A stretch of DNA of 64,000 bases. Source: an uncultured Trueperaceae bacterium (lineage in GTDB: Bacteria > Deinococcota > Deinococci > Deinococcales > Trueperaceae). The notes beneath the pieces are model-generated. The model made no database searches. It was not told where the DNA came from and worked only from the letters and a program-made list of their open reading frames with translations. How positions within the stretch are numbered: the stretch's first letter is position 1; each line of letters starts with the position of its first letter. The DNA lies in contig CAWFFU010000008.1 of NCBI GenBank assembly GCA_963815215.1, positions 160,001 to 224,000 on the forward strand. The letters run 5' to 3'. This document shows, one piece after another, positions 1 to 64,000 of this stretch. A program made the translations under genes and the position numbers.

Positions 1-271
1 CCAGCCCGATACCGGTGTTCCCGCTGGTGGGCTCCACGATGCGCTGCCCCGAGCCCGGCGTCAACAGACCGCGTTCCTCGGCGTCCTCGATCAGGCCCAG
101 TGCGGTACGGTCCTTGATGCTGCCGGCGGGGTTGGCGCCCTCCAGCTTGAGCCACACCTCGGCCATGTCCGGCTCGACCACGCTCTGCAGCTTGATCACC
201 GGCGTGTTGCCGATGAGCGCGTCCATCCGCCGGGGTTCGGGCATGTCGGGGTTCTGAGGGCGCGGGGTCAT
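1..271 (-). CDS. cysK: Cysteine synthase (PLP-dependent), N-terminal part; runs off the window edge
   Basis: Manual translation: [13 protein letters not shown]...[15 protein letters not shown]...[13 protein letters not shown] (PLP lysine SIKDR and TSGNT motifs). Confidence 0.9.
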
Positions 272-330
272 GCACGAGTCTACGTGCACCGGGCGGGAGC
301 CGATGTTGCGGCTTCTGCTATCGTGAAGAC

Positions 331-636
331 GTGAACGAGGCCGCCCTGGTGCGCTACTTCCGTGAGCTCCGGCGTGCGGTCGCGCGGGGCAACCGCGGCC
401 TCGAGGCGCAGCCCTACCGTCACGGCACCTTCCTGGTCGACGCCTGTGCGGGAGACGTCGAGTTGACCGTCAGCGACGTCACCGAGGAGGACGCGGTGCT
501 GATCGCCGCTGAACTCGGCGAACTCGGCGTGCGCGCCGTGGTCCGCGGCAGCCGGCTCTGCCCCCATTGTGGTGCGCGCGTGCCCGAGCAGGCTTCGTGC
601 ATCCGCTGCCGACGCCCGCTGGACACGGCGGCCTGA
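331..636 (+). CDS. Hypothetical protein with C-terminal zinc ribbon
   Basis: CPHCG...CIRC pairs; TATCGT -10 box 6 nt before GTG. Confidence 0.7.
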
Positions 637-658
637 CGGGCCGCGGTGTCCCGGGGAG

Positions 659-1552
659 TCAGGCGGCCGCCCGCACCCCGTCCAGCGATCGCCGCTCCGC
701 CTCCGTCAACCCCACCAGCTTCTCGCTCAGGGCCCACAACCGCTCCGTGGTCGCCGGATCGCGCGCCGGCGTACGGAGCCGCAGCGGCTTGAGGTCGGCG
801 TAGTACGCGCCCGAGACGTCGGCGACTTCCGGCGAGAGCGCCAGGTAGAGGCCCGTCTCCGCGCCCTTCACGGGGGTGCGCGCGAACAGGCGAGCGGCCA
901 GGCCCAGCAACCTGTTCATGAGCGTGGTGCCGCTACCGAAGCCGGAGTCGACGAAGCCCGGGTGGAAGGCGTTGGCCGTCACGGAGGTGGCCTGGAGTCG
1001 CCGAGCCAGCGCGGTGGTGAACGCCACGTTGGCGAGCTTCGACTGACCGTAGGCAGCCCAGCCACTGTAGCCGCGCTCCAGCATGGGGTCGTCCAGACGG
1101 AGGCGAGCGGCCCGCGACGCCTCCGACGCGGTGCCCACCACCCGCGCCGCGTCAGCGTGCAGCAGGGGCTCGGCCAGCAGGTGCGTCAGCAGGAAGGGTG
1201 CCAGGTGGTTGAGTGCGAAGGTCGCCTCGTAGCCCTCGGCCGTGGTTTGCCGGCGCGTGAAGTAGGCGCCGGCGTTGTTGAGTAGAAGGTCGATCCGGTC
1301 GGTGCGCTCCCGCACCCGGCCGGCCACATCGCGCACCTCGGCCATCGAGGACAGGTCGGCGGGCAGGAAGTCGATGGCGGTGTTGCCGGTGGCGGCACGC
1401 AGGTCCTCCACGACCCGCTCGCCGGCTCCCCCCGCGCGCGAGATCGTCAACACGCTCGCGCCCTGCTCGGCCAGCCCGCGCGCCAGTTCCCGGCCGATGC
1501 CCGAGCTGGCGCCGGTCACCACCGCAACCTTCCCTGACAGATTGGTCTCCAT
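659..1552 (-). CDS. SDR family oxidoreductase (retinol dehydrogenase-like)
   Basis: TGASSGIG, NNAG, YGQSK, HPGFV motifs; start moved to METNLSGK. Confidence 0.92.
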   Translation of the reverse strand: METNLSGKVAVVTGASSGIGRELARGLAEQGASVLTISRAGGAGERVVEDLRAATGNTAIDFLPADLSSMAEVRDVAGRVRERTDRIDLLLNNAGAYFTRRQTTAEGYEATFALNHLAPFLLTHLLAEPLLHADAARVVGTASEASRAARLRLDDPMLERGYSGWAAYGQSKLANVAFTTALARRLQATSVTANAFHPGFVDSGFGSGTTLMNRLLGLAARLFARTPVKGAETGLYLALSPEVADVSGAYYADLKPLRLRTPARDPATTERLWALSEKLVGLTEAERRSLDGVRAAA

Positions 1553-1622
1553 GCCCCATGCTAGAGGCGACATCCGTTCCGTTCGGTAAGGCAGGCCGCC
1601 AACGGATGGCCGCGGCCCCCGC

Positions 1623-2228
1623 TCAAGCGAGCAGCCGGGCGAGTCCCACCACGATCTGATAGGCCGCGAACCCCGCCAGCGCCACCACGGAGGCTGCCAA
1701 CAACGTGCGCCGCAGGCGCGCGCCCGCATGCGCAGCGGACCCGAACACCACGATCAGCGCACCGGTCGCCGCCACCATGACCCCATAGAAGGCGACCATG
1801 AACCCCAGCGCGTGCGGCGGCGCCGCCCGCCACGCTGCGATGACGATGGGCGCGCCGACGAGTCCCCAGAACAGCCACGGATTGGGATTGAGCAGGTTGG
1901 TGAGCGCGCCCTTCAGGACACCGCCGTAGCCCGCTCCGTCCGCCGTCGGCCCGGCGGCCAGAGCCCGCAGCGCGCCGTAGGCGAGGTAGGCGACGAACAC
2001 GCCTCCGGCGACGCGCATCCCCTCCACTAGCACCACCGGGAAGCGGCTCACCACCATGAACACCAGGACCAGGACAGGGCCGTCGGACAGCAGCGGCGCC
2101 AGCGCCACCGGAAGCGTTCGGCGCCAGCCGTGCCGGGCCGACTCCGACAGCAGGTACGCCTGGAACGGGCCGGGCAGCACCGCAGCCGAGAGCCCGAGCA
2201 CCGCCCCCTGCAACAGGAGCTCGGTCAA
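1623..2228 (-). CDS. LysE family translocator
   Basis: LPGP...GWRR and TNLLNP motifs, hydrophobic; TTG start overlaps the upstream TGA (TTGA). Confidence 0.85.
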   Translation of the reverse strand: MTELLLQGAVLGLSAAVLPGPFQAYLLSESARHGWRRTLPVALAPLLSDGPVLVLVFMVVSRFPVVLVEGMRVAGGVFVAYLAYGALRALAAGPTADGAGYGGVLKGALTNLLNPNPWLFWGLVGAPIVIAAWRAAPPHALGFMVAFYGVMVAATGALIVVFGSAAHAGARLRRTLLAASVVALAGFAAYQIVVGLARLLA

Positions 2229-3346
2229 CCGGCAGCGCCGGCCGGACCCAGCTCCGCGCGACGCACCGTCAGCCGCTCGATCAGGTCGCGCTTGAGCGTC
2301 ACGCCCAGCCCGGGGCCGGTCGGCAGCGTCTGTACGCCGTGCTCGGCCTCCAGCAGCGGGTCGACGATGTCCTCGTCCCAGTAGCGGCTGGCGCTCGAGG
2401 TATCGCCGGGCAAGGTGAAGGCCTCGTGCGTGGTCAGGTGCAGATTGTGGGCGCGGCCGATGCCGAGCTCGAGCATGCCGCCGCACCACACCGGCGCGCC
2501 GAACGCCAGCGCCACGTCGCTCACGCGGCGGGCTCCGAGGTGCCCGCGAACGCGCCCGAGCTTGACGTTGATGACCCGCCCGGCGTCCGCCTCGAGAGCC
2601 TTGCGGGCATCCTGCGGCGAGTGCACCGACTCATCCAGGCACAGCGGCGTGGCGAGCATCGCCTGGAGCTTGGCGTGATCCACCAGGTCGTCGTGCGCCA
2701 GTGGCTGCTCGATGTAGTCGAGGCCGAGCTCGTCGAGCTGGTAGAACACGCGTGCATCGGTCAAACGATAGGCGCTGTTGGCATCGACGCTGAGCGGCAT
2801 GCCCGGCAGCGCCTCGCGCACGGCGCGCAGCGGCTCCACGTCCCACCCCGGCTTGATCTTGAACTTCAGCCGCTTGTAGCCCGCCGCGGCGTGGCGCTCG
2901 GCCTGCTCCACCGTGGCCGCGACGCTGCCCTGGATCCCGATCGACGCCCCCACTTCGATGGGTCGCTCGATGCCGCCCAGGAGCGTCCACAGGGGTACGG
3001 CCGCGGCCTTCGCCTGGAGGTCCCAGAAGGCCGTCTCGAGGGTGGCCACCGCCATGTTGTGCCCGCGGATGCCGTCGAGCTCCGCCAGCAACTCGGCGGG
3101 CGTAGCGAAGGAGCGCCCCACGATCCGAGGCAGGATGTAGTGCTCGAGAGCCGTCCAGGCCGTGTCCGCGGTCTCATAGCTGTAACCGGGAACGTTGCCG
3201 GCGGTGACCTCTCCGTACCCCTCCAACCCGTCGGCGTGCGCGATGAGGATGATCTTGCGCAAATCCTGCTCGACACCGAAACTCGTCTCGAAGCGGAACT
3301 TGAGCCGTACGGAAAGCTCGCGGAGTTCGACCCGCTCGATCTTCAT
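2225..3346 (-). CDS. menC: o-succinylbenzoate synthase / N-acylamino acid racemase (enolase superfamily)
   Basis: FETSFG, KFKIKPGWD, DAN, EQP, DES, WCGGMLE, PGDTS motifs; GGAGG RBS. Confidence 0.9.
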   Translation of the reverse strand: MKIERVELRELSVRLKFRFETSFGVEQDLRKIILIAHADGLEGYGEVTAGNVPGYSYETADTAWTALEHYILPRIVGRSFATPAELLAELDGIRGHNMAVATLETAFWDLQAKAAAVPLWTLLGGIERPIEVGASIGIQGSVAATVEQAERHAAAGYKRLKFKIKPGWDVEPLRAVREALPGMPLSVDANSAYRLTDARVFYQLDELGLDYIEQPLAHDDLVDHAKLQAMLATPLCLDESVHSPQDARKALEADAGRVINVKLGRVRGHLGARRVSDVALAFGAPVWCGGMLELGIGRAHNLHLTTHEAFTLPGDTSSASRYWDEDIVDPLLEAEHGVQTLPTGPGLGVTLKRDLIERLTVRRAELGPAGAAG

Positions 3347-3556
3347 GCTGGCCTCCAGGCTGCCCAATATACCGTTGCCGAAGCGCTCGACGGCCGCGCG
3401 CCGACGATCCGGCGGGCGAATTCCCGGCGGGCACCGCACGCGCGTGAACCGTCCGCGCGTGAACGGGCCGCCACCCGAACGAAGCCGCGACCCCGCGTCG
3501 TGGCACCAGGACACGTCGGAGCGTCAGGACACGTGGGGGAATCAGAACTCGGGAAC

Positions 3557-5462
3557 TCAGAACTCGTCGGGGAACTCCAACCGGGGGCGCCGCTCCCCGT
3601 CCTCCCCCGACGGCGTTCCCTCAGCGCTTCGGCTCTCGTTCCCCGTCGCCTTTCCGGACCCAGCATCCGGCCGCGGGGCATCACGTCCACCCGGGCCCGG
3701 CATCGGCGGCTCGGCACGCCCCCCGGCCGATCGGGATGGTTCGGAGCGTTCGCGTTCGGACCGATCGCGTTCCGACCGCTCACGTTCGGCACGCTCACGC
3801 TGGGCACGCTCACTTTGGGCGCGCTCACGTTCGGCCAGCCGGCGCTCTACCTCACGACGCTCGCCCTCCATGCGCTCGCGCTCCGCCCGCTCCGCCTCAC
3901 GACGCTCGATCTCACGGCGTTCGATCTCACGGCGTTCCACCTCAACCTGCTCCGCCTCAACCTGCTCTGCCTCAACCTGCTCTGTCTTGACCCGCTCCGC
4001 CTCACGGCGGGCGCGCTCGCGCTCGGCTTCCCGGCGCTCGGCTTCCCGGCGTTCGGCGTCCCTACGCTCGGCGTCCCTACGCTCGGCTTCCCGGCGCTGG
4101 CTCTCCCAACGCGGGGCATCCCGTCGCATCGACGCACGCTCCGAAGCGTGGTCCGGCGCGTGCTCCGGCGCGTGCTCCGGCGCACGCTGCTCCCGGGCGA
4201 CCGGTTCGCCCGAAGGCCGACCGACCCTACCTTGACCGACCCTACCTTGACCGCTCCTACCCTGACCGCTCCTACCCTGACCGCTCCCATCCTGATCACC
4301 CTGGACCCGGATCACCCTGGACCCGGCGCCCGATGCGCGGTTCCTCATCGTCCTCGGCCGCTCCCGACGGGACCTCGCGCCAGGCGTCGGACCAGGTTTC
4401 GGGGCGGCTGCCGCCGGCCGGAACGTCCGGGCGGACAGCATCGGGACGGACATCATCGGAACGGGCAGCATCCGGGCGCCCCTCTGCGGCGCGCGGGCGT
4501 CGCGGGGGCCAGATGGCCGCTGCGTTGGGTGGGGTGTACGAAGGGGTGTACGGAGCGACGTCCGCGTCCGGTGGAGCCTCCGGCCGGGCGGGCGGCGCCG
4601 CTCCGGAAGCGCCCCCGGAGCGAGGACCGCGTGGAAGGTCGACCGCGTCGTCCGGCTCGGTCCCGCGAACGGTATCGGAGGGGCTGCCGATCGGGAGCGA
4701 GCGAGGACGCGCGGACTCCGGTCGCGGCTCGAAGCGGACTTCGCTCTCCGGCCCGGACTCCCGGAGGCGGGGCCCGAAGCCACGGCCGTCGGCCACTTGG
4801 CGTCGGCTCGCCGCGCCGCGCGCCTGAGGCCGCCGCTCCACCTCACGGCGGCGCAGGCCGCGCTCGGCCAGGCCCCGCGCCGGCTCCACCTTCTGGTCGA
4901 GCGGGAGCACGCGGAACCGCGCGTTCCAGGGTTCCCACAGCAACCTCGCGCGCACCCGGAACGTCTTGGGCCGCATGTCGGGAACGTAGACGAACAGCTC
5001 CAGCGTGCCCTCGTCCCCTCCGGCCTCGCGCAGCTCGGCGGTTACCTCCACCGCACCGTGCGGCGGCAAGACCGCCGGCACATCGGCCGTGGTGGGGGCC
5101 GAGGAGCCGTTGGTTCGCACCGCCAGCTCCAACAGCTGCACCGGGACCGCGCTGAGGTTGCTCACGGTCATCGACAGCACGAAGGCCACGTCGTCGGGGG
5201 CGTGCAGCGACGACGATACCGAGGCGGCGGCGCCCCTGACGCGGAGCTCCCCGTGCGAGATCAACAGCTCTGGACGCCGCGCCGTGGCGGAACGGCGCGG
5301 ACGGAGGATCCAGGTGAGCAGCATCACCAGCACCAGCGCCGCCAGCACCCACGTGAACGGGACCCAGGTGGAGGGATCCGGCGACAGGGTCGACCACCAG
5401 TGTCGCAGCAGCTCCGCCGTCGACTGGACCTGGCTCGCCATCATGGTGAACAAGCGTCTCAT
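3557..5462 (-). pseudogene. Membrane-anchored protein with ER-rich low-complexity tail, interrupted by a frameshift near 4310 (ORFs 4296-5462 and 3557-~4310)
   Basis: N-terminal TM helix plus globular domain in one frame, ER-repeat tail in another; a 16-bp tandem duplication at 4295-4326 sits at the frame switch. Confidence 0.7.
3740..4480. repeat. Degenerate 12- and 15-bp tandem repeats encoding ERREA, EQVEA, PEHA, GQGRV/S, RPDAV units
   Basis: e.g. cgctcggcttcccgg, ctcaacctgctc, gaccgctcctaccct repeated in tandem. Confidence 0.85.
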
Positions 5463-5542
5463 GCGACCGGCCTATCCCGGTCCCCTGTGGGGGACCGCCG
5501 CATCCAGCTTAGCGGTTCCCGACCCCCCGTCGCGTGCCCTGC

Positions 5543-6211
5543 CTAGGGTTCGAACACCGACCAGCCCAGGTCGGAGGCGGTGCGCCGCAGCACGCGATCG
5601 GGGTAGACGGCGACCGGCCGGTCGCTCAACAGCAGCATCGGAACGTCGTCGCCGGAGTCGCCGTAGGCAGCGTAGAGCCGCTCGCTCCCCAACGCCTCGT
5701 GGAGCCGTCGCGCCTTGGCGTCGCCGACGTTCAGCGCACCGTCCAACCCACCGGACAGCCGATCGTCGCGAAGGGCGACGGGACTGCCGATCGCGAGCGG
5801 AGCGGGCGAACTGGGATCGTGGTGGAGACGTCGCGCGAAGGCCTCCACCACCGGCTGGAAGGCACCCGATGCCAGCACCAGTCGCTCGCCGGCAGCCTGG
5901 TGCACGCGCAGCGCAGCCACCACCTCGGGCCGCCGGAGCGGCCACAGCACGTTCTCGACCACCCAGGACGCGGCCTCCGCGAAGGCATCGGCCCGGTCGC
6001 CGGCGAAGAGGTCCAGGAGGGAGAGCATCCAGCGCTCGCGGACCGGCTCGATCGGGACGAGCCCGCTGCGCGCCAGGAGCGCCGACGGCAGGTTGCGCGC
6101 GAAGGTGCGCCGGTAGGGCCTAGCGCGACCGTGCGCCACCAGGTACGCGCCCAGCGCGCGCCAGGTCTGCCCGGTGGTCAGCGTGCCCTCGAGGTCGGAT
6201 GCGACCGCCAC
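5543..6211 (-). CDS. HAD-IB family phosphatase (SerB-like)
   Basis: SDLEGT motif I, LASG motif II, K, YGDSGDD motif IV; TATAAC 7 nt before GTG at 6211. Confidence 0.85.
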   Translation of the reverse strand: MAVASDLEGTLTTGQTWRALGAYLVAHGRARPYRRTFARNLPSALLARSGLVPIEPVRERWMLSLLDLFAGDRADAFAEAASWVVENVLWPLRRPEVVAALRVHQAAGERLVLASGAFQPVVEAFARRLHHDPSSPAPLAIGSPVALRDDRLSGGLDGALNVGDAKARRLHEALGSERLYAAYGDSGDDVPMLLLSDRPVAVYPDRVLRRTASDLGWSVFEP

Positions 6212-6272
6212 GTGGTCCGTTATACCCCGTGACCGGCGCGCCTCCACGGCCCACCCCGGCTACAGTGATGGC

Positions 6273-6959
6273 GTGGACGTTCGTATGACCGAGGACGGAA
6301 GCCGCACCCTGCTGTCGGCACGCTACCGCGAGACCTACCACTCGCAGCACGGCGCGGCCACGGAGTCCCGACACGTCTTCCTGGAGGGGAGCGGCGTTGC
6401 CCGGCGCCTGGCCCAGGGGTGGCCTACCACGGTGCTCGAGGTCGGTTTCGGGGCCGGCCTCAACACCCTGCTCACGTTGGCCGAGGCCGAGCGTTGGGGC
6501 ACGCCGCTGCGCATCGTCACGCTGGAGAGCGATCTGCTCCCGGTCGCAGTGTTGCGCGAGCTCGACTACCGCAGCCTGTTGCCCCGACCCGAACTCGGCG
6601 ATCAGCTGCTCGATTGGCTGGCGAGCCTGCGGAGCGGCGCATGGGCCCACGCAACGATGCTTGCCGGCAGCCGGCTGGAGCTGCTCCTGGTCGATGCGCG
6701 GCACGCCGCCTTGCCGGTTTCCGCCCACGCCGTCTACCACGACGCCTTCAGCCCCGACGTCAACCCCGAGCTGTGGGAGAGCCCGTTCCTGGGTCGTTTG
6801 TTCGGAACGCTCGCCCCCGGGGGCAGCCTGGTGAGCTACACCGTGAAGGGCGTCGTCCGTCGGCGGCTCGCGGCGCTGGGCTTCGAGGTCTCCAAAGCTC
6901 CAGGCCCGCCCGGCGGCAAGCGCGAGATGCTCGTCGCACGACGACCGGCGGAGCCGTGA
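6273..6959 (+). CDS. mnmD: tRNA mnm5s2U34 methyltransferase (MnmC methyltransferase domain, stand-alone)
   Basis: TEDGSRTL, YHSQHGA..ESRHVF, LEVGFGAGLN, DAFSP..NPELW, PGPPGGKREM. Confidence 0.88.
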   Translation: MDVRMTEDGSRTLLSARYRETYHSQHGAATESRHVFLEGSGVARRLAQGWPTTVLEVGFGAGLNTLLTLAEAERWGTPLRIVTLESDLLPVAVLRELDYRSLLPRPELGDQLLDWLASLRSGAWAHATMLAGSRLELLLVDARHAALPVSAHAVYHDAFSPDVNPELWESPFLGRLFGTLAPGGSLVSYTVKGVVRRRLAALGFEVSKAPGPPGGKREMLVARRPAEP

Positions 6960-7963
6960 GCGGAGCTCCGATCGCCGTGGTGGGGGCGGGCGTCGCCGGC
7001 CTCTCGCTGAGCTACGCGCTCCTGAGGCGCGGACTCGAGGTGGCCGTGTTCGAGCGGGGCCACGTCGGCGCCCAGGGGGCCTCCTCCGGACCGGCCGCCC
7101 TGCTCAACCCTTACCGGGGACACAGCGCCCGCGCCCATGAGGACGATCTCGCCGGCCTGGCCGCCTTCTGGCGCATGGCCGAGGCGTTGCGCTCGCGTGG
7201 CCTCGACCCCGGCGCCACGCGCTGCGGGGTGCTGCGACTCGCGCCGAGCGAGCGCCGTGCTCGCGCCTGGCGGAAGCGGGAGGGGGTCCGCTGGCTCGAG
7301 CCGTACGAGGTCCCTCCCCCCTATCACGCCCCCTTCGGCGCGTTGCTGGCCGAGGACGGCGGCTGGCTCCGGCCGCGCGTCCTGCTCGCCGGCCTGCACG
7401 CCGCGACGCTGGCGCTGGGCGGCGAGGTCCGTGAGGGGGTGCGGGTGCTGCGGCTCGAACCGGCCGCCGCCGAGGTCCGGCTGGTGACCAGCGCGGGCGC
7501 CTTCACGGCGTCGCGGGTGGTGCTGTGCGTGGGCGCGGACGCGGCGCCCGAGCTGCCGCTCCCGCCGCTGAGCTCGGTAGCCGGCGAAGTGGTCGAGGTG
7601 GCGACCGGCGGCCTGCCGGTGCCGCCGCGACTGCCGCTGGGCGGCTCGGTGTACGCCGCCTTCGACGGTGATCGCGGTTACGTCGGGGGCGGCCACCGCG
7701 ATCCCGAGTCGCCCGACCCGGAGGGGCCCCGGCGCCTGCTCCGTCAACTCGACCGGTCGCTGCCCGGCATCGGCGGCAGCACCGGGTTGACCCTCTGGAG
7801 CGGCGTGCGGGCCCGCGGCGACACGCTCAGGCCGATGGTGGTCGAGCGCGCACCGCGCGTCACCTTCTTCGGCGCGCTGGGCGGACGGGGCTTCCTGGTC
7901 TCGGCTCGCCTCGCCGAGACGCTGGCCGAGACGCTGAGCGAGCGGCTAGCGCGCGACGGCTAG
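6956..7963 (+). CDS. FAD-dependent oxidoreductase (DAO family, MnmC oxidase-like)
   Basis: VVGAGVAG, GASS, WSGVRA, GALGGRG; GTGA overlap with the mnmD stop. Confidence 0.82.
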   Translation: MSGAPIAVVGAGVAGLSLSYALLRRGLEVAVFERGHVGAQGASSGPAALLNPYRGHSARAHEDDLAGLAAFWRMAEALRSRGLDPGATRCGVLRLAPSERRARAWRKREGVRWLEPYEVPPPYHAPFGALLAEDGGWLRPRVLLAGLHAATLALGGEVREGVRVLRLEPAAAEVRLVTSAGAFTASRVVLCVGADAAPELPLPPLSSVAGEVVEVATGGLPVPPRLPLGGSVYAAFDGDRGYVGGGHRDPESPDPEGPRRLLRQLDRSLPGIGGSTGLTLWSGVRARGDTLRPMVVERAPRVTFFGALGGRGFLVSARLAETLAETLSERLARDG

Positions 7964-8358
7964 GCCGGCACTTCGCTCTGAACGCCGTAGAGCTCGTCGG
8001 CCAGATGGTAGAGCATCGCCTTGGTGAAGACGCGCTTGCCCTCCGCCAGGTTCTCGCCGTCCGAGGCCAGCGTCAACTTGCGATAGGTGTGGGACTCGAA
8101 GGGGTGCAGCACGACCTCCTTGAACACCGCCTTGCGCTGGCTGGCGTTCACCAGCAACACAGGGCTGCCCCCCTCGTCCGACAGGCTCGCAGACATCACC
8201 GTGGTGGGGAGATCGAAGGGACGCTCCATACGGTAGATGTAGTCGGTGAAGTCGGCTTCCTTCTCGAAGCGAGCGCCCGAGCGCTCGGCGGCGTAGTCCC
8301 GCATCCACTGCAGCAGGCTGGCCCACGCCTGGTAGAACCCGCGGTCCTTCTCGTTCAT
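7960..8358 (-). CDS. nqo15: NADH-quinone oxidoreductase subunit 15 (frataxin-like, Deinococcota)
   Basis: AW..LL.WMR.YA, RFEKEADF.D.IYRMERP.DLPTT.M.ASLSD closely matches Thermus Nqo15 as recalled. Confidence 0.85.
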   Translation of the reverse strand: MNEKDRGFYQAWASLLQWMRDYAAERSGARFEKEADFTDYIYRMERPFDLPTTVMSASLSDEGGSPVLLVNASQRKAVFKEVVLHPFESHTYRKLTLASDGENLAEGKRVFTKAMLYHLADELYGVQSEVPA

Positions 8359-8411
8359 GCCACCAGTCTACGGCAACGGGCGGCCGACACGCGCGTGGCC
8401 GAGCGGACGCG

Positions 8412-9083
8412 CTACAGCCCGAAGCGCTGCTCGAGCAGGGTGCCGAGCTCGCCCGGCTCGCGGGCGCTCGGCACGCCCAGTCGCGCACCGTCGTCGACAG
8501 GGCCCATCAGCACCGCCTGCATGCCGTAGGCCAGCGCCCCTTCGATATCGGCGACGGAGTCGCCGATCATGACGGTCTCGCTCGGCAACGCCTCGAGCCC
8601 GGTGCACGCCAGCGAGAAGATGCGCGCGCCGGGCTTGCGCGTCCCGACGTCGGGATCGCCCGACACCAGCACGCTGCGGAAGTACGCCCCGAAGCCCAGT
8701 GCCGCGAGCGCGGCGCGCTGCATGTCGACCGGGCCGTTGCTGACCAGCGCCATGGGCACGCCGCGGCGCTGCAGCCGCTCCAGCAGCTCGGCGGCACCGG
8801 GCACAGCACGGACGTCCTCGGCGTAGGCGCGTAGCGCCGTGCGCGTCATCTCCGTGAGGTCGCCTGGCGGGCGCTGCTCGAGCCGGGCGAGCGCCCTGCG
8901 CAGCGCGCGCTCCAGCGTGAGCGGACCGTCCCGGGATAGCTCCTCTCGAACCACCTCCGCGAAGCGGCTCAGATCGCAGCCGTCGAGCAGGAGCTCGTGG
9001 AACAACAGCGCCAGGTAGGAGCGGAAGTTCCCGGCGTAGGCCGCCAGGGTGCCGTCGAGGTCGAAGCAGAGCGCCCGGATCAC
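8412..9083 (-). CDS. HAD-IA family hydrolase
   Basis: FDLDGTL, VSNG, RKP, IGDS..D. Confidence 0.9.
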   Translation of the reverse strand: MIRALCFDLDGTLAAYAGNFRSYLALLFHELLLDGCDLSRFAEVVREELSRDGPLTLERALRRALARLEQRPPGDLTEMTRTALRAYAEDVRAVPGAAELLERLQRRGVPMALVSNGPVDMQRAALAALGFGAYFRSVLVSGDPDVGTRKPGARIFSLACTGLEALPSETVMIGDSVADIEGALAYGMQAVLMGPVDDGARLGVPSAREPGELGTLLEQRFGL

Positions 9084-9148
9084 GGCACCAGCCTACCCGC
9101 CCACCCGGCTGCCGGCGGGCGACGGAGGCCGCGGTAAGATGACCCGTT

Positions 9149-11392
9149 GTGCCGGAACACGAACTGCTCCAATCCCTAAACGACGAACAACGCGCCGCCG
9201 TACGCCACTTCCAGGGACCCGCGTTGGTCCTGGCGGGAGCCGGCTCGGGCAAGACCCGCACGGTCGTGCATCGCATCGCCTACCTCATGGCCGAGCACGG
9301 CGTCTATCCGCAGCAGATCCTGGCTGTGACCTTCACCAACAAGGCGGCCGGTGAGCTCAAGGAACGGGTGGCGACGCTCATCGGCGAGCCCGCCCGCGAC
9401 TTGTGGGTCGCCACCTTCCACGCCGCCTGCCTACGGGTGCTGCGCAGCTACGGCGAACGCATCGGGCTGAATCCCGGCTTCGCCATCTACGACGACGCCG
9501 ACCAACTCGACCTCCTCAAGGAGCTGTTGCAGCAGGTGCAGGGCCTCAAGGACGCCAATCCCCGTGCCCTGCGCGGCATCATCGACCGCGCCAAGTCGCA
9601 CCTGTGGTCCCCCGGCCAGCTCGCGACCGAAGGGGAGCAGGCGTTCGGCCGTATCGCTGCCGGCGTGCCGCTGGAGCACGTGGTGGAAGTGTACGAGCGC
9701 TACCAGTCCCGGCTCGAGCGCGCCAACGCCGTCGATTTCAACGACATCCTGGGGCGCACCGTGGAGCTGTTCGAGGCCCACCCCGATGTGCTCGAGCGAG
9801 TCCAGCAGCGGGCCGTGTTCGTCCACGTCGACGAGTACCAGGACACCAACCAGGCTCAGTACCGGCTCACCCACCTGCTCGCCGACACCTACCGCAACCT
9901 GATGGTGGTCGGTGATCCCGACCAGAGCATCTACGCCTTCCGGGGTGCCGACGTGCGCAACATCCTCGAGTTCCAGCGCGACTACGAGGACGCCGCCGTG
10001 TACCGCCTCGAGCTCAACTACCGATCGGTGGGGAGCGTGCTGGAGGTCGCCAACGCCGTCATCTTGCACAACCAGGGCCGGCTGGAGAAGAACCTCAAGC
10101 CGGTCAAGGGAGCCGGCGCCAAGGTGCGCCTGTACCGCGCGGCCGACCACCGGGCCGAGGCGGATTTCGTCGCGCGGACCGTCGAGCGGCTGACCGCGGA
10201 CCGCAACCTGCGGCTGCAGGACACCGCCATCCTGTACCGGACCAACGCCCAGTCGCGCGTTCTGGAGGAGGCCCTGAGGCGTTCCGGCCTGCCCGCCCGC
10301 ATCGTGGGGGGCGTCGGCTTCTACGAACGCCGCGAGGTGAAGGACGTGCTCAGTTACGCGCGCGCGGCGCTCAACCCATCCGACGACGTCTCCTGGCGCC
10401 GCATCCTGAACCGGCCCAAGCGAGGCGTCGGCAAGACCTCCGAGGACAAGCTGGTGGCCTGGGCCGCCCGCCGGCAACAGCCCTTCTGCGAGGCGTTGAA
10501 GCACGTCGACGACGTCCTTAACGGCACGCCGGCGGTCAAGCGGGTGCAGGAGTTCCTGGAGCTCATGAACGATCTGGCGCGCGAGGCCGAAGAGCTGCCG
10601 GCCGCCAACTTCCTCAAGGCGGTGATGGACCAATCCGGCACCATGCGCGCGCTGAAGGAGGAGGGCAGCTACGAGGCCCAGGGGCGACTCGAGAACCTCG
10701 AGGAGCTGCTCAACGCCGTCGCCGAGTGGCAGGAGGAGTCCGGCGGCTCCATCGCCGAGTTCCTCGACGAGGCCTCGCTCATGAGCAGTGTCGACGACCG
10801 TGCCGTGGAGGCGGTCAACGGTGAGGTGGACGACGACGCCGTGACCCTGATGACGCTGCACAACGCCAAGGGGCTGGAGTTCCCCGTGGTGTTCCTGGTG
10901 GGCATGGAGGAGAACCTCATCCCGCACCGCAGCTCGACGGGCAGCCTGCAGGAGATCGAGGAGGAGCGGCGCCTGCTCTACGTCGGCATCACCCGCGCCC
11001 AGGAGGAGCTCACGCTGGTCCACTGCGAGGCGCGCATGACCTTCGGCCGGACCGAGATCGCGCGTCCCAGTCGCTTCCTGGAGGACATCCCAGCCTCCAT
11101 GCTGCAGGAGATCGACATCTTCGGCCAGGAGCTGGGCGACCCCAGCCACCTGGCCAAGAGCCTGCGGCAGCGCTGGCAGCCGCCCACCGCGCCGCCGTCC
11201 GGAAGCGCCGGCGCCCCCGGCGCGCCCGGCCTCAGTTACCGCGGCGGCGAGAAGGTGCGCCACCCCAAGTTCGGGCTCGGCACCGTGGTCGGCGTCAGCG
11301 GCGAGGGCGCGCGCGCCGAGGTGACGGTGGTCTTCGACGTCGCCGGCGCCAAGCGCCTGCTGGTGAAGTTCGCCAACCTCAGCGCGGTCTGA
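9149..11392 (+). CDS. uvrD: UvrD/PcrA ATP-dependent DNA helicase
   Basis: AGAGSGKT, VDEYQD, GDPDQSIYAFRG, NYRS, TLHNAKGLEF, EERRLLYVGITRA, C-terminal HPKFG Tudor domain. Confidence 0.96.
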   Translation: MPEHELLQSLNDEQRAAVRHFQGPALVLAGAGSGKTRTVVHRIAYLMAEHGVYPQQILAVTFTNKAAGELKERVATLIGEPARDLWVATFHAACLRVLRSYGERIGLNPGFAIYDDADQLDLLKELLQQVQGLKDANPRALRGIIDRAKSHLWSPGQLATEGEQAFGRIAAGVPLEHVVEVYERYQSRLERANAVDFNDILGRTVELFEAHPDVLERVQQRAVFVHVDEYQDTNQAQYRLTHLLADTYRNLMVVGDPDQSIYAFRGADVRNILEFQRDYEDAAVYRLELNYRSVGSVLEVANAVILHNQGRLEKNLKPVKGAGAKVRLYRAADHRAEADFVARTVERLTADRNLRLQDTAILYRTNAQSRVLEEALRRSGLPARIVGGVGFYERREVKDVLSYARAALNPSDDVSWRRILNRPKRGVGKTSEDKLVAWAARRQQPFCEALKHVDDVLNGTPAVKRVQEFLELMNDLAREAEELPAANFLKAVMDQSGTMRALKEEGSYEAQGRLENLEELLNAVAEWQEESGGSIAEFLDEASLMSSVDDRAVEAVNGEVDDDAVTLMTLHNAKGLEFPVVFLVGMEENLIPHRSSTGSLQEIEEERRLLYVGITRAQEELTLVHCEARMTFGRTEIARPSRFLEDIPASMLQEIDIFGQELGDPSHLAKSLRQRWQPPTAPPSGSAGAPGAPGLSYRGGEKVRHPKFGLGTVVGVSGEGARAEVTVVFDVAGAKRLLVKFANLSAV

Positions 11393-11539
11393 TCGCGGCC
11401 GCCCCGCACGCCTGCGATGCCGTTCCCGAGGAGCCTTCATCGCTGACCGGAAGCGCCACCGGCGGTGGTATAGTTCCCCAAGTCCGCGCGGAGACGCAAC
11501 GGTGCCCCGTTCGGCGCCGGCCGAGGAGGAGCAGCTACT

Positions 11540-12349
11540 GTGAACGCAAGAGCCATCGTCGTGACGTCCGGCAAGGGCGGCGTCGGCAAGACGACCACCA
11601 CTGCCAACGTTGGCGCGGCGCTCGCGCGCCAGGGCGAGAAGGTCTGCGTCATCGACACCGATGTGGGCCTGCGCAACCTCGACGTGGTGATGGGGCTCGA
11701 GGGCCGCGTGGTGTTCGACCTGATCGACGTGTTCGAGGGGCGCTGCCGGCTCCGCCAGGCACTGGTGCGCGACAAGCGTGTCGACACCCTCCACCTCCTG
11801 CCCGCATCGCAGACGAGCGACAAGAGCGCGCTCTCGGAGTCGCGCATGCGGGAGACGGTCCGCCTCCTCACCGAGGAGGAGGGCTTCGACCGGGTCATCA
11901 TCGACAGCCCGGCCGGCATCGAGTCCGGCTTCCAGACCGCCGCCAGCGCCGCCGACGGCGCTCTGGTGGTCGTCAACCCGGAGGTGTCGAGCGTGCGCGA
12001 CGCCGACCGCATCATCGGGCTGCTCGAGGCGCGCGAGATCACCGACGTGCGGCTGGTGGTGAACCGGCTGCGTCCGGAGATGGTCAAGCGCGGTGACATG
12101 CTCGAGGTCGACGACGTGCTCGAGATCCTCGGCGTCAAGCTGATCGGCATCGTGCCCGAGGACGAGCGCATCCTGGTCTCCACCAATGTCGGAAGCCCGG
12201 CTGCCCTGGACGAGACGAGTCGGAACGGCGCCGGAGGAGCCTTCCGCGACATCGCCAAGCGCATCCGGGGCGAGGACGTTCCATACGCCCAGCTACAGGC
12301 CCAGGGGGGCCTCTTCACGGGGCTCCGGCGGTTGTTTGGAGGCGGCTGA
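11540..12349 (+). CDS. minD: Septum site-determining protein MinD
   Basis: SGKGGVGKTT, DVGLRNLD, DSPAGIE, SSVRDADRIIG, C-terminal amphipathic LFTGLRRLFG. Confidence 0.96.
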   Translation: MNARAIVVTSGKGGVGKTTTTANVGAALARQGEKVCVIDTDVGLRNLDVVMGLEGRVVFDLIDVFEGRCRLRQALVRDKRVDTLHLLPASQTSDKSALSESRMRETVRLLTEEEGFDRVIIDSPAGIESGFQTAASAADGALVVVNPEVSSVRDADRIIGLLEAREITDVRLVVNRLRPEMVKRGDMLEVDDVLEILGVKLIGIVPEDERILVSTNVGSPAALDETSRNGAGGAFRDIAKRIRGEDVPYAQLQAQGGLFTGLRRLFGGG

Positions 12350-12591
12350 TGTTCGGGCTCTTCGGACGCAAGCGCAGCAAGGACCATGTCAAGGAACGCC
12401 TCAAGCTGGTGCTCTCCTATGATCGGGCCAAGCTCTCTCCGGGGCGCATGGAGCAACTCAAGCAGGAGCTGATGGGGGTCATCACCAAGTACTTCCCGGC
12501 CGCCGAGTCGGACTACGACGTGAAGCTGGAGCAGCACGGCGACCGCATGGTGTTCGTCGCCAACCTGCCACTGTCGCAGGCCGACGCCTAG
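12349..12591 (+). CDS. minE: Cell division topological specificity factor MinE
   Basis: SKD.VKERLKLVL.YDR, VITKY, ANLP; coupled to minD. Confidence 0.93.
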   Translation: MFGLFGRKRSKDHVKERLKLVLSYDRAKLSPGRMEQLKQELMGVITKYFPAAESDYDVKLEQHGDRMVFVANLPLSQADA

Positions 12592-12606
12592 CGCCAGCCG
12601 GGGCGC

Positions 12607-13356
12607 TCAGCGCGCAGCCCGGCTCGTCAGTGCGTAGCGCACCCCCGTCGTGACCAGCAGCACCGCGAACACCCACCGCAGCGTGTCGTTGGGCAACGCC
12701 AGCGCCATCCGGCCCCCCAGGTAGGCGCCTCCCGCCACGCCCAGCGCCAGCGCCGGCGCCACGCGCACGTCCACGTGCCCGTGCCGCAGGTGTTGAAGGC
12801 TCCCCGCCAGCGCCGCCGGCACCATCACCGCCAGGCTGGTGCCTTGCGCCAGATGCTGGCCGAACCCGAACAGCAACACCAGGAGCGGCACCATCACCGC
12901 GCCGCCGCCCACCCCCAGCAGGCCCGACACCGCCCCTGCCAGGAGACCCGTCCCGAGCCCCAACGGCAGCGCCCAGCCCGCAACCAGGGTGTGCGCCGGC
13001 ACCAGCGCGTCGAAGGGAAGGCTGAGGCCGGTGACGATCACGAGCACCCCGAACACGCGTCGCAACGCACGCGCGGGCACGCGCGGGCTGAGACCGGCCG
13101 CCAGCGACGATCCGACCACCGAGGCGAGGGCAAGCCCGAGCGCCAAGCGCAGCGCTACCGCACCGCCGAGCGCGTATGGGATCACGCCCACCGATCCGGT
13201 GAGCACCACCGCCACCAGACTGGTGCCGTGGGCCCGGTGCTGCGACAGCCCCAGCCAGGCCCCGAGCAGCGGCACCATCACCACCCCTCCGCCGAGCCCG
13301 CCAACGCCCCCGAAGACCCCGGCAGCCACGCCGATCAGCAGACCCCGCCACGCCAT
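12607..13356 (-). CDS. TauE/SafE (TSUP) family transporter
   Basis: Duplicated G.GGG..MVPLL and AHGTSL/AQGTSL motifs. Confidence 0.9.
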   Translation of the reverse strand: MAWRGLLIGVAAGVFGGVGGLGGGVVMVPLLGAWLGLSQHRAHGTSLVAVVLTGSVGVIPYALGGAVALRLALGLALASVVGSSLAAGLSPRVPARALRRVFGVLVIVTGLSLPFDALVPAHTLVAGWALPLGLGTGLLAGAVSGLLGVGGGAVMVPLLVLLFGFGQHLAQGTSLAVMVPAALAGSLQHLRHGHVDVRVAPALALGVAGGAYLGGRMALALPNDTLRWVFAVLLVTTGVRYALTSRAAR

Positions 13357-13404
13357 GCGGGCCATGGTACAGCAGGACCGCGTGGTATCGTCGTGAACGT
13401 AACC

Positions 13405-14277
13405 ATGCCCTCGCGTACGATCCTTCTGGTAGATGCCGATCCCCTGCAGCGTCAGCTCGTCGACATGTTGCTGGCGGAGGACGCCCCGACGGTGGTGAAT
13501 GCCGGCACCGGGCGCGAGGCGCTCGAGTTCCTGAAGGAGCACACCCCCCACCTGGTGATCCTGGCGTTCGAGCTGCCCGACATCGGCGGAGACGTCGTGT
13601 GTGGCAAGATCAAGAGTGTCAGCCGGCTGGCGCGCGTGCCGACGATCCTCACCATCGAGCCGCCGGGGCGCACCGGCATCCCCCACGACGTGCGCGACCG
13701 GGCCCGCGCGGTCGGTGCCGACCTGCTGCTGCAGAAGCCGCTTGGCGACAAGAACCTGCGCGACCGGGTCCGTCAACTGCTGGCACGGTGGGACGCCGCC
13801 GGCACGGGCGTCGGCCGTTCCACCAAGAACACCATCGTCATCGAGGAGGCGCTCGACGCCCTGGGCACGCCGGGCGACGACGCCGCGATGCCGGCCTCGG
13901 ATCCCGTCACGGACGCGGTCTACCGCGAGAACGAGGAGCTGCGGCAGGAGCTGGCCTCGCTCAAGCGCCGTCTGGCGCGGCTCGAGGCTGGCCTGGGGGG
14001 GCACGACGACGCCGGCGAAGCGGAACAGACCATCGTGACCGGCTCCGAGCCGTCGGCGCCTGCGGAGCCCGCTCCCGTGGAGCCCTCCCCGGCCGATCCC
14101 TCCGACGAAGCGCCGGCCGGTCGCGCCGGCGACGAACCGGAGGATTCCACAGAGGCCCTGGAGCATCGCGTGCGCGAGCTCGAGCGCCGCAACAAGGCGC
14201 TACTGGCTGCGTTGGAAGAGGCGGAGGGCCGGAACGACGATCAGCCGCGCGGGCCCTTCAAGCGCCGCCGGCCCTGA
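13405..14277 (+). CDS. Atypical response regulator: receiver domain plus two coiled-coil segments
   Basis: TILLVD..., EALE, LVILAFELPDIGG, LLQKP; no DNA-binding domain seen. Confidence 0.8.
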   Translation: MPSRTILLVDADPLQRQLVDMLLAEDAPTVVNAGTGREALEFLKEHTPHLVILAFELPDIGGDVVCGKIKSVSRLARVPTILTIEPPGRTGIPHDVRDRARAVGADLLLQKPLGDKNLRDRVRQLLARWDAAGTGVGRSTKNTIVIEEALDALGTPGDDAAMPASDPVTDAVYRENEELRQELASLKRRLARLEAGLGGHDDAGEAEQTIVTGSEPSAPAEPAPVEPSPADPSDEAPAGRAGDEPEDSTEALEHRVRELERRNKALLAALEEAEGRNDDQPRGPFKRRRP

Positions 14278-14341
14278 GCGCGGTCGTACCCGAGCGCGGT
14301 CGGCCCCCGCTGCGTAGCGTCGGCGCCGACCGCAGGCGACC

Positions 14342-14725
14342 CTAAGGTCGCGCGGGCTTGGCGGTCTCCTCGGCGTCGGGCAGATGCGTGAGCGCCCAAC
14401 CTCGGATCGACTCGATGACGCCCTCGAGCGCCAGGCCGGCGTCCGTGAGATCATAGCTGCAGCGCGGTGGGGTGACCGAGTGAACGCTCTTGACGACCAG
14501 TCCCAGCGTCTCCAACCGGCACAGACGCTGCGTCAACGTGGTGGGGTTGCAGCCACCCACCTCACGACCGAGTTCGTTGAAGCCCTTGGGACCCCCGAGC
14601 AGCGAGTGCACGATGTGCAACACCCACTTCTCCTGCAAGATGTCGATCGCTTCGCCCGCCGGGCAGCTCCGAACATCGTGAGGGTCGTGACAGCGCTCGT
14701 TCATGGCTACGTTCGAATCTAGCAC
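14342..14725 (-). CDS. HxlR family winged-helix regulator
   Basis: SCP...AIDILQEKW, FNEL, TLTQRL..LE..GLV, PP...YDLT.AG; start may be 14704. Confidence 0.88.
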   Translation of the reverse strand: MLDSNVAMNERCHDPHDVRSCPAGEAIDILQEKWVLHIVHSLLGGPKGFNELGREVGGCNPTTLTQRLCRLETLGLVVKSVHSVTPPRCSYDLTDAGLALEGVIESIRGWALTHLPDAEETAKPARP

Positions 14726-14887
14726 GTCCTCCCCGGCGCCCGACCCTGCCAGCCGACATGCGTCGGAGACGGCAAGAACCCCGTGGCACCGGGGGACGTC
14801 CCTCCCTCTCGGGACCGCTGGGCCGATGCTACACTAGCCTCATCAGGCGACCTCGCGACCTCAGGCGAAGGGCCCGAAGGGAGCACC

Positions 14888-15430
14888 ATGAACATCTACA
14901 AACTCATCGGTCGCAATATCGACATCAGCGACGCCATGCGCCAGTACGCCGAGGACAAGCTGCAGAAGCTGGACCGCTTCTCGGATCAGATCGTGGACGC
15001 CCGCGTGGTGATGTCTTACGACACCAAGGGGACCGGCGCCAGCGGGGCGAACCCGGCCAAGGTCGAGGTGCAGGTCAACCTCGCCAACGGCATCGTGCGC
15101 GCCGAGGAGCGGGGTCAGGACACCTACGCCGCCATCGATCTGGTCGTCGACAAGCTCGAACGCCAGCTCAAGAAGTACAAGGGCCGCTTCATCGCCAAGC
15201 GTAGCGAGGAGAAGCCACAGCCCGAGCCTCCCGAGCCGGTCGAGACCGAGCCCGCGATCGTGCGCGTGAAGCGCCATGTGCTCAGACCGATGGCACCGGA
15301 GGACGCCGCTGTACAGATGGAAGCGTTGGGCCACACCTTCTTCATGTTCCACAACGCCGACACCAACGAGATCAACGTCATCTACCTGCGGAGCGACGGC
15401 AACTACGGCTTGATCGAACCGGCCCACTAG
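14888..15430 (+). CDS. hpf: Long-form ribosome hibernation promoting factor
   Basis: GRNIDISDAMR.Y...K, YAAID...KLERQL.KYK, C-terminal MEALGH.FF.F...VIY.R.DGNYGLIE. Confidence 0.93.
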   Translation: MNIYKLIGRNIDISDAMRQYAEDKLQKLDRFSDQIVDARVVMSYDTKGTGASGANPAKVEVQVNLANGIVRAEERGQDTYAAIDLVVDKLERQLKKYKGRFIAKRSEEKPQPEPPEPVETEPAIVRVKRHVLRPMAPEDAAVQMEALGHTFFMFHNADTNEINVIYLRSDGNYGLIEPAH

Positions 15431-15460
15431 GCGGGGCCGGAGCCTTCCCGGAAGGGACGC

Positions 15461-16060
15461 TCAGCGGTTGAGCACGGTGCCGCTGGGGACCGCGTAGAGA
15501 GCGCGGAGGGTAGCTACGTCGCGTTGCGAGATGCTGCCCGAGGGCGTCGCGGACAACGCGTCGCCGGCGTACGGGCTTCTACCGATCATGCCGACTGCCT
15601 GACCGAACGCCAGAAGCGCATAGCGGTAGATCTCGGACGGCTCGAAGCGCGGGTCGAGTAGGACCTCGGTTGCGTGGAAGCGGTACTGATTCTGAGCGTC
15701 GACGGTGAATGCGTAGCGGTAGCTCGCCACCTTGTCCACGAGCGGCTTCCAGGTGACCGTGATGGCATCGGGCGTGTCCTGTCCCACCACCACGAAGCTC
15801 AGGATGTCGGGCGCCGCCTGTTGCCACGCCTTGACGGCGCGGATGACGGCGTCGCGCATCGCTTGGGCATTGCCGCCTGGCGCCGGTGGCACGTACACCG
15901 TGATGGGCATGTCCTGGGACAGGTAGTGCAACAATCTCGCCGCGCCACCGGTGCTCGCGGGGTTCGAAGCGATATCCGAGAGATAGGTCCGAGGGCTCTC
16001 CTGGGCCGAAGCCGCAGACAGCACCAGAACCGCGAACAGCAGGGCGAGGACTCGCCGCAT
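15461..16060 (-). CDS. Secreted matrixin/metzincin-like protein lacking zinc ligands
   Basis: Signal peptide (ASA-Q); PITVYV, AVKAW, degenerate zinc motif LAFGQAVGMIGRSP, ISQRDVATLRALY. Confidence 0.72.
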   Translation of the reverse strand: MRRVLALLFAVLVLSAASAQESPRTYLSDIASNPASTGGAARLLHYLSQDMPITVYVPPAPGGNAQAMRDAVIRAVKAWQQAAPDILSFVVVGQDTPDAITVTWKPLVDKVASYRYAFTVDAQNQYRFHATEVLLDPRFEPSEIYRYALLAFGQAVGMIGRSPYAGDALSATPSGSISQRDVATLRALYAVPSGTVLNR

Positions 16061-16361
16061 GTCGTCACCTCCTCCGCGGCACGCCGGTGTGCCGCGGGAA
16101 CGCGTCTATCGCAAGCACTCCGAAGGCGGACCCTTCGACGCGCGCTCACCATGCTACAGCGGACGCGCCGGCTCGCGGAAGCGCGACGTCGGTCGTGGCC
16201 TCGGCCCCTTCGACCAGGAAGCGCTAGCCGATGAGCCGCCACGCCGGAACCCACCATAGGAGAAAGCGGGCGGTCGCGGCGAACCGCGACAACACGAGCC
16301 AGCGGAGCGAGAACGGCGCGACGAAGGCCGTCACCTGCATCCACCTGCACCGCGGAGCGTC

Positions 16362-17036
16362 CTAGCCGCGGCTCCGCCTAGCCTCGGCGACTTCGACCGT
16401 CTGTCGCAGCTTGACGACCCTCCCGGCCTCCACCACACCCCGGACCATGCTGCCGTTGTAGATCACGGTCCCCCGACCCACCACCGACCCCGGGGCCAGT
16501 ACCGCGTTGCAGCCGATGAACACGCCATCGCCGATAGCGGCTCCGAACTTGCGAACCCCGATGCCGACGCCGGCGACCTTGACCTCGCCGCCCCCCGCCT
16601 TGAAGTTCGCCAGCTTCACGCCTGCCCCCAGGTTCACGTCGTGACCCACGACGCTGTCTCCGACGTAGTTGAAGTGGGGAGCTCGGGCGCCGCCGAGCAT
16701 CACGGAACGCTTCACTTCGGAGGCGTGCATGACGTGGACGTCCGGACCCAGGACCGCTGGGCCGCGCACATGGGCCGCGTGCCCGATCTGAGCGCCGGGC
16801 GCAAGGTAGACGGGACCCTGGAGGTAGGCGTAGGGCCCGATGCTGGCGCCTTCACCGAGGTACAGCGGCCCCTCGACGATGGCGGTCGGGTGCACGCTTC
16901 CCAGCAGCGCGGTCGGCATGCCGACCGCGAAGGCGTCGAGCCCCTCGAGGACCTGCCATGGCGCGTCCACCTCGAACAGGGAGCGGAAGGCCTCCGGAAC
17001 GCGCGCGAGATCGAACAACTCGGCCGTCGTTGGCAT
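16362..17036 (-). CDS. Left-handed beta-helix acyltransferase (GlmU C-terminal-like, no nucleotidyltransferase domain)
   Basis: Hexapeptide repeats, SEVKRS, APHFNYVGDS, NLGAG, RKFGAAIGD. Confidence 0.85.
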   Translation of the reverse strand: MPTTAELFDLARVPEAFRSLFEVDAPWQVLEGLDAFAVGMPTALLGSVHPTAIVEGPLYLGEGASIGPYAYLQGPVYLAPGAQIGHAAHVRGPAVLGPDVHVMHASEVKRSVMLGGARAPHFNYVGDSVVGHDVNLGAGVKLANFKAGGGEVKVAGVGIGVRKFGAAIGDGVFIGCNAVLAPGSVVGRGTVIYNGSMVRGVVEAGRVVKLRQTVEVAEARRSRG

Positions 17037-17091
17037 GCTCCAGTGTAGCCCCCGGCCCCGCAGCCGCCGACGCGATAGAATCGGCGCGGCC

Positions 17092-17961
17092 GTGCTGCAT
17101 CTGATCTACAACCCCGTCGCCGGCCGCGGCCGCGCGGCCGCGGCGCTGCTCCAGACGCGCGCGTTCCTCGACGCCCGCTCGGTAGCCCACCGGACACTGA
17201 CCACGGAAGCGCCGGGACACGCCTCCCAGCTCGCGCTCGGCACCCCCGAAGACGCGACGGTGGTGGCGGTCGGCGGTGACGGCACCGCCCACGAGGTCGC
17301 CAAGGCGTGCATCGCTAGCGGCCGCACGTTGGGTGTCCTACCGGTCGGCTCCGGCGACGACTTCGCCTTCGCCCTGGGGATGCGGCGCGGCGACCTGGCA
17401 GGCGCCCTGGAACGGCTGGTGGCGGGCGAGGCGCGCTTCGTCGATACCGGTCGGGTGAACGGCGAACCCTTCGTCAACGCCGCCGGCGTGGGCTTCGATG
17501 CCGACGTGGCCACACGGGTCGCGGCCGCACCGCGCCGCCTCCGGGGGCTGGCGACCTATCTGTGGGCCGTGATGACCGCCCTGGGAGCCTTGGATGCGGC
17601 AGCGGTGGAGGTGCGGGTCGACGGTGTACAGGTCTACGCCGGCCGTTCGCTGCTCGTATCCACCCAGCTCGGTCCGCGCACCGGTGGGAGCTTCCTGTTC
17701 GCTCCCAACGCCTCGCTCAGCGACGGCTTGTTCGAGGTAGTGGTGGCCGGCGGCCTGGGTCGCCTCGGCACCCTGAGGCTCCTGCCGCGCGTCATGCGGG
17801 GCGCCCATCTCGGCCACCCGGCGGTCCACCTGTTCCGCGGCCGGAGCGTCGAGCTGCATTGGGAGCGCGCTCAGCCCGGTCACGTGGAAGGCGAACCGCT
17901 CGCGGCGGGACGGACGTTCCGGCTCGACCTCGTGCCGGCCTCGCTGCGCGTCCTGGCCTGA
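17092..17961 (+). CDS. Diacylglycerol/lipid kinase family (YegS/DagK-like)
   Basis: NPVAGRG, GGDGT, PVGSGDDFA, GFDA, EGE. Confidence 0.9.
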   Translation: MLHLIYNPVAGRGRAAAALLQTRAFLDARSVAHRTLTTEAPGHASQLALGTPEDATVVAVGGDGTAHEVAKACIASGRTLGVLPVGSGDDFAFALGMRRGDLAGALERLVAGEARFVDTGRVNGEPFVNAAGVGFDADVATRVAAAPRRLRGLATYLWAVMTALGALDAAAVEVRVDGVQVYAGRSLLVSTQLGPRTGGSFLFAPNASLSDGLFEVVVAGGLGRLGTLRLLPRVMRGAHLGHPAVHLFRGRSVELHWERAQPGHVEGEPLAAGRTFRLDLVPASLRVLA

Positions 17962-18031
17962 CTCGACGGCGGGCCGCGCGCCTGCCGCGCCACGGCGGAG
18001 TTCCTCCCCTACCGCTTCCCTGACAACGAGA

Positions 18032-18059
18032 ACGGGGCCCCGCTTTCGCGGGGCCCCGT
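18032..18059 (-). terminator. Intrinsic terminator hairpin between convergent slpA and lipid kinase genes
   Basis: 12-bp perfect stem ACGGGGCCCCGC/GCGGGGCCCCGT with GAAA loop on the minus strand. Confidence 0.8.
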
Positions 18060-18096
18060 GGTCGGCGTATCTACGCCACTTGCCCTACAACCGTGA

Positions 18097-21084
18097 TCAG
18101 AAGTTGACGGTGTAGGTGATCTTGAAGGCCTGGGCCGACGAATCGACCGGCGTGCTGGCGGTGTTGTGGTTCTGGTACGCACCGTACGAGAACTCGAGGT
18201 CGTAGTAGTTCCAGATGACCTCGTAACCGCTCGTGTTCTGCTCGCTGTTGGTGGCGCCGTTGTACACGTCACCGTTGCTGATGTTCGAGGCGCTGTTCGC
18301 GCACGTCGAGGTGTTGCCAGCAGAGTCGTAGCACGTCGTGCCGTTGACGGCCGTCGCGGTCTCGATGTTCTGACCGCTCCAGGAGCCGTACTTGCCCGTC
18401 AGCGTGCTGTGGTCGAACAGGAACTGGTTCAGGACCAGCCCGACGCTCCACTGCAGCTCGTTGGCGTTCCAACCACCCTGCGAGGTGTGGTCGGTCGTAC
18501 GGTAGTTGACGGCGCCCATCAGGCTCGGCTTGAGCGGCACGGCCAACGGCGTGGTGCTGAGTCCCGCACCAGCCTGGATGGTCGTGGTGCCATCGTTATT
18601 GGTCGTGTAGTTCGACCCGTAGCTGATGCTCTCGTACTCCGCGTACGGCGTCAGCGTGACGATGGAGACGTTGAGGGTGTAGTCGCCCTTGACGTCGATG
18701 GTGGTGATGCCGTACTCGGGGCCGGTCTGCTTGTAAGTGGCCTCGAGGTTGAGACCCTTGATCAGCGCGTTGTCGGCCGAACCGTCGTGCTTCAGCGTGA
18801 CGCCGAAGCCGGAGTCGTAGTTGTTGTTCAGCGAAACGTCACCCATGGCCGGCAGCAGCGCCGCGCCGTTGGCCTGGTAGTTGTCCGCCAGGTCGCCAAC
18901 GCCGGTGCCATCGATGGTCACGGAGTGGAAGAAGCCGCTCAGGCTGAAGCCGGCGAACAGCTTGGCCGTCACGTCGGCGCCGTAGGCCTGGACGCTGTGG
19001 GTCGGGGCAGTCGTGACGTTGAAGTCATAGCTGTCGTAGTAACCCGACACGTCGAGGATGAACAGACCGAGCGAAGCGTTGACGCCGTAGCCGGTCTGGC
19101 CGACGGGGTTGCCTTCGCCGTCGGTCAGCAAGAACGGGTAGTTCCCGTCGTTGTTGTTGTTCGGCGCCATGTTGAACCCGTTGACTTCCCAGTTCTGCGG
19201 GATGTCGCGGTAGTTCACGTCGAGGCTGTTGAGGATCGGGATGTTCTTGCCGTCGACGTTGAGCTTGGCGTAGAGCAGCGTGTTGTTGACGTCGTTAGCC
19301 GGCGTCACCTGGTCGGTCTTGCTGCCCTGGGCCCACTCGAAGCCGAGGTTGAACATGCTGACGCTGGCGTTGGCGTCGACGCCGTACACCGTGTCCGTGA
19401 TGTTGTTGGCGTTGACGTTGTTCTTGTCGTTGGCGTTGACAGCGGTCTGGGCGAAGCTGCCGCCGACCGTGATGCCCTTGAAGGGGTTCAGGGTCAGGTG
19501 CGCGCCGCGCAGGTAGGTGCTGTTCGTCGTACCGGTGTTGCCCACGCTGACAGCGTCAGGCGCGGTGTACGCCACGGTCAGGCCCGGGTTGATGAACTTC
19601 AGGAAGTCGGGCGAGGTGAGCGTGGCCACGAAGCCGGGCTCGTCCGTCGACACGATGTAATCCGTGAAGGTCGTCGTCACGTTGGTGCCGAAGGAGAACG
19701 TCAGCGGGGAAGCCCCGATGCCGTTGAACGTGGTCGTGAAGTCGTCCACGTGGATCACGTAGCCCTCGGTCGCGCTGCCGTCACCCGTGTACGGCGTGCT
19801 GCCGTCCGTGTTCGTGATGGCCAGGCCACCGGTCTTGAGCAGGCTCAGCTTCAGGACTGCGTCGAAGCTGTTGAGCGCGTTCGGGCTGCCCGTACCGTTG
19901 AGCGAGGTGCCGAGGCTGATGTTCAGGTCGAGGGTCGCCGAGACGTCGCCGGCCTGGGCCGTGATGTCCTGGCGGTCCTGCGCTACCTCGCCGACGTCGG
20001 TCTGGTAGCCGCTGTCACCCGAGCTGTCGTCCGTGAGCTCGGCTGCACCGGAGCTGAAGATCGACGCCCCCATGCTGCGCGTCTGGCCGAGGCCGTAGGC
20101 GCGGTCGACGTCGAACGGATGACCCAGCGTGCGGCCGACGAAGTACTTGAGCTCGATCGAGCCGGAGATGCCGAGCGGGTTGCTCTCGAGGGCGGTGACG
20201 CGCTTCTGCAGACTGGCGATGTCCTTGGTCTGCTGCTGGTCACTGCTTTCGAGGGCGGAGACACGGTCGCGGAGCGCGACCTGGTCCCGGCGCAGCAGGA
20301 TGACGAACTCGCGGATGTTCGCGATGTCGCTCGAGTTGCGCTGGATGTCGCCCTGGACGCCAGACAGGTCCACCTGGGGAGCGGCCGGAGCGGCCGCCTG
20401 CGGCTGCGGCAGGTTGTTCACCTTGTCGCTGAGCATCTGGATGACCTTGTTGGCGGCCGCGATGTCGGATGCGTTCTGCTGCGCCTGCGACATGGCCTGT
20501 GCGGCCAGGTCGTGGGCGTCGTTGGCGCGCTTGGCCGCGGCGTCAGCCTGGGCCTGCGCGGTGTCGATGGCAACGCGCTGCGAAGCGATCTGATTCTGCA
20601 GGTCGCGAAGGACCGCAGGATCGGTACCGCTGGGCAGGTTGTTGAGCTTCTGCTCGACGGCGTCGAGGCGAGAAGCGTTGGAGGCGATCGACGACTTGTT
20701 CGCCGTCGCGTCGTCGGAGAGGCTGGCGATCGCGCTCTCGGCCGACGACAGACGGACCCCCTGCGAGGCCACATCCGAAGCGAGGCCCTGCACGGCGTTA
20801 CGCAGCGATTCGATGTCGGACTTCGTCATGGCCAGCGAGCTGTTGACGTTCTGGTTGACAACGTCGAGCAGTCGGCTGATCACGAGCGCAGCCTGGTAAC
20901 GCGTGAAGGCTTCGTTGCCGCGGAAGGTGCCGTCGGGGAAGCCGATGACGATGCCTAGGTTGGCGATGCGGGAAACGGCGTCGGCAGCCCAGTGGTTCGC
21001 CGGGATGTCCGGGAACGACGTGTTCTGCGCAAGAGCGCCGCTCACCAGCGTCGCCGCCAGGAGCGTGAGTACGAGTCTTTTCAT
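18097..21084 (-). CDS. slpA: S-layer/outer-membrane tether protein SlpA (SLH + coiled coil + beta-barrel)
   Basis: Signal peptide, FPDIPANHWA...GFPDGTFRG...TRYQAA SLH domain, long heptad region, amphipathic strands ending ITYTVNF. Confidence 0.93.
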   Translation of the reverse strand: MKRLVLTLLAATLVSGALAQNTSFPDIPANHWAADAVSRIANLGIVIGFPDGTFRGNEAFTRYQAALVISRLLDVVNQNVNSSLAMTKSDIESLRNAVQGLASDVASQGVRLSSAESAIASLSDDATANKSSIASNASRLDAVEQKLNNLPSGTDPAVLRDLQNQIASQRVAIDTAQAQADAAAKRANDAHDLAAQAMSQAQQNASDIAAANKVIQMLSDKVNNLPQPQAAAPAAPQVDLSGVQGDIQRNSSDIANIREFVILLRRDQVALRDRVSALESSDQQQTKDIASLQKRVTALESNPLGISGSIELKYFVGRTLGHPFDVDRAYGLGQTRSMGASIFSSGAAELTDDSSGDSGYQTDVGEVAQDRQDITAQAGDVSATLDLNISLGTSLNGTGSPNALNSFDAVLKLSLLKTGGLAITNTDGSTPYTGDGSATEGYVIHVDDFTTTFNGIGASPLTFSFGTNVTTTFTDYIVSTDEPGFVATLTSPDFLKFINPGLTVAYTAPDAVSVGNTGTTNSTYLRGAHLTLNPFKGITVGGSFAQTAVNANDKNNVNANNITDTVYGVDANASVSMFNLGFEWAQGSKTDQVTPANDVNNTLLYAKLNVDGKNIPILNSLDVNYRDIPQNWEVNGFNMAPNNNNDGNYPFLLTDGEGNPVGQTGYGVNASLGLFILDVSGYYDSYDFNVTTAPTHSVQAYGADVTAKLFAGFSLSGFFHSVTIDGTGVGDLADNYQANGAALLPAMGDVSLNNNYDSGFGVTLKHDGSADNALIKGLNLEATYKQTGPEYGITTIDVKGDYTLNVSIVTLTPYAEYESISYGSNYTTNNDGTTTIQAGAGLSTTPLAVPLKPSLMGAVNYRTTDHTSQGGWNANELQWSVGLVLNQFLFDHSTLTGKYGSWSGQNIETATAVNGTTCYDSAGNTSTCANSASNISNGDVYNGATNSEQNTSGYEVIWNYYDLEFSYGAYQNHNTASTPVDSSAQAFKITYTVNF

Positions 21085-21296
21085 GCTTGGGTACCCCTTG
21101 AACTCTGAGAGTCGAATCTTCGTTCACGACGGCTCTCGAGACCTTTCAAACAGGGATGCGGGAGTGTCCTTGTTTCCTCGCCGCTCCTGCCTGGGCGGTG
21201 CTCGGTCTGCCGTCGAGACTCGTCTGACACCGGGACCGGTTCAAGGTAGTGCACCTCCTTCCGGCTGCGGCCCCAGGCCACGGACAAATCCGGCTT

Positions 21297-21325
21297 AGTA
21301 TCCCACAAGGATGAGGGGGTGTCAA
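21297..21325 (-). promoter_or_regulatory. Sigma70-type promoter of slpA
   Basis: TTGACA-17 bp-GATACT with TG extension. Confidence 0.72.
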
Positions 21326-21474
21326 GCCGAATGAAGCTATTATGAGAGCAAGAATCTGCGTTCCGTATCGCAGAAATCGACTTTGTGAAGTGGAGCACTC
21401 ATGCTCACCTCATGAGAGAGAGCGAGTTGCGTCCGGGACGGCGCCCTCGAAGATGAGGAAGTCGAGAGGGTAGG

Positions 21475-22425
21475 ATGCCGGACATGGCGCGTATCTTCGT
21501 TCCGGAAGCCGAAACCCTGCTGGACAAGGCGTTCCCCGTCCTCGACCATGGCTTCGTGCGGCTCGTCGACTACCTCGGTGGCGACGCGCGCATCGTCCAG
21601 GCTGCCCGGGTGTCCTACGGCGAGGGCACCAAGACGGTCCGCGAGGACCGCGCGCTGATCGACTACCTGCTTCGCAACCGCCACACCAGCCCCTTCGAGC
21701 AGGTGATCCTGACCTTCCACGTCAAGATGCCGATCTTCGTCGCGCGCCAGTGGATCCGCCACCGCACCGCCAGGCTCAACGAGATCAGCGGGCGCTACTC
21801 CGTGATGCGCGACGAGTTCTACGTTCCACGGCCGGACGAGGTCCGCTTCCAGAGCCGCGACAACCGCCAGGGAGGCAGCGAGGACGAGGTCCCCGGCGAG
21901 CTGCGCGAGCGCGTGATCGACGCCCTCCGCCGCGATCAGTCCGCTACCTACGGACGCTACGAGGACCTGCTGGAGGACGGCATCGCGCGCGAACTGGCGC
22001 GCATCAACCTGCCACTGAGCCTGTACACCGAGATGTACTGGCAGATCGACCTCAACAACCTCTTCCACTTCCTGCGGCTGCGCATGGACTGGCATGCCCA
22101 GTACGAGATCCGCGCCTACGGCGACGCCATGGCCACCATGGTGCGCGCCGTCGCCCCCCTGGCCTACGAAGCCTTCGAGGAGCACGTCCTCGGCGCCCAC
22201 ACCTTCTCCGCCGGCGAGCTGCGGGTCCTGCGCCGGGCGATCGACCGGGACGCGCTGGCAACCGCGTTGGAAGCCAGCGACCTGCGCAAGACGCGGCGCC
22301 GCGAGCTCCTCGACAAGCTGACGACGCCGAATCCGAGCGAGGCGTCCGCAGTGGCGCCCGATTCGCGCCCCGTCATGACGCCAGACGTGACGCCCGATAC
22401 GGCACCCGACCCCTCCGACGCCTGA
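21475..22425 (+). CDS. thyX: FAD-dependent thymidylate synthase
   Basis: AARVSY, HTSPFEQ, RHRTARLNEISGRY, RELAR..LP, HAQYEIR. Confidence 0.96.
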   Translation: MPDMARIFVPEAETLLDKAFPVLDHGFVRLVDYLGGDARIVQAARVSYGEGTKTVREDRALIDYLLRNRHTSPFEQVILTFHVKMPIFVARQWIRHRTARLNEISGRYSVMRDEFYVPRPDEVRFQSRDNRQGGSEDEVPGELRERVIDALRRDQSATYGRYEDLLEDGIARELARINLPLSLYTEMYWQIDLNNLFHFLRLRMDWHAQYEIRAYGDAMATMVRAVAPLAYEAFEEHVLGAHTFSAGELRVLRRAIDRDALATALEASDLRKTRRRELLDKLTTPNPSEASAVAPDSRPVMTPDVTPDTAPDPSDA

Positions 22426-22437
22426 TCCGGCCGAGCC

Positions 22438-22896
22438 GTGCGCTTCCGCCTGATCGCCGTCGGCCGCCTCAAGCGCGGCTTCTACCAGACCGGCTGCCAG
22501 CACTACCAGGACCGGCTGCGGCCGCTCAGCCGTATCGAGATCGTCGAGCTCAAGGAGGGCCGGGGCGCCGACCCGGCCGCCATCCGCAACGCCGACAGCG
22601 GTGCACTGCTGGCGGCCGCGCAAGGACGTTCCGTCGCCGTCGACGAGCGTGGCCGCGTCCTCGACACACGCGCCCTGGCCGCGCACCTCGACGCCCTCGA
22701 GGTGCGCGGCATCAGCCAGCTCAGCCTGCTGGTCGGTGGCGCAGAGGGGCATGCGCCGTGGCTCCGCGAGCGCACGGACGAAGCCTGGAGCCTCTCACCG
22801 CTGACCCTCCCGCACGAGTTGGCGCGCCTGGTGTTGCTGGAACAGCTCTACCGCGTCGAGACCCTGCGCGCCGGCCACCCCTACCACCGGGGTTGA
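22438..22896 (+). CDS. rlmH: 23S rRNA m3psi1915 methyltransferase
   Basis: AVGR, DERG, VGGAEG, SLS.LTLPH..ARL.LLEQLYR, GHPYHR. Confidence 0.94.
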   Translation: MRFRLIAVGRLKRGFYQTGCQHYQDRLRPLSRIEIVELKEGRGADPAAIRNADSGALLAAAQGRSVAVDERGRVLDTRALAAHLDALEVRGISQLSLLVGGAEGHAPWLRERTDEAWSLSPLTLPHELARLVLLEQLYRVETLRAGHPYHRG

Positions 22897-22924
22897 CGCC
22901 GGGCTTCGGCGCGGCGCGTCGGGC

Positions 22925-23593
22925 TCAGGCCTCGGGCCGCGGCGCGCCCTCGGCCTGCGCGCCGTCAGCGGCGCCGACGGTCCCCTCCACCATCGCGAAG
23001 AGGGTGAACAGGTCGCTGGCCAGCGCCTCGAGCGCTTCGAACGGGGCCGCCTCGGCGCCCTCGCACAGCGCCAGCATGTGCCTGCTGCCGACCACCAGCA
23101 CGGGGCTCACGCCCCGCCCCGCCAGCATGCGCTGCATCGTCCGTTGGACCGGCTTGCTGAGCCAGGCCCGGGCGGCTCGCTCGTCCCGCGCGAAGACGCT
23201 GACCTCGCCGTCGAAGTCGGGCACTTCGGGGAGCGCCAGCCGCCGACTCCCGGTGCGGCCCGCCTCGATCGATTCGAGAACCGGGTTGCGGCGCGCCTGC
23301 GCCCGCAGTGGGGCGGCGGCCAGCGGCGCCTGCGCGCGCAGCAGCACGCCGCTGGCGAGCGTCGTCACGGTGCCGGTCGGGCCGGTGCGCGCGCGCTCCT
23401 GGTCGAACAGGAAGAGCGTTGGCTGTCCCGGGCGGCGCAGCCCGTACAGCGGCGACAGGGCACTGTCGCCGAGGTCGAGCCACTCCCGAAGACGCGCCTC
23501 CTGCCGCTCGGCATCCGTCAGCTCGAGCCGCCGTGCGAAGTCACGCCAATGGTCGCGCCGCGAAGGGCTCCGTCGGCGGGCGCGGAAGAGCAT
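22925..23593 (-). CDS. Hypothetical protein
   Basis: Fills the gap after the DUF59 gene on the same strand; protein-like composition; no motif recognised. Confidence 0.6.
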   Translation of the reverse strand: MLFRARRRSPSRRDHWRDFARRLELTDAERQEARLREWLDLGDSALSPLYGLRRPGQPTLFLFDQERARTGPTGTVTTLASGVLLRAQAPLAAAPLRAQARRNPVLESIEAGRTGSRRLALPEVPDFDGEVSVFARDERAARAWLSKPVQRTMQRMLAGRGVSPVLVVGSRHMLALCEGAEAAPFEALEALASDLFTLFAMVEGTVGAADGAQAEGAPRPEA

Positions 23594-23647
23594 GGCGCCA
23601 TTCAACCACAGCCCCACGTGCGGGCGTCTCCCGGTGAGGCCGGAGCC

Positions 23648-23980
23648 TCAGATGTTGAAGCCGAACATGCGCATCTGCTTCTTGCCGTCATCGGTCATCT
23701 TCTGCGGCGACCAGGGCGGCGACCACACGAAATCGACCGAGACCCGGCTCACGCCGTCGACCTTCATGACGGCGAGCTCGGCATCGGACTGGATGAGATC
23801 CTGCACCGGGCACCCCATGCTCGTCAGGGTCATGTCGATGTCGACGTGCCCCTCGTCGTCCACGTCGAGCTTATAGACCAGACCCAGGTCCACCACGTTC
23901 ACGGGGATCTCCGGGTCGCGCACGACCTTCAGCGCTTCGAGGATCTCCTCCTTCAACCGCTCCTTGTCGATGCCGCTCAT
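23648..23980 (-). CDS. DUF59 metal-sulfur cluster assembly factor (SufT/PaaD-like)
   Basis: DPEIPVNVVDLGLVY, MTLTSMGCP, VWSPPW. Confidence 0.92.
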   Translation of the reverse strand: MSGIDKERLKEEILEALKVVRDPEIPVNVVDLGLVYKLDVDDEGHVDIDMTLTSMGCPVQDLIQSDAELAVMKVDGVSRVSVDFVWSPPWSPQKMTDDGKKQMRMFGFNI

Positions 23981-24022
23981 GAACCACAAACTAGCAGACG
24001 TCGACGGCAGAGCGCGTAGCGC

Positions 24023-24625
24023 TCACGCCTCCTCGTCCTCCGAGCCCGCGGGCCGGACCAGGCGCGCCAGCGCGTCCTCCGACTGGGCCACGTCGGCTGC
24101 CAGCTCATCGCGCACCCGCACGACCCGCTCGTGGAGGGCGTCGATCCGCTCCTTGCCGCGCGTCTCCATGGCTGTCATGCCGTCCTGAACGCCGGCCTCG
24201 AGCGCCTGGAGACGTTCGACCAGGTGGCTCTCCAGGGCCGTCGACGCGGCGCCGATACTGGCGTCCATCCCTTCCTTCAGGGCGTTCACCTGCGTCTTCA
24301 CGTCCGCGAGTGCGGCATCGAACCGCCCCTCCAGCCGACCCGCGGCCTCGAGTTCGCGCGCCTCCAGCTTGGACCGCACCGCGCGGAGCTGCCGGTCCAA
24401 CTGCGTCACCTGCCGCAACTGCGCCGCGCGATCCAGCAGGGCGGCCAGGAAGAACAGCACGGCCAGAGCCACGATCGTCAATAACAGCACCAGCGCGAGC
24501 GGTCCCTGCGGCGTCGCCACCAGCAGGGAGATGGGCACGGGCCGGGTCAGGGCGTCCCAGTTGAGCGCCGCCACCAGCGCCGCCAGCACCACGACGGCGG
24601 TCAGGAGGATGCCTCTGAATCGCAT
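24023..24625 (-). CDS. LapA (DUF1049)-like membrane protein with long helical tail
   Basis: Two TM helices separated by N...V.ISLL...P, followed by a coiled coil. Confidence 0.7.
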   Translation of the reverse strand: MRFRGILLTAVVVLAALVAALNWDALTRPVPISLLVATPQGPLALVLLLTIVALAVLFFLAALLDRAAQLRQVTQLDRQLRAVRSKLEARELEAAGRLEGRFDAALADVKTQVNALKEGMDASIGAASTALESHLVERLQALEAGVQDGMTAMETRGKERIDALHERVVRVRDELAADVAQSEDALARLVRPAGSEDEEA

Positions 24626-24720
24626 CGTGGTTCGACTCTACCAGGTCCGGTGCCACGCCTCGCACTCGGCTGGCACGGCACGCACACCGCGTCGGACGGC
24701 CCCGGCCCACGGCCGCCGCC

Positions 24721-25782
24721 TCACCATTCCGCGAACCGGTCGCGGTGCACCACCAGCGCCAGGCCCAGCGCCAGTAGCGTCGAGATGAGGCTGGTTCCGC
24801 CGTAGGACACCAGGGGCAGGGTGATGCCCGTGACCGGCGCGAGGCCCAGGGTGACGCCGACATTCACCAGCACCTGGAAGCTGATGAGCACCATCACCCC
24901 CATGATCACCAGTTTGTCGCGGTCCTTGGGGCAGTCGTTGGCCATCGCCACGAGCCGCCAGAAGAGCACGCCGTACAAGAGCAACAGCGTCACCGACGCC
25001 ACGAACCCACCTTCTTCGGCGAGCACCGGGAAGATGAAGTCGGTCTGGCGGAAGGGGATGAAGCCGAGCTGCGATTGCGTCCCCTGCTTGTAGCCCTTGC
25101 CGAACAGTCCGCCCGACCCCACCGCGATGGTGGACTGGATGACCTGGTAGCCGCTCCCCTGCGGGTCGGCCGAAGGGTTCAGGAACGACACCAGCCGGGC
25201 CCTCTGGTACGCGCCGAGGTGCGGCAGCACCACGGTGGGGACCGCCACCCCGATGAGCACCACGGCCACCGCCAGGTGCCGCCACGGGATGCCGCGCACC
25301 AGCATCATGCCGGCGCCGATGGCGGCGATCACCAGGGCCGTGCCGAGGTCGGGCTCGACCACCACCAGCGCCAGTGGCGGCAGCAGCAGCAGGATGGGCC
25401 GGGCGTAACTCAGAGGCCCTCGCAGCGGCCGCTCGTGCATCACCGCGGCCAACGCCAGGATCAGCGTGAGCTTGGCGAACTCCGAGGGCTGGAAGCCGGG
25501 CAACGGCCCGAGGTAGAGCCACGACTTGGCGCCGTTGACGGTCGTGCCGATAGCCGACACCGCTACCAGCAGCACCAGGCTGAGCAGGTAGAGGTAGGGC
25601 ATCAAGCCGGAGACCCGTCGCCAGCCCAGCCACAGCAGGCCTCCGGCCATGGCCAGGCCCACGACCAGGAACACCCCCTGGCGCAGCAGCTCGTGCGGAG
25701 GCGCGGCACTGCTCAACGTAGCCAGGCCTGCCGCCAGGAGCAGGACCACCACCGCGGGCAGACTGAGGTCGACGCGTGCCAA
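24721..25782 (-). CDS. rodA: Rod shape-determining SEDS glycosyltransferase
   Basis: GAKSW, FQPSEFAK, EPDLGT, YQ..QS..AVGSGG, TDFIF...EEGG, GITLPLVSYGG; TTG start after purine-rich RBS. Confidence 0.92.
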   Translation of the reverse strand: MARVDLSLPAVVVLLLAAGLATLSSAAPPHELLRQGVFLVVGLAMAGGLLWLGWRRVSGLMPYLYLLSLVLLVAVSAIGTTVNGAKSWLYLGPLPGFQPSEFAKLTLILALAAVMHERPLRGPLSYARPILLLLPPLALVVVEPDLGTALVIAAIGAGMMLVRGIPWRHLAVAVVLIGVAVPTVVLPHLGAYQRARLVSFLNPSADPQGSGYQVIQSTIAVGSGGLFGKGYKQGTQSQLGFIPFRQTDFIFPVLAEEGGFVASVTLLLLYGVLFWRLVAMANDCPKDRDKLVIMGVMVLISFQVLVNVGVTLGLAPVTGITLPLVSYGGTSLISTLLALGLALVVHRDRFAEW

Positions 25783-26015
25783 CGCCTTCCCTCCCCTTCC
25801 TCGGCGAGAGCTTTCTCTCTCGCGCTCCACAGCGTACCAACCCGGCCTCCGCCAGCGCAGGGTAATGGCGTCACGGTCGCCCCGCGGAGAGCACCCTCGG
25901 GGAGGTCCGCGTCCACCCGCCCCCCACCGAGGCGCGGACGCCGGGAGGGAGCGCGCTGCGCCGACGTCGGGCGCGCGACCTCCCACCCCCGCCGGCGGCC
26001 GCATCCTACGGCTGG

Positions 26016-26762
26016 ATGAGGTGGCGATCCCCCGATGCCCTGTCCGCGTGTCGACGCCGGATAGCGGGGGCGGCGCGGCGCGGGCTGGAGCGCAGATCAC
26101 GTGCTGCCCGAAGGCGTGCGCTGGGGCGTGCGCTGGGCCGTGCGCTACTGGCGGTCGCCGTGACGGCCGGCACCGCGCTCGCGGCCCCCTCCGACGCCGC
26201 CGGGCAACGCGCGAAGCTGCCACCCGCTCCCGCTCGCTCCGGCGCGCCCCCGGCCCGGCTCCTCGACACCACCGCCATCACCTTCGAAGCGAGTGATCCG
26301 CTCGGCGGCTTCACCGGCCACGCTCCCGTGGCCGGCGCGACGCTGCAGGTCGACCCGGCGCGTCCCTCCACGGCGCGCGGGTCGCTCACGGTCCGGGCCG
26401 GCAGCATCACCACGGGCAACGTGTTGCGGGACCGCAACGCCGAGCGCGGCGTCTTCGAGGCCGACCGCTACCCGGTCGTCCGCTACGCCGTCACCGATGT
26501 CCAGGCCCACCCGGCCGACCTACCCGACGGCGGGACCAGCCGTGTGGTCGTGACCGGGGAGCTCACGATGCACGGAGCCACCCGCGAGGTCGTCGCGACG
26601 GGAACGGTGGCACGCCGCGGAGACCGACTCGAGGCGCACCTCCACCTCGACGTCCGGCTGACCGACTTCGGTATGGACCGGCCCCGCTTCCTCTTCATCC
26701 AGGTCGACGATCTGGTGAGGGTCACCGTCGACCTGGCGTTGCGCTCGGCGGTGACGCCCTGA
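26016..26762 (+). CDS. YceI family lipid/polyisoprenoid-binding protein (start uncertain)
   Basis: Signal peptide ALA-A, SITTGN..RD, YP, GELTMHG.TR, TDFGM. Confidence 0.82.
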   Translation: MRWRSPDALSACRRRIAGAARRGLERRSRAARRRALGRALGRALLAVAVTAGTALAAPSDAAGQRAKLPPAPARSGAPPARLLDTTAITFEASDPLGGFTGHAPVAGATLQVDPARPSTARGSLTVRAGSITTGNVLRDRNAERGVFEADRYPVVRYAVTDVQAHPADLPDGGTSRVVVTGELTMHGATREVVATGTVARRGDRLEAHLHLDVRLTDFGMDRPRFLFIQVDDLVRVTVDLALRSAVTP

Positions 26763-26784
26763 CGCTCTCACGCCGAGGTCGGGT

Positions 26785-28506
26785 TCAGCGTCCTCGGTCG
26801 AAAGGACGCCGCAGGAATCCGGGGACGGGGGGCCGGCGGAAGGCGGGCAAGCCGCTCCATAGCAGCCACTCCGCCGCCAGCGCGAACAACGCCAGCGCCA
26901 GCAGCATCCATGCCAGCGAGCTAACGGGAGCCTCGCCCAGCAGCGGCCGCGGGCCGCGGCGCGCCGTCGTCGATCCGGCAGCTGGGGGACCGGGGAGACG
27001 CGACTCGGCGTCGCTGTCGAGGCTGGCCACCACCACGCCGCCGCCCGGCTCTTGGTAGATACCGGGCCGCAGGGCGTACGAGACGGCCGCGCCGTCCAGG
27101 GTGGTGCCCGGCGGCAGTGCCGCGCCAAGCCCCACGCTGGCGTCGCCCCGCACGAGTCGTACGTAGTTGGCGACCAGCGCCGGGAACGCAGAACGCAACA
27201 CCAGATCGCTCTGCGTCGGGTTGAAGGCGGCCTGCAGCACCTGGACGCCGTCGCGATCGCGGTACCTCAGGACCGGCTCCAGCTCTCCCGTGCTCGCCAG
27301 CGTCTGCCAGCCTTCGCCACTCGGCCACGCCGCGCGCTGGGGCCCGAGTCCCACCACCACATCCTGCAGGTCCACGAAGCGCATCAGCTCGGAGCCCCGA
27401 TCGAACTCACTCACCACCCGGTAGTCCGGCTTCGACGCGGCCGGGGCGAAGAGCAGGTAATTGCCCGGTTGCAGACCGGCTGCATCGGCGCGCGTGAGCA
27501 CGTGTAGGTCGGCGGGGACCTGCGCGGCACCGGCGCTCACCCGCACGCTCACGCCGGGCACCGCCGCCAGCGCCTTGATGACCGCCTCGTTGGCGTCCTG
27601 CACCACCGCGTTCACCTGGCGCGCGCCGGCGAAGGCCACGTCGTCGAGGGTGAGCGCGTCGCCCGCCGCGGAACCGGCCTCCACCCCCGCGGGCGGCGCG
27701 ATGGCGGCCCGGTAGACGCCCTGGACGTCGGCGAGCGGGAAGGTGATGCTGCCCGTACCCCCGGCCGGAACCAGCACCGGGCCGCTGGCTACGGCGGCGC
27801 CGTCGCGGCTGAGCGACAGCTGGACCTGCACCGGGCGCGGACTGTTCGACACGACCCCCACATAGGCCTGTTGGATGCCCAGATCGAAGGCGCTGATCCC
27901 CACGTTCACGCCGTCGCCGGCGACGTTGTGGTACGCGACCGAGGCGCCGCCTACCGCCGGCTGGTCGGTGAGCAACTCGATCTGGGCGCCCGGCTCGATC
28001 GCCTCGGCGAGGGCGACCGCCCGCTCCAGGTCGGCGCTTCGGTCGCCCACCTGGAGCTGCTGCAAGGCGCGCCGGACGGCCCCACGGTCGCCGGTCAACG
28101 GTTGCACGACACGGGCGTCCACGCCGGCGCGGACGATCGCCACGCGCCCCGCGCCCGCCAGCAGGCGCTCGGCCTGCGCCCTGGCCTTGTCGATGCGCAC
28201 ACCGTCGCTGTCGCGTGCTGCCATGCTGGCCGAGGCGTCGAGCACGAGGATGCGGTCGGGAGCCACGCCGCCGGCGATCTGGGGGCGCGCCAGCGCCAGG
28301 GCGGCGAGCGCCACGAACAGCAGCTGCGCCAGCAGCAACCAGGTCGGGGAGATCCGCTTGCGCCGCTCCGCTACCTGGCGCGCACGTTGCCACAGGAACA
28401 TGGCCGACACCTGGCGGCGGCGTCGTCGGGCGCGCACGAAGTGGAGCAGCACGACCAGCGGCAACGCCAGCAGCGCCCACAGGAACTGGGGGGCGGCGAA
28501 GCTCAA
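26785..28506 (-). CDS. BatA-domain / VWA membrane protein
   Basis: SFAAP..LW.L...P..LLH, LALARP, MIDAS DASAS, LTD, C-terminal TM with AEW; start TTG 28506 or GTG 28515. Confidence 0.85.
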   Translation of the reverse strand: MSFAAPQFLWALLALPLVVLLHFVRARRRRRQVSAMFLWQRARQVAERRKRISPTWLLLAQLLFVALAALALARPQIAGGVAPDRILVLDASASMAARDSDGVRIDKARAQAERLLAGAGRVAIVRAGVDARVVQPLTGDRGAVRRALQQLQVGDRSADLERAVALAEAIEPGAQIELLTDQPAVGGASVAYHNVAGDGVNVGISAFDLGIQQAYVGVVSNSPRPVQVQLSLSRDGAAVASGPVLVPAGGTGSITFPLADVQGVYRAAIAPPAGVEAGSAAGDALTLDDVAFAGARQVNAVVQDANEAVIKALAAVPGVSVRVSAGAAQVPADLHVLTRADAAGLQPGNYLLFAPAASKPDYRVVSEFDRGSELMRFVDLQDVVVGLGPQRAAWPSGEGWQTLASTGELEPVLRYRDRDGVQVLQAAFNPTQSDLVLRSAFPALVANYVRLVRGDASVGLGAALPPGTTLDGAAVSYALRPGIYQEPGGGVVVASLDSDAESRLPGPPAAGSTTARRGPRPLLGEAPVSSLAWMLLALALFALAAEWLLWSGLPAFRRPPVPGFLRRPFDRGR

Positions 28507-28759
28507 CGCCACCACCCTCCCCGTGCGGTGCCCGCTACCAGCTCAACCGCGCGAGCGCTGTCCATGTCCGACCAGTGTAGCGTCCGGCAGGGCCGCACAC
28601 GACGGCGCAGACCGACGCACGCGGGGCCGGTGGGCGACTTCGGTAGCGGAGCGACGCGACCGCCGCGGATCGTGGGGCAGCATGGGGACGGGTCGGCGGC
28701 CATGCCCGAGTCCACCGGGAGACCGCCGGCGCCCGCGAGGTTGCGGCGAAGGGAGCAGC

Positions 28760-29254
28760 ATGGGAGACACGGTCATGCAGGAGAGCGTCATCCGCGAGCA
28801 GCTCGAGGCCCTGGTGCGCGGGGAGGGCGCGCACGTGAGCGTCGACAGCGCACTGGAGGGTCTCCCCGAAGCGTTGCGCGGCCGGGTGCCCGCCGGCCTG
28901 CCCCACAGCGCCTGGCAGCTCCTGGAGCACATGCGCATCGCCCAGGAGGACCTTCTGCAGTACGCGCTCGACCCCGACTGGACATCGCCGACCTGGCCCG
29001 AAGGCTACTGGCCGCGCGACCCGGAGCCGGCGTCGAACGGGGCCTGGGAGCAGAGCGTGAGCGCCCTCCGGAGCGACCGCGAACTGGCGCTTACGCTGGT
29101 GCGCGAGGCCGGACGGGACCTGACCGCTCCCCTGGCGCACACGCCGGGGCACACGCTGCTCCGCCAGCTCATGCTGCTGGCCGACCACAACGCCTACCAC
29201 GGCGCCCAGCTCGTGGACGTCCGGCGTGCGCTCGGGGCGTGGCCGCCCGCCTGA
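28760..29254 (+). CDS. DinB family protein
   Basis: AH, HSAWQLLEH, WPEGYWP, DHNAYH..Q. Confidence 0.88.
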   Translation: MGDTVMQESVIREQLEALVRGEGAHVSVDSALEGLPEALRGRVPAGLPHSAWQLLEHMRIAQEDLLQYALDPDWTSPTWPEGYWPRDPEPASNGAWEQSVSALRSDRELALTLVREAGRDLTAPLAHTPGHTLLRQLMLLADHNAYHGAQLVDVRRALGAWPPA

Positions 29255-29310
29255 CCCGAACTGCCAGATCCGTTCAGCCGGATCCGTTCCGCCGGAACCA
29301 ACCCGCCGGA

Positions 29311-30999
29311 TCAGACCTGGAAGACCCCCAGCCGCAGCGGCGGCGGCTCGCTGTCCAGGGCGCACGCCTCCAGCGCCCGGATGAGCCGGTCGCGGAGCTC
29401 GAGTGGCGTCACGACCTCGTCGACCCACAGCCGGGAGGCCCCGTAGCGGATGTCGAGGGCGTGCTCGTAGCCTGCGCGCACACGCTCGTAGAGCTCGGCC
29501 AGGGTGTCCTCGTCCGCGCCGGCGCCCGAGCGCGCGAGTTGCGCCGCCTGGATGTCCAGGATGGTCTTCGCCGCCTGCTGGCCGCCCATGACGGCGTAGC
29601 GGGCGCTCGGTAGCGCGAACAGGAAGCGCGGTGCGTAGGCCTTGCCGCTCATGGCGTAGTGACCGGCGCCGTAGGAGCCCCCGAGGATGACGCTGAGACG
29701 CGGCACGACGCTGTTGCTCACCGCGTTGACCAGCTTGGCTCCGCGCCGGATGATGCCGTCCTGCTCGCTGTCGACGCCCACCATGAAACCGTTGACGTCG
29801 TGCACGAAGAGGATGGGGACACCCGCCTGGTTGCAGTTGAGCACGAAGCGCGCCGCCTTGTCGGCGGCCTCGGCGTAGATGACCCCGCCCACCTCGAGGC
29901 GGCCGCGGTTCTTCACCACTCGCTTCTGGTTCGCCACGATCCCGACCGGGAAGCCGCCCAGACGTGCGGTGCCGCACACCAGGGTGCGGCCGTAGCCTGC
30001 CTTGTACTCGTCGAACTCGGAGCCGTCGACGAGACGGGCGAGGATCTCGCGGGCCTCGTAGGGCTGGCTGCCGCCGTCGACCGGCAGCAGGCCCTCCAGG
30101 TCCTCGGCCTTCTCGACCGGATCGACGCTCCCTCTGCGGTCGCGCGCCCAGGCGGCCTCCGGGCGCGGCGCGTAACCGGCGGCGAGGCGCCGCAGACGCT
30201 CCAGGGCGTGCGCGTCGTCGGGTTCCAGGTAGTCCACCGTGCCCGACACCTCGGCGTGCATCACCGCGCCGCCCAGATCCTCGCTCGACACCGTCTGGCC
30301 GATGGCCGCCTTCACCAGCGCGGGCCCTGCCAGGTACAACCCGGAGCCCTCGGTCATGACCAGCGTGTCGCACATGACCGGCAGATAGGCGCCGCCCGCC
30401 ACGCAGTTGCCCATGATCGCCGCCATCTGCGGGATCCCCAGGGCGCTCATGCGCGCGTTGAGGTAGAAGACCCGCCCGAAGTCGTCCTGGTCGGGGAAGA
30501 TCTCGTCCTGCATGGGAAGGTAGACCCCGGCGGAGTCCACCAGATAGACGGTCGGGAGATGGTTCTCGAGCGCGATCGTCTGCGCCCGTATCACCTTCTT
30601 GGCGGTGATCGGGAAGAATGCGCCGGCCTTCACGGTAGCGTCGTTGGCGATGACCATCCAGGGGCGTCCGCCGATGCGGCCGATGCCGGTCACTACGCCT
30701 CCGGCCGGAGCGCCGCCCTCGTCCGTGTACATCTCCCAGCCCGCGAAGCTCATGAGCTCGTCGAACGGCGTTCCCCCGTCGAGCAGCTTCGTCACACGCT
30801 CGCGCGCGGTCAGGCGGCCCTTGTCGTGCTGGCGCTTGCGCGCCTTCCTCCCACCGCCCTCGGCGACCGTTGCGCGCTGCTCGAGCAACGTCGTGTTCGC
30901 CTCCCGCCAGTCCTTGCGGTTGGTCCGGTAGGGGGCCCTACGCCGCTCCTCCAGCGTCACCTTCGTGGCGATGCGGTGGGCCGAGCGCCGAACGGGCAC
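29311..30999 (-). CDS. Acyl-CoA carboxylase beta subunit (methylcrotonyl-CoA carboxylase-like)
   Basis: GRLTARER, ANDATVKAG, DSAGVYLP.QDEIF, CVAGGAY, GSYGAG, VMGG; start approximate. Confidence 0.9.
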   Translation of the reverse strand: MPVRRSAHRIATKVTLEERRRAPYRTNRKDWREANTTLLEQRATVAEGGGRKARKRQHDKGRLTARERVTKLLDGGTPFDELMSFAGWEMYTDEGGAPAGGVVTGIGRIGGRPWMVIANDATVKAGAFFPITAKKVIRAQTIALENHLPTVYLVDSAGVYLPMQDEIFPDQDDFGRVFYLNARMSALGIPQMAAIMGNCVAGGAYLPVMCDTLVMTEGSGLYLAGPALVKAAIGQTVSSEDLGGAVMHAEVSGTVDYLEPDDAHALERLRRLAAGYAPRPEAAWARDRRGSVDPVEKAEDLEGLLPVDGGSQPYEAREILARLVDGSEFDEYKAGYGRTLVCGTARLGGFPVGIVANQKRVVKNRGRLEVGGVIYAEAADKAARFVLNCNQAGVPILFVHDVNGFMVGVDSEQDGIIRRGAKLVNAVSNSVVPRLSVILGGSYGAGHYAMSGKAYAPRFLFALPSARYAVMGGQQAAKTILDIQAAQLARSGAGADEDTLAELYERVRAGYEHALDIRYGASRLWVDEVVTPLELRDRLIRALEACALDSEPPPLRLGVFQV

Positions 31000-31000
31000 G

Positions 31001-31309
31001 CTAGCGGGCGTGGGTCGCCAGGACCACCAGCAGGCCGCCGCCCGCGTTCTCCAGGTGGTGGCGAGTTCCAGCGGGCACACTGACGAGCTTGCCGGTGCCG
31101 ACCCGGTCGCTGCCACCGTCGCGACGCAGGAGCACCTCACCCTCCAGGACCTGGTAGAGGCAGTTGGTGCCGAAGCTGTGGTCCTCGTCGCGCTGGCCGG
31201 CTTCGAAGCAATGCAGCTTCACGCTGAGGTCTCCTTCGGCTACCAGCTCCCGACTCTGGACGGTTTCGAGCGAGAAGCTGCGGGCTTCGGCGATGCTCAC
31301 GATGTTCAC
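31001..31309 (-). CDS. Cupin domain protein
   Basis: FEAGQ, YQVLEGE, VPAG..H.L.N; GGAGG RBS before GTG. Confidence 0.82.
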   Translation of the reverse strand: MNIVSIAEARSFSLETVQSRELVAEGDLSVKLHCFEAGQRDEDHSFGTNCLYQVLEGEVLLRRDGGSDRVGTGKLVSVPAGTRHHLENAGGGLLVVLATHAR

Positions 31310-31397
31310 GGTGCTAGACCTCCCTTGGGTCCCTGCGCCCGGCCCGCGCCCCCTGCGGTGCCGGAGTTGCGCCCTGATCGACGACCATTGTGCGATT

Positions 31398-31603
31398 TGT
31401 GGATAACCGATGCAATCTGTGGATAACTCGGGTCCCTTGACAAAGCCCTGACCTATGGGGTAGGTGCGTCGGCCGCGCACACGAGCGAGGAAACGACGTC
31501 CTGGACGAGTCTTCAAGCATCCTAGAAGGCGCCATCGCGGTCTGCGACGCACTCCCGGCACTTCTCCACATGCCTGTGGAGAACTCCGGCCGCCTGTGGA
31601 AAA
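31398..31603. promoter_or_regulatory. Cluster of five DnaA boxes
   Basis: TGTGGATAA at 31398 and 31418 (perfect); TTCTCCACA 31562, TGTGGAGAA 31575, TGTGGAAAA 31595 (one mismatch each). Confidence 0.78.
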
Positions 31604-31612
31604 GGCATGCCG

Positions 31613-32227
31613 TCACGCTTCCCGCACGGCTCGAACGAAGGCCTGGACGCGCTCGGCATCCTTGATGCCGGGCTCCGACTCGACGCCCGAAGCCACATCG
31701 ACGGCGTACGGTCGCAGCGCCCGGACCCCGGCAGCCACCGTCATCGGGTCGAGGCCGCCGGCGAGCACCAGCCGAGGATGGCTCCGCCAGGCTTCCGCAT
31801 CGGACCATGCGAACGGCCGTCCCGAACCCGGCGTGGGCGCGTCGAGCAGGAAGGCGTCGGCCGGGTAGGCGTCCATCGAAGCCGGCGTGAGGCCGGGCTC
31901 GAACGGCATCGCCCGGACGACCATCACCTCACCCCGCAACGCCGCGGCGTAGGCGGCAGACTCGTTGCCGTGGAGCTGCACCGCCCCCAACTTGAGCCGC
32001 TTCACGGCCGCGCGCACCTCGTCCAACGGAGCGTCCACGAACACCCCGACGCGCGTGACGAAGGGGCCGAGATGGGCCACGATGCCGGCCGCGGCCCTGA
32101 GATCGACCCGACGCCTGGAGCGCTCGGCGAAGATCATCCCGATGGCGTCGGCGCCCGCCCGCTCCGCCACCAGCGCGTCCTCAGCCCGCGTGATGCCGCA
32201 GATCTTGACACGCACGCGCCCGTCCAT
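31613..32227 (-). CDS. trpF: Phosphoribosylanthranilate isomerase
   Basis: VKICGIT, GVFVD, QLHG.E, LAGGL, VDVASGVE..PGIKD. Confidence 0.94.
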   Translation of the reverse strand: MDGRVRVKICGITRAEDALVAERAGADAIGMIFAERSRRRVDLRAAAGIVAHLGPFVTRVGVFVDAPLDEVRAAVKRLKLGAVQLHGNESAAYAAALRGEVMVVRAMPFEPGLTPASMDAYPADAFLLDAPTPGSGRPFAWSDAEAWRSHPRLVLAGGLDPMTVAAGVRALRPYAVDVASGVESEPGIKDAERVQAFVRAVREA

Positions 32228-32253
32228 GGCTCCATTATGGCCGGGCCCGACCA

Positions 32254-33768
32254 TCACGCCTGCTCGTATCCGGCGACCACCTCGATGCTCACCCCGAGCG
32301 ACGAGGCCATCAGGTCGGATCGAGCGGCGGCCTCCCGCACCTCGATCTCAGCGTCGCCGTCGGCGAACGCCTCGATCTGCAGGTAGCCGTCGCCGAGGTG
32401 GCACCGCACATCGCGCACGCGCTGGGCCTTGCTGCGCTCCAGGTACTCCGCCAGGCGCAGCATGCCGGCCAGCCGAGCGAGCACGCCCAGATCACCGTCC
32501 TCCAGCACCGCGCCGTAACCCTGATCGCCCGGGGAGCCGCGGCGGTGGTAGCGCACCAGCAGAGCGACCAGCACCTGCTCGCGGTGGCTGTAGCCCGGCA
32601 TGGCGCGGCCCATCACCAAGTACATACCGTGCTTGTGGTGCGCGTAGTAGTCGACGGCCATACCGATGTCGTGCACCAACGCGGCAGCCGCGAGCAGCGA
32701 CCGCTCCCATGCACCCATGGCGTGCACGGACGCCAGCTGATCGAACAGCTGCAACGCCAGGTGGCGCACGTGCAGATTGTGCGGAGAGTTGTCGTAGTAC
32801 TCCCGCATCAGGTTGAGGGCGCTGAACTCCCGCACGTCGGGCGAGAGGTGATCGCCGTCCGGGAAGAGGAAGGGGTAGAACAGCCCCTCGCGCAACCCCT
32901 GCCCGCTGATGAGGACCTCATCGGCCTCCAGCGCGGCCAGCGTCTCGGCGATGACCACGCCGCCGGCTACGATGATGTCGGCCCGGTCACGGTTGAGGCC
33001 CTTGACGTCGCGACGCCGCTGCAGCGGCCGCTGCGCCAGGTCCTCCACGGCCTCCTCGAGCGCTTCGCGCCGCAGACGGTACCCGTGCAGCAGGTCGGGC
33101 CGGTAGCCCGTGCGCGCCTGCACGACGTTGGCGAGGTTGCGAAGCGTTCCGCCCATGCCCACCACCGGCAGGCCCAGAGGCAACTCGGCGATCCGCGGCG
33201 CCAGCAGCGCACGCGCGTGCTGGCGCAACGCCTTGAGCTCACGACTCCTGGGGGGATCGCTGCTGAGGAAGGCCTCGGTGGTGCGCACCGCTCCCAGCGG
33301 CAGGGAGCCTCCCTGCTCGAAGTGGCGCTCGCGCAGGCGACTGAGCTGCATGCTCCCGCCCCCGAGATCGAACACGACCGCCTCCCGGACGTCGAGGCTA
33401 TTGGCGACCGCGAGGGCACCGTAGGCCGCCTCCTGCTCCCCGGTGAGGACCTCGATGTCGACCCCGGCACGCTGCCGCGCCGCCTCCACGAACGCCTCAC
33501 CGTTGACCGCCGCGCGCACCGCACTGGTGGCGCTCGCCCGCAGGTCGTCGATGCCGACCGCATCGCAGTAGCTGCGGAAGGTCCGGAGCGCCTGCAGTCC
33601 GCGTTCGAAGGGCTCGGCCCGAAGGATGCGGGAGGTGCCCATACCCTCGGAGAGGCGCACCACCTCCCTCAGCTCGTCCAGCAGCTGGAAGCGGTAGCCG
33701 GGTCGGTACAGCATCACCACCAGGCGGGCGGTGTTGCTGCCGAGGTCGATGATGCCGACGCTACGCAC
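32254..33768 (-). CDS. ppx: Ppx/GppA exopolyphosphatase with HD domain
   Basis: IDLGSN, ATSAVR, GEQEA, DLGGGS, GLREG, HDIG. Confidence 0.92.
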   Translation of the reverse strand: MRSVGIIDLGSNTARLVVMLYRPGYRFQLLDELREVVRLSEGMGTSRILRAEPFERGLQALRTFRSYCDAVGIDDLRASATSAVRAAVNGEAFVEAARQRAGVDIEVLTGEQEAAYGALAVANSLDVREAVVFDLGGGSMQLSRLRERHFEQGGSLPLGAVRTTEAFLSSDPPRSRELKALRQHARALLAPRIAELPLGLPVVGMGGTLRNLANVVQARTGYRPDLLHGYRLRREALEEAVEDLAQRPLQRRRDVKGLNRDRADIIVAGGVVIAETLAALEADEVLISGQGLREGLFYPFLFPDGDHLSPDVREFSALNLMREYYDNSPHNLHVRHLALQLFDQLASVHAMGAWERSLLAAAALVHDIGMAVDYYAHHKHGMYLVMGRAMPGYSHREQVLVALLVRYHRRGSPGDQGYGAVLEDGDLGVLARLAGMLRLAEYLERSKAQRVRDVRCHLGDGYLQIEAFADGDAEIEVREAAARSDLMASSLGVSIEVVAGYEQA

Positions 33769-33816
33769 GAGGGCAGTATGGCACGCTGTGGGAGCCGCCT
33801 CCGGCGTCCCCGCGCC

Positions 33817-34185
33817 TCATCCGATCACGTCGCGGAGGTGTTCGAGTCGGGCATCGCGCTCGTCCCCGAGCACCACAACGGCATCGAAGCGGACGGCGGC
33901 GTCCGGGTCGCCCAGGCGCAGCGCCAGGTAGTGGCGCGCCGTGCGCTGCCAGCGCGCGAGCTTGCGCCGGTCGAGGGTCTCGGCGGGGTGCCCGAAGCGC
34001 GCGTCGCGGCGCTGACGGACCTCGACGAACACCACCGTGCCGCCGTCCCGGGCGATCACGTCGATCTCCCCTCCCCGAACGGCGTAGTTGGTCTCCAGCA
34101 CGACCCAGCCCAGAGCCTCGAGATGACGTCGGGCGAGGCCCTCCGCCCAATGCCGCCGAGAGGCGTCCATCGGCGTCACGGGCAA
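33817..34185 (-). CDS. yraN: YraN (UPF0102) family protein
   Basis: AE..A...L...G, N, GEID.IA, FVEVR, RFD; start may be 34170. Confidence 0.88.
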   Translation of the reverse strand: MPVTPMDASRRHWAEGLARRHLEALGWVVLETNYAVRGGEIDVIARDGGTVVFVEVRQRRDARFGHPAETLDRRKLARWQRTARHYLALRLGDPDAAVRFDAVVVLGDERDARLEHLRDVIG

Positions 34186-34187
34186 GC

Positions 34188-34574
34188 TCAGGCGGGGGTG
34201 ACCTGCACCCGCCGCGCGTCGGCCCAGAGTCCCTCGATGTCGTAGAAGGAACGCGCTTCGGGGCTCATGATATGGGCGACGATGCCGCCGAAGTCGAGCA
34301 GGACCCAGCGTTCGCTGGGTCCCTCCACGCCGCGCGGGGGGAAGCCATGCTGCTTGAGGCGCTCACGTACGGCGTCCTCCAACGCACGGAGTTGCAGGTG
34401 CGACTCCCCGGTGGCGACGATGAAGTAGTCGAGTGTGGCCGAGACCTCGGCGAGGTCCAGCACCACGATGTTCTTGGCACGTCTGTCGTCGAGCGCATCG
34501 ACGATGAGCTGTACCTCCTGCGGTACCGCGGGGCCCTGTTGCAACGTCCCTCCCTCGACGGCGCGCCCGGTCAC
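34188..34574 (-). CDS. rsfS: Ribosome silencing factor
   Basis: D.RA.NI..LD, DYFIVATG, WVLLDFG, R.FY.IEGLW. Confidence 0.93.
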   Translation of the reverse strand: MTGRAVEGGTLQQGPAVPQEVQLIVDALDDRRAKNIVVLDLAEVSATLDYFIVATGESHLQLRALEDAVRERLKQHGFPPRGVEGPSERWVLLDFGGIVAHIMSPEARSFYDIEGLWADARRVQVTPA

Positions 34575-35884
34575 CGGGCGCTCGCCGTCCGTGTCACGTC
34601 GACGCCCGTCGGCACCATGCTCGTGGCGTCGCTGCCGAGTACCAGCTCCAGATCCACGGTACGGCCTCGATAGGCGTCGAGATGGTCCACCTGCTGCTTG
34701 CTGGCGTGCAGCAGCGAAGCGTAATACTCGGCGTCCTTCCAGCCGGGCAACGTCGCCAGCAGCCGGCTCGGCGTCGGGTCGATGGTGCCCTCTTCGCGTA
34801 CCAGGATATCCTTCGCAGGCACCCCCATCGCCTCCAGCTGCTTCTGGAACCAGCTGCCGAGTTCGGGTGTGCCGCTGCGGTTGGTGATCAGCAGCGTCGC
34901 GTTCGGCACCTGGCTGAACGCGCGCGGCGTGCCGCCGAAGGTGTTGGCCAGGAAGTGGTTGACGTCCTGCGGGTCGACCTTGAGCACGGTGCCCACGCCT
35001 GCGACCTGGATCTCGTCGGTAGGCAGGGTCGCGGTGTCCTTGAGCTGCAGGCTGCCCACGCGCGACGCGAGCTGCCGCGCCAGCGCAGGACTTGCGTTGG
35101 TCTGCACGTCCTGGAAGAAGGTGTCGACCAGGCCCGGCACCTTGGTGACCGCCCCCACGTTCAGCTCCTTCACCTTCGCCATCAGGGCGTAGGCCAGACG
35201 CTTGACGTTGTCCAGACGGTCGATGTCGCCACGCAAGGTGTGACGGTAGCGCACGAAGTCGGCCGCCTGCTGACCATCGATGTGCTGTGGGCCGGCGGCG
35301 AAGTGGATGTGCAGGTTGCCGACGTTGTCGTCGTAGTTCATGGCGTAGGGCACGTTGATGTTCACCCCGCCCAGGGCATCGACCAGGTGCTTGAAGATGT
35401 CGAGCTTGATGATGGCGTAGTAATCCACCGGCACCCCGAGGATCGCCGACACCCGGCGCCGCAACGCGTCGGGCCCATCGCGGGCGAACACGCCGTTGAT
35501 GCGGTAGCCGGCATCGGCCAGCCAGATGTCGCGCGGTAGCGCGATCATGGTGATGGCGTCGCCGGTGATGTCGACGTAGAGGATCGTGTCGGTGTTGATG
35601 CCGGCGGTGTTACGTGTGCCCTTGTAGTTCCACCCCACGATGGCGCCGCCCTTGCCGTAGATGGGGTCGGCCTCCGCCTTGGAATAGAAGATGTCGCGAC
35701 CGGCGACCACGAAGCTGACGTGGAAGGTGTTGCCCTTGATCCCCAGGAGCTGGCGCTGCTCGCGGCTCAAGGGCGAACGATGTACGTCGCGAGTGAGCCA
35801 GTAGCCCGCCAGCCCCGCCAGAGCGAGGAGCACGCCGGCCAGCGTGAGGATGCGCGCGTTACGGACGGTGAGCAATCTGCTCAT
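34571..35884 (-). CDS. LytR-CpsA-Psr family protein with LytR C-terminal domain
   Basis: N-terminal TM, TDTI, LPRD, LVDALGGV, FVRYR...GDI.R, ELVLG.D. Confidence 0.88.
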   Translation of the reverse strand: MSRLLTVRNARILTLAGVLLALAGLAGYWLTRDVHRSPLSREQRQLLGIKGNTFHVSFVVAGRDIFYSKAEADPIYGKGGAIVGWNYKGTRNTAGINTDTILYVDITGDAITMIALPRDIWLADAGYRINGVFARDGPDALRRRVSAILGVPVDYYAIIKLDIFKHLVDALGGVNINVPYAMNYDDNVGNLHIHFAAGPQHIDGQQAADFVRYRHTLRGDIDRLDNVKRLAYALMAKVKELNVGAVTKVPGLVDTFFQDVQTNASPALARQLASRVGSLQLKDTATLPTDEIQVAGVGTVLKVDPQDVNHFLANTFGGTPRAFSQVPNATLLITNRSGTPELGSWFQKQLEAMGVPAKDILVREEGTIDPTPSRLLATLPGWKDAEYYASLLHASKQQVDHLDAYRGRTVDLELVLGSDATSMVPTGVDVTRTASAR

Positions 35885-36455
35885 ACACCCTCAGGGTGGC
35901 GGGGTGGACGGTCTTCCCCTGGGAACGGAGGTAGCGCACCTTCGACTCCACGGCGCGCCGGTAGGCCGCGCCGAGATCGTTCAGTGCCAGCGCCCGGATG
36001 TCGTCGTTGACGCCGCGGCCCGGCTCGCATACGTCGGCGATGTAGACCGCGATGCCCACACGGTTGTCCGGAGCCACTCCGAAGACGTGGCCCTCGACCG
36101 CATCCAGCACGTCCCGCTGGCGCACGCCCCAGCGCTCGGCGATGACGCGCGCGGCGCGTCCGTGTACCGACAGGGGGTGCCGTTCCTCGGTGACGTCCTG
36201 CGGGGGTGCCAGCTCGAACAACTCCCCGGCCGAAAGGTCCCGGGCGACGTCGTGCAGAACGGCCGCGAGACAGACCGCATCGGTCTCGACAGGCGTGAAG
36301 CGGTTGGCCTTGGCGATCGCTTCGGCCAGCCCCGCCACACGTCGGATGTGCTGGAAGCGCTCCGCGGTCACCATCTCCTTCACCCGAGCGCAGTACGCAT
36401 CGAGGCCGGGACGGCTGCAGAGGTCGGTTTCGGGCAGCTGATTGGGGTCGGCCAT
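35859..36455 (-). CDS. yqeK: HD-domain Ap4A hydrolase
   Basis: RFQH..RV, LHDVAR, HG, H, YIAD..EPGR. Confidence 0.85.
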   Translation of the reverse strand: MADPNQLPETDLCSRPGLDAYCARVKEMVTAERFQHIRRVAGLAEAIAKANRFTPVETDAVCLAAVLHDVARDLSAGELFELAPPQDVTEERHPLSVHGRAARVIAERWGVRQRDVLDAVEGHVFGVAPDNRVGIAVYIADVCEPGRGVNDDIRALALNDLGAAYRRAVESKVRYLRSQGKTVHPATLRVYEQIAHRP

Positions 36456-36619
36456 CGTTCCTCGGTTCGTCGCCGGGACGGCCGTGGGCACGCGAGCGCA
36501 CCCGGCTCCCCCGACCGCCGCGTGGCGGCACCGACCATTCAACCACATCGAGGTGAGAGCGTCCGGTCGGCCGGCCGACCGGACCGCCGGGGCCCGGGCA
36601 CGCACGTGACGGCCGCCCG

Positions 36620-37921
36620 TCACGCGTCTGCGTCGGGCATGCCCTCCTCGCGCGTGCCCTCCTCGCGCTCCTCGGAGAAGTACTCGAACACGGCGGCGCC
36701 GATGCGGACATCGTCGCCGTCCCGGGCGCCCGACCGCTTCAGCAGGCGATCGATGCCGTAGGTCCGGAAGAAGCGCTGCAGGTAGCTCACCGCCTCGGCG
36801 TTGCCGGCATCGAAGCGGTCGACGAGCGCCTCGATCTCGCTGCCGCGAACCACCCAGCCCTCGCCGCTGGCGTCGCGCACGACCTCCAACGGCCGCACCA
36901 CCACGCGCCTCTCCGGGGCCTCGCGACCCACCGGTTCCGGGCGCTCGGGAAGGATCGCGAAGAGCGCCTCGACGAGGTCGGGTAGACCCTCGCCCTCGAG
37001 CGCCGAAGCGCTCACCACCGGCAACCCGGCCGCGGTCAAGATGCGCTCCGCCTCGCTCACCTCCTCAGGCGACGCCAGATCGATCTTGTTGACGACCAGC
37101 AGCGCCGGTCGCTCCAGGAGCCCGGGGTCGAAGCTCTGCAGCTCGCGCCGCAGCGCCGCCAGTGTGGGCTCGGGGTCGGCCGCGATGTCGAGCACGAACA
37201 CGAGCAACCGGGTGCGCGAGATGTGACGCAGGAAGTCCAGCCCCAGCCCGCGTCCGAGGTGGGCGTCCTCGATGATGCCGGGGATATCGGCGATGGTGAA
37301 GCGCTCCATGTCCCGCTCGACCACACCGAGGTTGGGGCTCAACGTGGTGAAGGGGTACTCGGCGATGACCGGCCTGGCGTTCGACAGGGCGGCCAACAGG
37401 CTGGACTTGCCGGCGTTGGGGTAGCCCACCAGCCCGACGTCAGCGATGGTCATGAGCTCCAGGCGCAGTCGCCGCCGCTCGCCCTGGGTGCCGTACTCGG
37501 CGAAGCGCGGCGCCTGGCGCTGGGACCCGGCGAACGAAGCGTTGCCGCGGCCTCCGTCGCCACCCTGCGCCACTCGGACCGTCTGACCGACGGTCAGGAG
37601 ATCGGCGACCAGCTCACCGCTGTCGAGGTCGATCGCGGTGGTGCCGACCGGGACGTCGAGCACCAGATCCTGGCCACCGGAGCCCGAGCGATTGCGGCCC
37701 TCGCCCTGCTGACCTGTTCCCGCCCGGTAACGTTGACGTGGCACCAGGCGGTCGAGCGAACCTACGTCATCGACCGCCCGAAGGAAGACGCTCCCGCCGG
37801 CGCCGCCGTGGCCGCCGTCTGGACCCCCCTTGGGGATGTACTTGAGGCGCAGGAAGGAGAGGCCGCCGTCGCCGCCCTTGCCGCCCTCCACCGTGATGTC
37901 GAGAACGTCCCGAAAGGGCAT
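36620..37921 (-). CDS. obgE: GTPase Obg
   Basis: [33 protein letters not shown]. Confidence 0.96.
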
Positions 37922-37947
37922 CGCTCACTCCCGTAGGCCCCTGAAAG

Positions 37948-37976
37948 GTGGGCGCGGCCATGCTGGCCGCGCCCAC
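37948..37976 (-). terminator. Hairpin between rpmA and obgE (probably a leaky terminator)
   Basis: 13-bp stem GTGGGCGCGGCCA/TGGCCGCGCCCAC followed by a short CTTT on the minus strand. Confidence 0.65.
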
Positions 37977-38015
37977 GCACCATTCGTGCTTGTACCGCCG
38001 GACCGACGGGGTCGT

Positions 38016-38315
38016 TCAGTCCGCCGGGATCGCCTCGTCCGAGCCGGCCTCGGCACCAACCGGGTCCGTCTCGATGCGGATGAAGCGCCCCTTGTGTCCC
38101 TTGTCGGCGAAGCGCACCACGCCGTCCTTGAGCGCGAAGAGGGTCCAGTCGGTACCGACGCCCACGTTCATCCCGGGCTTGAACTTGGCGCCGCGCTGAC
38201 GCACCAGGATGTTCCCGGCGCTGACGACCTGTCCGTCGAAGCGCTTGACGCCGAGCCGCTTCGACTGGCTGTCGCGACCGTTCTTGGAGCTGCCTACGCC
38301 TTTCTTGTGAGCCAT
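38016..38315 (-). CDS. rpmA: 50S ribosomal protein L27
   Basis: [30 protein letters not shown]. Confidence 0.98.
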
Positions 38316-38338
38316 CTCGCTCTACTCCTTCGGTGTGC

Positions 38339-38644
38339 TCAGCCCTGGATCTTGGTGACCCGGACGTCGGTGTACGGCTGGCGGTGGCCGCGATGGCGGC
38401 GGTAGTTGTTCTTGGCCTTGAACTTGTAGATGTCGATCTTGGGGCCGCGCCCGTGGCCGATCACCTCGGCCTGGACCTTGGCGCCGTCGACGGTGGGCGT
38501 GCCGACCTTGACCTCGTCGCCACCGAGCAGGAGCACCGGAAGCTCCACCATCTCGCCGGCCTCGGCGGCCAGCTTCTCGACGCGTACCACATCACCTTCC
38601 GCGACGCGGTACTGCTTGCCGCCCGTTCTCACGATTGCGAACAT
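38339..38644 (-). CDS. rplU: 50S ribosomal protein L21
   Basis: MFAIV.TGGKQY.V..GD, GHRQPYT. Confidence 0.98.
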
Positions 38645-38811
38645 CGTCAACCTCCCGCGGCCCGCACCCTCGACGGGTCGGCCGCCTCACCTGCCACCGG
38701 TGCGCCTTCCACCAGCATGCACCGGAGCCGCCCCTCGGGGACCGCCCGGCGCCGATCAGCGCTCGATTCAGCGGCGGCGACCCACGAAGGGCGCCCGCCA
38801 CCAGAACCGTC

Positions 38812-38840
38812 ATTATAGGCGAGCGCCTCGGTGCACGCAA
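38812..38840 (-). promoter_or_regulatory. Sigma70-type promoter of rplU-rpmA
   Basis: TTGCGT-17 bp-TATAAT. Confidence 0.72.
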
Positions 38841-38873
38841 GCACCGGCGCAGCGGGGCTACAATCACCCTGCC

Positions 38874-39392
38874 ATGCGCGAGCCCGCCCAAGCCACGACG
38901 TCACGCACCCGCGTCTCGGAGCTCGAGGTCGAGCGTTACCTGGCCGAGCACATCCCACTGGCCCGGGCGCTCGGGGCCACGGTGGACCGCTACGACGCCC
39001 GCGAGCTGCGCCTTCGGGCGCCACTACATCCCAACCTCAACCACCGGCACACCGCCTTCGGCGGCAGCCTCTCGGCTCTGGCCATCCTGGCCGGCTGGGC
39101 CCGCGTGACCTTCGACCTTCGCGCCGACGGGGTGAGCGCCCACGTGGTCGTGCAACGCTCCAGCGTCGACTTCGACACGCCCGTGGAGAGCGACTTCGAG
39201 GTGCGCATCGAGGCGAGCGACGAGACTTCCTGGGCCGTCTTCCGGCGCACGCTGGCGAGACGGCGGAAAGCACGCATCACCGTGCTGGGTGCGCTCTTCG
39301 CGGCCGGGGAGCCGGTGGCGCGCTTCGAGGCCCGCTACGTGGCGCTCTCCGCCGAGCCCGACGCCTCCTCCCGGCCGCGCTCGAACAGGTAG
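38874..39392 (+). CDS. YiiD C-terminal-like hotdog thioesterase
   Basis: HIPL...LG, APL.PN.NH..TAFGGS, F...L...RKARI, FEARY. Confidence 0.85.
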
Positions 39393-42300
39393 AACGCTGC
39401 CGGCACCACGAAGAACGTGAGCAGCGCCGAGACCAGGATGCCGCCGAGCATCACCAGCGCGATGCCGTGGTTGAACTCCGACCCCGCGCCCCTGCCCAGC
39501 AGCAACGGGAAGCTGATGACCAGGACCGTTAGCGTGGTCATCACGATGGGCCGGAAGCGGAGCCTTGCGGACTCGACCATCGCCTGTTTGAAGGGCATCT
39601 TGCCGATGCGCTCGACCACGAACTCCAGATAGAGGATGGCGTTCTTGGCCGACAGTCCGATCAGCAGCAGCATCCCCATGAGGCTGAAGATGTCGAGCGA
39701 CTGACCCTGCACCACCAGGAACCACACCGCCCCGGCCACCGCCAGCGGCACCGGCAGCAGCAGGTAGATGGGGTAGCGGAAGGAGTTGAACTGCGCCCCC
39801 ATCACCAGGTAGGCCAGCAGCAGCGCCAGTGCGAACACCTGCGGCCCCAGCGTGCCGAGCTGCCGGGACAGCGCCGCACGACCGAACCGGTCGCCCGTCC
39901 CCAGGGTGACGTGGCTGTCGAGCACGCCTGCCTGCGTGAGCTGCTCGGTGATCTGACGCTGGAACTCGATGGGGCTGGGAGCGCCGGCGCTCGGCGTGAT
40001 CGAGAAGCTCGCACTGTACAGACGGTTGCTGCGACTGATGCTGATGGGCGCCTGCTTCTCGATGATGGCGCCGAGCTGGCTGACCCGCAGGTTGGTCCGC
40101 AGCGAGGGCGAGTAGATCGGCAGCGACAGCAGCGACTGCGCGTCGTGGAGGTAGCTGGGATCGAGCTGGACCACGATGCTGTCGCTCTCGCCGCCGCTCT
40201 GTACGCTGCCTGCGTTGGACCCGCCGGTGTAGGTGCGCAGCAGTTGCGCGACGCTGCTGGCGGTGATGCCGGTGCCGGCGAGCAGGTTGGGGTTGGGCAC
40301 GAACACCGACTCGGGCGAGGCCTGCTGGTTGCCGACATCCACGCTCAACACGTCCGGGTCCCCGGACAGCACGCTCGAGACCCGTTGCAGCCGCTGGTTG
40401 AGGAGCGCGTAGTCGGTGGACAGCAGGTCGAACGACACCCCCGAGCCCTGCCCTCGGAAGCCGCCGCCGGTGCGCACGAACAACCGCGCCCCGGGAATGG
40501 CGCTGGCCGCGCTCTGCAGCGCTCCCTGGTACTCGGCGCCGAGCGCATAGATGCTGGGCCGCTGCGTGACGGGCACGAGCTGGGCCTGCACGTTGACATC
40601 GTTGCTGCTCACACTCGTCTGGACCGTGCGCACCGCCTTCTGGGTCAGCAGGTAGCGTTCCACGTTACCGGCCACCTGATTGGCCGCCGCCAGCGTCGTC
40701 CCTGAAGGCAGGCGGGCACCGATCTGCATGAGGCCGGAGTCGGTCTGGGGCACGAAGTCGAGCGACACCCTGGGGCCCACCACGAACACCGTGAGCGCCA
40801 GGAAAGCGCCCGCCCCCAGCAGGACCCAGACGCTGAAGGGAAGCATGCGGGAGAGCAGCGCGGCGTACGCGTCGCGCGTCCGCCGCAGCCCGGCCTCGGT
40901 CCAGCCGTGCAGCGTCGTGGTGAGCGCTTCCAGCACCGTGAAGACGATCCGGACCAGGTAGGCGAGGACCATGAGGGTCGGCGGGTAGAGGATCAGCGCG
41001 AGCAGCGCCAGGGGAGTGACCCAGTGCCACAGGGCGTAGCCGGCCGCGGCGGCCCCGAGCAGCCCGAACGATCGCCGCCAGGAGCGCCACCCCCAGCGAA
41101 CGGCGTCACCGACCGCGAACAGGCTGCGGCCCGCGTCGCGCCAGCCTCGCGCCGGCGCGTCGCCGATGTAGGCCATGCGGACGGTCAGGAACAGCAGCGC
41201 CTCGAGCCACGACAGGAACACTGCGGCCGCCAGCCCCAGCCCGAACTGCCGCAGGTAGGCGCCCGCGAAGCCGCCCATGAAGCTCACCGGGATGAGGACC
41301 GCCAGGATCGACAGCGACGCCGCGGTGACGGCGCCGAACACCTCGCTGGCGCCTCGCAGCACGGCGGTGCGCCGGTCCATGCCCATCGCCCGGTAGCGCT
41401 CGACGTTCTCGGCGACGACGATGGAGTCGTCGACGACGATGCCGATCGCCACGATGAGCGCGAGCAACGACACCTCGTTGAAGGTGAAGCCGAGCAACCC
41501 GTAGAGCACCGGCGCGGCCGAGAGCGCGATGGGGATGGCCAGGATCACGGTGAACGCGGTGTTGAGGCGCCCCAGGAAGAGCAGCACGATGATCGCCACC
41601 ACGATGGCGGTGATCCAGAGCTCGTGGAAGGTGGAGTGCACCGACGCCACGATGGGGCCGGTGGTGTCGTTGCTGACGGTGATGGTGTAGCCGGTGGGCA
41701 GCACCGTGCGCTTCAGGTAGGCGCGCACCCCGTTGGCCACGGCCACCGCGTTGCTGCCCGACGCCTGCTGAACGGACAGGAGCACCGCGGGCTTGCCGTT
41801 GACGCGCGTGTAGGTGCTGGCGATGGAGGCCTGCTGCACCCGGCCCAGATCCTGCACACGGACGTTGCGGCTGTTGTCGACCACCATGGTGGCGATGTCC
41901 TGCACGCCGCTGGGCTGGGTATTGGTGGAGAAGGTCAGGACGTCGTTGTTCCGCGTGATCGAGCCGATCGGCTGGTTGACGATCGACGAGCCGATGGCCT
42001 GGCTCACCTGCTGCGGCGTGAGGTCGTAGTAGTTCAGCTTGGCGGGGTCGAGCAGCACCTGGTAGCGCCGGCTCGAGCCGCCCGAGACGTTGACGTTGGC
42101 GACGCCTGGAACGAGTTGCATGGCCGGCACCAGGATGTTGTTGGCATAGGCATAGACGTCGTCCATGTTGGCGCCGTTGCCCTGGAGGCCGAGCTCCAGG
42201 ATGGGCTGCGCGTTGGGGTCGAAGGTCCGCACGATCGGCGAGTTGGCGTCGGAGGGAAGGCCGCGCAGCGCAGCGACCTGAGCGGCGACGGCATTGGCGA

Positions 42301-42691
42301 TCGCGGCCTGGTTGGTGTCGGTGCCGAACTGCAGGATCACGCGGCTCGAGCCGGTACCGCTGTTCGAGCTGATGCTGGTGATGCCTCCCACCGTCGACAC
42401 GGCGGACTCCACCACCTGCGTGACCTGCTGATCGACCACCGCGGGCGAGGCGCCGGGGTAACTGGTGGCCACCATCACCACCGGGATGTTGGTAGAGGGG
42501 AGCAGGTCCACGCCCAGGCGGCTGGTCTCGATCAGCCCGAAGACCACCACGCCGACGAAGATGCCGATCGCCAGCACGTAGCGGGCGACCGATAGCCCCA
42601 CCAGCGGGTTGACCCGGGTGGCGACGACCGCGTTCGCCTCTTCGGGTGCGTCCGAAGGACCTGGAGAGCCTTCCCGCTCGTCCGGGCCCAT
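39335..42691 (-). CDS. RND efflux transporter permease (left operon)
   Basis: [41 protein letters not shown]. Confidence 0.95.
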
Positions 42692-44379
42692 CACTGCCCT
42701 CCGCCGCCCGACGGGGTGCTGCCGCCGGCAGGCACGCTACGCCGGGACGAGGGCGCCACGCTGGGCCCGGCCCCGTTCGCACCGGCCCGGCTCGCACCGG
42801 CCGCGTTCGCACCGGCCCCGTTCGGTGCGGTGCCCGTCGGGGACGTGCCCGCAGGGGACGTACCGGCGGCGGACGCTCCCGCACGAGAGGCGCCCGTAGC
42901 GCCGCCCACGCGCGGGTTGCGGCCGCTCGCCGCGCTCTGTCCCGTGGCCGGGCCACCGCCAGCCGGCACGCGGCCGGTCGGAACGCCACCACCCGGCGCG
43001 CTACCGCCCGATGCCCCCCCGCCGGCAGCGCTGACGCTGGAGCCGTCGAGCAGGCCCGGCGGCGGCTGATCGATGACCGTTGCACCCGATGGGACCCCGC
43101 TCACGGCCGCCTGGTTCCCGGCTTGCGCCAGGATGGTCAGGTTGGTCTGCACCGCCTTGCCTCCCTGGATCAAGAACACGAAGGTATGGGTGCCATCGTT
43201 CTGGACGGCGCTGATCGGCACGATCGTGGCCGTTGCCAGGGTGACCCGGTAAGGAACCGTGCCCACCACGCCGACGGCGGGCGGGTCGGCGGCGGCGCCC
43301 TTCGCGGCACCGGAGGAGGAACCCGCAGCGCCGCCGCCAGGCCCGTCGAAGCGGGCGGTCACGGTGACACCCTGGTTGACAGGGATGCCCGGTCGCTGGA
43401 TGACGGTGACCGGGTATTGCGCGACGCCGGTGTCGAACGACAGACGCGTGCCGGCCGGGAAAGCGGTCGCGTCGGAGGGCGGCACCGACATCTGCACCTG
43501 CCGATCGACGCTGACCACCGTCGCCACTGCCGTCGACGGCCCCACGTACTCGCCGGGCGCGACGTTGAAGGCCGCGACCTGGCCCGCGAAGGGGGCCCGG
43601 ATGGTGGCATCGGCGAGGTTCATCTCCGCCTGCTTGACGCCGTTCTGCGCCTGCGACACGGCCAGCCGCAGCTGTTGGAGGCTGCCCGTCTGGGCACGTT
43701 GGTTCTGCGACAGGTTGTTCTCGGCCGAGGTCACGTTCGCCCGGGCCTGGTCGAGCTGGCTCTTGGCGCTGTCCACGCTCGCCTTGGAAGTGCCGCCGAG
43801 TGCGTAGACCTTCTGGGCCGAGGCGTAGCCCGACTCGGCGGCCGACAACGCCGACTTGGCAGCCTGCAATTGATGATCGAGCTGGGCGGCCGCCTGCTCG
43901 GTGTTCGTCTGCTGCGTGCTCAGGTTGATCTCAGCCGTGCTGAGCGACGTCTTGGCGTTGGCGAGGGAGAGCTGCAGGGTGTCGGTGGCGAGCTGCACGA
44001 TCGGCTGCTCGGCTTGGACGTCGTCGCCGGCAGCCACCAGCAGGGACTTCACGGTGCCCCCGGTCTGCGCCGCCACGTTGCTCTGCGTCACCGAGGTCAC
44101 CACAGCGGTGGCGGTGCGTTCGGCCACCAGCGGTGCGGACTTGACCTCTACGGCCTGCACCGCGATGGTGGCGCCGGTGCCGCCGCCGCCCGGGAAGCCG
44201 CCGCGCGCGGGCGCACCTGCACCGCCCCGCGCGAACCCGGGGGCGCCTCCGCGCGCGGCTCCGGCGGGAGCGCCGCCGCCCGTCCCGGCGGGAGCGCCCA
44301 CCCCGCCGCGAAGCGCGTAGCCGCCGATGCCGGCGGCCACCACCACCACGATCACGAAGACCCAACCGCGGGCCTTCAC
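42691..44379 (-). CDS. RND periplasmic adaptor (MFP) with Gly-rich linker and tail
   Basis: N-terminal TM, lipoyl halves GGTV..L.V..GD.V and IRAPFAG.V, long alpha hairpin, VPISAV. Confidence 0.9.
42769..42867. repeat. Degenerate 15-bp tandem repeats ([15 protein letters not shown]) in the MFP tail
   Basis: gcaccggcc...ttc/ctc units and ggggacgt units at 15-bp spacing. Confidence 0.7.
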
Positions 44380-45479
44380 GAGGAACCCCCGGCCCCCGAC
44401 GCGGCGGGGGCCACCAGACCGGTCAGGTCCTGACCGGCGGAGACGGAGAGCGTCACGAGCGCGTTGCGGTAGCCGTCGACGGCCTGCAGGAGGCTGAACT
44501 GCGACGAAGCGACGGCCACCTCATCGGACTGCACCTGGAGGGCGGACACGGTACCCGCCTGCAGTGCCGCCTGGTCCTGTTGCAGCACCGACTGGGCGTT
44601 GCCGAGGTTCTGCTGCGCGATAGCGATGCGAGCGTAGGCGTCATGGGCGGCCTGATAGGCGTTCGCGAGGCTGGTGGTGGCGTTCTGCCGGGCGGTGTCG
44701 AGGCTGCGCCGGGCGTTGTCGAGCGCCGTCTTCGCCGTCTGGTAGGTCATCCGGGGGGTGTAGTCGTTGTCGTAGAGCTTGGTCTGCAGCGTGTACAGCT
44801 CGACCGCCTGCTGCGCTTGCGCGACCGACGCCAGGCGTCCCAGCAGCCCCTGTTCGAGGTCGGCGAGCTTCGCGCTCACCTGCGGCAGGTCGGGTGGAGC
44901 GGCCGCCGTCACCGACCCCAGGTCGGTCACGCCCAGTAGCGTTGCGAGCTGCGAGCCCGCCACGGGCACCTTGGCCTGGGCATTGGCGAGGGTCTGTTGC
45001 GCGCTCTGCAGCACCGTCCGCGCCTTGGATACATCGAGCGACGTGGCGTTGCCGTCGCCGAACTTCGCCTGCGCCACCTGCAGGTCACGATCCGCGAGAT
45101 CCCGTTGGGCCTGCGCCAGGGCCACGTTCTGCTGCGCCTCGTAGAGCGACTGGTAGGCGTTGACAACGCTCTGCAGCACCTGGAGGCGCGTCGACTCGAG
45201 CGCGATCCGACTCTGGGCGGCGGCCTGCTGCGCCTGCGTCTTCTGCAACACCAACGCAGACGGGTCCGCCTGCACGGCCTCGAGCTGCAGCTCCGCGTTG
45301 GCCAGATTGGTCTGGGCGTTCGCCAGCGCGGTGCCCTGGCCGTACGCGCGGGCCAGCGCCTGGGGCAGGTCGATCGTCGCAGCCGGCGTCGCCGTAGGCG
45401 ACTGCGGCTCGACGGCGTTCTGCTGCGCCGACGCCACACCGACGATCAGGGCGACGAGGATGGCCGTGCGGATTCTCAT
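44376..45479 (-). CDS. TolC-family protein, short form with no recognisable beta-hairpins
   Basis: Signal peptide; two OEP helical repeats (NAY..L, KF..G.A..LDV; L.AG.VS...V); ATGA overlap with upstream gene. Confidence 0.82.
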   Translation of the reverse strand: MRIRTAILVALIVGVASAQQNAVEPQSPTATPAATIDLPQALARAYGQGTALANAQTNLANAELQLEAVQADPSALVLQKTQAQQAAAQSRIALESTRLQVLQSVVNAYQSLYEAQQNVALAQAQRDLADRDLQVAQAKFGDGNATSLDVSKARTVLQSAQQTLANAQAKVPVAGSQLATLLGVTDLGSVTAAAPPDLPQVSAKLADLEQGLLGRLASVAQAQQAVELYTLQTKLYDNDYTPRMTYQTAKTALDNARRSLDTARQNATTSLANAYQAAHDAYARIAIAQQNLGNAQSVLQQDQAALQAGTVSALQVQSDEVAVASSQFSLLQAVDGYRNALVTLSVSAGQDLTGLVAPAASGAGGSS

Positions 45480-46912
45480 GGGACGCCTCCGGGGGTTGCA
45501 GTGAGCTCTCCCAGCGCGTTGCGCAGTTGGAGCAGAGCCAGGTAGAGCGCGTTCTGATCGGACTCGACGGTCCGTTGGGCCCGGGCGTACGCGACCTTCG
45601 CGTCGCCGACGTCCAGGGTGACGGCCAGGCCGGCGGCGAGCCGCGCCTGCGCCGTTTCGAGAGCCTGGCGGGCGGCGGCCAGCGAGGCCGTGTCCGCGGC
45701 CAGCGACGCTTGAGCCGCCTGCCAGGACGCATAACGCTGGCGTATATCGAGCGCGGCGGCCCGTTCGGTGGCCGACAGCGCCGCCTGGGCGCTGGCCACA
45801 GCGGTGCGCGCGGAGCGCACGGCCGCATCTGACGACGGGGCGTCCAGCGGGATGCTGAGCGAGGCGCCGATGCTCAACTGGGTCGAGACGCTGCCGCTCG
45901 CACCCGGCGTAACGGGATAGGACGCGTTGCCGCTCACGACGCCCTTCTGGAAGTCGAGGGCGACGTTCACGCCGAGACCTGCCTGCGCGCCGCTGGTGTC
46001 GCTGCTCGACAGCCCCACGGCGAGGCTGGCGCCGGGGATCCAGCGTTGCGCCGCGACAGCCGACAGCGACGCCTGGGCCTGCCGCACCTTGAGCTCCGCC
46101 ACGCGCACATCGGTGCGCTTGGGCATGCCTGCTCCCACGAGCGAGTCGAGGGAACCGGCGGGCGCCGCTGGCTGCGGGGGAGCCGTCGTCAGGGGAGCTT
46201 CGCTGGCGGGAACGCCGAGGGTATCGAAGAGGGTCCGTCGATCGAGGTCCACGGCGCTCGCAGCCTGGGTCAGCGTTGCCTGGGCGCCGGCGACGGCCGC
46301 CCGCGCCTGAGCCAGGCCCTGGTCGCTCAGTTGCCCCTGGGCTTGCTGTGCCGTGGCCGCGGCGAGCCTGGCTTGCGCCTGGTCGGCCGCGGCCTGCGCC
46401 ACGTCGCGCGCGCCCGCCGCCTGACGGGCGGCGAAGTATTGCTGCTCCACGGTGAGTCGCAGCCCCGCGCGCGCGGCGTCGCGCCCGAGCGTGGCCACGG
46501 CCAGCGCCGTTTCGGCGTTGGCGATCGCAGCGTCCACGGGCGCCCACGGCAGCACCGTCGCGGAGGCCGACACCGAGACCTTGGCCGCCACTGAGTTCCG
46601 GCCGCCGCTGCCCGCCAGCGTGTCGGTGCGGTCGTAGCTGCCCCCCGCAGACACCTGCAGCCCAGCGTTGGCGCGGGCGGCGGCCAGTGCGTCCGCAGCG
46701 CTCTGGACGTCGAGGTCCGCCTTCTGCCAGGCAGGGGCTCCGGAGAGCGCCGCCAGGGCGTCGGCCAGCGTGAAGCCGGATGCCTGCGTGGGGGACGGAG
46801 CAGGTGCCTGCGCAGCTGCCTGCGCGCGCGCCTGCGGAACCACCAGGAAAGGTGGCAGGACGAGCGCCAGGGCGAAGACCGCCCCCAGCCCTCGCATGCG
46901 GTTGGAACTCAT
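45476..46912 (-). CDS. TolC-family outer membrane factor, long form
   Basis: Signal peptide; OEP repeats (QQYF, RTDV, RL.AG....LDV) with amphipathic beta segments. Confidence 0.85.
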   Translation of the reverse strand: MSSNRMRGLGAVFALALVLPPFLVVPQARAQAAAQAPAPSPTQASGFTLADALAALSGAPAWQKADLDVQSAADALAAARANAGLQVSAGGSYDRTDTLAGSGGRNSVAAKVSVSASATVLPWAPVDAAIANAETALAVATLGRDAARAGLRLTVEQQYFAARQAAGARDVAQAAADQAQARLAAATAQQAQGQLSDQGLAQARAAVAGAQATLTQAASAVDLDRRTLFDTLGVPASEAPLTTAPPQPAAPAGSLDSLVGAGMPKRTDVRVAELKVRQAQASLSAVAAQRWIPGASLAVGLSSSDTSGAQAGLGVNVALDFQKGVVSGNASYPVTPGASGSVSTQLSIGASLSIPLDAPSSDAAVRSARTAVASAQAALSATERAAALDIRQRYASWQAAQASLAADTASLAAARQALETAQARLAAGLAVTLDVGDAKVAYARAQRTVESDQNALYLALLQLRNALGELTATPGGVP

Positions 46913-47056
46913 GCCGTCAAGCCTCCGTCACAGGCGTGCAGGAATCGCGCGTACGATGTGCACTTCATGTGCAGACGCAGGGATACCCTAGCAGGTCGCC
47001 GCGCCGCGGCGGCCGGGAAGTGCATCCGGGGCTACAGCGCGCGGACCGGGCCGGGC

Positions 47057-47106
47057 TGCTAGAATCGATAGTTGGCTATGTTGAACTTTTCAGAGTCCTC
47101 AACTGT
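47057..47106 (+). promoter_or_regulatory. Extended -10 promoter and AT-rich candidate MarR operator
   Basis: TGcTAGAAT at 47057-47065; ATAGTT-N10-AACTTT at 47068-47089 and a further AACTGT at 47101. Confidence 0.5.
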
Positions 47107-47160
47107 TGTCGCGGTTCGCGCGGGCTGCGCCCGCGGACCCGACCCCGTGCCCGCCTCACC

Positions 47161-47604
47161 GTGGCCGTGAGCGGCCCCCGCCCCGACACGCGCGCCGGGC
47201 TGCTGACCGAGCTGCACGAGATCACCTTCCGGATGATGCGGGCGCAGCGCCAGGTCGCCGAGCGGGCCTTCTCACCGCTCGGCCTGCGGCCGGTGCAGGC
47301 CTTCGCGCTCGCGATGCTGGGACAGGAGGCCAGCTACCCGAAGGAGCTGGCCCATCTGCTCGACGCTCCGCCCTCGGTGATCTCGGTGCTGCTGTCGGAC
47401 CTGGAGGATCGCGATCTGGTGAGCCGCACGGTCGACCCGGCCGATCGGCGCCGCGTACGGCTCGAGCTCACGCCCGCGGGGCGTCTCGCACTGGAGGCCA
47501 TCCACCACGCCTGGTTCGACGCCAACGCCCACCGCCTCGCCCGTCTCGGCACGGCCGACCTGGAAACGCTGGTGCGGATCCAGAAGGCCCTGCTGGAGGA
47601 CTGA
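47161..47604 (+). CDS. MarR family transcriptional regulator
   Basis: ELA..L, LE...LV.R..DP.DRR.V.L.LT..G; start 47161 or 47167. Confidence 0.9.
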   Translation: MAVSGPRPDTRAGLLTELHEITFRMMRAQRQVAERAFSPLGLRPVQAFALAMLGQEASYPKELAHLLDAPPSVISVLLSDLEDRDLVSRTVDPADRRRVRLELTPAGRLALEAIHHAWFDANAHRLARLGTADLETLVRIQKALLED

Positions 47605-47608
47605 CGCC

Positions 47609-48940
47609 ATGAAACGTGCCCTACTGCTCACGCTGCTCCTGCTGGCGCCGGCCGCCGCGGCCCAACAGGGCCAGGACGCGCCCACCCTCGCGTCCTTCCT
47701 CGCCCCCATCGTCAACCAACCGTCGCTGCGTGCTGTCGGCGAGCAGGTCGCGTCCGCGCAGGCCCAGCTCCGGGCGGCGTACGACCCAGTCTCGCTGCAG
47801 GCGTCCGGGGGCTACAGCGCCTTCAACACCACCTCGACCGACATCAACCCCGCGCAACCGGGCGTCCAGAACCTGCCGGCCAGCGGCGGTCAGATCTCGG
47901 CCGCGGTCACCGTGCGCCCCTGGCTCTTCGGCGACACAGCCGACCAGGCCGACAAGAGCCGGCTCCAGCTCGCGCAGGCCCAGCTCGACTACCGCGACGC
48001 CCTCACCGGCCTCCAGATCCAGGCGGTCCAGGCGGCCTACGGCGTGCAGCTCGCCCGGGAGTCGCTGTCCTCGGCCCAGGAGGGCGAGAAGGTCGCCCGG
48101 GCGGCACTCGACGCCACCGGCTTGCGCAACACCAAGGGGGCGGCCAGCGACCGCGACCTGCGCAGCGCACAGACCGGCCTGCAACAGGCCCAACAGTACG
48201 TGGCCAATGCCGAAGGTGGCCTGGCGCTGGCGCAGACCACCCTTGAGAGCCTGGTCGGCCCCACCGCCGCCCCGGACGTGGCGACCCTGACTCTCAAGGT
48301 CCCGGACGGTACCGCCCTGTCGGTCCAGAAGGCACGCTTGAGCGCCGAGTTGGCCGCGGTCTCGGTGCGCAATGCCACACGCTCCGTCTACCCGGTGGTG
48401 CAGGCCGGTTACACCTGGAACGTCGACAGCAAGGACAGCCTCGGGGTGTCGATCGAGTCGCGCACGCTCCAACCGAAGGTCAGCTACGACTTCCAGAGCC
48501 CCGGCACCAGCTTCCCGCAGGACCAGATCAACGGCAACTTCCAGATCGGCGTGTCGCTGACGTTCTCCCCCGGTGTCATCGACGGGCTGCAGGCCACCCA
48601 CGCGCAGCTCAGGGCGGCCCAGGACGGCGTCGACGCGGCGGTGCGCAGCGCCGCGGTGCAGAAGGCCTCGATCGACAACGACCTCGCCCAGGCCAAGCGC
48701 GCCCTGAGTCTGGCGCAACGCCAGGTCGACGACGCGCGCACCACCTTGCACGAGGACCAGACCCGCCAGAAGCTCGGGCTGGCCACCCCCCTAGCCACCC
48801 AGCAGGCGGCGCTCGATCTGACGCAACGCCAGCTCGATCTTCAGCAGGCCCGCCAGGACGTCCTCGCCAAGACCCTGGCGTACTACCGCTTCTACGCCCA
48901 CCCTCTGGTGAGCCAGACCGTGTCGGAGGTCCAGCCGTGA
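47609..48940 (+). CDS. TolC-family outer membrane factor, long form
   Basis: Signal peptide; OEP repeats (QAAY, R..KG.AS; RQKLG.AT) with amphipathic beta segments. Confidence 0.85.
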   Translation: MKRALLLTLLLLAPAAAAQQGQDAPTLASFLAPIVNQPSLRAVGEQVASAQAQLRAAYDPVSLQASGGYSAFNTTSTDINPAQPGVQNLPASGGQISAAVTVRPWLFGDTADQADKSRLQLAQAQLDYRDALTGLQIQAVQAAYGVQLARESLSSAQEGEKVARAALDATGLRNTKGAASDRDLRSAQTGLQQAQQYVANAEGGLALAQTTLESLVGPTAAPDVATLTLKVPDGTALSVQKARLSAELAAVSVRNATRSVYPVVQAGYTWNVDSKDSLGVSIESRTLQPKVSYDFQSPGTSFPQDQINGNFQIGVSLTFSPGVIDGLQATHAQLRAAQDGVDAAVRSAAVQKASIDNDLAQAKRALSLAQRQVDDARTTLHEDQTRQKLGLATPLATQQAALDLTQRQLDLQQARQDVLAKTLAYYRFYAHPLVSQTVSEVQP

Positions 48941-50079
48941 AACGTCCCATCCTCGCCCTCGTCGGCATGCTGCCGCTGCTGTTCCCGGCGGCCCACGCGT
49001 TCGGATTCCAGGACGCCCTGCAGGCCGCGCAGACGCGGCCCGACGCCGTGACCAAGCGGCTCGAGCTGCTCAACGACAGCAACGAGCTGGTCCGCGTGCA
49101 GGGCGATCCCCTCGCCCTCAAGATGGACGTGGTCAAGGCCCAGCAAGCGGTCGCGCTCGATCGCGCCCAGCTCGAGAAGGCCTACGACGACGCGCTGGTG
49201 ACGATCGCCAAGGCCTACACGGGCGTCCTCGAGGCGCGCGAGCAGGCGGCTCTGGCCGACAAGGGAGTGACCGTCGCCCAGGCATCGCTCGACATCGCCA
49301 AGATCCGGCTCTCCAACGGCAGCGGCACCGACCTCGACGTTCAGGACGCCCAGGTTTCCCTCGACAACGCCACCAAGAACGCGCAGACCGCGCACAAGAG
49401 CCTGGCGATCGCCGAAGCGAACCTCGAGGGGCTGGTCGGGCAGACCCTCGACCCTGGCGCCCTCGAGCCGATCCCCGATGCCTTCCTGGTGGCCGTTCCG
49501 TCTACCGACGCCGCCACCCTGGCGCTGCCGCGCACACCTCAGCTGCTGCAGTCACAGCAGGGCCTGGTGCTGGCCGGGCTCGGCGTCCAGATGCTCGACC
49601 CGAGCTACGCCTCGGCCTCGCAGATCGAGTCCGCCAAGACGCAGCTCCAGACCACCGAGAAGCTCGTCGCAGAGGCCCGGCGCGGCCTCCAGATCCAGGC
49701 CAGGAACCTGGTGGTCCTGGCCCAGAGCGCGGCGGAGTCCTTCCGCATCGAGAAGGACAACCTGAACAACGCCGACCAGCGGCTCGGGTTCGCCTCCGAC
49801 CGGCTGAACGCAGGCCTGATCCCCAAGATCCAGTACCAGAAGGCGGAGCTCGATCAGCTCCAGGCCAAGCTCGCGGCGCTGCAGGCGCGCGACGGCTACG
49901 TGGTCGCGCTGCTCCAGCTCCAGGCCGGCACTCAGGTCCAACTGCAGGGACCGAGCGTCTACGACTTCGCGGCCACCGTTGGCCCGCTTCCCGGCGATGC
50001 TGGCGCCGCACCCGGCACGGCCGGGGGCGGCACGACATCCGGTGGGAGCGCGGGCAACGGTGGCGGCAATGGCCAGTAG
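48937..50079 (+). CDS. TolC-family protein, short form with no recognisable beta-hairpins
   Basis: Signal peptide; KAY..VL, RL.NG.GT.LDV, RL.AGLI; GTGA overlap. Confidence 0.82.
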   Translation: MKRPILALVGMLPLLFPAAHAFGFQDALQAAQTRPDAVTKRLELLNDSNELVRVQGDPLALKMDVVKAQQAVALDRAQLEKAYDDALVTIAKAYTGVLEAREQAALADKGVTVAQASLDIAKIRLSNGSGTDLDVQDAQVSLDNATKNAQTAHKSLAIAEANLEGLVGQTLDPGALEPIPDAFLVAVPSTDAATLALPRTPQLLQSQQGLVLAGLGVQMLDPSYASASQIESAKTQLQTTEKLVAEARRGLQIQARNLVVLAQSAAESFRIEKDNLNNADQRLGFASDRLNAGLIPKIQYQKAELDQLQAKLAALQARDGYVVALLQLQAGTQVQLQGPSVYDFAATVGPLPGDAGAAPGTAGGGTTSGGSAGNGGGNGQ

Positions 50080-51358
50080 GGCGGCCCGTCGCTCCCTCAC
50101 TCCCCTGCTGCTGGCGCTGATGCTGATCCCGTTGGCGGCATGCGGCGGCCGCAACGCGAGCAAATCGAGCGCCGCCTCGACCGCCGCCCCCACCGCCGCG
50201 CAGACGGCGAGCGGACCGGGGGCCGGCAGTGACGTGCGCAAGGTGCGCGTCTTCCAGCCCCGCCAGGGCGCGCTCACGGCGCAACGCAGCGCCTCGGTGA
50301 CCATCGATCCGTCGCGCTCGTCGATGGTCGCGGCAGGCACGTCCGGGCAAGTGGCCGCGGTGCTCCACCGCGAAGGCGCCACCGTGAAGGCCGGCGAGAC
50401 CGTTGTGCAACTCGACACCACCTCGCTGAAGCTCCAGGTCCAGAACGCCAGGACCGCCTTGGAGAGCGCCAACGTCAACCTCAGCAGGGCCGAGCAATCG
50501 GCCAAGGACGGCCTGGCACAGGCCCAAGCCGCGCTCGAGGCAGCCCAGCAGAACCTGGCGCTGGCGCAGAAGCAGGTCGATGACGGGCACAACCTATTCG
50601 CCGCCGGCGGCATATCGGCGACCGACCTGCAGAGCCTGCAGGCACAGCTCGCACAGGCCCGCTCCGGCTACCAGCAGGCCAGCGACGCTGTCAACAAGGC
50701 CGGGCGCGCCGAGACCGAGGACCTGCAGCTGCAGCGTCTGCAGGTGCAACAAGCTCAGACCCAGCTCGACCAAGCGCGTCACACCCTCGACGAGGCCAGC
50801 ATCACGGCGCCGTTCGACGGGCAGATCGCGGACATGCGCGTCGCCGAAGGGGAGTTCGTGGGCACCGGCAGCGCTGTCTTCCGACTCGTCTCCACCACGA
50901 CCCAGCTCGCACGATTCAACGTTCCGCCGCAGGACGCCCAGCAGCTCTCCGACAAGGGCCTGGTCTACGTGAGCTACGGCGGCCTAGACTACGCCGCCAA
51001 GATCATCCGCAGCACCACCGTGACGGGATCGTCGCGGCAGGTGGAGCTGACCGCCAGCGTCTACGCCTCCAAGCACCCCATGCCGACCGGCGCGACCGGT
51101 CAGGTCAACTACCAGGTGACGCTGGCGTCCGGGCTATTGCTCCCGTCCGACGCGCTCAAGACCGACAGCGGTGAGAGCACGGTGCTGCTGGTCAAGGACG
51201 GCGTCGCGACGCAGACGAAGGTGCAGCTCCTGGCCGAGGTCGGGGGCACCGCCGCGATCCAGGGCCTAACGGCCGGCGCTCAGGTCGTCTACCCGGTCCC
51301 CAGTGACCTGCTGGCGGGCTCCAAGGTCCAGGTCGTGGGGGGCGCCACCTCGCCATGA
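50069..51358 (+). CDS. RND periplasmic adaptor (MFP), lipoprotein
   Basis: Lipobox LAAC, SGQV....G..V..G, LF.AG.IS tip, ITAPFDG.I. Confidence 0.92.
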   Translation: MASRAARRSLTPLLLALMLIPLAACGGRNASKSSAASTAAPTAAQTASGPGAGSDVRKVRVFQPRQGALTAQRSASVTIDPSRSSMVAAGTSGQVAAVLHREGATVKAGETVVQLDTTSLKLQVQNARTALESANVNLSRAEQSAKDGLAQAQAALEAAQQNLALAQKQVDDGHNLFAAGGISATDLQSLQAQLAQARSGYQQASDAVNKAGRAETEDLQLQRLQVQQAQTQLDQARHTLDEASITAPFDGQIADMRVAEGEFVGTGSAVFRLVSTTTQLARFNVPPQDAQQLSDKGLVYVSYGGLDYAAKIIRSTTVTGSSRQVELTASVYASKHPMPTGATGQVNYQVTLASGLLLPSDALKTDSGESTVLLVKDGVATQTKVQLLAEVGGTAAIQGLTAGAQVVYPVPSDLLAGSKVQVVGGATSP

Positions 51359-54300
51359 GACGCCTGGTCCAGTTCTTCGTCAACAACTACGTCCTGACCA
51401 TCAGCGTCTTCGGGGCCCTGGTGCTGTTCGGCGCGGTGAGCACCCTGAGCCGCGGCATCGAGCTGTTCCCACCCATCACCGTGCCGGTCATCGCCGTCAC
51501 CACTAGCTACAGCGGGGCGGGACCCGAGGAGGTGTCGCGCCAGGTGGCGCAGCCCGAGGAGGGCGCCCTCACCACGCTCCCCGGCATCAGCTCCGTGAGC
51601 TCGGTCAGCTACGAGGGCTACGCCATCGTCATCGCCCAGTTCAACGCCAACGCCGACATCAACCAGGCCGCCATCGACGTGAGCCAACGTATCTCCCAGA
51701 TCGGCAACCAGCTCCCCAACGGCGCCGGCAACCCGACGGTCCAGAAGTTCAACCCCAACGACCAGCCGATCCTCAGCGTGGCGGTCTCAGCGCCCGGTCA
51801 GGATCTGATGGCCGTGCAGAACTACGCCGAGAACACGCTGCAGCCCGCCATCGAGAGGGTCAACGGGGTGGCGGACGTCACCGTGGTGGGGCCGGCCAAG
51901 GAGCAGGTGCAGGTCCTGCTCGACCCCAACGCGCTGGCCAACTTCGGCCTGACCCCCCAGCAGGTGGCGAGCGCCATCCAGGCGTCGGCACTCGACGTAC
52001 CGGCCGGCAGCCTGGATTTCGCCAACAGCCGCGTTCTGCTCACGGCGCGCGCCACTCCGACCGATCTCGCTCAGGTGGCGTCGATCCCGGTCGATCCCTC
52101 GCGCGGCCTCACCGTCTCCGATGTCGCCACGGTGCGCGACACCACCGCCAGGCCCACCTCCTACGCGCGCCTGAATGGCGAGCCGGTGGTACTGCTTCAG
52201 GTGCGCAAGCTGTCCGACAGCAACGCCGTGGCGACCGCCAACGACCTGCGTGCCGCACTGAAGAAGCTCGACATGCCTGCCGGCTACAGCACGCAGATCG
52301 TGGGTGACACCACGACCTACGTTGCGTCCAGCGTCTACGACACCCTGCAGGAGATGTTGATCGCAGCCCTCGCCGTCTCCCTGGTCGTGCTGATGTTCGT
52401 CGGCCGGCTCGGCTCGGTGTTCGCGGTGGTGCTCGCGATCCCGGTGGCGCTGTCCGGCGCGCTGGTGATGTTCTGGCTGTTCAACTACAGCTTCAACATC
52501 ATCACGCTCCTCGCCCTCACCGTCGCCATCGGCCTGGTGGTGGACGACGCCATCGTGGTCGCCGAGAACATCGACCGCTACCGGGAGATGGGATACGCAC
52601 GCCACGAGGCGGTGCTCAAGGGCGCAAGCGAGGTCTCAACGGCGGTCCTTGCGGCGACCATGTCGCTGCTTGCGGTGTTCCTGCCGATCTCGTTCCTGCC
52701 CGGCATCATCGGCCAGTTCTTCGCCCAGTTCGGCATCACCCTGGCAGCCACCGTGGCCTTCAGCTACTTGGAGGCGATGTTCTTCCTGACGGTCCGCCTG
52801 GCGCTGTCGCCAGATCCTTTCCCGCCGTCGTGGCGCGAGTTCCCGACGACGCTGCGGGGGACCTCCAGCGATCTGCGTTGGGGCCTGCACTTCTACCGCA
52901 GCGTCTGGTTCTGGCTCATCGCCCTGGTCGCGGGCGCCGGCCTCGTGCGGGGCCTGGGCGTGCGCTACCTGGCGCTGCTGGTGCTGCTGCCGGTGCTGCT
53001 GGTGCTGCTCCGCATGCTCCTACGCGTCGTGCTCGCGGTGCTCGGGGCGCTCTCGCTCAACCTGTTCCAGGTGGGCGACTTCCTGGTCACGCGAACCCGC
53101 GACGCCTACGTGGCGGCGCTCTCGCGCCTGCTCCCACGATCCTGGACGGTTCTCCTCACGGCCGGGCTGCTGTTCGCCAGCCTGTTCTGGGTGTTCCCGC
53201 GCATCGGCTTCAACTTCCAGCCGCCGTCGGACACCGGCCAGCTCGTCGTCGACGCCCGCCTACCGGTGGGGACCAGCCTGGCACGCACCAACGAGGTGGC
53301 CACACAGATCGAGGCCAACCTGCTGGCCGACCCTATCGTGACGACCGTGCAGACGACGGTCGGCTCCGGCACCCAGGTCGGCGGGGCGCTGCCCGAGGAC
53401 GCCAGCCTGACCGTTCAACTCGTCGACAAGAGCCAGCGCCACCGCACCACCACCGAGCTGGCGGTAGCCGTCCAGGACCGCTTGCGCACGATGTTCGCCG
53501 CCCACCCGGAGATCCGCATCAACGTCGGCAGCTCCGACCCCAGCAACGCCCCCACCAACGCCGGCTACGACCTGACGCTGGCGTCGACCAACCTGGACGC
53601 GCTGCGCCAACACGCCAACCAGGCGGTGGTCGTGCTCCAGGGCGACTCGCAACTCCGCAACGTTCGCTCCGACGTGTCCTCCAGCTCCACCGAGCGCGTC
53701 TTCGTGGCGGACGCCGCGCAACTGGCAGGCACCGGCCTGACCCGCGCGCAGGTCTTCCAGGCCCTGCGGACCTACAACGTCGGCACCCGGGCCGCCACCA
53801 TGCGCAAGGCCGGCGTGGAGATCCCCATCCAGGTGATGGCCGCTCCCCGCGACCTCGTGAACGAGCAGACCATCCTAAGCCTGCCGCTGTACGCACCCGG
53901 CCTGCAGACCACCGTCACGCTGGGCGACCTCGGTCACTTCGAGACCCGCCTCGCCCCCGCGGTGATCCGGCGCACCAACCAGTCGTACAGCGCCGACGTG
54001 ACGGCCGACCTGGCGCCGGGCGTGACCCAGTCCGAGGCGAAGAAGGAGGCGCACCAGCGGCTGGTGGCGGCCGGCGTCCTCGACGCCCAGGTGGTGCAGA
54101 CCACCAGCGGCAACCTCAACCTGCTGGGCGACCTGCTCAAATACGGACCGATCGCCTTCGCACTGGCCCTGCTGCTGAACTACCTCGCGATCGGCAGTCA
54201 GTTCAACTCCTTCAAGTACCCGCTCTACCTGTTGCTGACGGTCCCGCTGGCGCTGGTCGGCGCGATCTGGCTGTTCTACATCACCGGCAACTCGCTCGAC

Positions 54301-54903
54301 GTCATCAGCATCCTGGGGGTGGTGATGCTGGTGGGCCTTGTCACCAAGAACGCCATCCTGTTGCTGGACGTCACGATGCGACGGGTCACCGAAGGGAGCG
54401 ACCTCTTCACCGCTCTGGTGGAGGCCGGGCGCGTGCGCTTCCGGCCCATCGTGATGACCACCCTCACCGTCGTGGTCATCAGCATCCCGCTCATGGTCGG
54501 CGCCTCGCAGGGAGCGGAGTTCCGCTTCCCGCTGGGTCTGGTCATCGTGGGGGGCGTGCTCAGCTCGGCGCTTCTGACGTTCTTCGTGGTGCCTGCAGCC
54601 TTCTACCAGTTCGAGCGCAAGCGCTACGAGCGGCTGGGAGCGGCGGCCGTCCCTCGTGGCGGCGCGGCCCCGGACGCCTCACCCAGCGACAGCGGCGTGA
54701 GCGGCCCGGTGGAGGGTGGGCACGAGCGCTCCCCCCGGAGCGGTGGACCCGGCCCCTCGCAACGACGTCCGAGCGGCGCGAGCCCGAACACCGGTAGCCC
54801 GAACACCGGTAGCCCGAACACCGGTAGCCTGAACACCGCCACCGAACGTGGCCGCGCACGCACCGAGCCCGGGCACCCCGACGAGGCGACCGGGGGCCGC
54901 TAG
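51355..54903 (+). CDS. RND efflux transporter permease (right operon)
   Basis: [47 protein letters not shown]. Confidence 0.95.
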   Translation: MRRLVQFFVNNYVLTISVFGALVLFGAVSTLSRGIELFPPITVPVIAVTTSYSGAGPEEVSRQVAQPEEGALTTLPGISSVSSVSYEGYAIVIAQFNANADINQAAIDVSQRISQIGNQLPNGAGNPTVQKFNPNDQPILSVAVSAPGQDLMAVQNYAENTLQPAIERVNGVADVTVVGPAKEQVQVLLDPNALANFGLTPQQVASAIQASALDVPAGSLDFANSRVLLTARATPTDLAQVASIPVDPSRGLTVSDVATVRDTTARPTSYARLNGEPVVLLQVRKLSDSNAVATANDLRAALKKLDMPAGYSTQIVGDTTTYVASSVYDTLQEMLIAALAVSLVVLMFVGRLGSVFAVVLAIPVALSGALVMFWLFNYSFNIITLLALTVAIGLVVDDAIVVAENIDRYREMGYARHEAVLKGASEVSTAVLAATMSLLAVFLPISFLPGIIGQFFAQFGITLAATVAFSYLEAMFFLTVRLALSPDPFPPSWREFPTTLRGTSSDLRWGLHFYRSVWFWLIALVAGAGLVRGLGVRYLALLVLLPVLLVLLRMLLRVVLAVLGALSLNLFQVGDFLVTRTRDAYVAALSRLLPRSWTVLLTAGLLFASLFWVFPRIGFNFQPPSDTGQLVVDARLPVGTSLARTNEVATQIEANLLADPIVTTVQTTVGSGTQVGGALPEDASLTVQLVDKSQRHRTTTELAVAVQDRLRTMFAAHPEIRINVGSSDPSNAPTNAGYDLTLASTNLDALRQHANQAVVVLQGDSQLRNVRSDVSSSSTERVFVADAAQLAGTGLTRAQVFQALRTYNVGTRAATMRKAGVEIPIQVMAAPRDLVNEQTILSLPLYAPGLQTTVTLGDLGHFETRLAPAVIRRTNQSYSADVTADLAPGVTQSEAKKEAHQRLVAAGVLDAQVVQTTSGNLNLLGDLLKYGPIAFALALLLNYLAIGSQFNSFKYPLYLLLTVPLALVGAIWLFYITGNSLDVISILGVVMLVGLVTKNAILLLDVTMRRVTEGSDLFTALVEAGRVRFRPIVMTTLTVVVISIPLMVGASQGAEFRFPLGLVIVGGVLSSALLTFFVVPAAFYQFERKRYERLGAAAVPRGGAAPDASPSDSGVSGPVEGGHERSPRSGGPGPSQRRPSGASPNTGSPNTGSPNTGSLNTATERGRARTEPGHPDEATGGR
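54781..54838. repeat. 15-bp tandem repeat (SPNTG x3 plus a partial copy) in the RND tail
   Basis: AGCCCGAACACCGGT three exact copies, then AGCCTGAACACCG. Confidence 0.92.
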
Positions 54904-54929
54904 ATGCCAGAGCCTAGGATGGGACCACC

Positions 54930-55751
54930 ATGACCGCCAGCACCCCGAACACCACCATCGCCCTGCTCACGGACTTCGGGCTGCGCGATACCTACGTGGC
55001 CATGCTGAAGGCCGTGATCCAGGGCATCGCCCCCGATGCAGCCGTCATCGACCTCACCCACCAGGTGGCGGCGCACGACGTGCGCGAAGGCGCGTTCGAC
55101 CTGTTCGTCTCGCACGCCTTCTTCCCAGCCGGTACGGTGTTCTGCTGCGTGGTCGACCCGGGCGTCGGCTCGAGCCGGCGCGCAGTGGCGCTGCGTCTGC
55201 GACGCGGTAACGGCCACCCCTACCGGTTCGTCGGGCCCGACAACGGCCTGTTCACGGCCGTGCTCGAGGGCGCCACGGTGGAAGCGGCCGCCAGCCTCGA
55301 CGACCCCGCCTACCAGCTCGCGGCCGTGAGCAGCACCTTCCACGGCCGCGACGTCTTCGCCCCCGCCGCCGCCCATCTGGCACGCGGCGTGGGCACCGAG
55401 GCGCTCGGCGCGGCGGTCGACCCGGACTCGCTGGTCCGGCTGCCGTGGGACCAACCCAGGCGGACCGATGACGGCTGGGAGGCCGACCTCATCCACAAGG
55501 ACCCCTTCGGCAACCTGATCAGCAACCTGCCTAGCGAGGCGCTGCAACCCGATCTCTCGCGCTGGCGCGTGTTCCTGGACAGCTTCGAGATCGGCCCCAT
55601 CCGACGCGCCTTCTCCGACGTGCCGGCGGGCCGCCCGCTCGCGTTCGTCGGCAGCAGCGGCCTGCTCGAGATCGCGGTGCGCGACGGCCGGGCCGCCGAC
55701 GTGCTCAGCGTGAACAAGGGGAGCGTGGTGAGGGTGCGGCCCGCCACCTGA
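54930..55751 (+). CDS. SAM hydroxide adenosyltransferase (DUF62 family)
   Basis: LTDFG, VVDPGVGS.RR, GPDNG, STFHGRDVF, FGN, LEIA. Confidence 0.9.
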   Translation: MTASTPNTTIALLTDFGLRDTYVAMLKAVIQGIAPDAAVIDLTHQVAAHDVREGAFDLFVSHAFFPAGTVFCCVVDPGVGSSRRAVALRLRRGNGHPYRFVGPDNGLFTAVLEGATVEAAASLDDPAYQLAAVSSTFHGRDVFAPAAAHLARGVGTEALGAAVDPDSLVRLPWDQPRRTDDGWEADLIHKDPFGNLISNLPSEALQPDLSRWRVFLDSFEIGPIRRAFSDVPAGRPLAFVGSSGLLEIAVRDGRAADVLSVNKGSVVRVRPAT

Positions 55752-55770
55752 ACGCCGCCCGGCGCACGCC

Positions 55771-56823
55771 TCAGGCCACCGTCACCTCGTCGGACAGGTA
55801 GACGTCCTGGATGAGGTGGAGCAGCGCCACGCCCTCCTCGAAGGGGCGCTGGAAGGCCTTACGCCCGCTGATCAGGCCGCTGCCGCCACCGCGCTTGTTC
55901 ACGACCGCGGTCGTGACGGCCTCGGCGAAGTCGTTCGCGCCCGAGGCGCCTCCGGAGTTGATGAGCCCCACGCGGCCCATGTAGCCATTCGCGACCTGCC
56001 AGCGGACCCATTCGATGGGGTGATCGGGCACCAGGTCGCCGTACATGCGCGGGTCGCTGCGACCGAAGCCGATGGCCGTGAAGCCGCCGTTGACGGTCGG
56101 GAGCTTCTGTTTGACGATGTCGGCCTGGATGGTCACGCCGAGGTGGTTGGCCTGGGCGGTGAGGTCGGCGGCGGTGTGGTAGTCGGTGCCGTCCTTCTTG
56201 AAGCCCTCGTTGCGCGTGTAGCACCACAGGATGGTGGCCATGCCGAGCTCGTGCGCGTGCGCGAAGGCCTCGGCGATCTCGATGAGCTGCCGGTCGGACT
56301 CGTCGCTGCCGAAGTAGATGGTGGCGCCGACCGCCACGGCCCCCATGTTCCAGGCCTCCTCGACGGTCCCGAAGAGGATCTGGTCGTAGGTCTGCGGGTA
56401 GGTCATGAGCTCGTTGTGATTGAGCTTCACGATGAAGGGGATGCGGTGCGCGTAGCGCCGAGCTACCGCGCCCAGCACGCCGAAGGTCGAAGCGACGGCG
56501 TTGCAGCCACCTTGGATCGCCAGCTCCACGATCATGCGGGGGTCGAAGTAATCGGGGTTGGGCGCGAAGGAGGCCCCGGCGGTGTGCTCGATGCCCTGAT
56601 CCACCGGCAGGATCGAGAGGTACCCGGTGCCTCCCAGTCGACCGTGGCCGTAGAGCTGCTGCAGGCTGCGCAGCGTCTGCGGGTTGCGATCGGTGTCGAG
56701 GAATGCACGCTCGATGAAGTCCGGCCCCGGCAACGTGAGCCGCTCCTTGGCGATCCCCGTGGCGCGGTAGTTGAGCAGCGCTTCGGCCTTGTCACCGAGG
56801 TGTTGTTGGAACGTCTGGGCCAT
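55771..56823 (-). CDS. fbaB: Class I fructose-bisphosphate aldolase
   Basis: [53 protein letters not shown]. Confidence 0.95.
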
Positions 56824-57075
56824 GCCCGGCTCCTTTCTCGAGGGCTCGCGTCGCACGCATGGCGCCCGCCTCGCCCCTCCAGGGTACGTGACGAGTGTGC
56901 CTGCCACCGTTGGCCCGCCTTCCGGGCGGGCCGGCACACGCGCAGGTCCCGAGGCCGCAGCCCCCAAACGAACCACCCGGCGGTCGCAAGAAACCTCATC
57001 GACCGCCGGGGCTCGTAAGAGAGTTCGTAGGTGCCATCTCAGGCATGCATCTACGATCCCTCCTATGGGGAGCAC

Positions 57076-57118
57076 ATCATAGGGATCGGCACGCCTCATG
57101 GGAAGGGACAGATGTCCC
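57076..57118 (-). promoter_or_regulatory. Candidate promoter with an adjacent palindromic operator upstream of fbaB
   Basis: TTCCCA-17 bp-TATGAT; GGGACA-N2-TGTCCC at 57105-57118. Confidence 0.5.
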
Positions 57119-57214
57119 GTCAGGGAGCGGGCTCCTTGGCTCGCGAGGTCGTCGGCCGCCGGCCCGCGACGCTCACCGAACGGCCCGGTCGCGAGTGCCC
57201 GGACAGAATGGAGC

Positions 57215-57763
57215 ATGTCAGCTCCTACCGCCACCCTCCTCCCCCTGTACGGCCTCACCACCCGCCTCGCGCTCGCCGTCGGGGTGCTCGCCATCTTCGT
57301 GGTCGTCAACCTGATCCTGCAGGCGATACTGGCCCGGGCGCTGCGCAGTCGATCGGTCCACGCAGGCCTGCGGGTGCTGGTCCGCCAGGGCCTGCGGGTG
57401 GTGCTGTGGCTGGCAGGCCTGGCCTCCGCCCTGGGCACCCTGGGGGTGAACATCTCGGCGCTGATCGCGGGCCTCGGCCTCGGCGGCTTCGCCCTGGGCT
57501 TCGCGCTGCGCGACATCCTCGCCAACCTCGTCGCCGGCGTGCTCATCCTGGTGTACCGGCCGTTCACGGTGGGCGAGACCATCACCGTGGCCGGCCAGAG
57601 CGGTACGGTCGCTGCCATCGATCTGCGCTACACGGAGCTGACCAACGAAGACAAGCGTGTCCTGGTCCCCAACCAGACCATCTTCACCAGCGCGGTCGTG
57701 GTGACCCCGCCGGTACCTCCGACGGCGGCTCCGACGGCAGCCACGGACGCGGCTCCGACCTGA
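57215..57763 (+). CDS. Small-conductance mechanosensitive channel (short MscS)
   Basis: Three TMs, GFAL.D.LAN..AG, RPF.VG, G.V..I.LRYT, VPN. Confidence 0.88.
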
Positions 57764-57887
57764 AGGCTCGTCGCGTTCGGCGCCCGGCGGCGCGCCCTGG
57801 CAGCGCCGTGCGCTAGCATGACCGCACCCAGCAGGAGATCGGGGTAGTACGGCCGGCGCGCTTGCCGGTCGCGGGAGGGGGAGCACG

Positions 57888-58283
57888 GTGGAGACGACCT
57901 GGGGAACCTTTCTGTGGGCCGCCGGCGGCGGGCTGGCGGCGGAGGCACTGCGCTGGTGGCGCCTGATCCGCGGCCAGCAGCAGGGAACGACGCTCAACCT
58001 GCCGGTCTACGCCCGCAGCCCGCTCTACTGGGGGCTCACGGGGGTCATCGTGCTGGCGGGCGGCATGCTGGCGGTGGCGTACGTGGTCTCGGGACAGCGC
58101 CTGGGTCCGATCCTGGCGGTCAACGTCGGGGCCAGCGCACCACTCATCATCCAGGGGCTCGCCGCCAGCGCTCCCGATGCGCCGGCGCGACCGGTCGCGC
58201 CGGCGGGCGACCGTCGGGACGGCCCGGAAGGCGCCCCTCGGGACCGCGCGCCGTCGATCGGGAACTTCCTGCGGGCACGGTGA
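57888..58283 (+). CDS. Hypothetical membrane protein (about three TMs)
   Basis: GGAG RBS, hydrophobic segments, AVNVGASAPLII. Confidence 0.72.
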   Translation: METTWGTFLWAAGGGLAAEALRWWRLIRGQQQGTTLNLPVYARSPLYWGLTGVIVLAGGMLAVAYVVSGQRLGPILAVNVGASAPLIIQGLAASAPDAPARPVAPAGDRRDGPEGAPRDRAPSIGNFLRAR

Positions 58284-58310
58284 GATCGGCGGCCCCGCCG
58301 CTGTACGGGT

Positions 58311-59141
58311 TCAGCCGACGCCGCCGTCGAGCCAACCTCGGAGCATGCGCCACAGCCGGGCGAGCGCCTGCCGGTCGAGGTCGGCCAGGCCGTTCGCCAC
58401 GACATCGAGCAGGTCGAGGTTGCCGCCCACGCGCCCCGCGAAGGGACTGCCGCCCACGCCTCCGAGCGTTGCATCCAGCGCATCCGCTCCCGCGTCCAGC
58501 GCCGCCCTCGCGTTGTCGATGCCGCGACCCGAATCGTGCAGGTGAACTCTCAGGAACGCGTCGGGCCATGCCTGTCGCGCGCGCCGCACCAGGTCGCGAA
58601 CGTCGTCGGTACGGGCGCCGCCGGTGGTGTCCGCGAGCCCGATGTCCCGTACGCCCATGCGGTAGAAGCGGTCCCCCCACTCGAGAGCCCGTTCCGGCGG
58701 CACCTGGCCCTCGTAATTGCAGTGCCACACATTGGCGAGCCCGATGCCCACGTGCACGCCGTCGTCCGGGGCCCGACGCAGGAGCTCCAGGTACTCGGCA
58801 AGCGTCTGTTCGCGGGTGCGGCCGCTGTTCTTGACGTGATACGTGGCTGAGAGAGCCAGGACCAGCTCCACACGGCCGACCCCGGCTTCGACCGCGCGCT
58901 CGTACCCCTTGAGGTTGGCGACCAGCGCATCGCGGGTGCCGGCACGCTCGGCCAGGCCGGCCCACAGCGACGCGGCGTCGGCGAGCTGGGGCACGCGCTT
59001 GGGCGACACGAACGAGGTGACCTGCAGCGCCGTCACGCCGGCCGCCAAGAGGGCATCGTAGAGAGCCACCTTACGGTCCGTCGGAAGCGTCACGGTTTGC
59101 CCCTGCAGGCCGTCACGGAGGGTCACATCGCGGATCAGCAC
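58311..59141 (-). CDS. HMG-CoA lyase-like DRE-TIM protein
   Basis: LRDGLQ, SFVSPK.VPQ.AD, LADTTG, HLHD, GGVGGSPFA. Confidence 0.88.
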   Translation of the reverse strand: MLIRDVTLRDGLQGQTVTLPTDRKVALYDALLAAGVTALQVTSFVSPKRVPQLADAASLWAGLAERAGTRDALVANLKGYERAVEAGVGRVELVLALSATYHVKNSGRTREQTLAEYLELLRRAPDDGVHVGIGLANVWHCNYEGQVPPERALEWGDRFYRMGVRDIGLADTTGGARTDDVRDLVRRARQAWPDAFLRVHLHDSGRGIDNARAALDAGADALDATLGGVGGSPFAGRVGGNLDLLDVVANGLADLDRQALARLWRMLRGWLDGGVG

Positions 59142-60343
59142 GATCCCCTCCCGAGCTCCACCACGTGCCGCTCGGCCAGCGCGGCGATCTCGCCGGCCGG
59201 CAACCCGAGCGCGTCCCGAAGGACCTCCTCGGTATGGGCGCCGAGAGACGGTCCGGCCCACCGCACGCGGCCCGGCGTGTCCGTGAGACGCGGCACCACC
59301 CCCTGCATCAGCAACGTCCCGACCTCGCTCTCGACCTCGATCACCGTGCCCCGCTCACGGAAGTGGGGCTCCTCGGCAACGTCGCGGGCGGTGTTGACCG
59401 GACCCGCGGGAACGCCGGCGACCTCCAGCGCGGCGAGGACGTCGGCCAGCGGCAGCTCTCGCGTCCAGGCGGCGATCCGGTCGTCGAGCTCCCGCTGATG
59501 CCGCCCGCGCCCCTCGTGCCCCGCCAGCCGCGGCTCCAGCGCCAGCTCGGGCGTACCCATCGCGGCGCACAAGCGCTCGAACGGACCGTCTGCGTTCGCA
59601 CCGATGACCACCCAGTGTTGGTCCCGCGTCGGGTAGATGTTCGACGGAGCGACGCCAGGAAGAGTGTTGCCGGACCGCTGGCGAACGGCGCCCGACGCGC
59701 TGAACTCCGGCACGACGCTCTCGAGCGCAGCCACGACGGCGTCCGTCAGCCCGGTGTCGACGACCTGACCGCGCCCGCTGATCTCGCGCTGGCGCAACGC
59801 CGCCAGGACCCCGAAGGCGGTGTAGAGGCCCGCGAGCGTGTCGCCGATGGCCAACCCCACTCTGACCGGCGGGCGGTCCTCGTCGCCGGTCAGGTAGCGC
59901 AGGCCGCCCATCGCCTCCGCCACGCCGCCGAAGCCGGCGCGGTGCCGGTACGGTCCCGTCTGACCGAAACCCGAGATCCGAGCGACGACCAAGCGGGGGT
60001 TCTCCGCCAGCAACGACTCCGGATCGAGGTCCAGCCGCTCCAGCGTTCCGGGCCGGAAGTTCTCCACCAACACGTCACAGCTCAGGGCCAGGCGCCGGAC
60101 CAGAGCCCGCCCTTCCTCTTGCTTGAGGTCCACCACCACGCTCTTCTTGTTGCGACCGATGACGGGCCACCATACCGGCGGCCCGTCGTTCACGTTGACC
60201 CCCCAGCGCCGCATGGCATCGCCGCTCCCCGGGCGCTCGACTTTGATGACTTCGGCTCCATGGTCGCCGAGCACCTGGCCGCAATACGGCCCTGCGATGA
60301 ACTGGCCCAGCTCGAGCACCCGCACACCGTCCAAGGCCGTCAT
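59135..60343 (-). CDS. CaiB/BaiF family III CoA-transferase
   Basis: IAGP, GAEVIKVE, RNKKS, ENFRPG, SGFGQTGP, catalytic Asp in IGDTLAG. Confidence 0.93.
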   Translation of the reverse strand: MTALDGVRVLELGQFIAGPYCGQVLGDHGAEVIKVERPGSGDAMRRWGVNVNDGPPVWWPVIGRNKKSVVVDLKQEEGRALVRRLALSCDVLVENFRPGTLERLDLDPESLLAENPRLVVARISGFGQTGPYRHRAGFGGVAEAMGGLRYLTGDEDRPPVRVGLAIGDTLAGLYTAFGVLAALRQREISGRGQVVDTGLTDAVVAALESVVPEFSASGAVRQRSGNTLPGVAPSNIYPTRDQHWVVIGANADGPFERLCAAMGTPELALEPRLAGHEGRGRHQRELDDRIAAWTRELPLADVLAALEVAGVPAGPVNTARDVAEEPHFRERGTVIEVESEVGTLLMQGVVPRLTDTPGRVRWAGPSLGAHTEEVLRDALGLPAGEIAALAERHVVELGRGSC

Positions 60344-61104
60344 ACCAGCGGCTCCCCGACCATCGCGCGGATGCCGCTCTGGCGCCCCAGACTCTCCACC
60401 AGATTCCGGCAGGTGCGCTCGAGATGCGCCCGCATGGTCCCGGCGGCCTCGTCGCCACGCCCTTCGCGAACCAGTTGCACGATCTGGCGGTGCTCGTCGT
60501 CGGCCAGTCTCACGGTGCGCGGAGACCCCAGCTCCAAATAGCGCGCGCGCGTGATCCGCGGGAAGAGCGCACCCAGGGCTTCGACGACGAAGCGATTCCC
60601 ACCGGCTCGCGCGAGCCCCAGGTGCAGTCTCGCCGTCGCGGCGAGCCTGCCCTCCGGCTCCCGCTCCGCAGCGAGCTCGATCAGTGCCGCCTCGACCTCG
60701 ACCAGGGCGCCCTCCGAGGCCGACGCCGCGGCCCAACGTACGGCCGCGGTCTCGAGCACGCTCCTGTAGGCGAACAGCTCCTGCAACTCGCCCACGTCGA
60801 CAGGGGCGACCCCGTACCCCCGACCGTCGCGCCGCACCAACCCTTCCCCGGCGAGTTGCGCGAGCGCCTGTCGGATTGGACTGCGCGACACGGCAAGGAG
60901 TCGCTCCAGACGCCGTTCCGGCAGGCGCTCGCCGGGCCGCAAGGCGAACGACAGGATCAAGCGGCGGAGCTCGGCCGTCGCCCGCTCCGCGAGATGAAGT
61001 CCTGAGCCGGCGGCCGCGACGTCGGCGCCGGCCGGCACAGGTGACCCCGGAGCTCCGTCGAGGGGGAGCTCCGGGGCGCGTGAGCGGGTTCCGTGATCGT
61101 CCAT
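60340..61104 (-). CDS. GntR (FCD) transcriptional regulator
   Basis: PGERL.E..L...L.VSRSPIRQAL, EH..I, M..H. Confidence 0.9.
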   Translation of the reverse strand: MDDHGTRSRAPELPLDGAPGSPVPAGADVAAAGSGLHLAERATAELRRLILSFALRPGERLPERRLERLLAVSRSPIRQALAQLAGEGLVRRDGRGYGVAPVDVGELQELFAYRSVLETAAVRWAAASASEGALVEVEAALIELAAEREPEGRLAATARLHLGLARAGGNRFVVEALGALFPRITRARYLELGSPRTVRLADDEHRQIVQLVREGRGDEAAGTMRAHLERTCRNLVESLGRQSGIRAMVGEPLV

Positions 61105-61121
61105 GCCGGAGTCTATCACGA

Positions 61122-61144
61122 TGGTATACCAGTACGGTATCCCA
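61122..61144. promoter_or_regulatory. GntR/FadR-type operator
   Basis: Perfect palindrome TGGTATACCA (61122-61131) and degenerate CGGTATCCCA (61135-61144), just upstream of the TAGACT -10 box (61110-61115). Confidence 0.7.
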
Positions 61145-61282
61145 CTTTCAATGGGCGCTCCGGCGTCACCCGCGGAGGGTGCCGGTCCCGGCACCGTGGC
61201 AACGGGTCCCCGCACCGAAGTCCGGTGCGGGGACCCAACGGACCTGTCGGACGCGTCCTTCGCGGCCGGGATCCGGGCGACG

Positions 61283-62503
61283 CTACTTCATGTAGGGCTC
61301 GAGATCCTTGGCGCTGATCGCCATGAGGACCTTGGCGTTCCCCTGCGGGTCCACCTTCACGGCCTCGAACCCGGCCGTCACGTTGCCGTAGGCGTTGAAG
61401 TCGACCGGGCCGCTGGCCCCCTCGTAGTTGATGTCCTTGCCCGCCTTGACCAGCGCCGAACACTCGGCGAAGCTGGTGCAGACCGTTCCGGGAGCGCCCG
61501 CCACGTCGTGCATGGCCTGGAACACGCTCTTGCCGGACGTTGCGCCTGCCTTCTCCCAAGCCAGCGCCATCACGTTCATGGCGTCGTAGCCGTAGTTCGC
61601 CAACTCGACCGGCTTGCCCCCGAACTTCTTCTGGTAGGCATTGTCGAACGTCGTGGCCCCACTGCCGCCCGTCGAGCTACCCTCGACCGACACGATCATG
61701 GAGTCCGCCGTCTGCGCACCTACCGCCTTGATGAAGTCGGCCGACGCCGTCACGTCCGTCCCGACATACGGGACCGACGCACCCTCGAGCTGGGAGACCT
61801 CCTTGAAATAGGTGCCGCCGGTGCCGGGATCGAGCTGGAAGAAGACCACGTCGGGGTGCGCGGCGTAGATCTTGAGGATCTCGCTGCGATAGGAGCTCTG
61901 GTTGGGCGAGATCCCGACGTCGGCCACGATCGTGCCGCCCGCCTTCTTGAACGTATCGACCACCGGCGCCTTGAGCGTCTGCGCCGAAGCGTTGGTACCG
62001 AAGACCACGGCCGCCTTGGTGTAGCCCTTGCTCTTGGCGTAGTACGCCATGGCGACTCCCATGAGCGAATCGGACGGCGTCGTACGGAACAGGTTGGGAA
62101 GCGCGTTGTTGTCGATGGCCGTCGTTCCACCCACCATGATGTCGACGATGTTCAGGTTCTTGATGAAGGGCAACGCCGCCTGCAGCGTCACCGAGGAGGG
62201 CCCGACGATGCCGTTCACGCCGTTGACGTTCACGACCTTCTGCAACGCCGGCACGGCGTCGATGGCGTCACCGGTGGTGTCCCCGGTGGAGACCTCGATC
62301 GTCTTGCCCATGACGCCGCCTGCCTGATTGATGAGGTCGCTGGCGAGCTGAACGCCCTTCAGGGTGTCCGGGCCGATGAACGACTCGAAACCGCTGAACG
62401 GACCCACCACAGCAACCTTGAGGCTGCCTTGCGCCAAGGCGGCAGAGCTCAGGGCCGCCGCTACAACGAGGACCAACAGCGTTACGGAACGGATGTGCTT
62501 CAT
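61283..62503 (-). CDS. LivK-like ABC transporter substrate-binding protein
   Basis: Signal peptide, P.SG, IN.AGGV.G, FRT.PSD, YDA, YEGASG...F...G. Confidence 0.9.
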   Translation of the reverse strand: MKHIRSVTLLVLVVAAALSSAALAQGSLKVAVVGPFSGFESFIGPDTLKGVQLASDLINQAGGVMGKTIEVSTGDTTGDAIDAVPALQKVVNVNGVNGIVGPSSVTLQAALPFIKNLNIVDIMVGGTTAIDNNALPNLFRTTPSDSLMGVAMAYYAKSKGYTKAAVVFGTNASAQTLKAPVVDTFKKAGGTIVADVGISPNQSSYRSEILKIYAAHPDVVFFQLDPGTGGTYFKEVSQLEGASVPYVGTDVTASADFIKAVGAQTADSMIVSVEGSSTGGSGATTFDNAYQKKFGGKPVELANYGYDAMNVMALAWEKAGATSGKSVFQAMHDVAGAPGTVCTSFAECSALVKAGKDINYEGASGPVDFNAYGNVTAGFEAVKVDPQGNAKVLMAISAKDLEPYMK

Positions 62504-62573
62504 GAAGTCCCTCTCCGACCGTCCCTCAGGGACGGTCCCCCACGCGTGTCGCTTGCTTTCGGCTTCGGCCATG

Positions 62574-63332
62574 TCAGTCGCTCCCCTTTCCTTCACGGGG
62601 CGGCCCGGCTCTATCCTGGGTCCGGCGGCCCGGTGAATGTGAGGCTTTGCGGACGGCCTGGACCATCCGGTCCTTTGCCGCCATGACGTGCCCCTCGGCC
62701 AGGCGCCGAGCGAGCAGGGGATCGCGGTCGTTCAGGGCGCCGAGGATGATGCGGTGACCCTTCAACGGGTCCGGCGTGAGCCGATCCGCTCCGGCCACCG
62801 CGCCACCGGCGCTCTCGATGTAGTCCCACACGTTGGCCAACATGGTGATCAGCATCCGGTTGCGGGACGCATCGTAGATCCGTTGATGGAACTCACGCGT
62901 GGTCTGCTGGAGTCCGGCCAGGTTCTCGCGGCCCAGGTAGTACTCCATCAGATCGGCCACCTCGTTGAGCTCCTGGAGCTCCTCGTCGGTCATGTTGATG
63001 GCCGCCAGCTCCGTGGCCAGACCCTCCAGGGCCCGGCGGATCAGGTAGACCTCCTCGAGTTCCTCGACCTCGAACCCGACGACGGTGATCTGACGTCGCT
63101 GGGTCGTCACGAGACCCTCGGTCTCCAACATGTGGATGGCCTGCCGGATCGGCGTTCGACTGACGCCGATGGCGGCGGCAAGCTGGTTCTCGCTCAGCTT
63201 CTGGTCCGGCCGAAGATGACCACGGAGGATCGTCTCACGCAGCGTTCGGAAGGCCAGTTCCCCCAGGGACGCGCTGGGATCCTCGCGCTGGTGCGCCGAG
63301 AACATCGCCGCCAACGCGGCGTCGAGGTCCAT
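62574..63332 (-). CDS. GntR (FCD) transcriptional regulator
   Basis: LSE..LA..IGVSRTPIRQA, IR..LE, FH..I...S.N; TAATG overlap with the ATPase gene. Confidence 0.9.
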   Translation of the reverse strand: MDLDAALAAMFSAHQREDPSASLGELAFRTLRETILRGHLRPDQKLSENQLAAAIGVSRTPIRQAIHMLETEGLVTTQRRQITVVGFEVEELEEVYLIRRALEGLATELAAINMTDEELQELNEVADLMEYYLGRENLAGLQQTTREFHQRIYDASRNRMLITMLANVWDYIESAGGAVAGADRLTPDPLKGHRIILGALNDRDPLLARRLAEGHVMAAKDRMVQAVRKASHSPGRRTQDRAGPPREGKGSD

Positions 63333-64000
63333 TACTTCCCTAGGTACAGGCTGCCGACCTCGGGGTTGTCGAGCAACGCACGACCCGTGTCCTGGAAGCG
63401 GTTCTGACCGCTCGCCAGAACGTAGCCCCAGTCCGAGAGCTGCAGGGCGGCGGCGGCGTTCTGCTCGACCAGGAGCACGGCTACCCCGGCGTCGCGCAAG
63501 GTCCGGACGTGCTGAAGCGCGGACGACGCGAACTTCGGCGACAGGCCCGCCGTCGGCTCGTCCATCATGACGAGCTTGGGACTGAGCATCAGTGCCAACC
63601 CCAGCGCCAGCATGTGCTGCTGGCCCCCGGAGAGCTTGCCTGCGGGTTTGCTCCTTGCGGTCGCCAGGTCGGGGAACATGGTATAGACGCGATCGCGACG
63701 TTCGCGCTGACTCCCCTTGAGCGTGAAGGCCCCGATCTCCAGGTTCTCCTCCACCGTCAGGCTGGGGAAGGTGTTCTCGACCTGGGGCACGTAGCACAGG
63801 CCCAAGCGCACGATCTGGTCCGGAGCCCAGCCGGTGATGTCCTCGCCCTCGAAGACGACGGAGCCCTGAGACGGCCGCAGGAGACCGAAGACGGTCTTCA
63901 TCAGCGTCGATTTCCCCGCGCCGTTGGGCCCGATGATGCTCACCACCTGGCCCGCGTCGACGGAGATGGCGACATCGGTGAGGATCGTCGTGTCCCCGTA
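63332..64000 (-). CDS. LivF-like ABC transporter ATPase, 5' end beyond the window
   Basis: GPNGAGKST, LSGGQQ, MDEPTAGL, VEQN, YLG. Confidence 0.92.
   Translation of the reverse strand, partial: YGDTTILTDVAISVDAGQVVSIIGPNGAGKSTLMKTVFGLLRPSQGSVVFEGEDITGWAPDQIVRLGLCYVPQVENTFPSLTVEENLEIGAFTLKGSQRERRDRVYTMFPDLATARSKPAGKLSGGQQHMLALGLALMLSPKLVMMDEPTAGLSPKFASSALQHVRTLRDAGVAVLLVEQNAAAALQLSDWGYVLASGQNRFQDTGRALLDNPEVGSLYLGK

Follow-up and report, generated by a model that had tools for sequence, protein, structure and literature searches.

The locus analyzed here belongs to a Deinococcus-Thermus relative and lies in a window of 64,000 nt, the whole stretch of DNA that was analyzed, to which all coordinates refer. 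It contains two divergent RND operons under MarR control, each encoding a long TolC-like protein (hereafter L) and, downstream of it, a short one (S). The solved members of the TolC family are reportedly homotrimers with four strands per protomer, and the question that the locus raises is what the second, short protein contributes. In deep-branching diderms the outer membrane is located about 30 nm from the wall, and a conserved, phylum-wide, barrel-less TolC paralog with its gene beside every channel gene is a candidate for the missing piece of the efflux machinery. Computational analysis yields the folds of the two proteins, the pairing of their genes and support for a homotrimer of S.

Operon organization

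The genes of the two operons are listed in Table 1. Within each operon, 4-nt overlaps join all four genes (L, S, adaptor and RND permease), among them the overlap between the P0258 start and the S1 stop. The junctions read ccATGAga for L1-S1 and ccGTGAaa for L2-S2, with GGAGG located 7-8 nt upstream of each. These ATGA and GTGA overlaps bear out the translational coupling of two TolC-like genes per RND operon that had been proposed in the first-pass annotation, the gene coordinates and quoted peptides of which proved correct when the sequence was re-checked.

Table 1. Genes and control region of the two divergent RND operons (positions in the 64,000-nt window)
Feature	Coordinates	Strand	Characteristics
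RND permease, operon A	39335..42694	-	ACR_tran 606.8 bits; 4-nt overlap with MFP stop
Periplasmic adaptor (MFP, P0258)	42691..44379	-	TIGR01730 108.8 bits; HlyD_3
S1 (P0002, 367 aa), secreted barrel-less TolC paralog	44376..45479	-	All helical in the AlphaFold2 model, pLDDT 86.2
L1 (P0001, 478 aa), TolC-family outer membrane factor	45476..46912	-	Signal peptide; Pfam OEP x2, 121.8 bits
Divergent control region, L1 to MarR gene	46913..47105	.	Short palindromes present
MarR-family regulator, operon B gene 1	47106..47604	+	MarR_2/HTH_27 matches
L2 (P0003, 443 aa), full-length OMF	47609..48940	+	Pfam OEP x2, 94.1 bits; enlarged repeat 2 (67-residue segment)
S2 (P0004, 380 aa), second barrel-less paralog	48937..50079	+	Pfam OEP profile 86-187 only; by alignment
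Adaptor (MFP, P0257)	49979..51358	+	TIGR01730 150.6 bits
RND permease, operon B	51355..54903	+	ACR_tran 661.2 bits

A promoter and terminator scan of the control region found nothing, including no sigma-70 consensus, and the true start of the MarR gene is probably a GTG near 47170. The adaptor P0258 contains an N-terminal membrane anchor, a long alpha-hairpin (with a tip of 10 residues, not shown) and a tail rich in Gly/Ala/Ser/Pro. Its counterpart P0257, which likely starts at Met31 (about 50069) with the lipobox LAAC, has a hairpin with helices of about 55 residues and the tip FAAGGISATD.

The short proteins retain the TolC tunnel and lack membrane strands

The AlphaFold2 model of S1 (P0002; 25-row alignment, pLDDT 86.2) consists of helix 50-71, a turn at 72-76, helix 77-141, another turn and helix 147-182, followed by equatorial strands, and then helix 217-236, a turn at 237-242, helix 243-307, another turn and helix 313-348. 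No membrane strands are predicted in P0002 by AlphaFold2; the hairpins are replaced by the tight turns ADPSA and DNDYTP, and the alpha-tunnel and the equatorial domain are kept. A Foldseek search started with S1 identifies TolC, OprM, CusC and VceC with the probability of 1.00 (TMq 0.61-0.72), TolC and OprM being the top matches. The Pfam profile OEP (PF02321) is detected in S1 and S2 with 62.4 and 85.4 bits, respectively, against a cut-off of 22, and two repeats are found in each of L1, L2, S1 and S2; in the S proteins, only profile positions 85-187 of each repeat are matched. S2, which is 28% identical to S1, has the turns GDPLA and DPSYAS and a Gly-rich C-tail. Short proteins with both hairpins reduced to turns and with intact coiled-coil helices, as originally described for this locus, are thereby confirmed, for S1 by AlphaFold2 and for S2 by alignment. 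The long helices encompass 65 residues in S compared to 67-68 in L (AlphaFold2 models), so that S matches L in helix length and makes a full-height tunnel.

Both S1 and S2 possess a signal peptide, and a Cys lipobox is absent from both sequences; given the signal peptide and the lack of strands and lipobox, the S proteins are expected to be soluble and periplasmic and would provide the TolC tunnel in a naturally soluble form. Models of the HlyD/MFP family give no match in the S proteins, and the true adaptors are encoded by the next genes downstream. The lower tips of S contain the usual OMF tip motif, G-x-x-T/S-x-L-D-V, and the upper tips conform to A-D-P-S/L and D-N/P-D/S-Y/F-T/A, with D72 and P73 invariant in the S alignment. 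Both ends of the molecule are more conserved than its middle (entropy of 0.93 and 0.96 versus 1.20), although the conserved D-P and T-P at the tips may be mere helix caps derived from former helix-strand junctions.

The long proteins are predicted six-strand outer membrane factors

The AlphaFold2 model of L1 (P0001; 26 rows, pLDDT 81.9 overall and 57-78 within the sheet) includes strands 86-96 and 107-119 in repeat 1 and strands 294-304, 314-320, 325-333 and 343-353 in repeat 2, connected to the helices by linkers of 2-5 residues. The Pfam OEP profile covers both full repeats in L1 and L2, and L keeps the canonical lower tips. The distribution of two strands in repeat 1 and four in repeat 2 that had been read from the sequence by eye is recovered for P0001 by AlphaFold2, and the four-strand repeat 2 of P0003 is recovered by alignment only, where its repeat-2 segment consists of 67 residues versus 41-49 in four OMFs from outside Deinococcota. 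Across the L alignment the repeat-2 insertion is conserved, and all three L paralogs of this genome have the enlarged sheet in repeat 2.

Neither L1 nor S1 is modeled as a normal four-stranded protomer that would contribute to 12 strands per trimer: six strands are predicted by AlphaFold2 in L1 and none in S1, and L and S together would make up the first OMF whose number of strands departs from the canonical one. All four proteins score below the TIGR01844 and TIGR01845 cut-offs of 225 and 210 bits, respectively (L1, 64.1; S1, 58.5; L2, 31.0; S2, 68.5).

Conservation and pairing of L and S

S is conserved over its entire length in 133 of the 151 Deinococcota genomes (E<=1e-10), and 711 clusters at 50% identity match it (E<=1e-3). 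Among 152 aligned S sequences, namely the best 50%-identity representatives together with P0002 and P0004, none carries an insert where the hairpins would be; the tip-1 segment has 23 or 25 residues in 139 and the tip-2 segment 23-24 residues in 137 of the 152, and the rest are fragments. In a protein-cluster comparison, the nearest clusters are TolC-family proteins of Deinococcota.

The same genome encodes a third L-S pair within a MacAB operon, and all three of its OMFs are paired in this manner, with both RND and MacB pumps. A survey of tandem OMF genes across 13 Deinococcota genomes finds an S gene after each of the 21 full-length OMF genes. Viewed from the other side, an intact L is encoded directly upstream at 143 of 147 S loci, and at 3 of the 147 the gene preceding S encodes an ABC-2 permease, a TetR protein or an RND protein instead. 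S, together with L carrying the enlarged repeat-2 sheet, is present also in Atribacterota-type MAGs, that is, in a second, distant phylum. In these loci, found with a single Atribacterota-type protein as the query, S occupies the distal end of the operon, behind the MacAB genes, and all 7 L genes beside S have the enlarged sheet (64-84 residues). This co-occurrence in a distant phylum favors a connection between S and the additional hairpin of L. Two MAGs contain 2 S genes for 1 L, both genomes being incomplete. Fused L-S proteins of 644-2000 aa were not found, which is weak evidence.

That S could be a decaying or non-functional duplicate of L, as suggested by the strand loss and nothing else, is hardly credible: the reading frames are intact, and the signal peptides and tip motifs are kept down to 22-30% identity. 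The breadth of conservation described above already contradicts decay, and the argument that a pattern seen in both paralogous operons is unlikely to reflect decay is strengthened by the third pair and by the counts of 21 OMFs and 143 loci.

Self-association of S versus a mixed trimer

The S homotrimer is modeled as a TolC-like assembly with an ipSAE of 0.51 (0.47, 0.52 and 0.51 in individual runs) compared to 0.00 for the best control; at least 90% of the contacts are common to the runs, and the pLDDT of the partner is at least 87. Among the proteins used to calibrate the method, 20 of 30 solved homomers and 1 of 23 monomers reached the mark. The predicted interface involves H7 (254-301) and, in the neighboring protomer, H4 (147-183) and H2 (53-57), which is the canonical lateral contact, although the model may in part reproduce memorized TolC trimers.

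Covariation among the S sequences (187 diverse ones, Neff 130) points in the same direction. By DCA, the predicted antidiagonal (i+j = 445-446) ranks first and second of 76 windows at 0.065, compared to 0.052-0.073 for true hairpin contacts and a maximum of 0.045 for non-neighbor blocks; contact between H7 and H4 is impossible inside a single chain. The 25 listed S-S contact pairs yield a z of 1.66, with 21 of 372 shifted sets equally high. Mutual information for the 187 sequences, unlike DCA, does not place the S-S register on top, and no prominent covariation is seen at H7 x H2 (about 312), the upper of the inter-protomer registers. Gln, Asn, Thr, Ser and Ala make up the lateral interface, a composition unsuited to a charge-complementarity test. 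S is predicted by the model to close on itself through the H7 to H4'/H2' lateral interface, with support for a homotrimer from the DCA signal.

The first-pass annotation had preferred a heterotrimer of two L and one S (6+6+0), in which S takes the place of one L among the ring of tunnel helices and the gap is filled by the additional hairpins of both L subunits to give a 12-stranded barrel. Such an arrangement fits the six predicted strands in L and zero in S, the enlarged repeat-2 sheet in all three L paralogs and in 7 of 7 Atribacterota-type L beside S, and the equal height of the two tunnels with canonical lower tips in both. However, a single S per ring leaves no S-S contact, contrary to the top-ranked lateral register and the homotrimer model, which passes. 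In paired DCA of 140 L-S pairs, underpowered at Neff 70, the heterotypic S-L and L-S registers rank 40 of 76 (z 0.05) and 75 of 79 (z -1.40), which is weak evidence against mixed contacts; the same pairs give z 1.39 for S-S and 1.29 for L-L (L-L range 1.29-1.53), and the intrachain calibration is weak, with the expected registers ranking 5-7 of 76-78 and one ranking 36. Furthermore, the gene coupling is one to one rather than two to one, with linkers of 2-5 residues, a two-fold barrel would be hard to accommodate on a three-fold tunnel, and the two MAGs mentioned above, though incomplete, have more S than L. The mixed trimer now appears improbable.

A possible in-line extension of the efflux duct

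The explanation that we favor, tentatively and with slightly less than even confidence, is that S3 is a soluble, open-ended alpha-tunnel that sits coaxially between L3 and the adaptor hexamer and lengthens the exit duct. The outer-membrane factor of this lineage would then be a two-gene module, L plus S. L would form the membrane channel as a trimer, in which the six strands of each protomer probably add up to an 18-stranded barrel on a 12-helix tunnel. S, exported via a cleavable signal peptide and having neither lipid anchor nor strands, would trimerize into a free-standing 12-helix tunnel of about 10 nm, open at both ends and with six helix-turn-helix tips at each. The lower tips of S would receive six adaptor hairpins and the upper tips would interlock with the six tips at the lower end of L3, in the geometry of an adaptor hexamer on TolC. 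The resulting pump, in the order RND (or MacB), adaptor, S3, L3, would be about 10 nm longer than a tripartite one. The docking of S3 on L3, the stoichiometry of L3 and the purpose of S are what we infer from the data above. Of the earlier proposals, the soluble spacer that lengthens the duct fits best, with its S-L contact still conjectural.

A longer duct would suit an envelope in which an SlpA-type connector keeps the wall and the outer membrane roughly 30 nm apart. According to a study of D. radiodurans, the wall begins 30 +/- 3 nm from the outer membrane, the periplasm measures 121 +/- 4 nm, and the long coiled coil of SlpA/OmpM sets the distance between the outer membrane and the wall (PMC9388160). 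The window also encodes an SlpA/OmpM homolog, a 995-aa protein with an SLH domain, a coiled coil of roughly 225 residues and a barrel, and the wide SlpA/OmpM-tethered envelope is the likely reason for a longer duct. Several points run against the extension: an additional 10 nm is not enough to span a 121-nm periplasm, the lower tips of L are still canonical, as would be expected of a protein in direct contact with adaptors, and the co-occurrence of the extra L hairpin with S in two phyla is left unexplained. Block-wise mutual information between L and S shows no enrichment of S-top versus L-bottom over other blocks, nor is any other block singled out, and the tip-tip pair L194-S240, 14th of about 161,000, is no more than expected by chance for that block.

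A doubtful, though serious, alternative is that S3 is a real periplasmic alpha-tunnel that does not extend L3 in line. Its role could then be to cap the adaptor hexamer or assemble it in advance, to keep L in an open or a closed state, or to serve as a duct ending in the wall zone. The evidence for the S homotrimer serves this reading equally well; the canonical adaptor-receiving lower tips of S, the 3 loci where S follows a gene other than L and the far-end position of S in the Atribacterota-type operons are also compatible with it. Against it, S nearly always lies next to an L that is its cognate partner, and the L-S pairs have diverged for each pump, as the low identity of S1 and S2 illustrates, which argues for a specific structural partnership of S and L.

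The in-line extension that we favor also has a stronger form, a long shot at best, in which S3 is a stackable module with upper tips that bind any canonical OMF-type lower tip; since S itself carries such lower tips, S3 units could stack head to tail into a duct of variable length. If this were true, the duct could span the 30 nm that separate the outer membrane from the wall, or even periplasms of 70-120 nm, and tetrapartite or polymeric ducts could be ancestral in SlpA/OmpM-tethered diderms (Deinococcota, Atribacterota, Dictyoglomota).

Comparison with known systems

The solved chains identified by fold and sequence searches are all full-length, barrel-bearing OMFs of 380-600 residues, none of them from Deinococcota, and a search of openly accessible articles found no solved structure of, or paper on, barrel-less or paired TolC homologs. 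L and S share with TolC, OprM and CusC (PF02321, TIGR01844/TIGR01845) the two-repeat fold with tunnel helices of 65-68 residues and an equatorial domain, the lower helix-turn-helix tips with G-x-x-T/S-x-L-D, and the location in RND and MacB operons; the difference lies in the strands, four per protomer in the solved proteins and a predicted six in L and zero in S.

The hairpin hexamers of adaptors such as AcrA, MacA and EmrA form a soluble 12-helix tube, the six tips of which dock coaxially on the lower tips of the OMF, and this tip-to-tip geometry is the one proposed here for the top of S3. S is not a homolog of the adaptors, however: it lacks the lipoyl, barrel and membrane-proximal domains, the membrane anchor and the R-L-S tip motif, and it has tips at both ends. 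That tripartite pumps can gain parts is indicated by the lipoprotein YbjP, which binds E. coli TolC 3:3 (PMC13095208, PMC13082787); YbjP is an unrelated lipoprotein located outside TolC near the membrane and not a tunnel paralog. Finally, SlpA/OmpM proteins occur in the same lineages and face the same wide gap as the L/S pumps, but they are tethers and porins that function outside efflux pumps.

Architecture and genomic organization of the paired TolC-like proteins

The window (handle G000:C8:160001-224000; G+C content 70%) contains two divergent operons flanking a MarR gene, each encoding a long TolC-like outer membrane factor (OMF), L1 or L2, and a short paralog, S1 or S2. Consecutive genes of both operons overlap by 4 nt, and the L-S junctions are ATGA and GTGA, each preceded by GGAGG. 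Several short palindromes (e.g., GATGTGCACTTC), among them an imperfect 23-nt inverted repeat, are present in the divergent control region and are candidate MarR operators. Gly/Ala/Ser/Pro-rich low-complexity sequence forms long tails in the operon A adaptor (about 130 residues, in addition to a Gly-rich N-terminal stretch) and in S2 (about 45 residues), as well as the C-terminus of the operon B permease.

Positions of the features discussed, in window coordinates
Feature	Position	Strand	Operon
SLH-domain gene	18097-21084	-	
RND permease	39335-42694	-	A
Adaptor	42691-44379	-	A
S1	44376-45479	-	A
L1	45476-46912	-	A
Palindromes, control region	46955-47145		
Example palindrome	46955-46966		
Inverted repeat	46981-47027		
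MarR gene	end at 47604	+	B
L2	47609-48940	+	B
S2	48937-50079	+	B
Adaptor	49979/50069-51358	+	B
RND permease	51355-54903	+	B

Both repeats of L1 and L2 are wholly matched by the Pfam OEP profile, whereas in S1 and S2 the match is limited to profile positions 85-187 in each repeat; the NCBIfam TolC and NodT cut-offs are reached by none of the four. The AlphaFold2 model of S1 (25 homologs; pLDDT 86.2, pTM 0.77) consists of helices only, with tight turns (72-76 and 237-242) at the sites of the TolC hairpins. The short-versus-long anatomy described in the first-pass annotation is borne out by profile coverage and by the S1 and L1 models, and the L1 model (pLDDT 81.9) reproduces its strand count, with two in the first repeat and four in the second. 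The extra strands, GLGVNVALDF and VVSGNASYPV, show in their sequence the hydrophobic/polar alternation of barrel-wall strands. In L2, as judged from alignment, the repeat-2 segment comprises 67 residues, compared to 41-49 in four other OMFs.

Conservation of the gene pair

An exhaustive profile-free search identifies 711 clusters of S matches at E<=1e-3, of which 120 remain when the threshold is tightened to E<=1e-10. Homologs, 330-390 residues in length, occur in Deinococcales MAGs, in Meiothermus, Thermus, Deinococcus and Deinobacterium, in one Dictyoglomaceae MAG, and in ‘Bacillota’ and Atribacterota MAGs; S1 is matched at E<=1e-10 in 133 of 151 Deinococcota genomes. Among 152 aligned sequences (the best 50%-identity representatives plus S1 and S2), tip 1 comprises 23 or 25 residues in 139 and tip 2 comprises 23-24 in 137, the others being fragments, and none contains a hairpin-sized insert at the tips. 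Tip motifs are common to three subfamilies (DPS[TA]L and DNDYTP; DPLALR and DPSYA; a 25-residue tip 1 and NDYTP).

In a PF02321 census of 13 Deinococcota genomes, each of the 21 full-length OMF genes has a half-profile S gene after it in the same orientation; one genome encodes neither. In a sample of 147 S loci (29 from the genome search and 118 fetched, with five rows too near contig ends and 88 further matches left out), an intact L ORF lies immediately upstream of S in 143 and an L split across frames in one; in three, S is preceded instead by an ABC-2 permease, TetR or RND gene. These counts strengthen the earlier case against decay: a barrel-less S beside L is a conserved, ancient feature, and the observation is confirmed. 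In two Deinococcota genomes (loci L026 and L177), an intact S follows an L gene that is broken over two reading frames, which could reflect a frameshift or an assembly error.

A third pair in the same genome ends an adaptor-ABC-MacB-L-S operon (L001, G000:C11:457000-470000, 40-5576); therefore, the pairing is not tied to RND pumps. Another MacAB locus (L002, G000:C4:45000-55000, 4483-7819) encodes a long-hairpin adaptor, an ABC protein and a MacB-type permease; no OMF or S gene was found nearby, and this system presumably relies on an L-S pair from another locus. L and S also share one operon in a second phylum, in Atribacter and related MAGs (L-S, L-x-S, RND-L-S or L-adaptor-ABC-MacB-S), where all seven L genes examined possess the long repeat-2 sheet (64-84 residues); four such genomes, all incomplete, encode 1-2 L and 2 S each. 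In three ‘Bacillota’ MAG loci (L035, L039 and L043), the RND permease and the next L occupy one stop-free frame of 1456-1485 codons (e.g., L035:1502-5956); these are probably separate genes that share a frame, not a fused one.

Oligomeric state

Modeling of three S copies gives an ipSAE of 0.51 (runs 0.47, 0.52 and 0.51; best control 0.00), with contact agreement of at least 90% and partner pLDDT of at least 87; in calibration, the mark applied was reached by 20 of 30 homomers of solved structure and by 1 of 23 monomers. In the model, helix H7 (254-301) of one copy packs on its neighbor's H4 (147-183) and H2 (53-57), which corresponds to the lateral interface of TolC, so that resemblance to trimers of solved structure may account for part of this passing score. 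H7 and H4 are outer staves of the protomer that make no contact within one chain, and the interface is accordingly testable from sequences. When 187 non-identical S sequences (Neff 130) were analyzed by mean-field DCA, the intrachain neighbors showed the antiparallel registers (i+j) expected of them (H3xH4, 287; H7xH8, 622-623; H3xH2, 149-154; H7xH6, 478-479; H3xH6, 310-314). Of the 76 windows in the H7xH4 block, the two highest (0.065 and 0.052) are those of 445-446, the register predicted between protomers; the non-neighbor block H3xH7 peaks at 0.045. For the 25 best S-S contact pairs, z is 1.66 by DCA and 1.69 by MI, with 21 and 19 of 372 shifted sets, respectively, as high. Against the S-S reading count the MI window scan, in which 445-446 is not on top, and the short upper H7xH2 register, unremarkable in DCA.

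A 6+6+0 heterotrimer of L and S, as originally predicted, would involve lateral L-S contacts. Across 140 non-identical L-S pairs (Neff 70), the homotypic registers rank 7 of 76 (S-S, 446; z 1.39) and 10 of 79 (L-L, 614; z 1.29) by DCA, and the heterotypic ones 40 of 76 (S_H7 x L_H4, 496; z 0.05) and 75 of 79 (L_H7 x S_H4, 565; z -1.40), or 37 and 10 by MI with values near zero. The calibration of this set is itself weak; therefore, the result signifies a lack of support for lateral L-S contacts rather than disproof, and we consider the heterotrimer unlikely.

A proposed tunnel in series and its envelope context

The best reading, which we favor tentatively, is a homotrimeric soluble S tunnel in series with a channel of six strands per protomer. 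The soluble spacer listed earlier as an alternative is thereby retained, with the S homotrimer model and covariation added; that the S trimer (S3) touches the L trimer (L3) is what we infer. Such docking is favored by the obligate and cognate gene pairing; by the two conserved ends of S (entropy 0.93 for the upper and 0.96 for the lower end versus 1.20 in the middle); and by its lower tips, which bear the usual OMF motif, together with the ordinary adaptor hairpin tips, borne on long, approximately 55-residue helices in both operons (FAAGGISATD in operon B). A 12-helix top that ends in six tips also matches the geometry of an adaptor hexamer, as in AcrA-TolC. Conversely, block-wise inter-protein covariation does not pick out S-top versus L-bottom, and the conserved D-P and T-P at the tips may do no more than cap the helices. 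A genuine S3 with another role, which would share the homotrimer evidence, ranks second and appears doubtful.

The window also carries, in a stretch of lower GC (0.63-0.65 versus about 0.70), the one SLH-domain gene in the genome, which encodes a SlpA/OmpM-like protein of 995 residues with the architecture of SlpA: a signal peptide, the SLH domain, about 225 heptad-like (coiled-coil-like) residues, and a strand-rich remainder with a C-terminal Phe. For D. radiodurans SlpA, PMC9388160 gives a distance of 30 +/- 3 nm between the outer membrane and the start of the wall, and a periplasm of 121 +/- 4 nm. A 10-nm TolC tunnel would be too short to reach a wall 30 nm off. One S3 would double the reach, yet remain short of 121 nm; because of this, several S3 units stacked in the duct are kept as the boldest reading, a highly improbable one.

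Relationship to known outer membrane factors

PDB searches with the S and L profiles retrieve full-length OMFs only, none from Deinococcota, and in the literature searched, which included few subscription journals, no report of barrel-less or paired TolC homologs was found. The S1 fold matches TolC, OprM, CusC, VceC and similar proteins (Foldseek probability 1.00), all of which are barrel-bearing and comprise 380-600 residues, whereas S1 is barrel-less.
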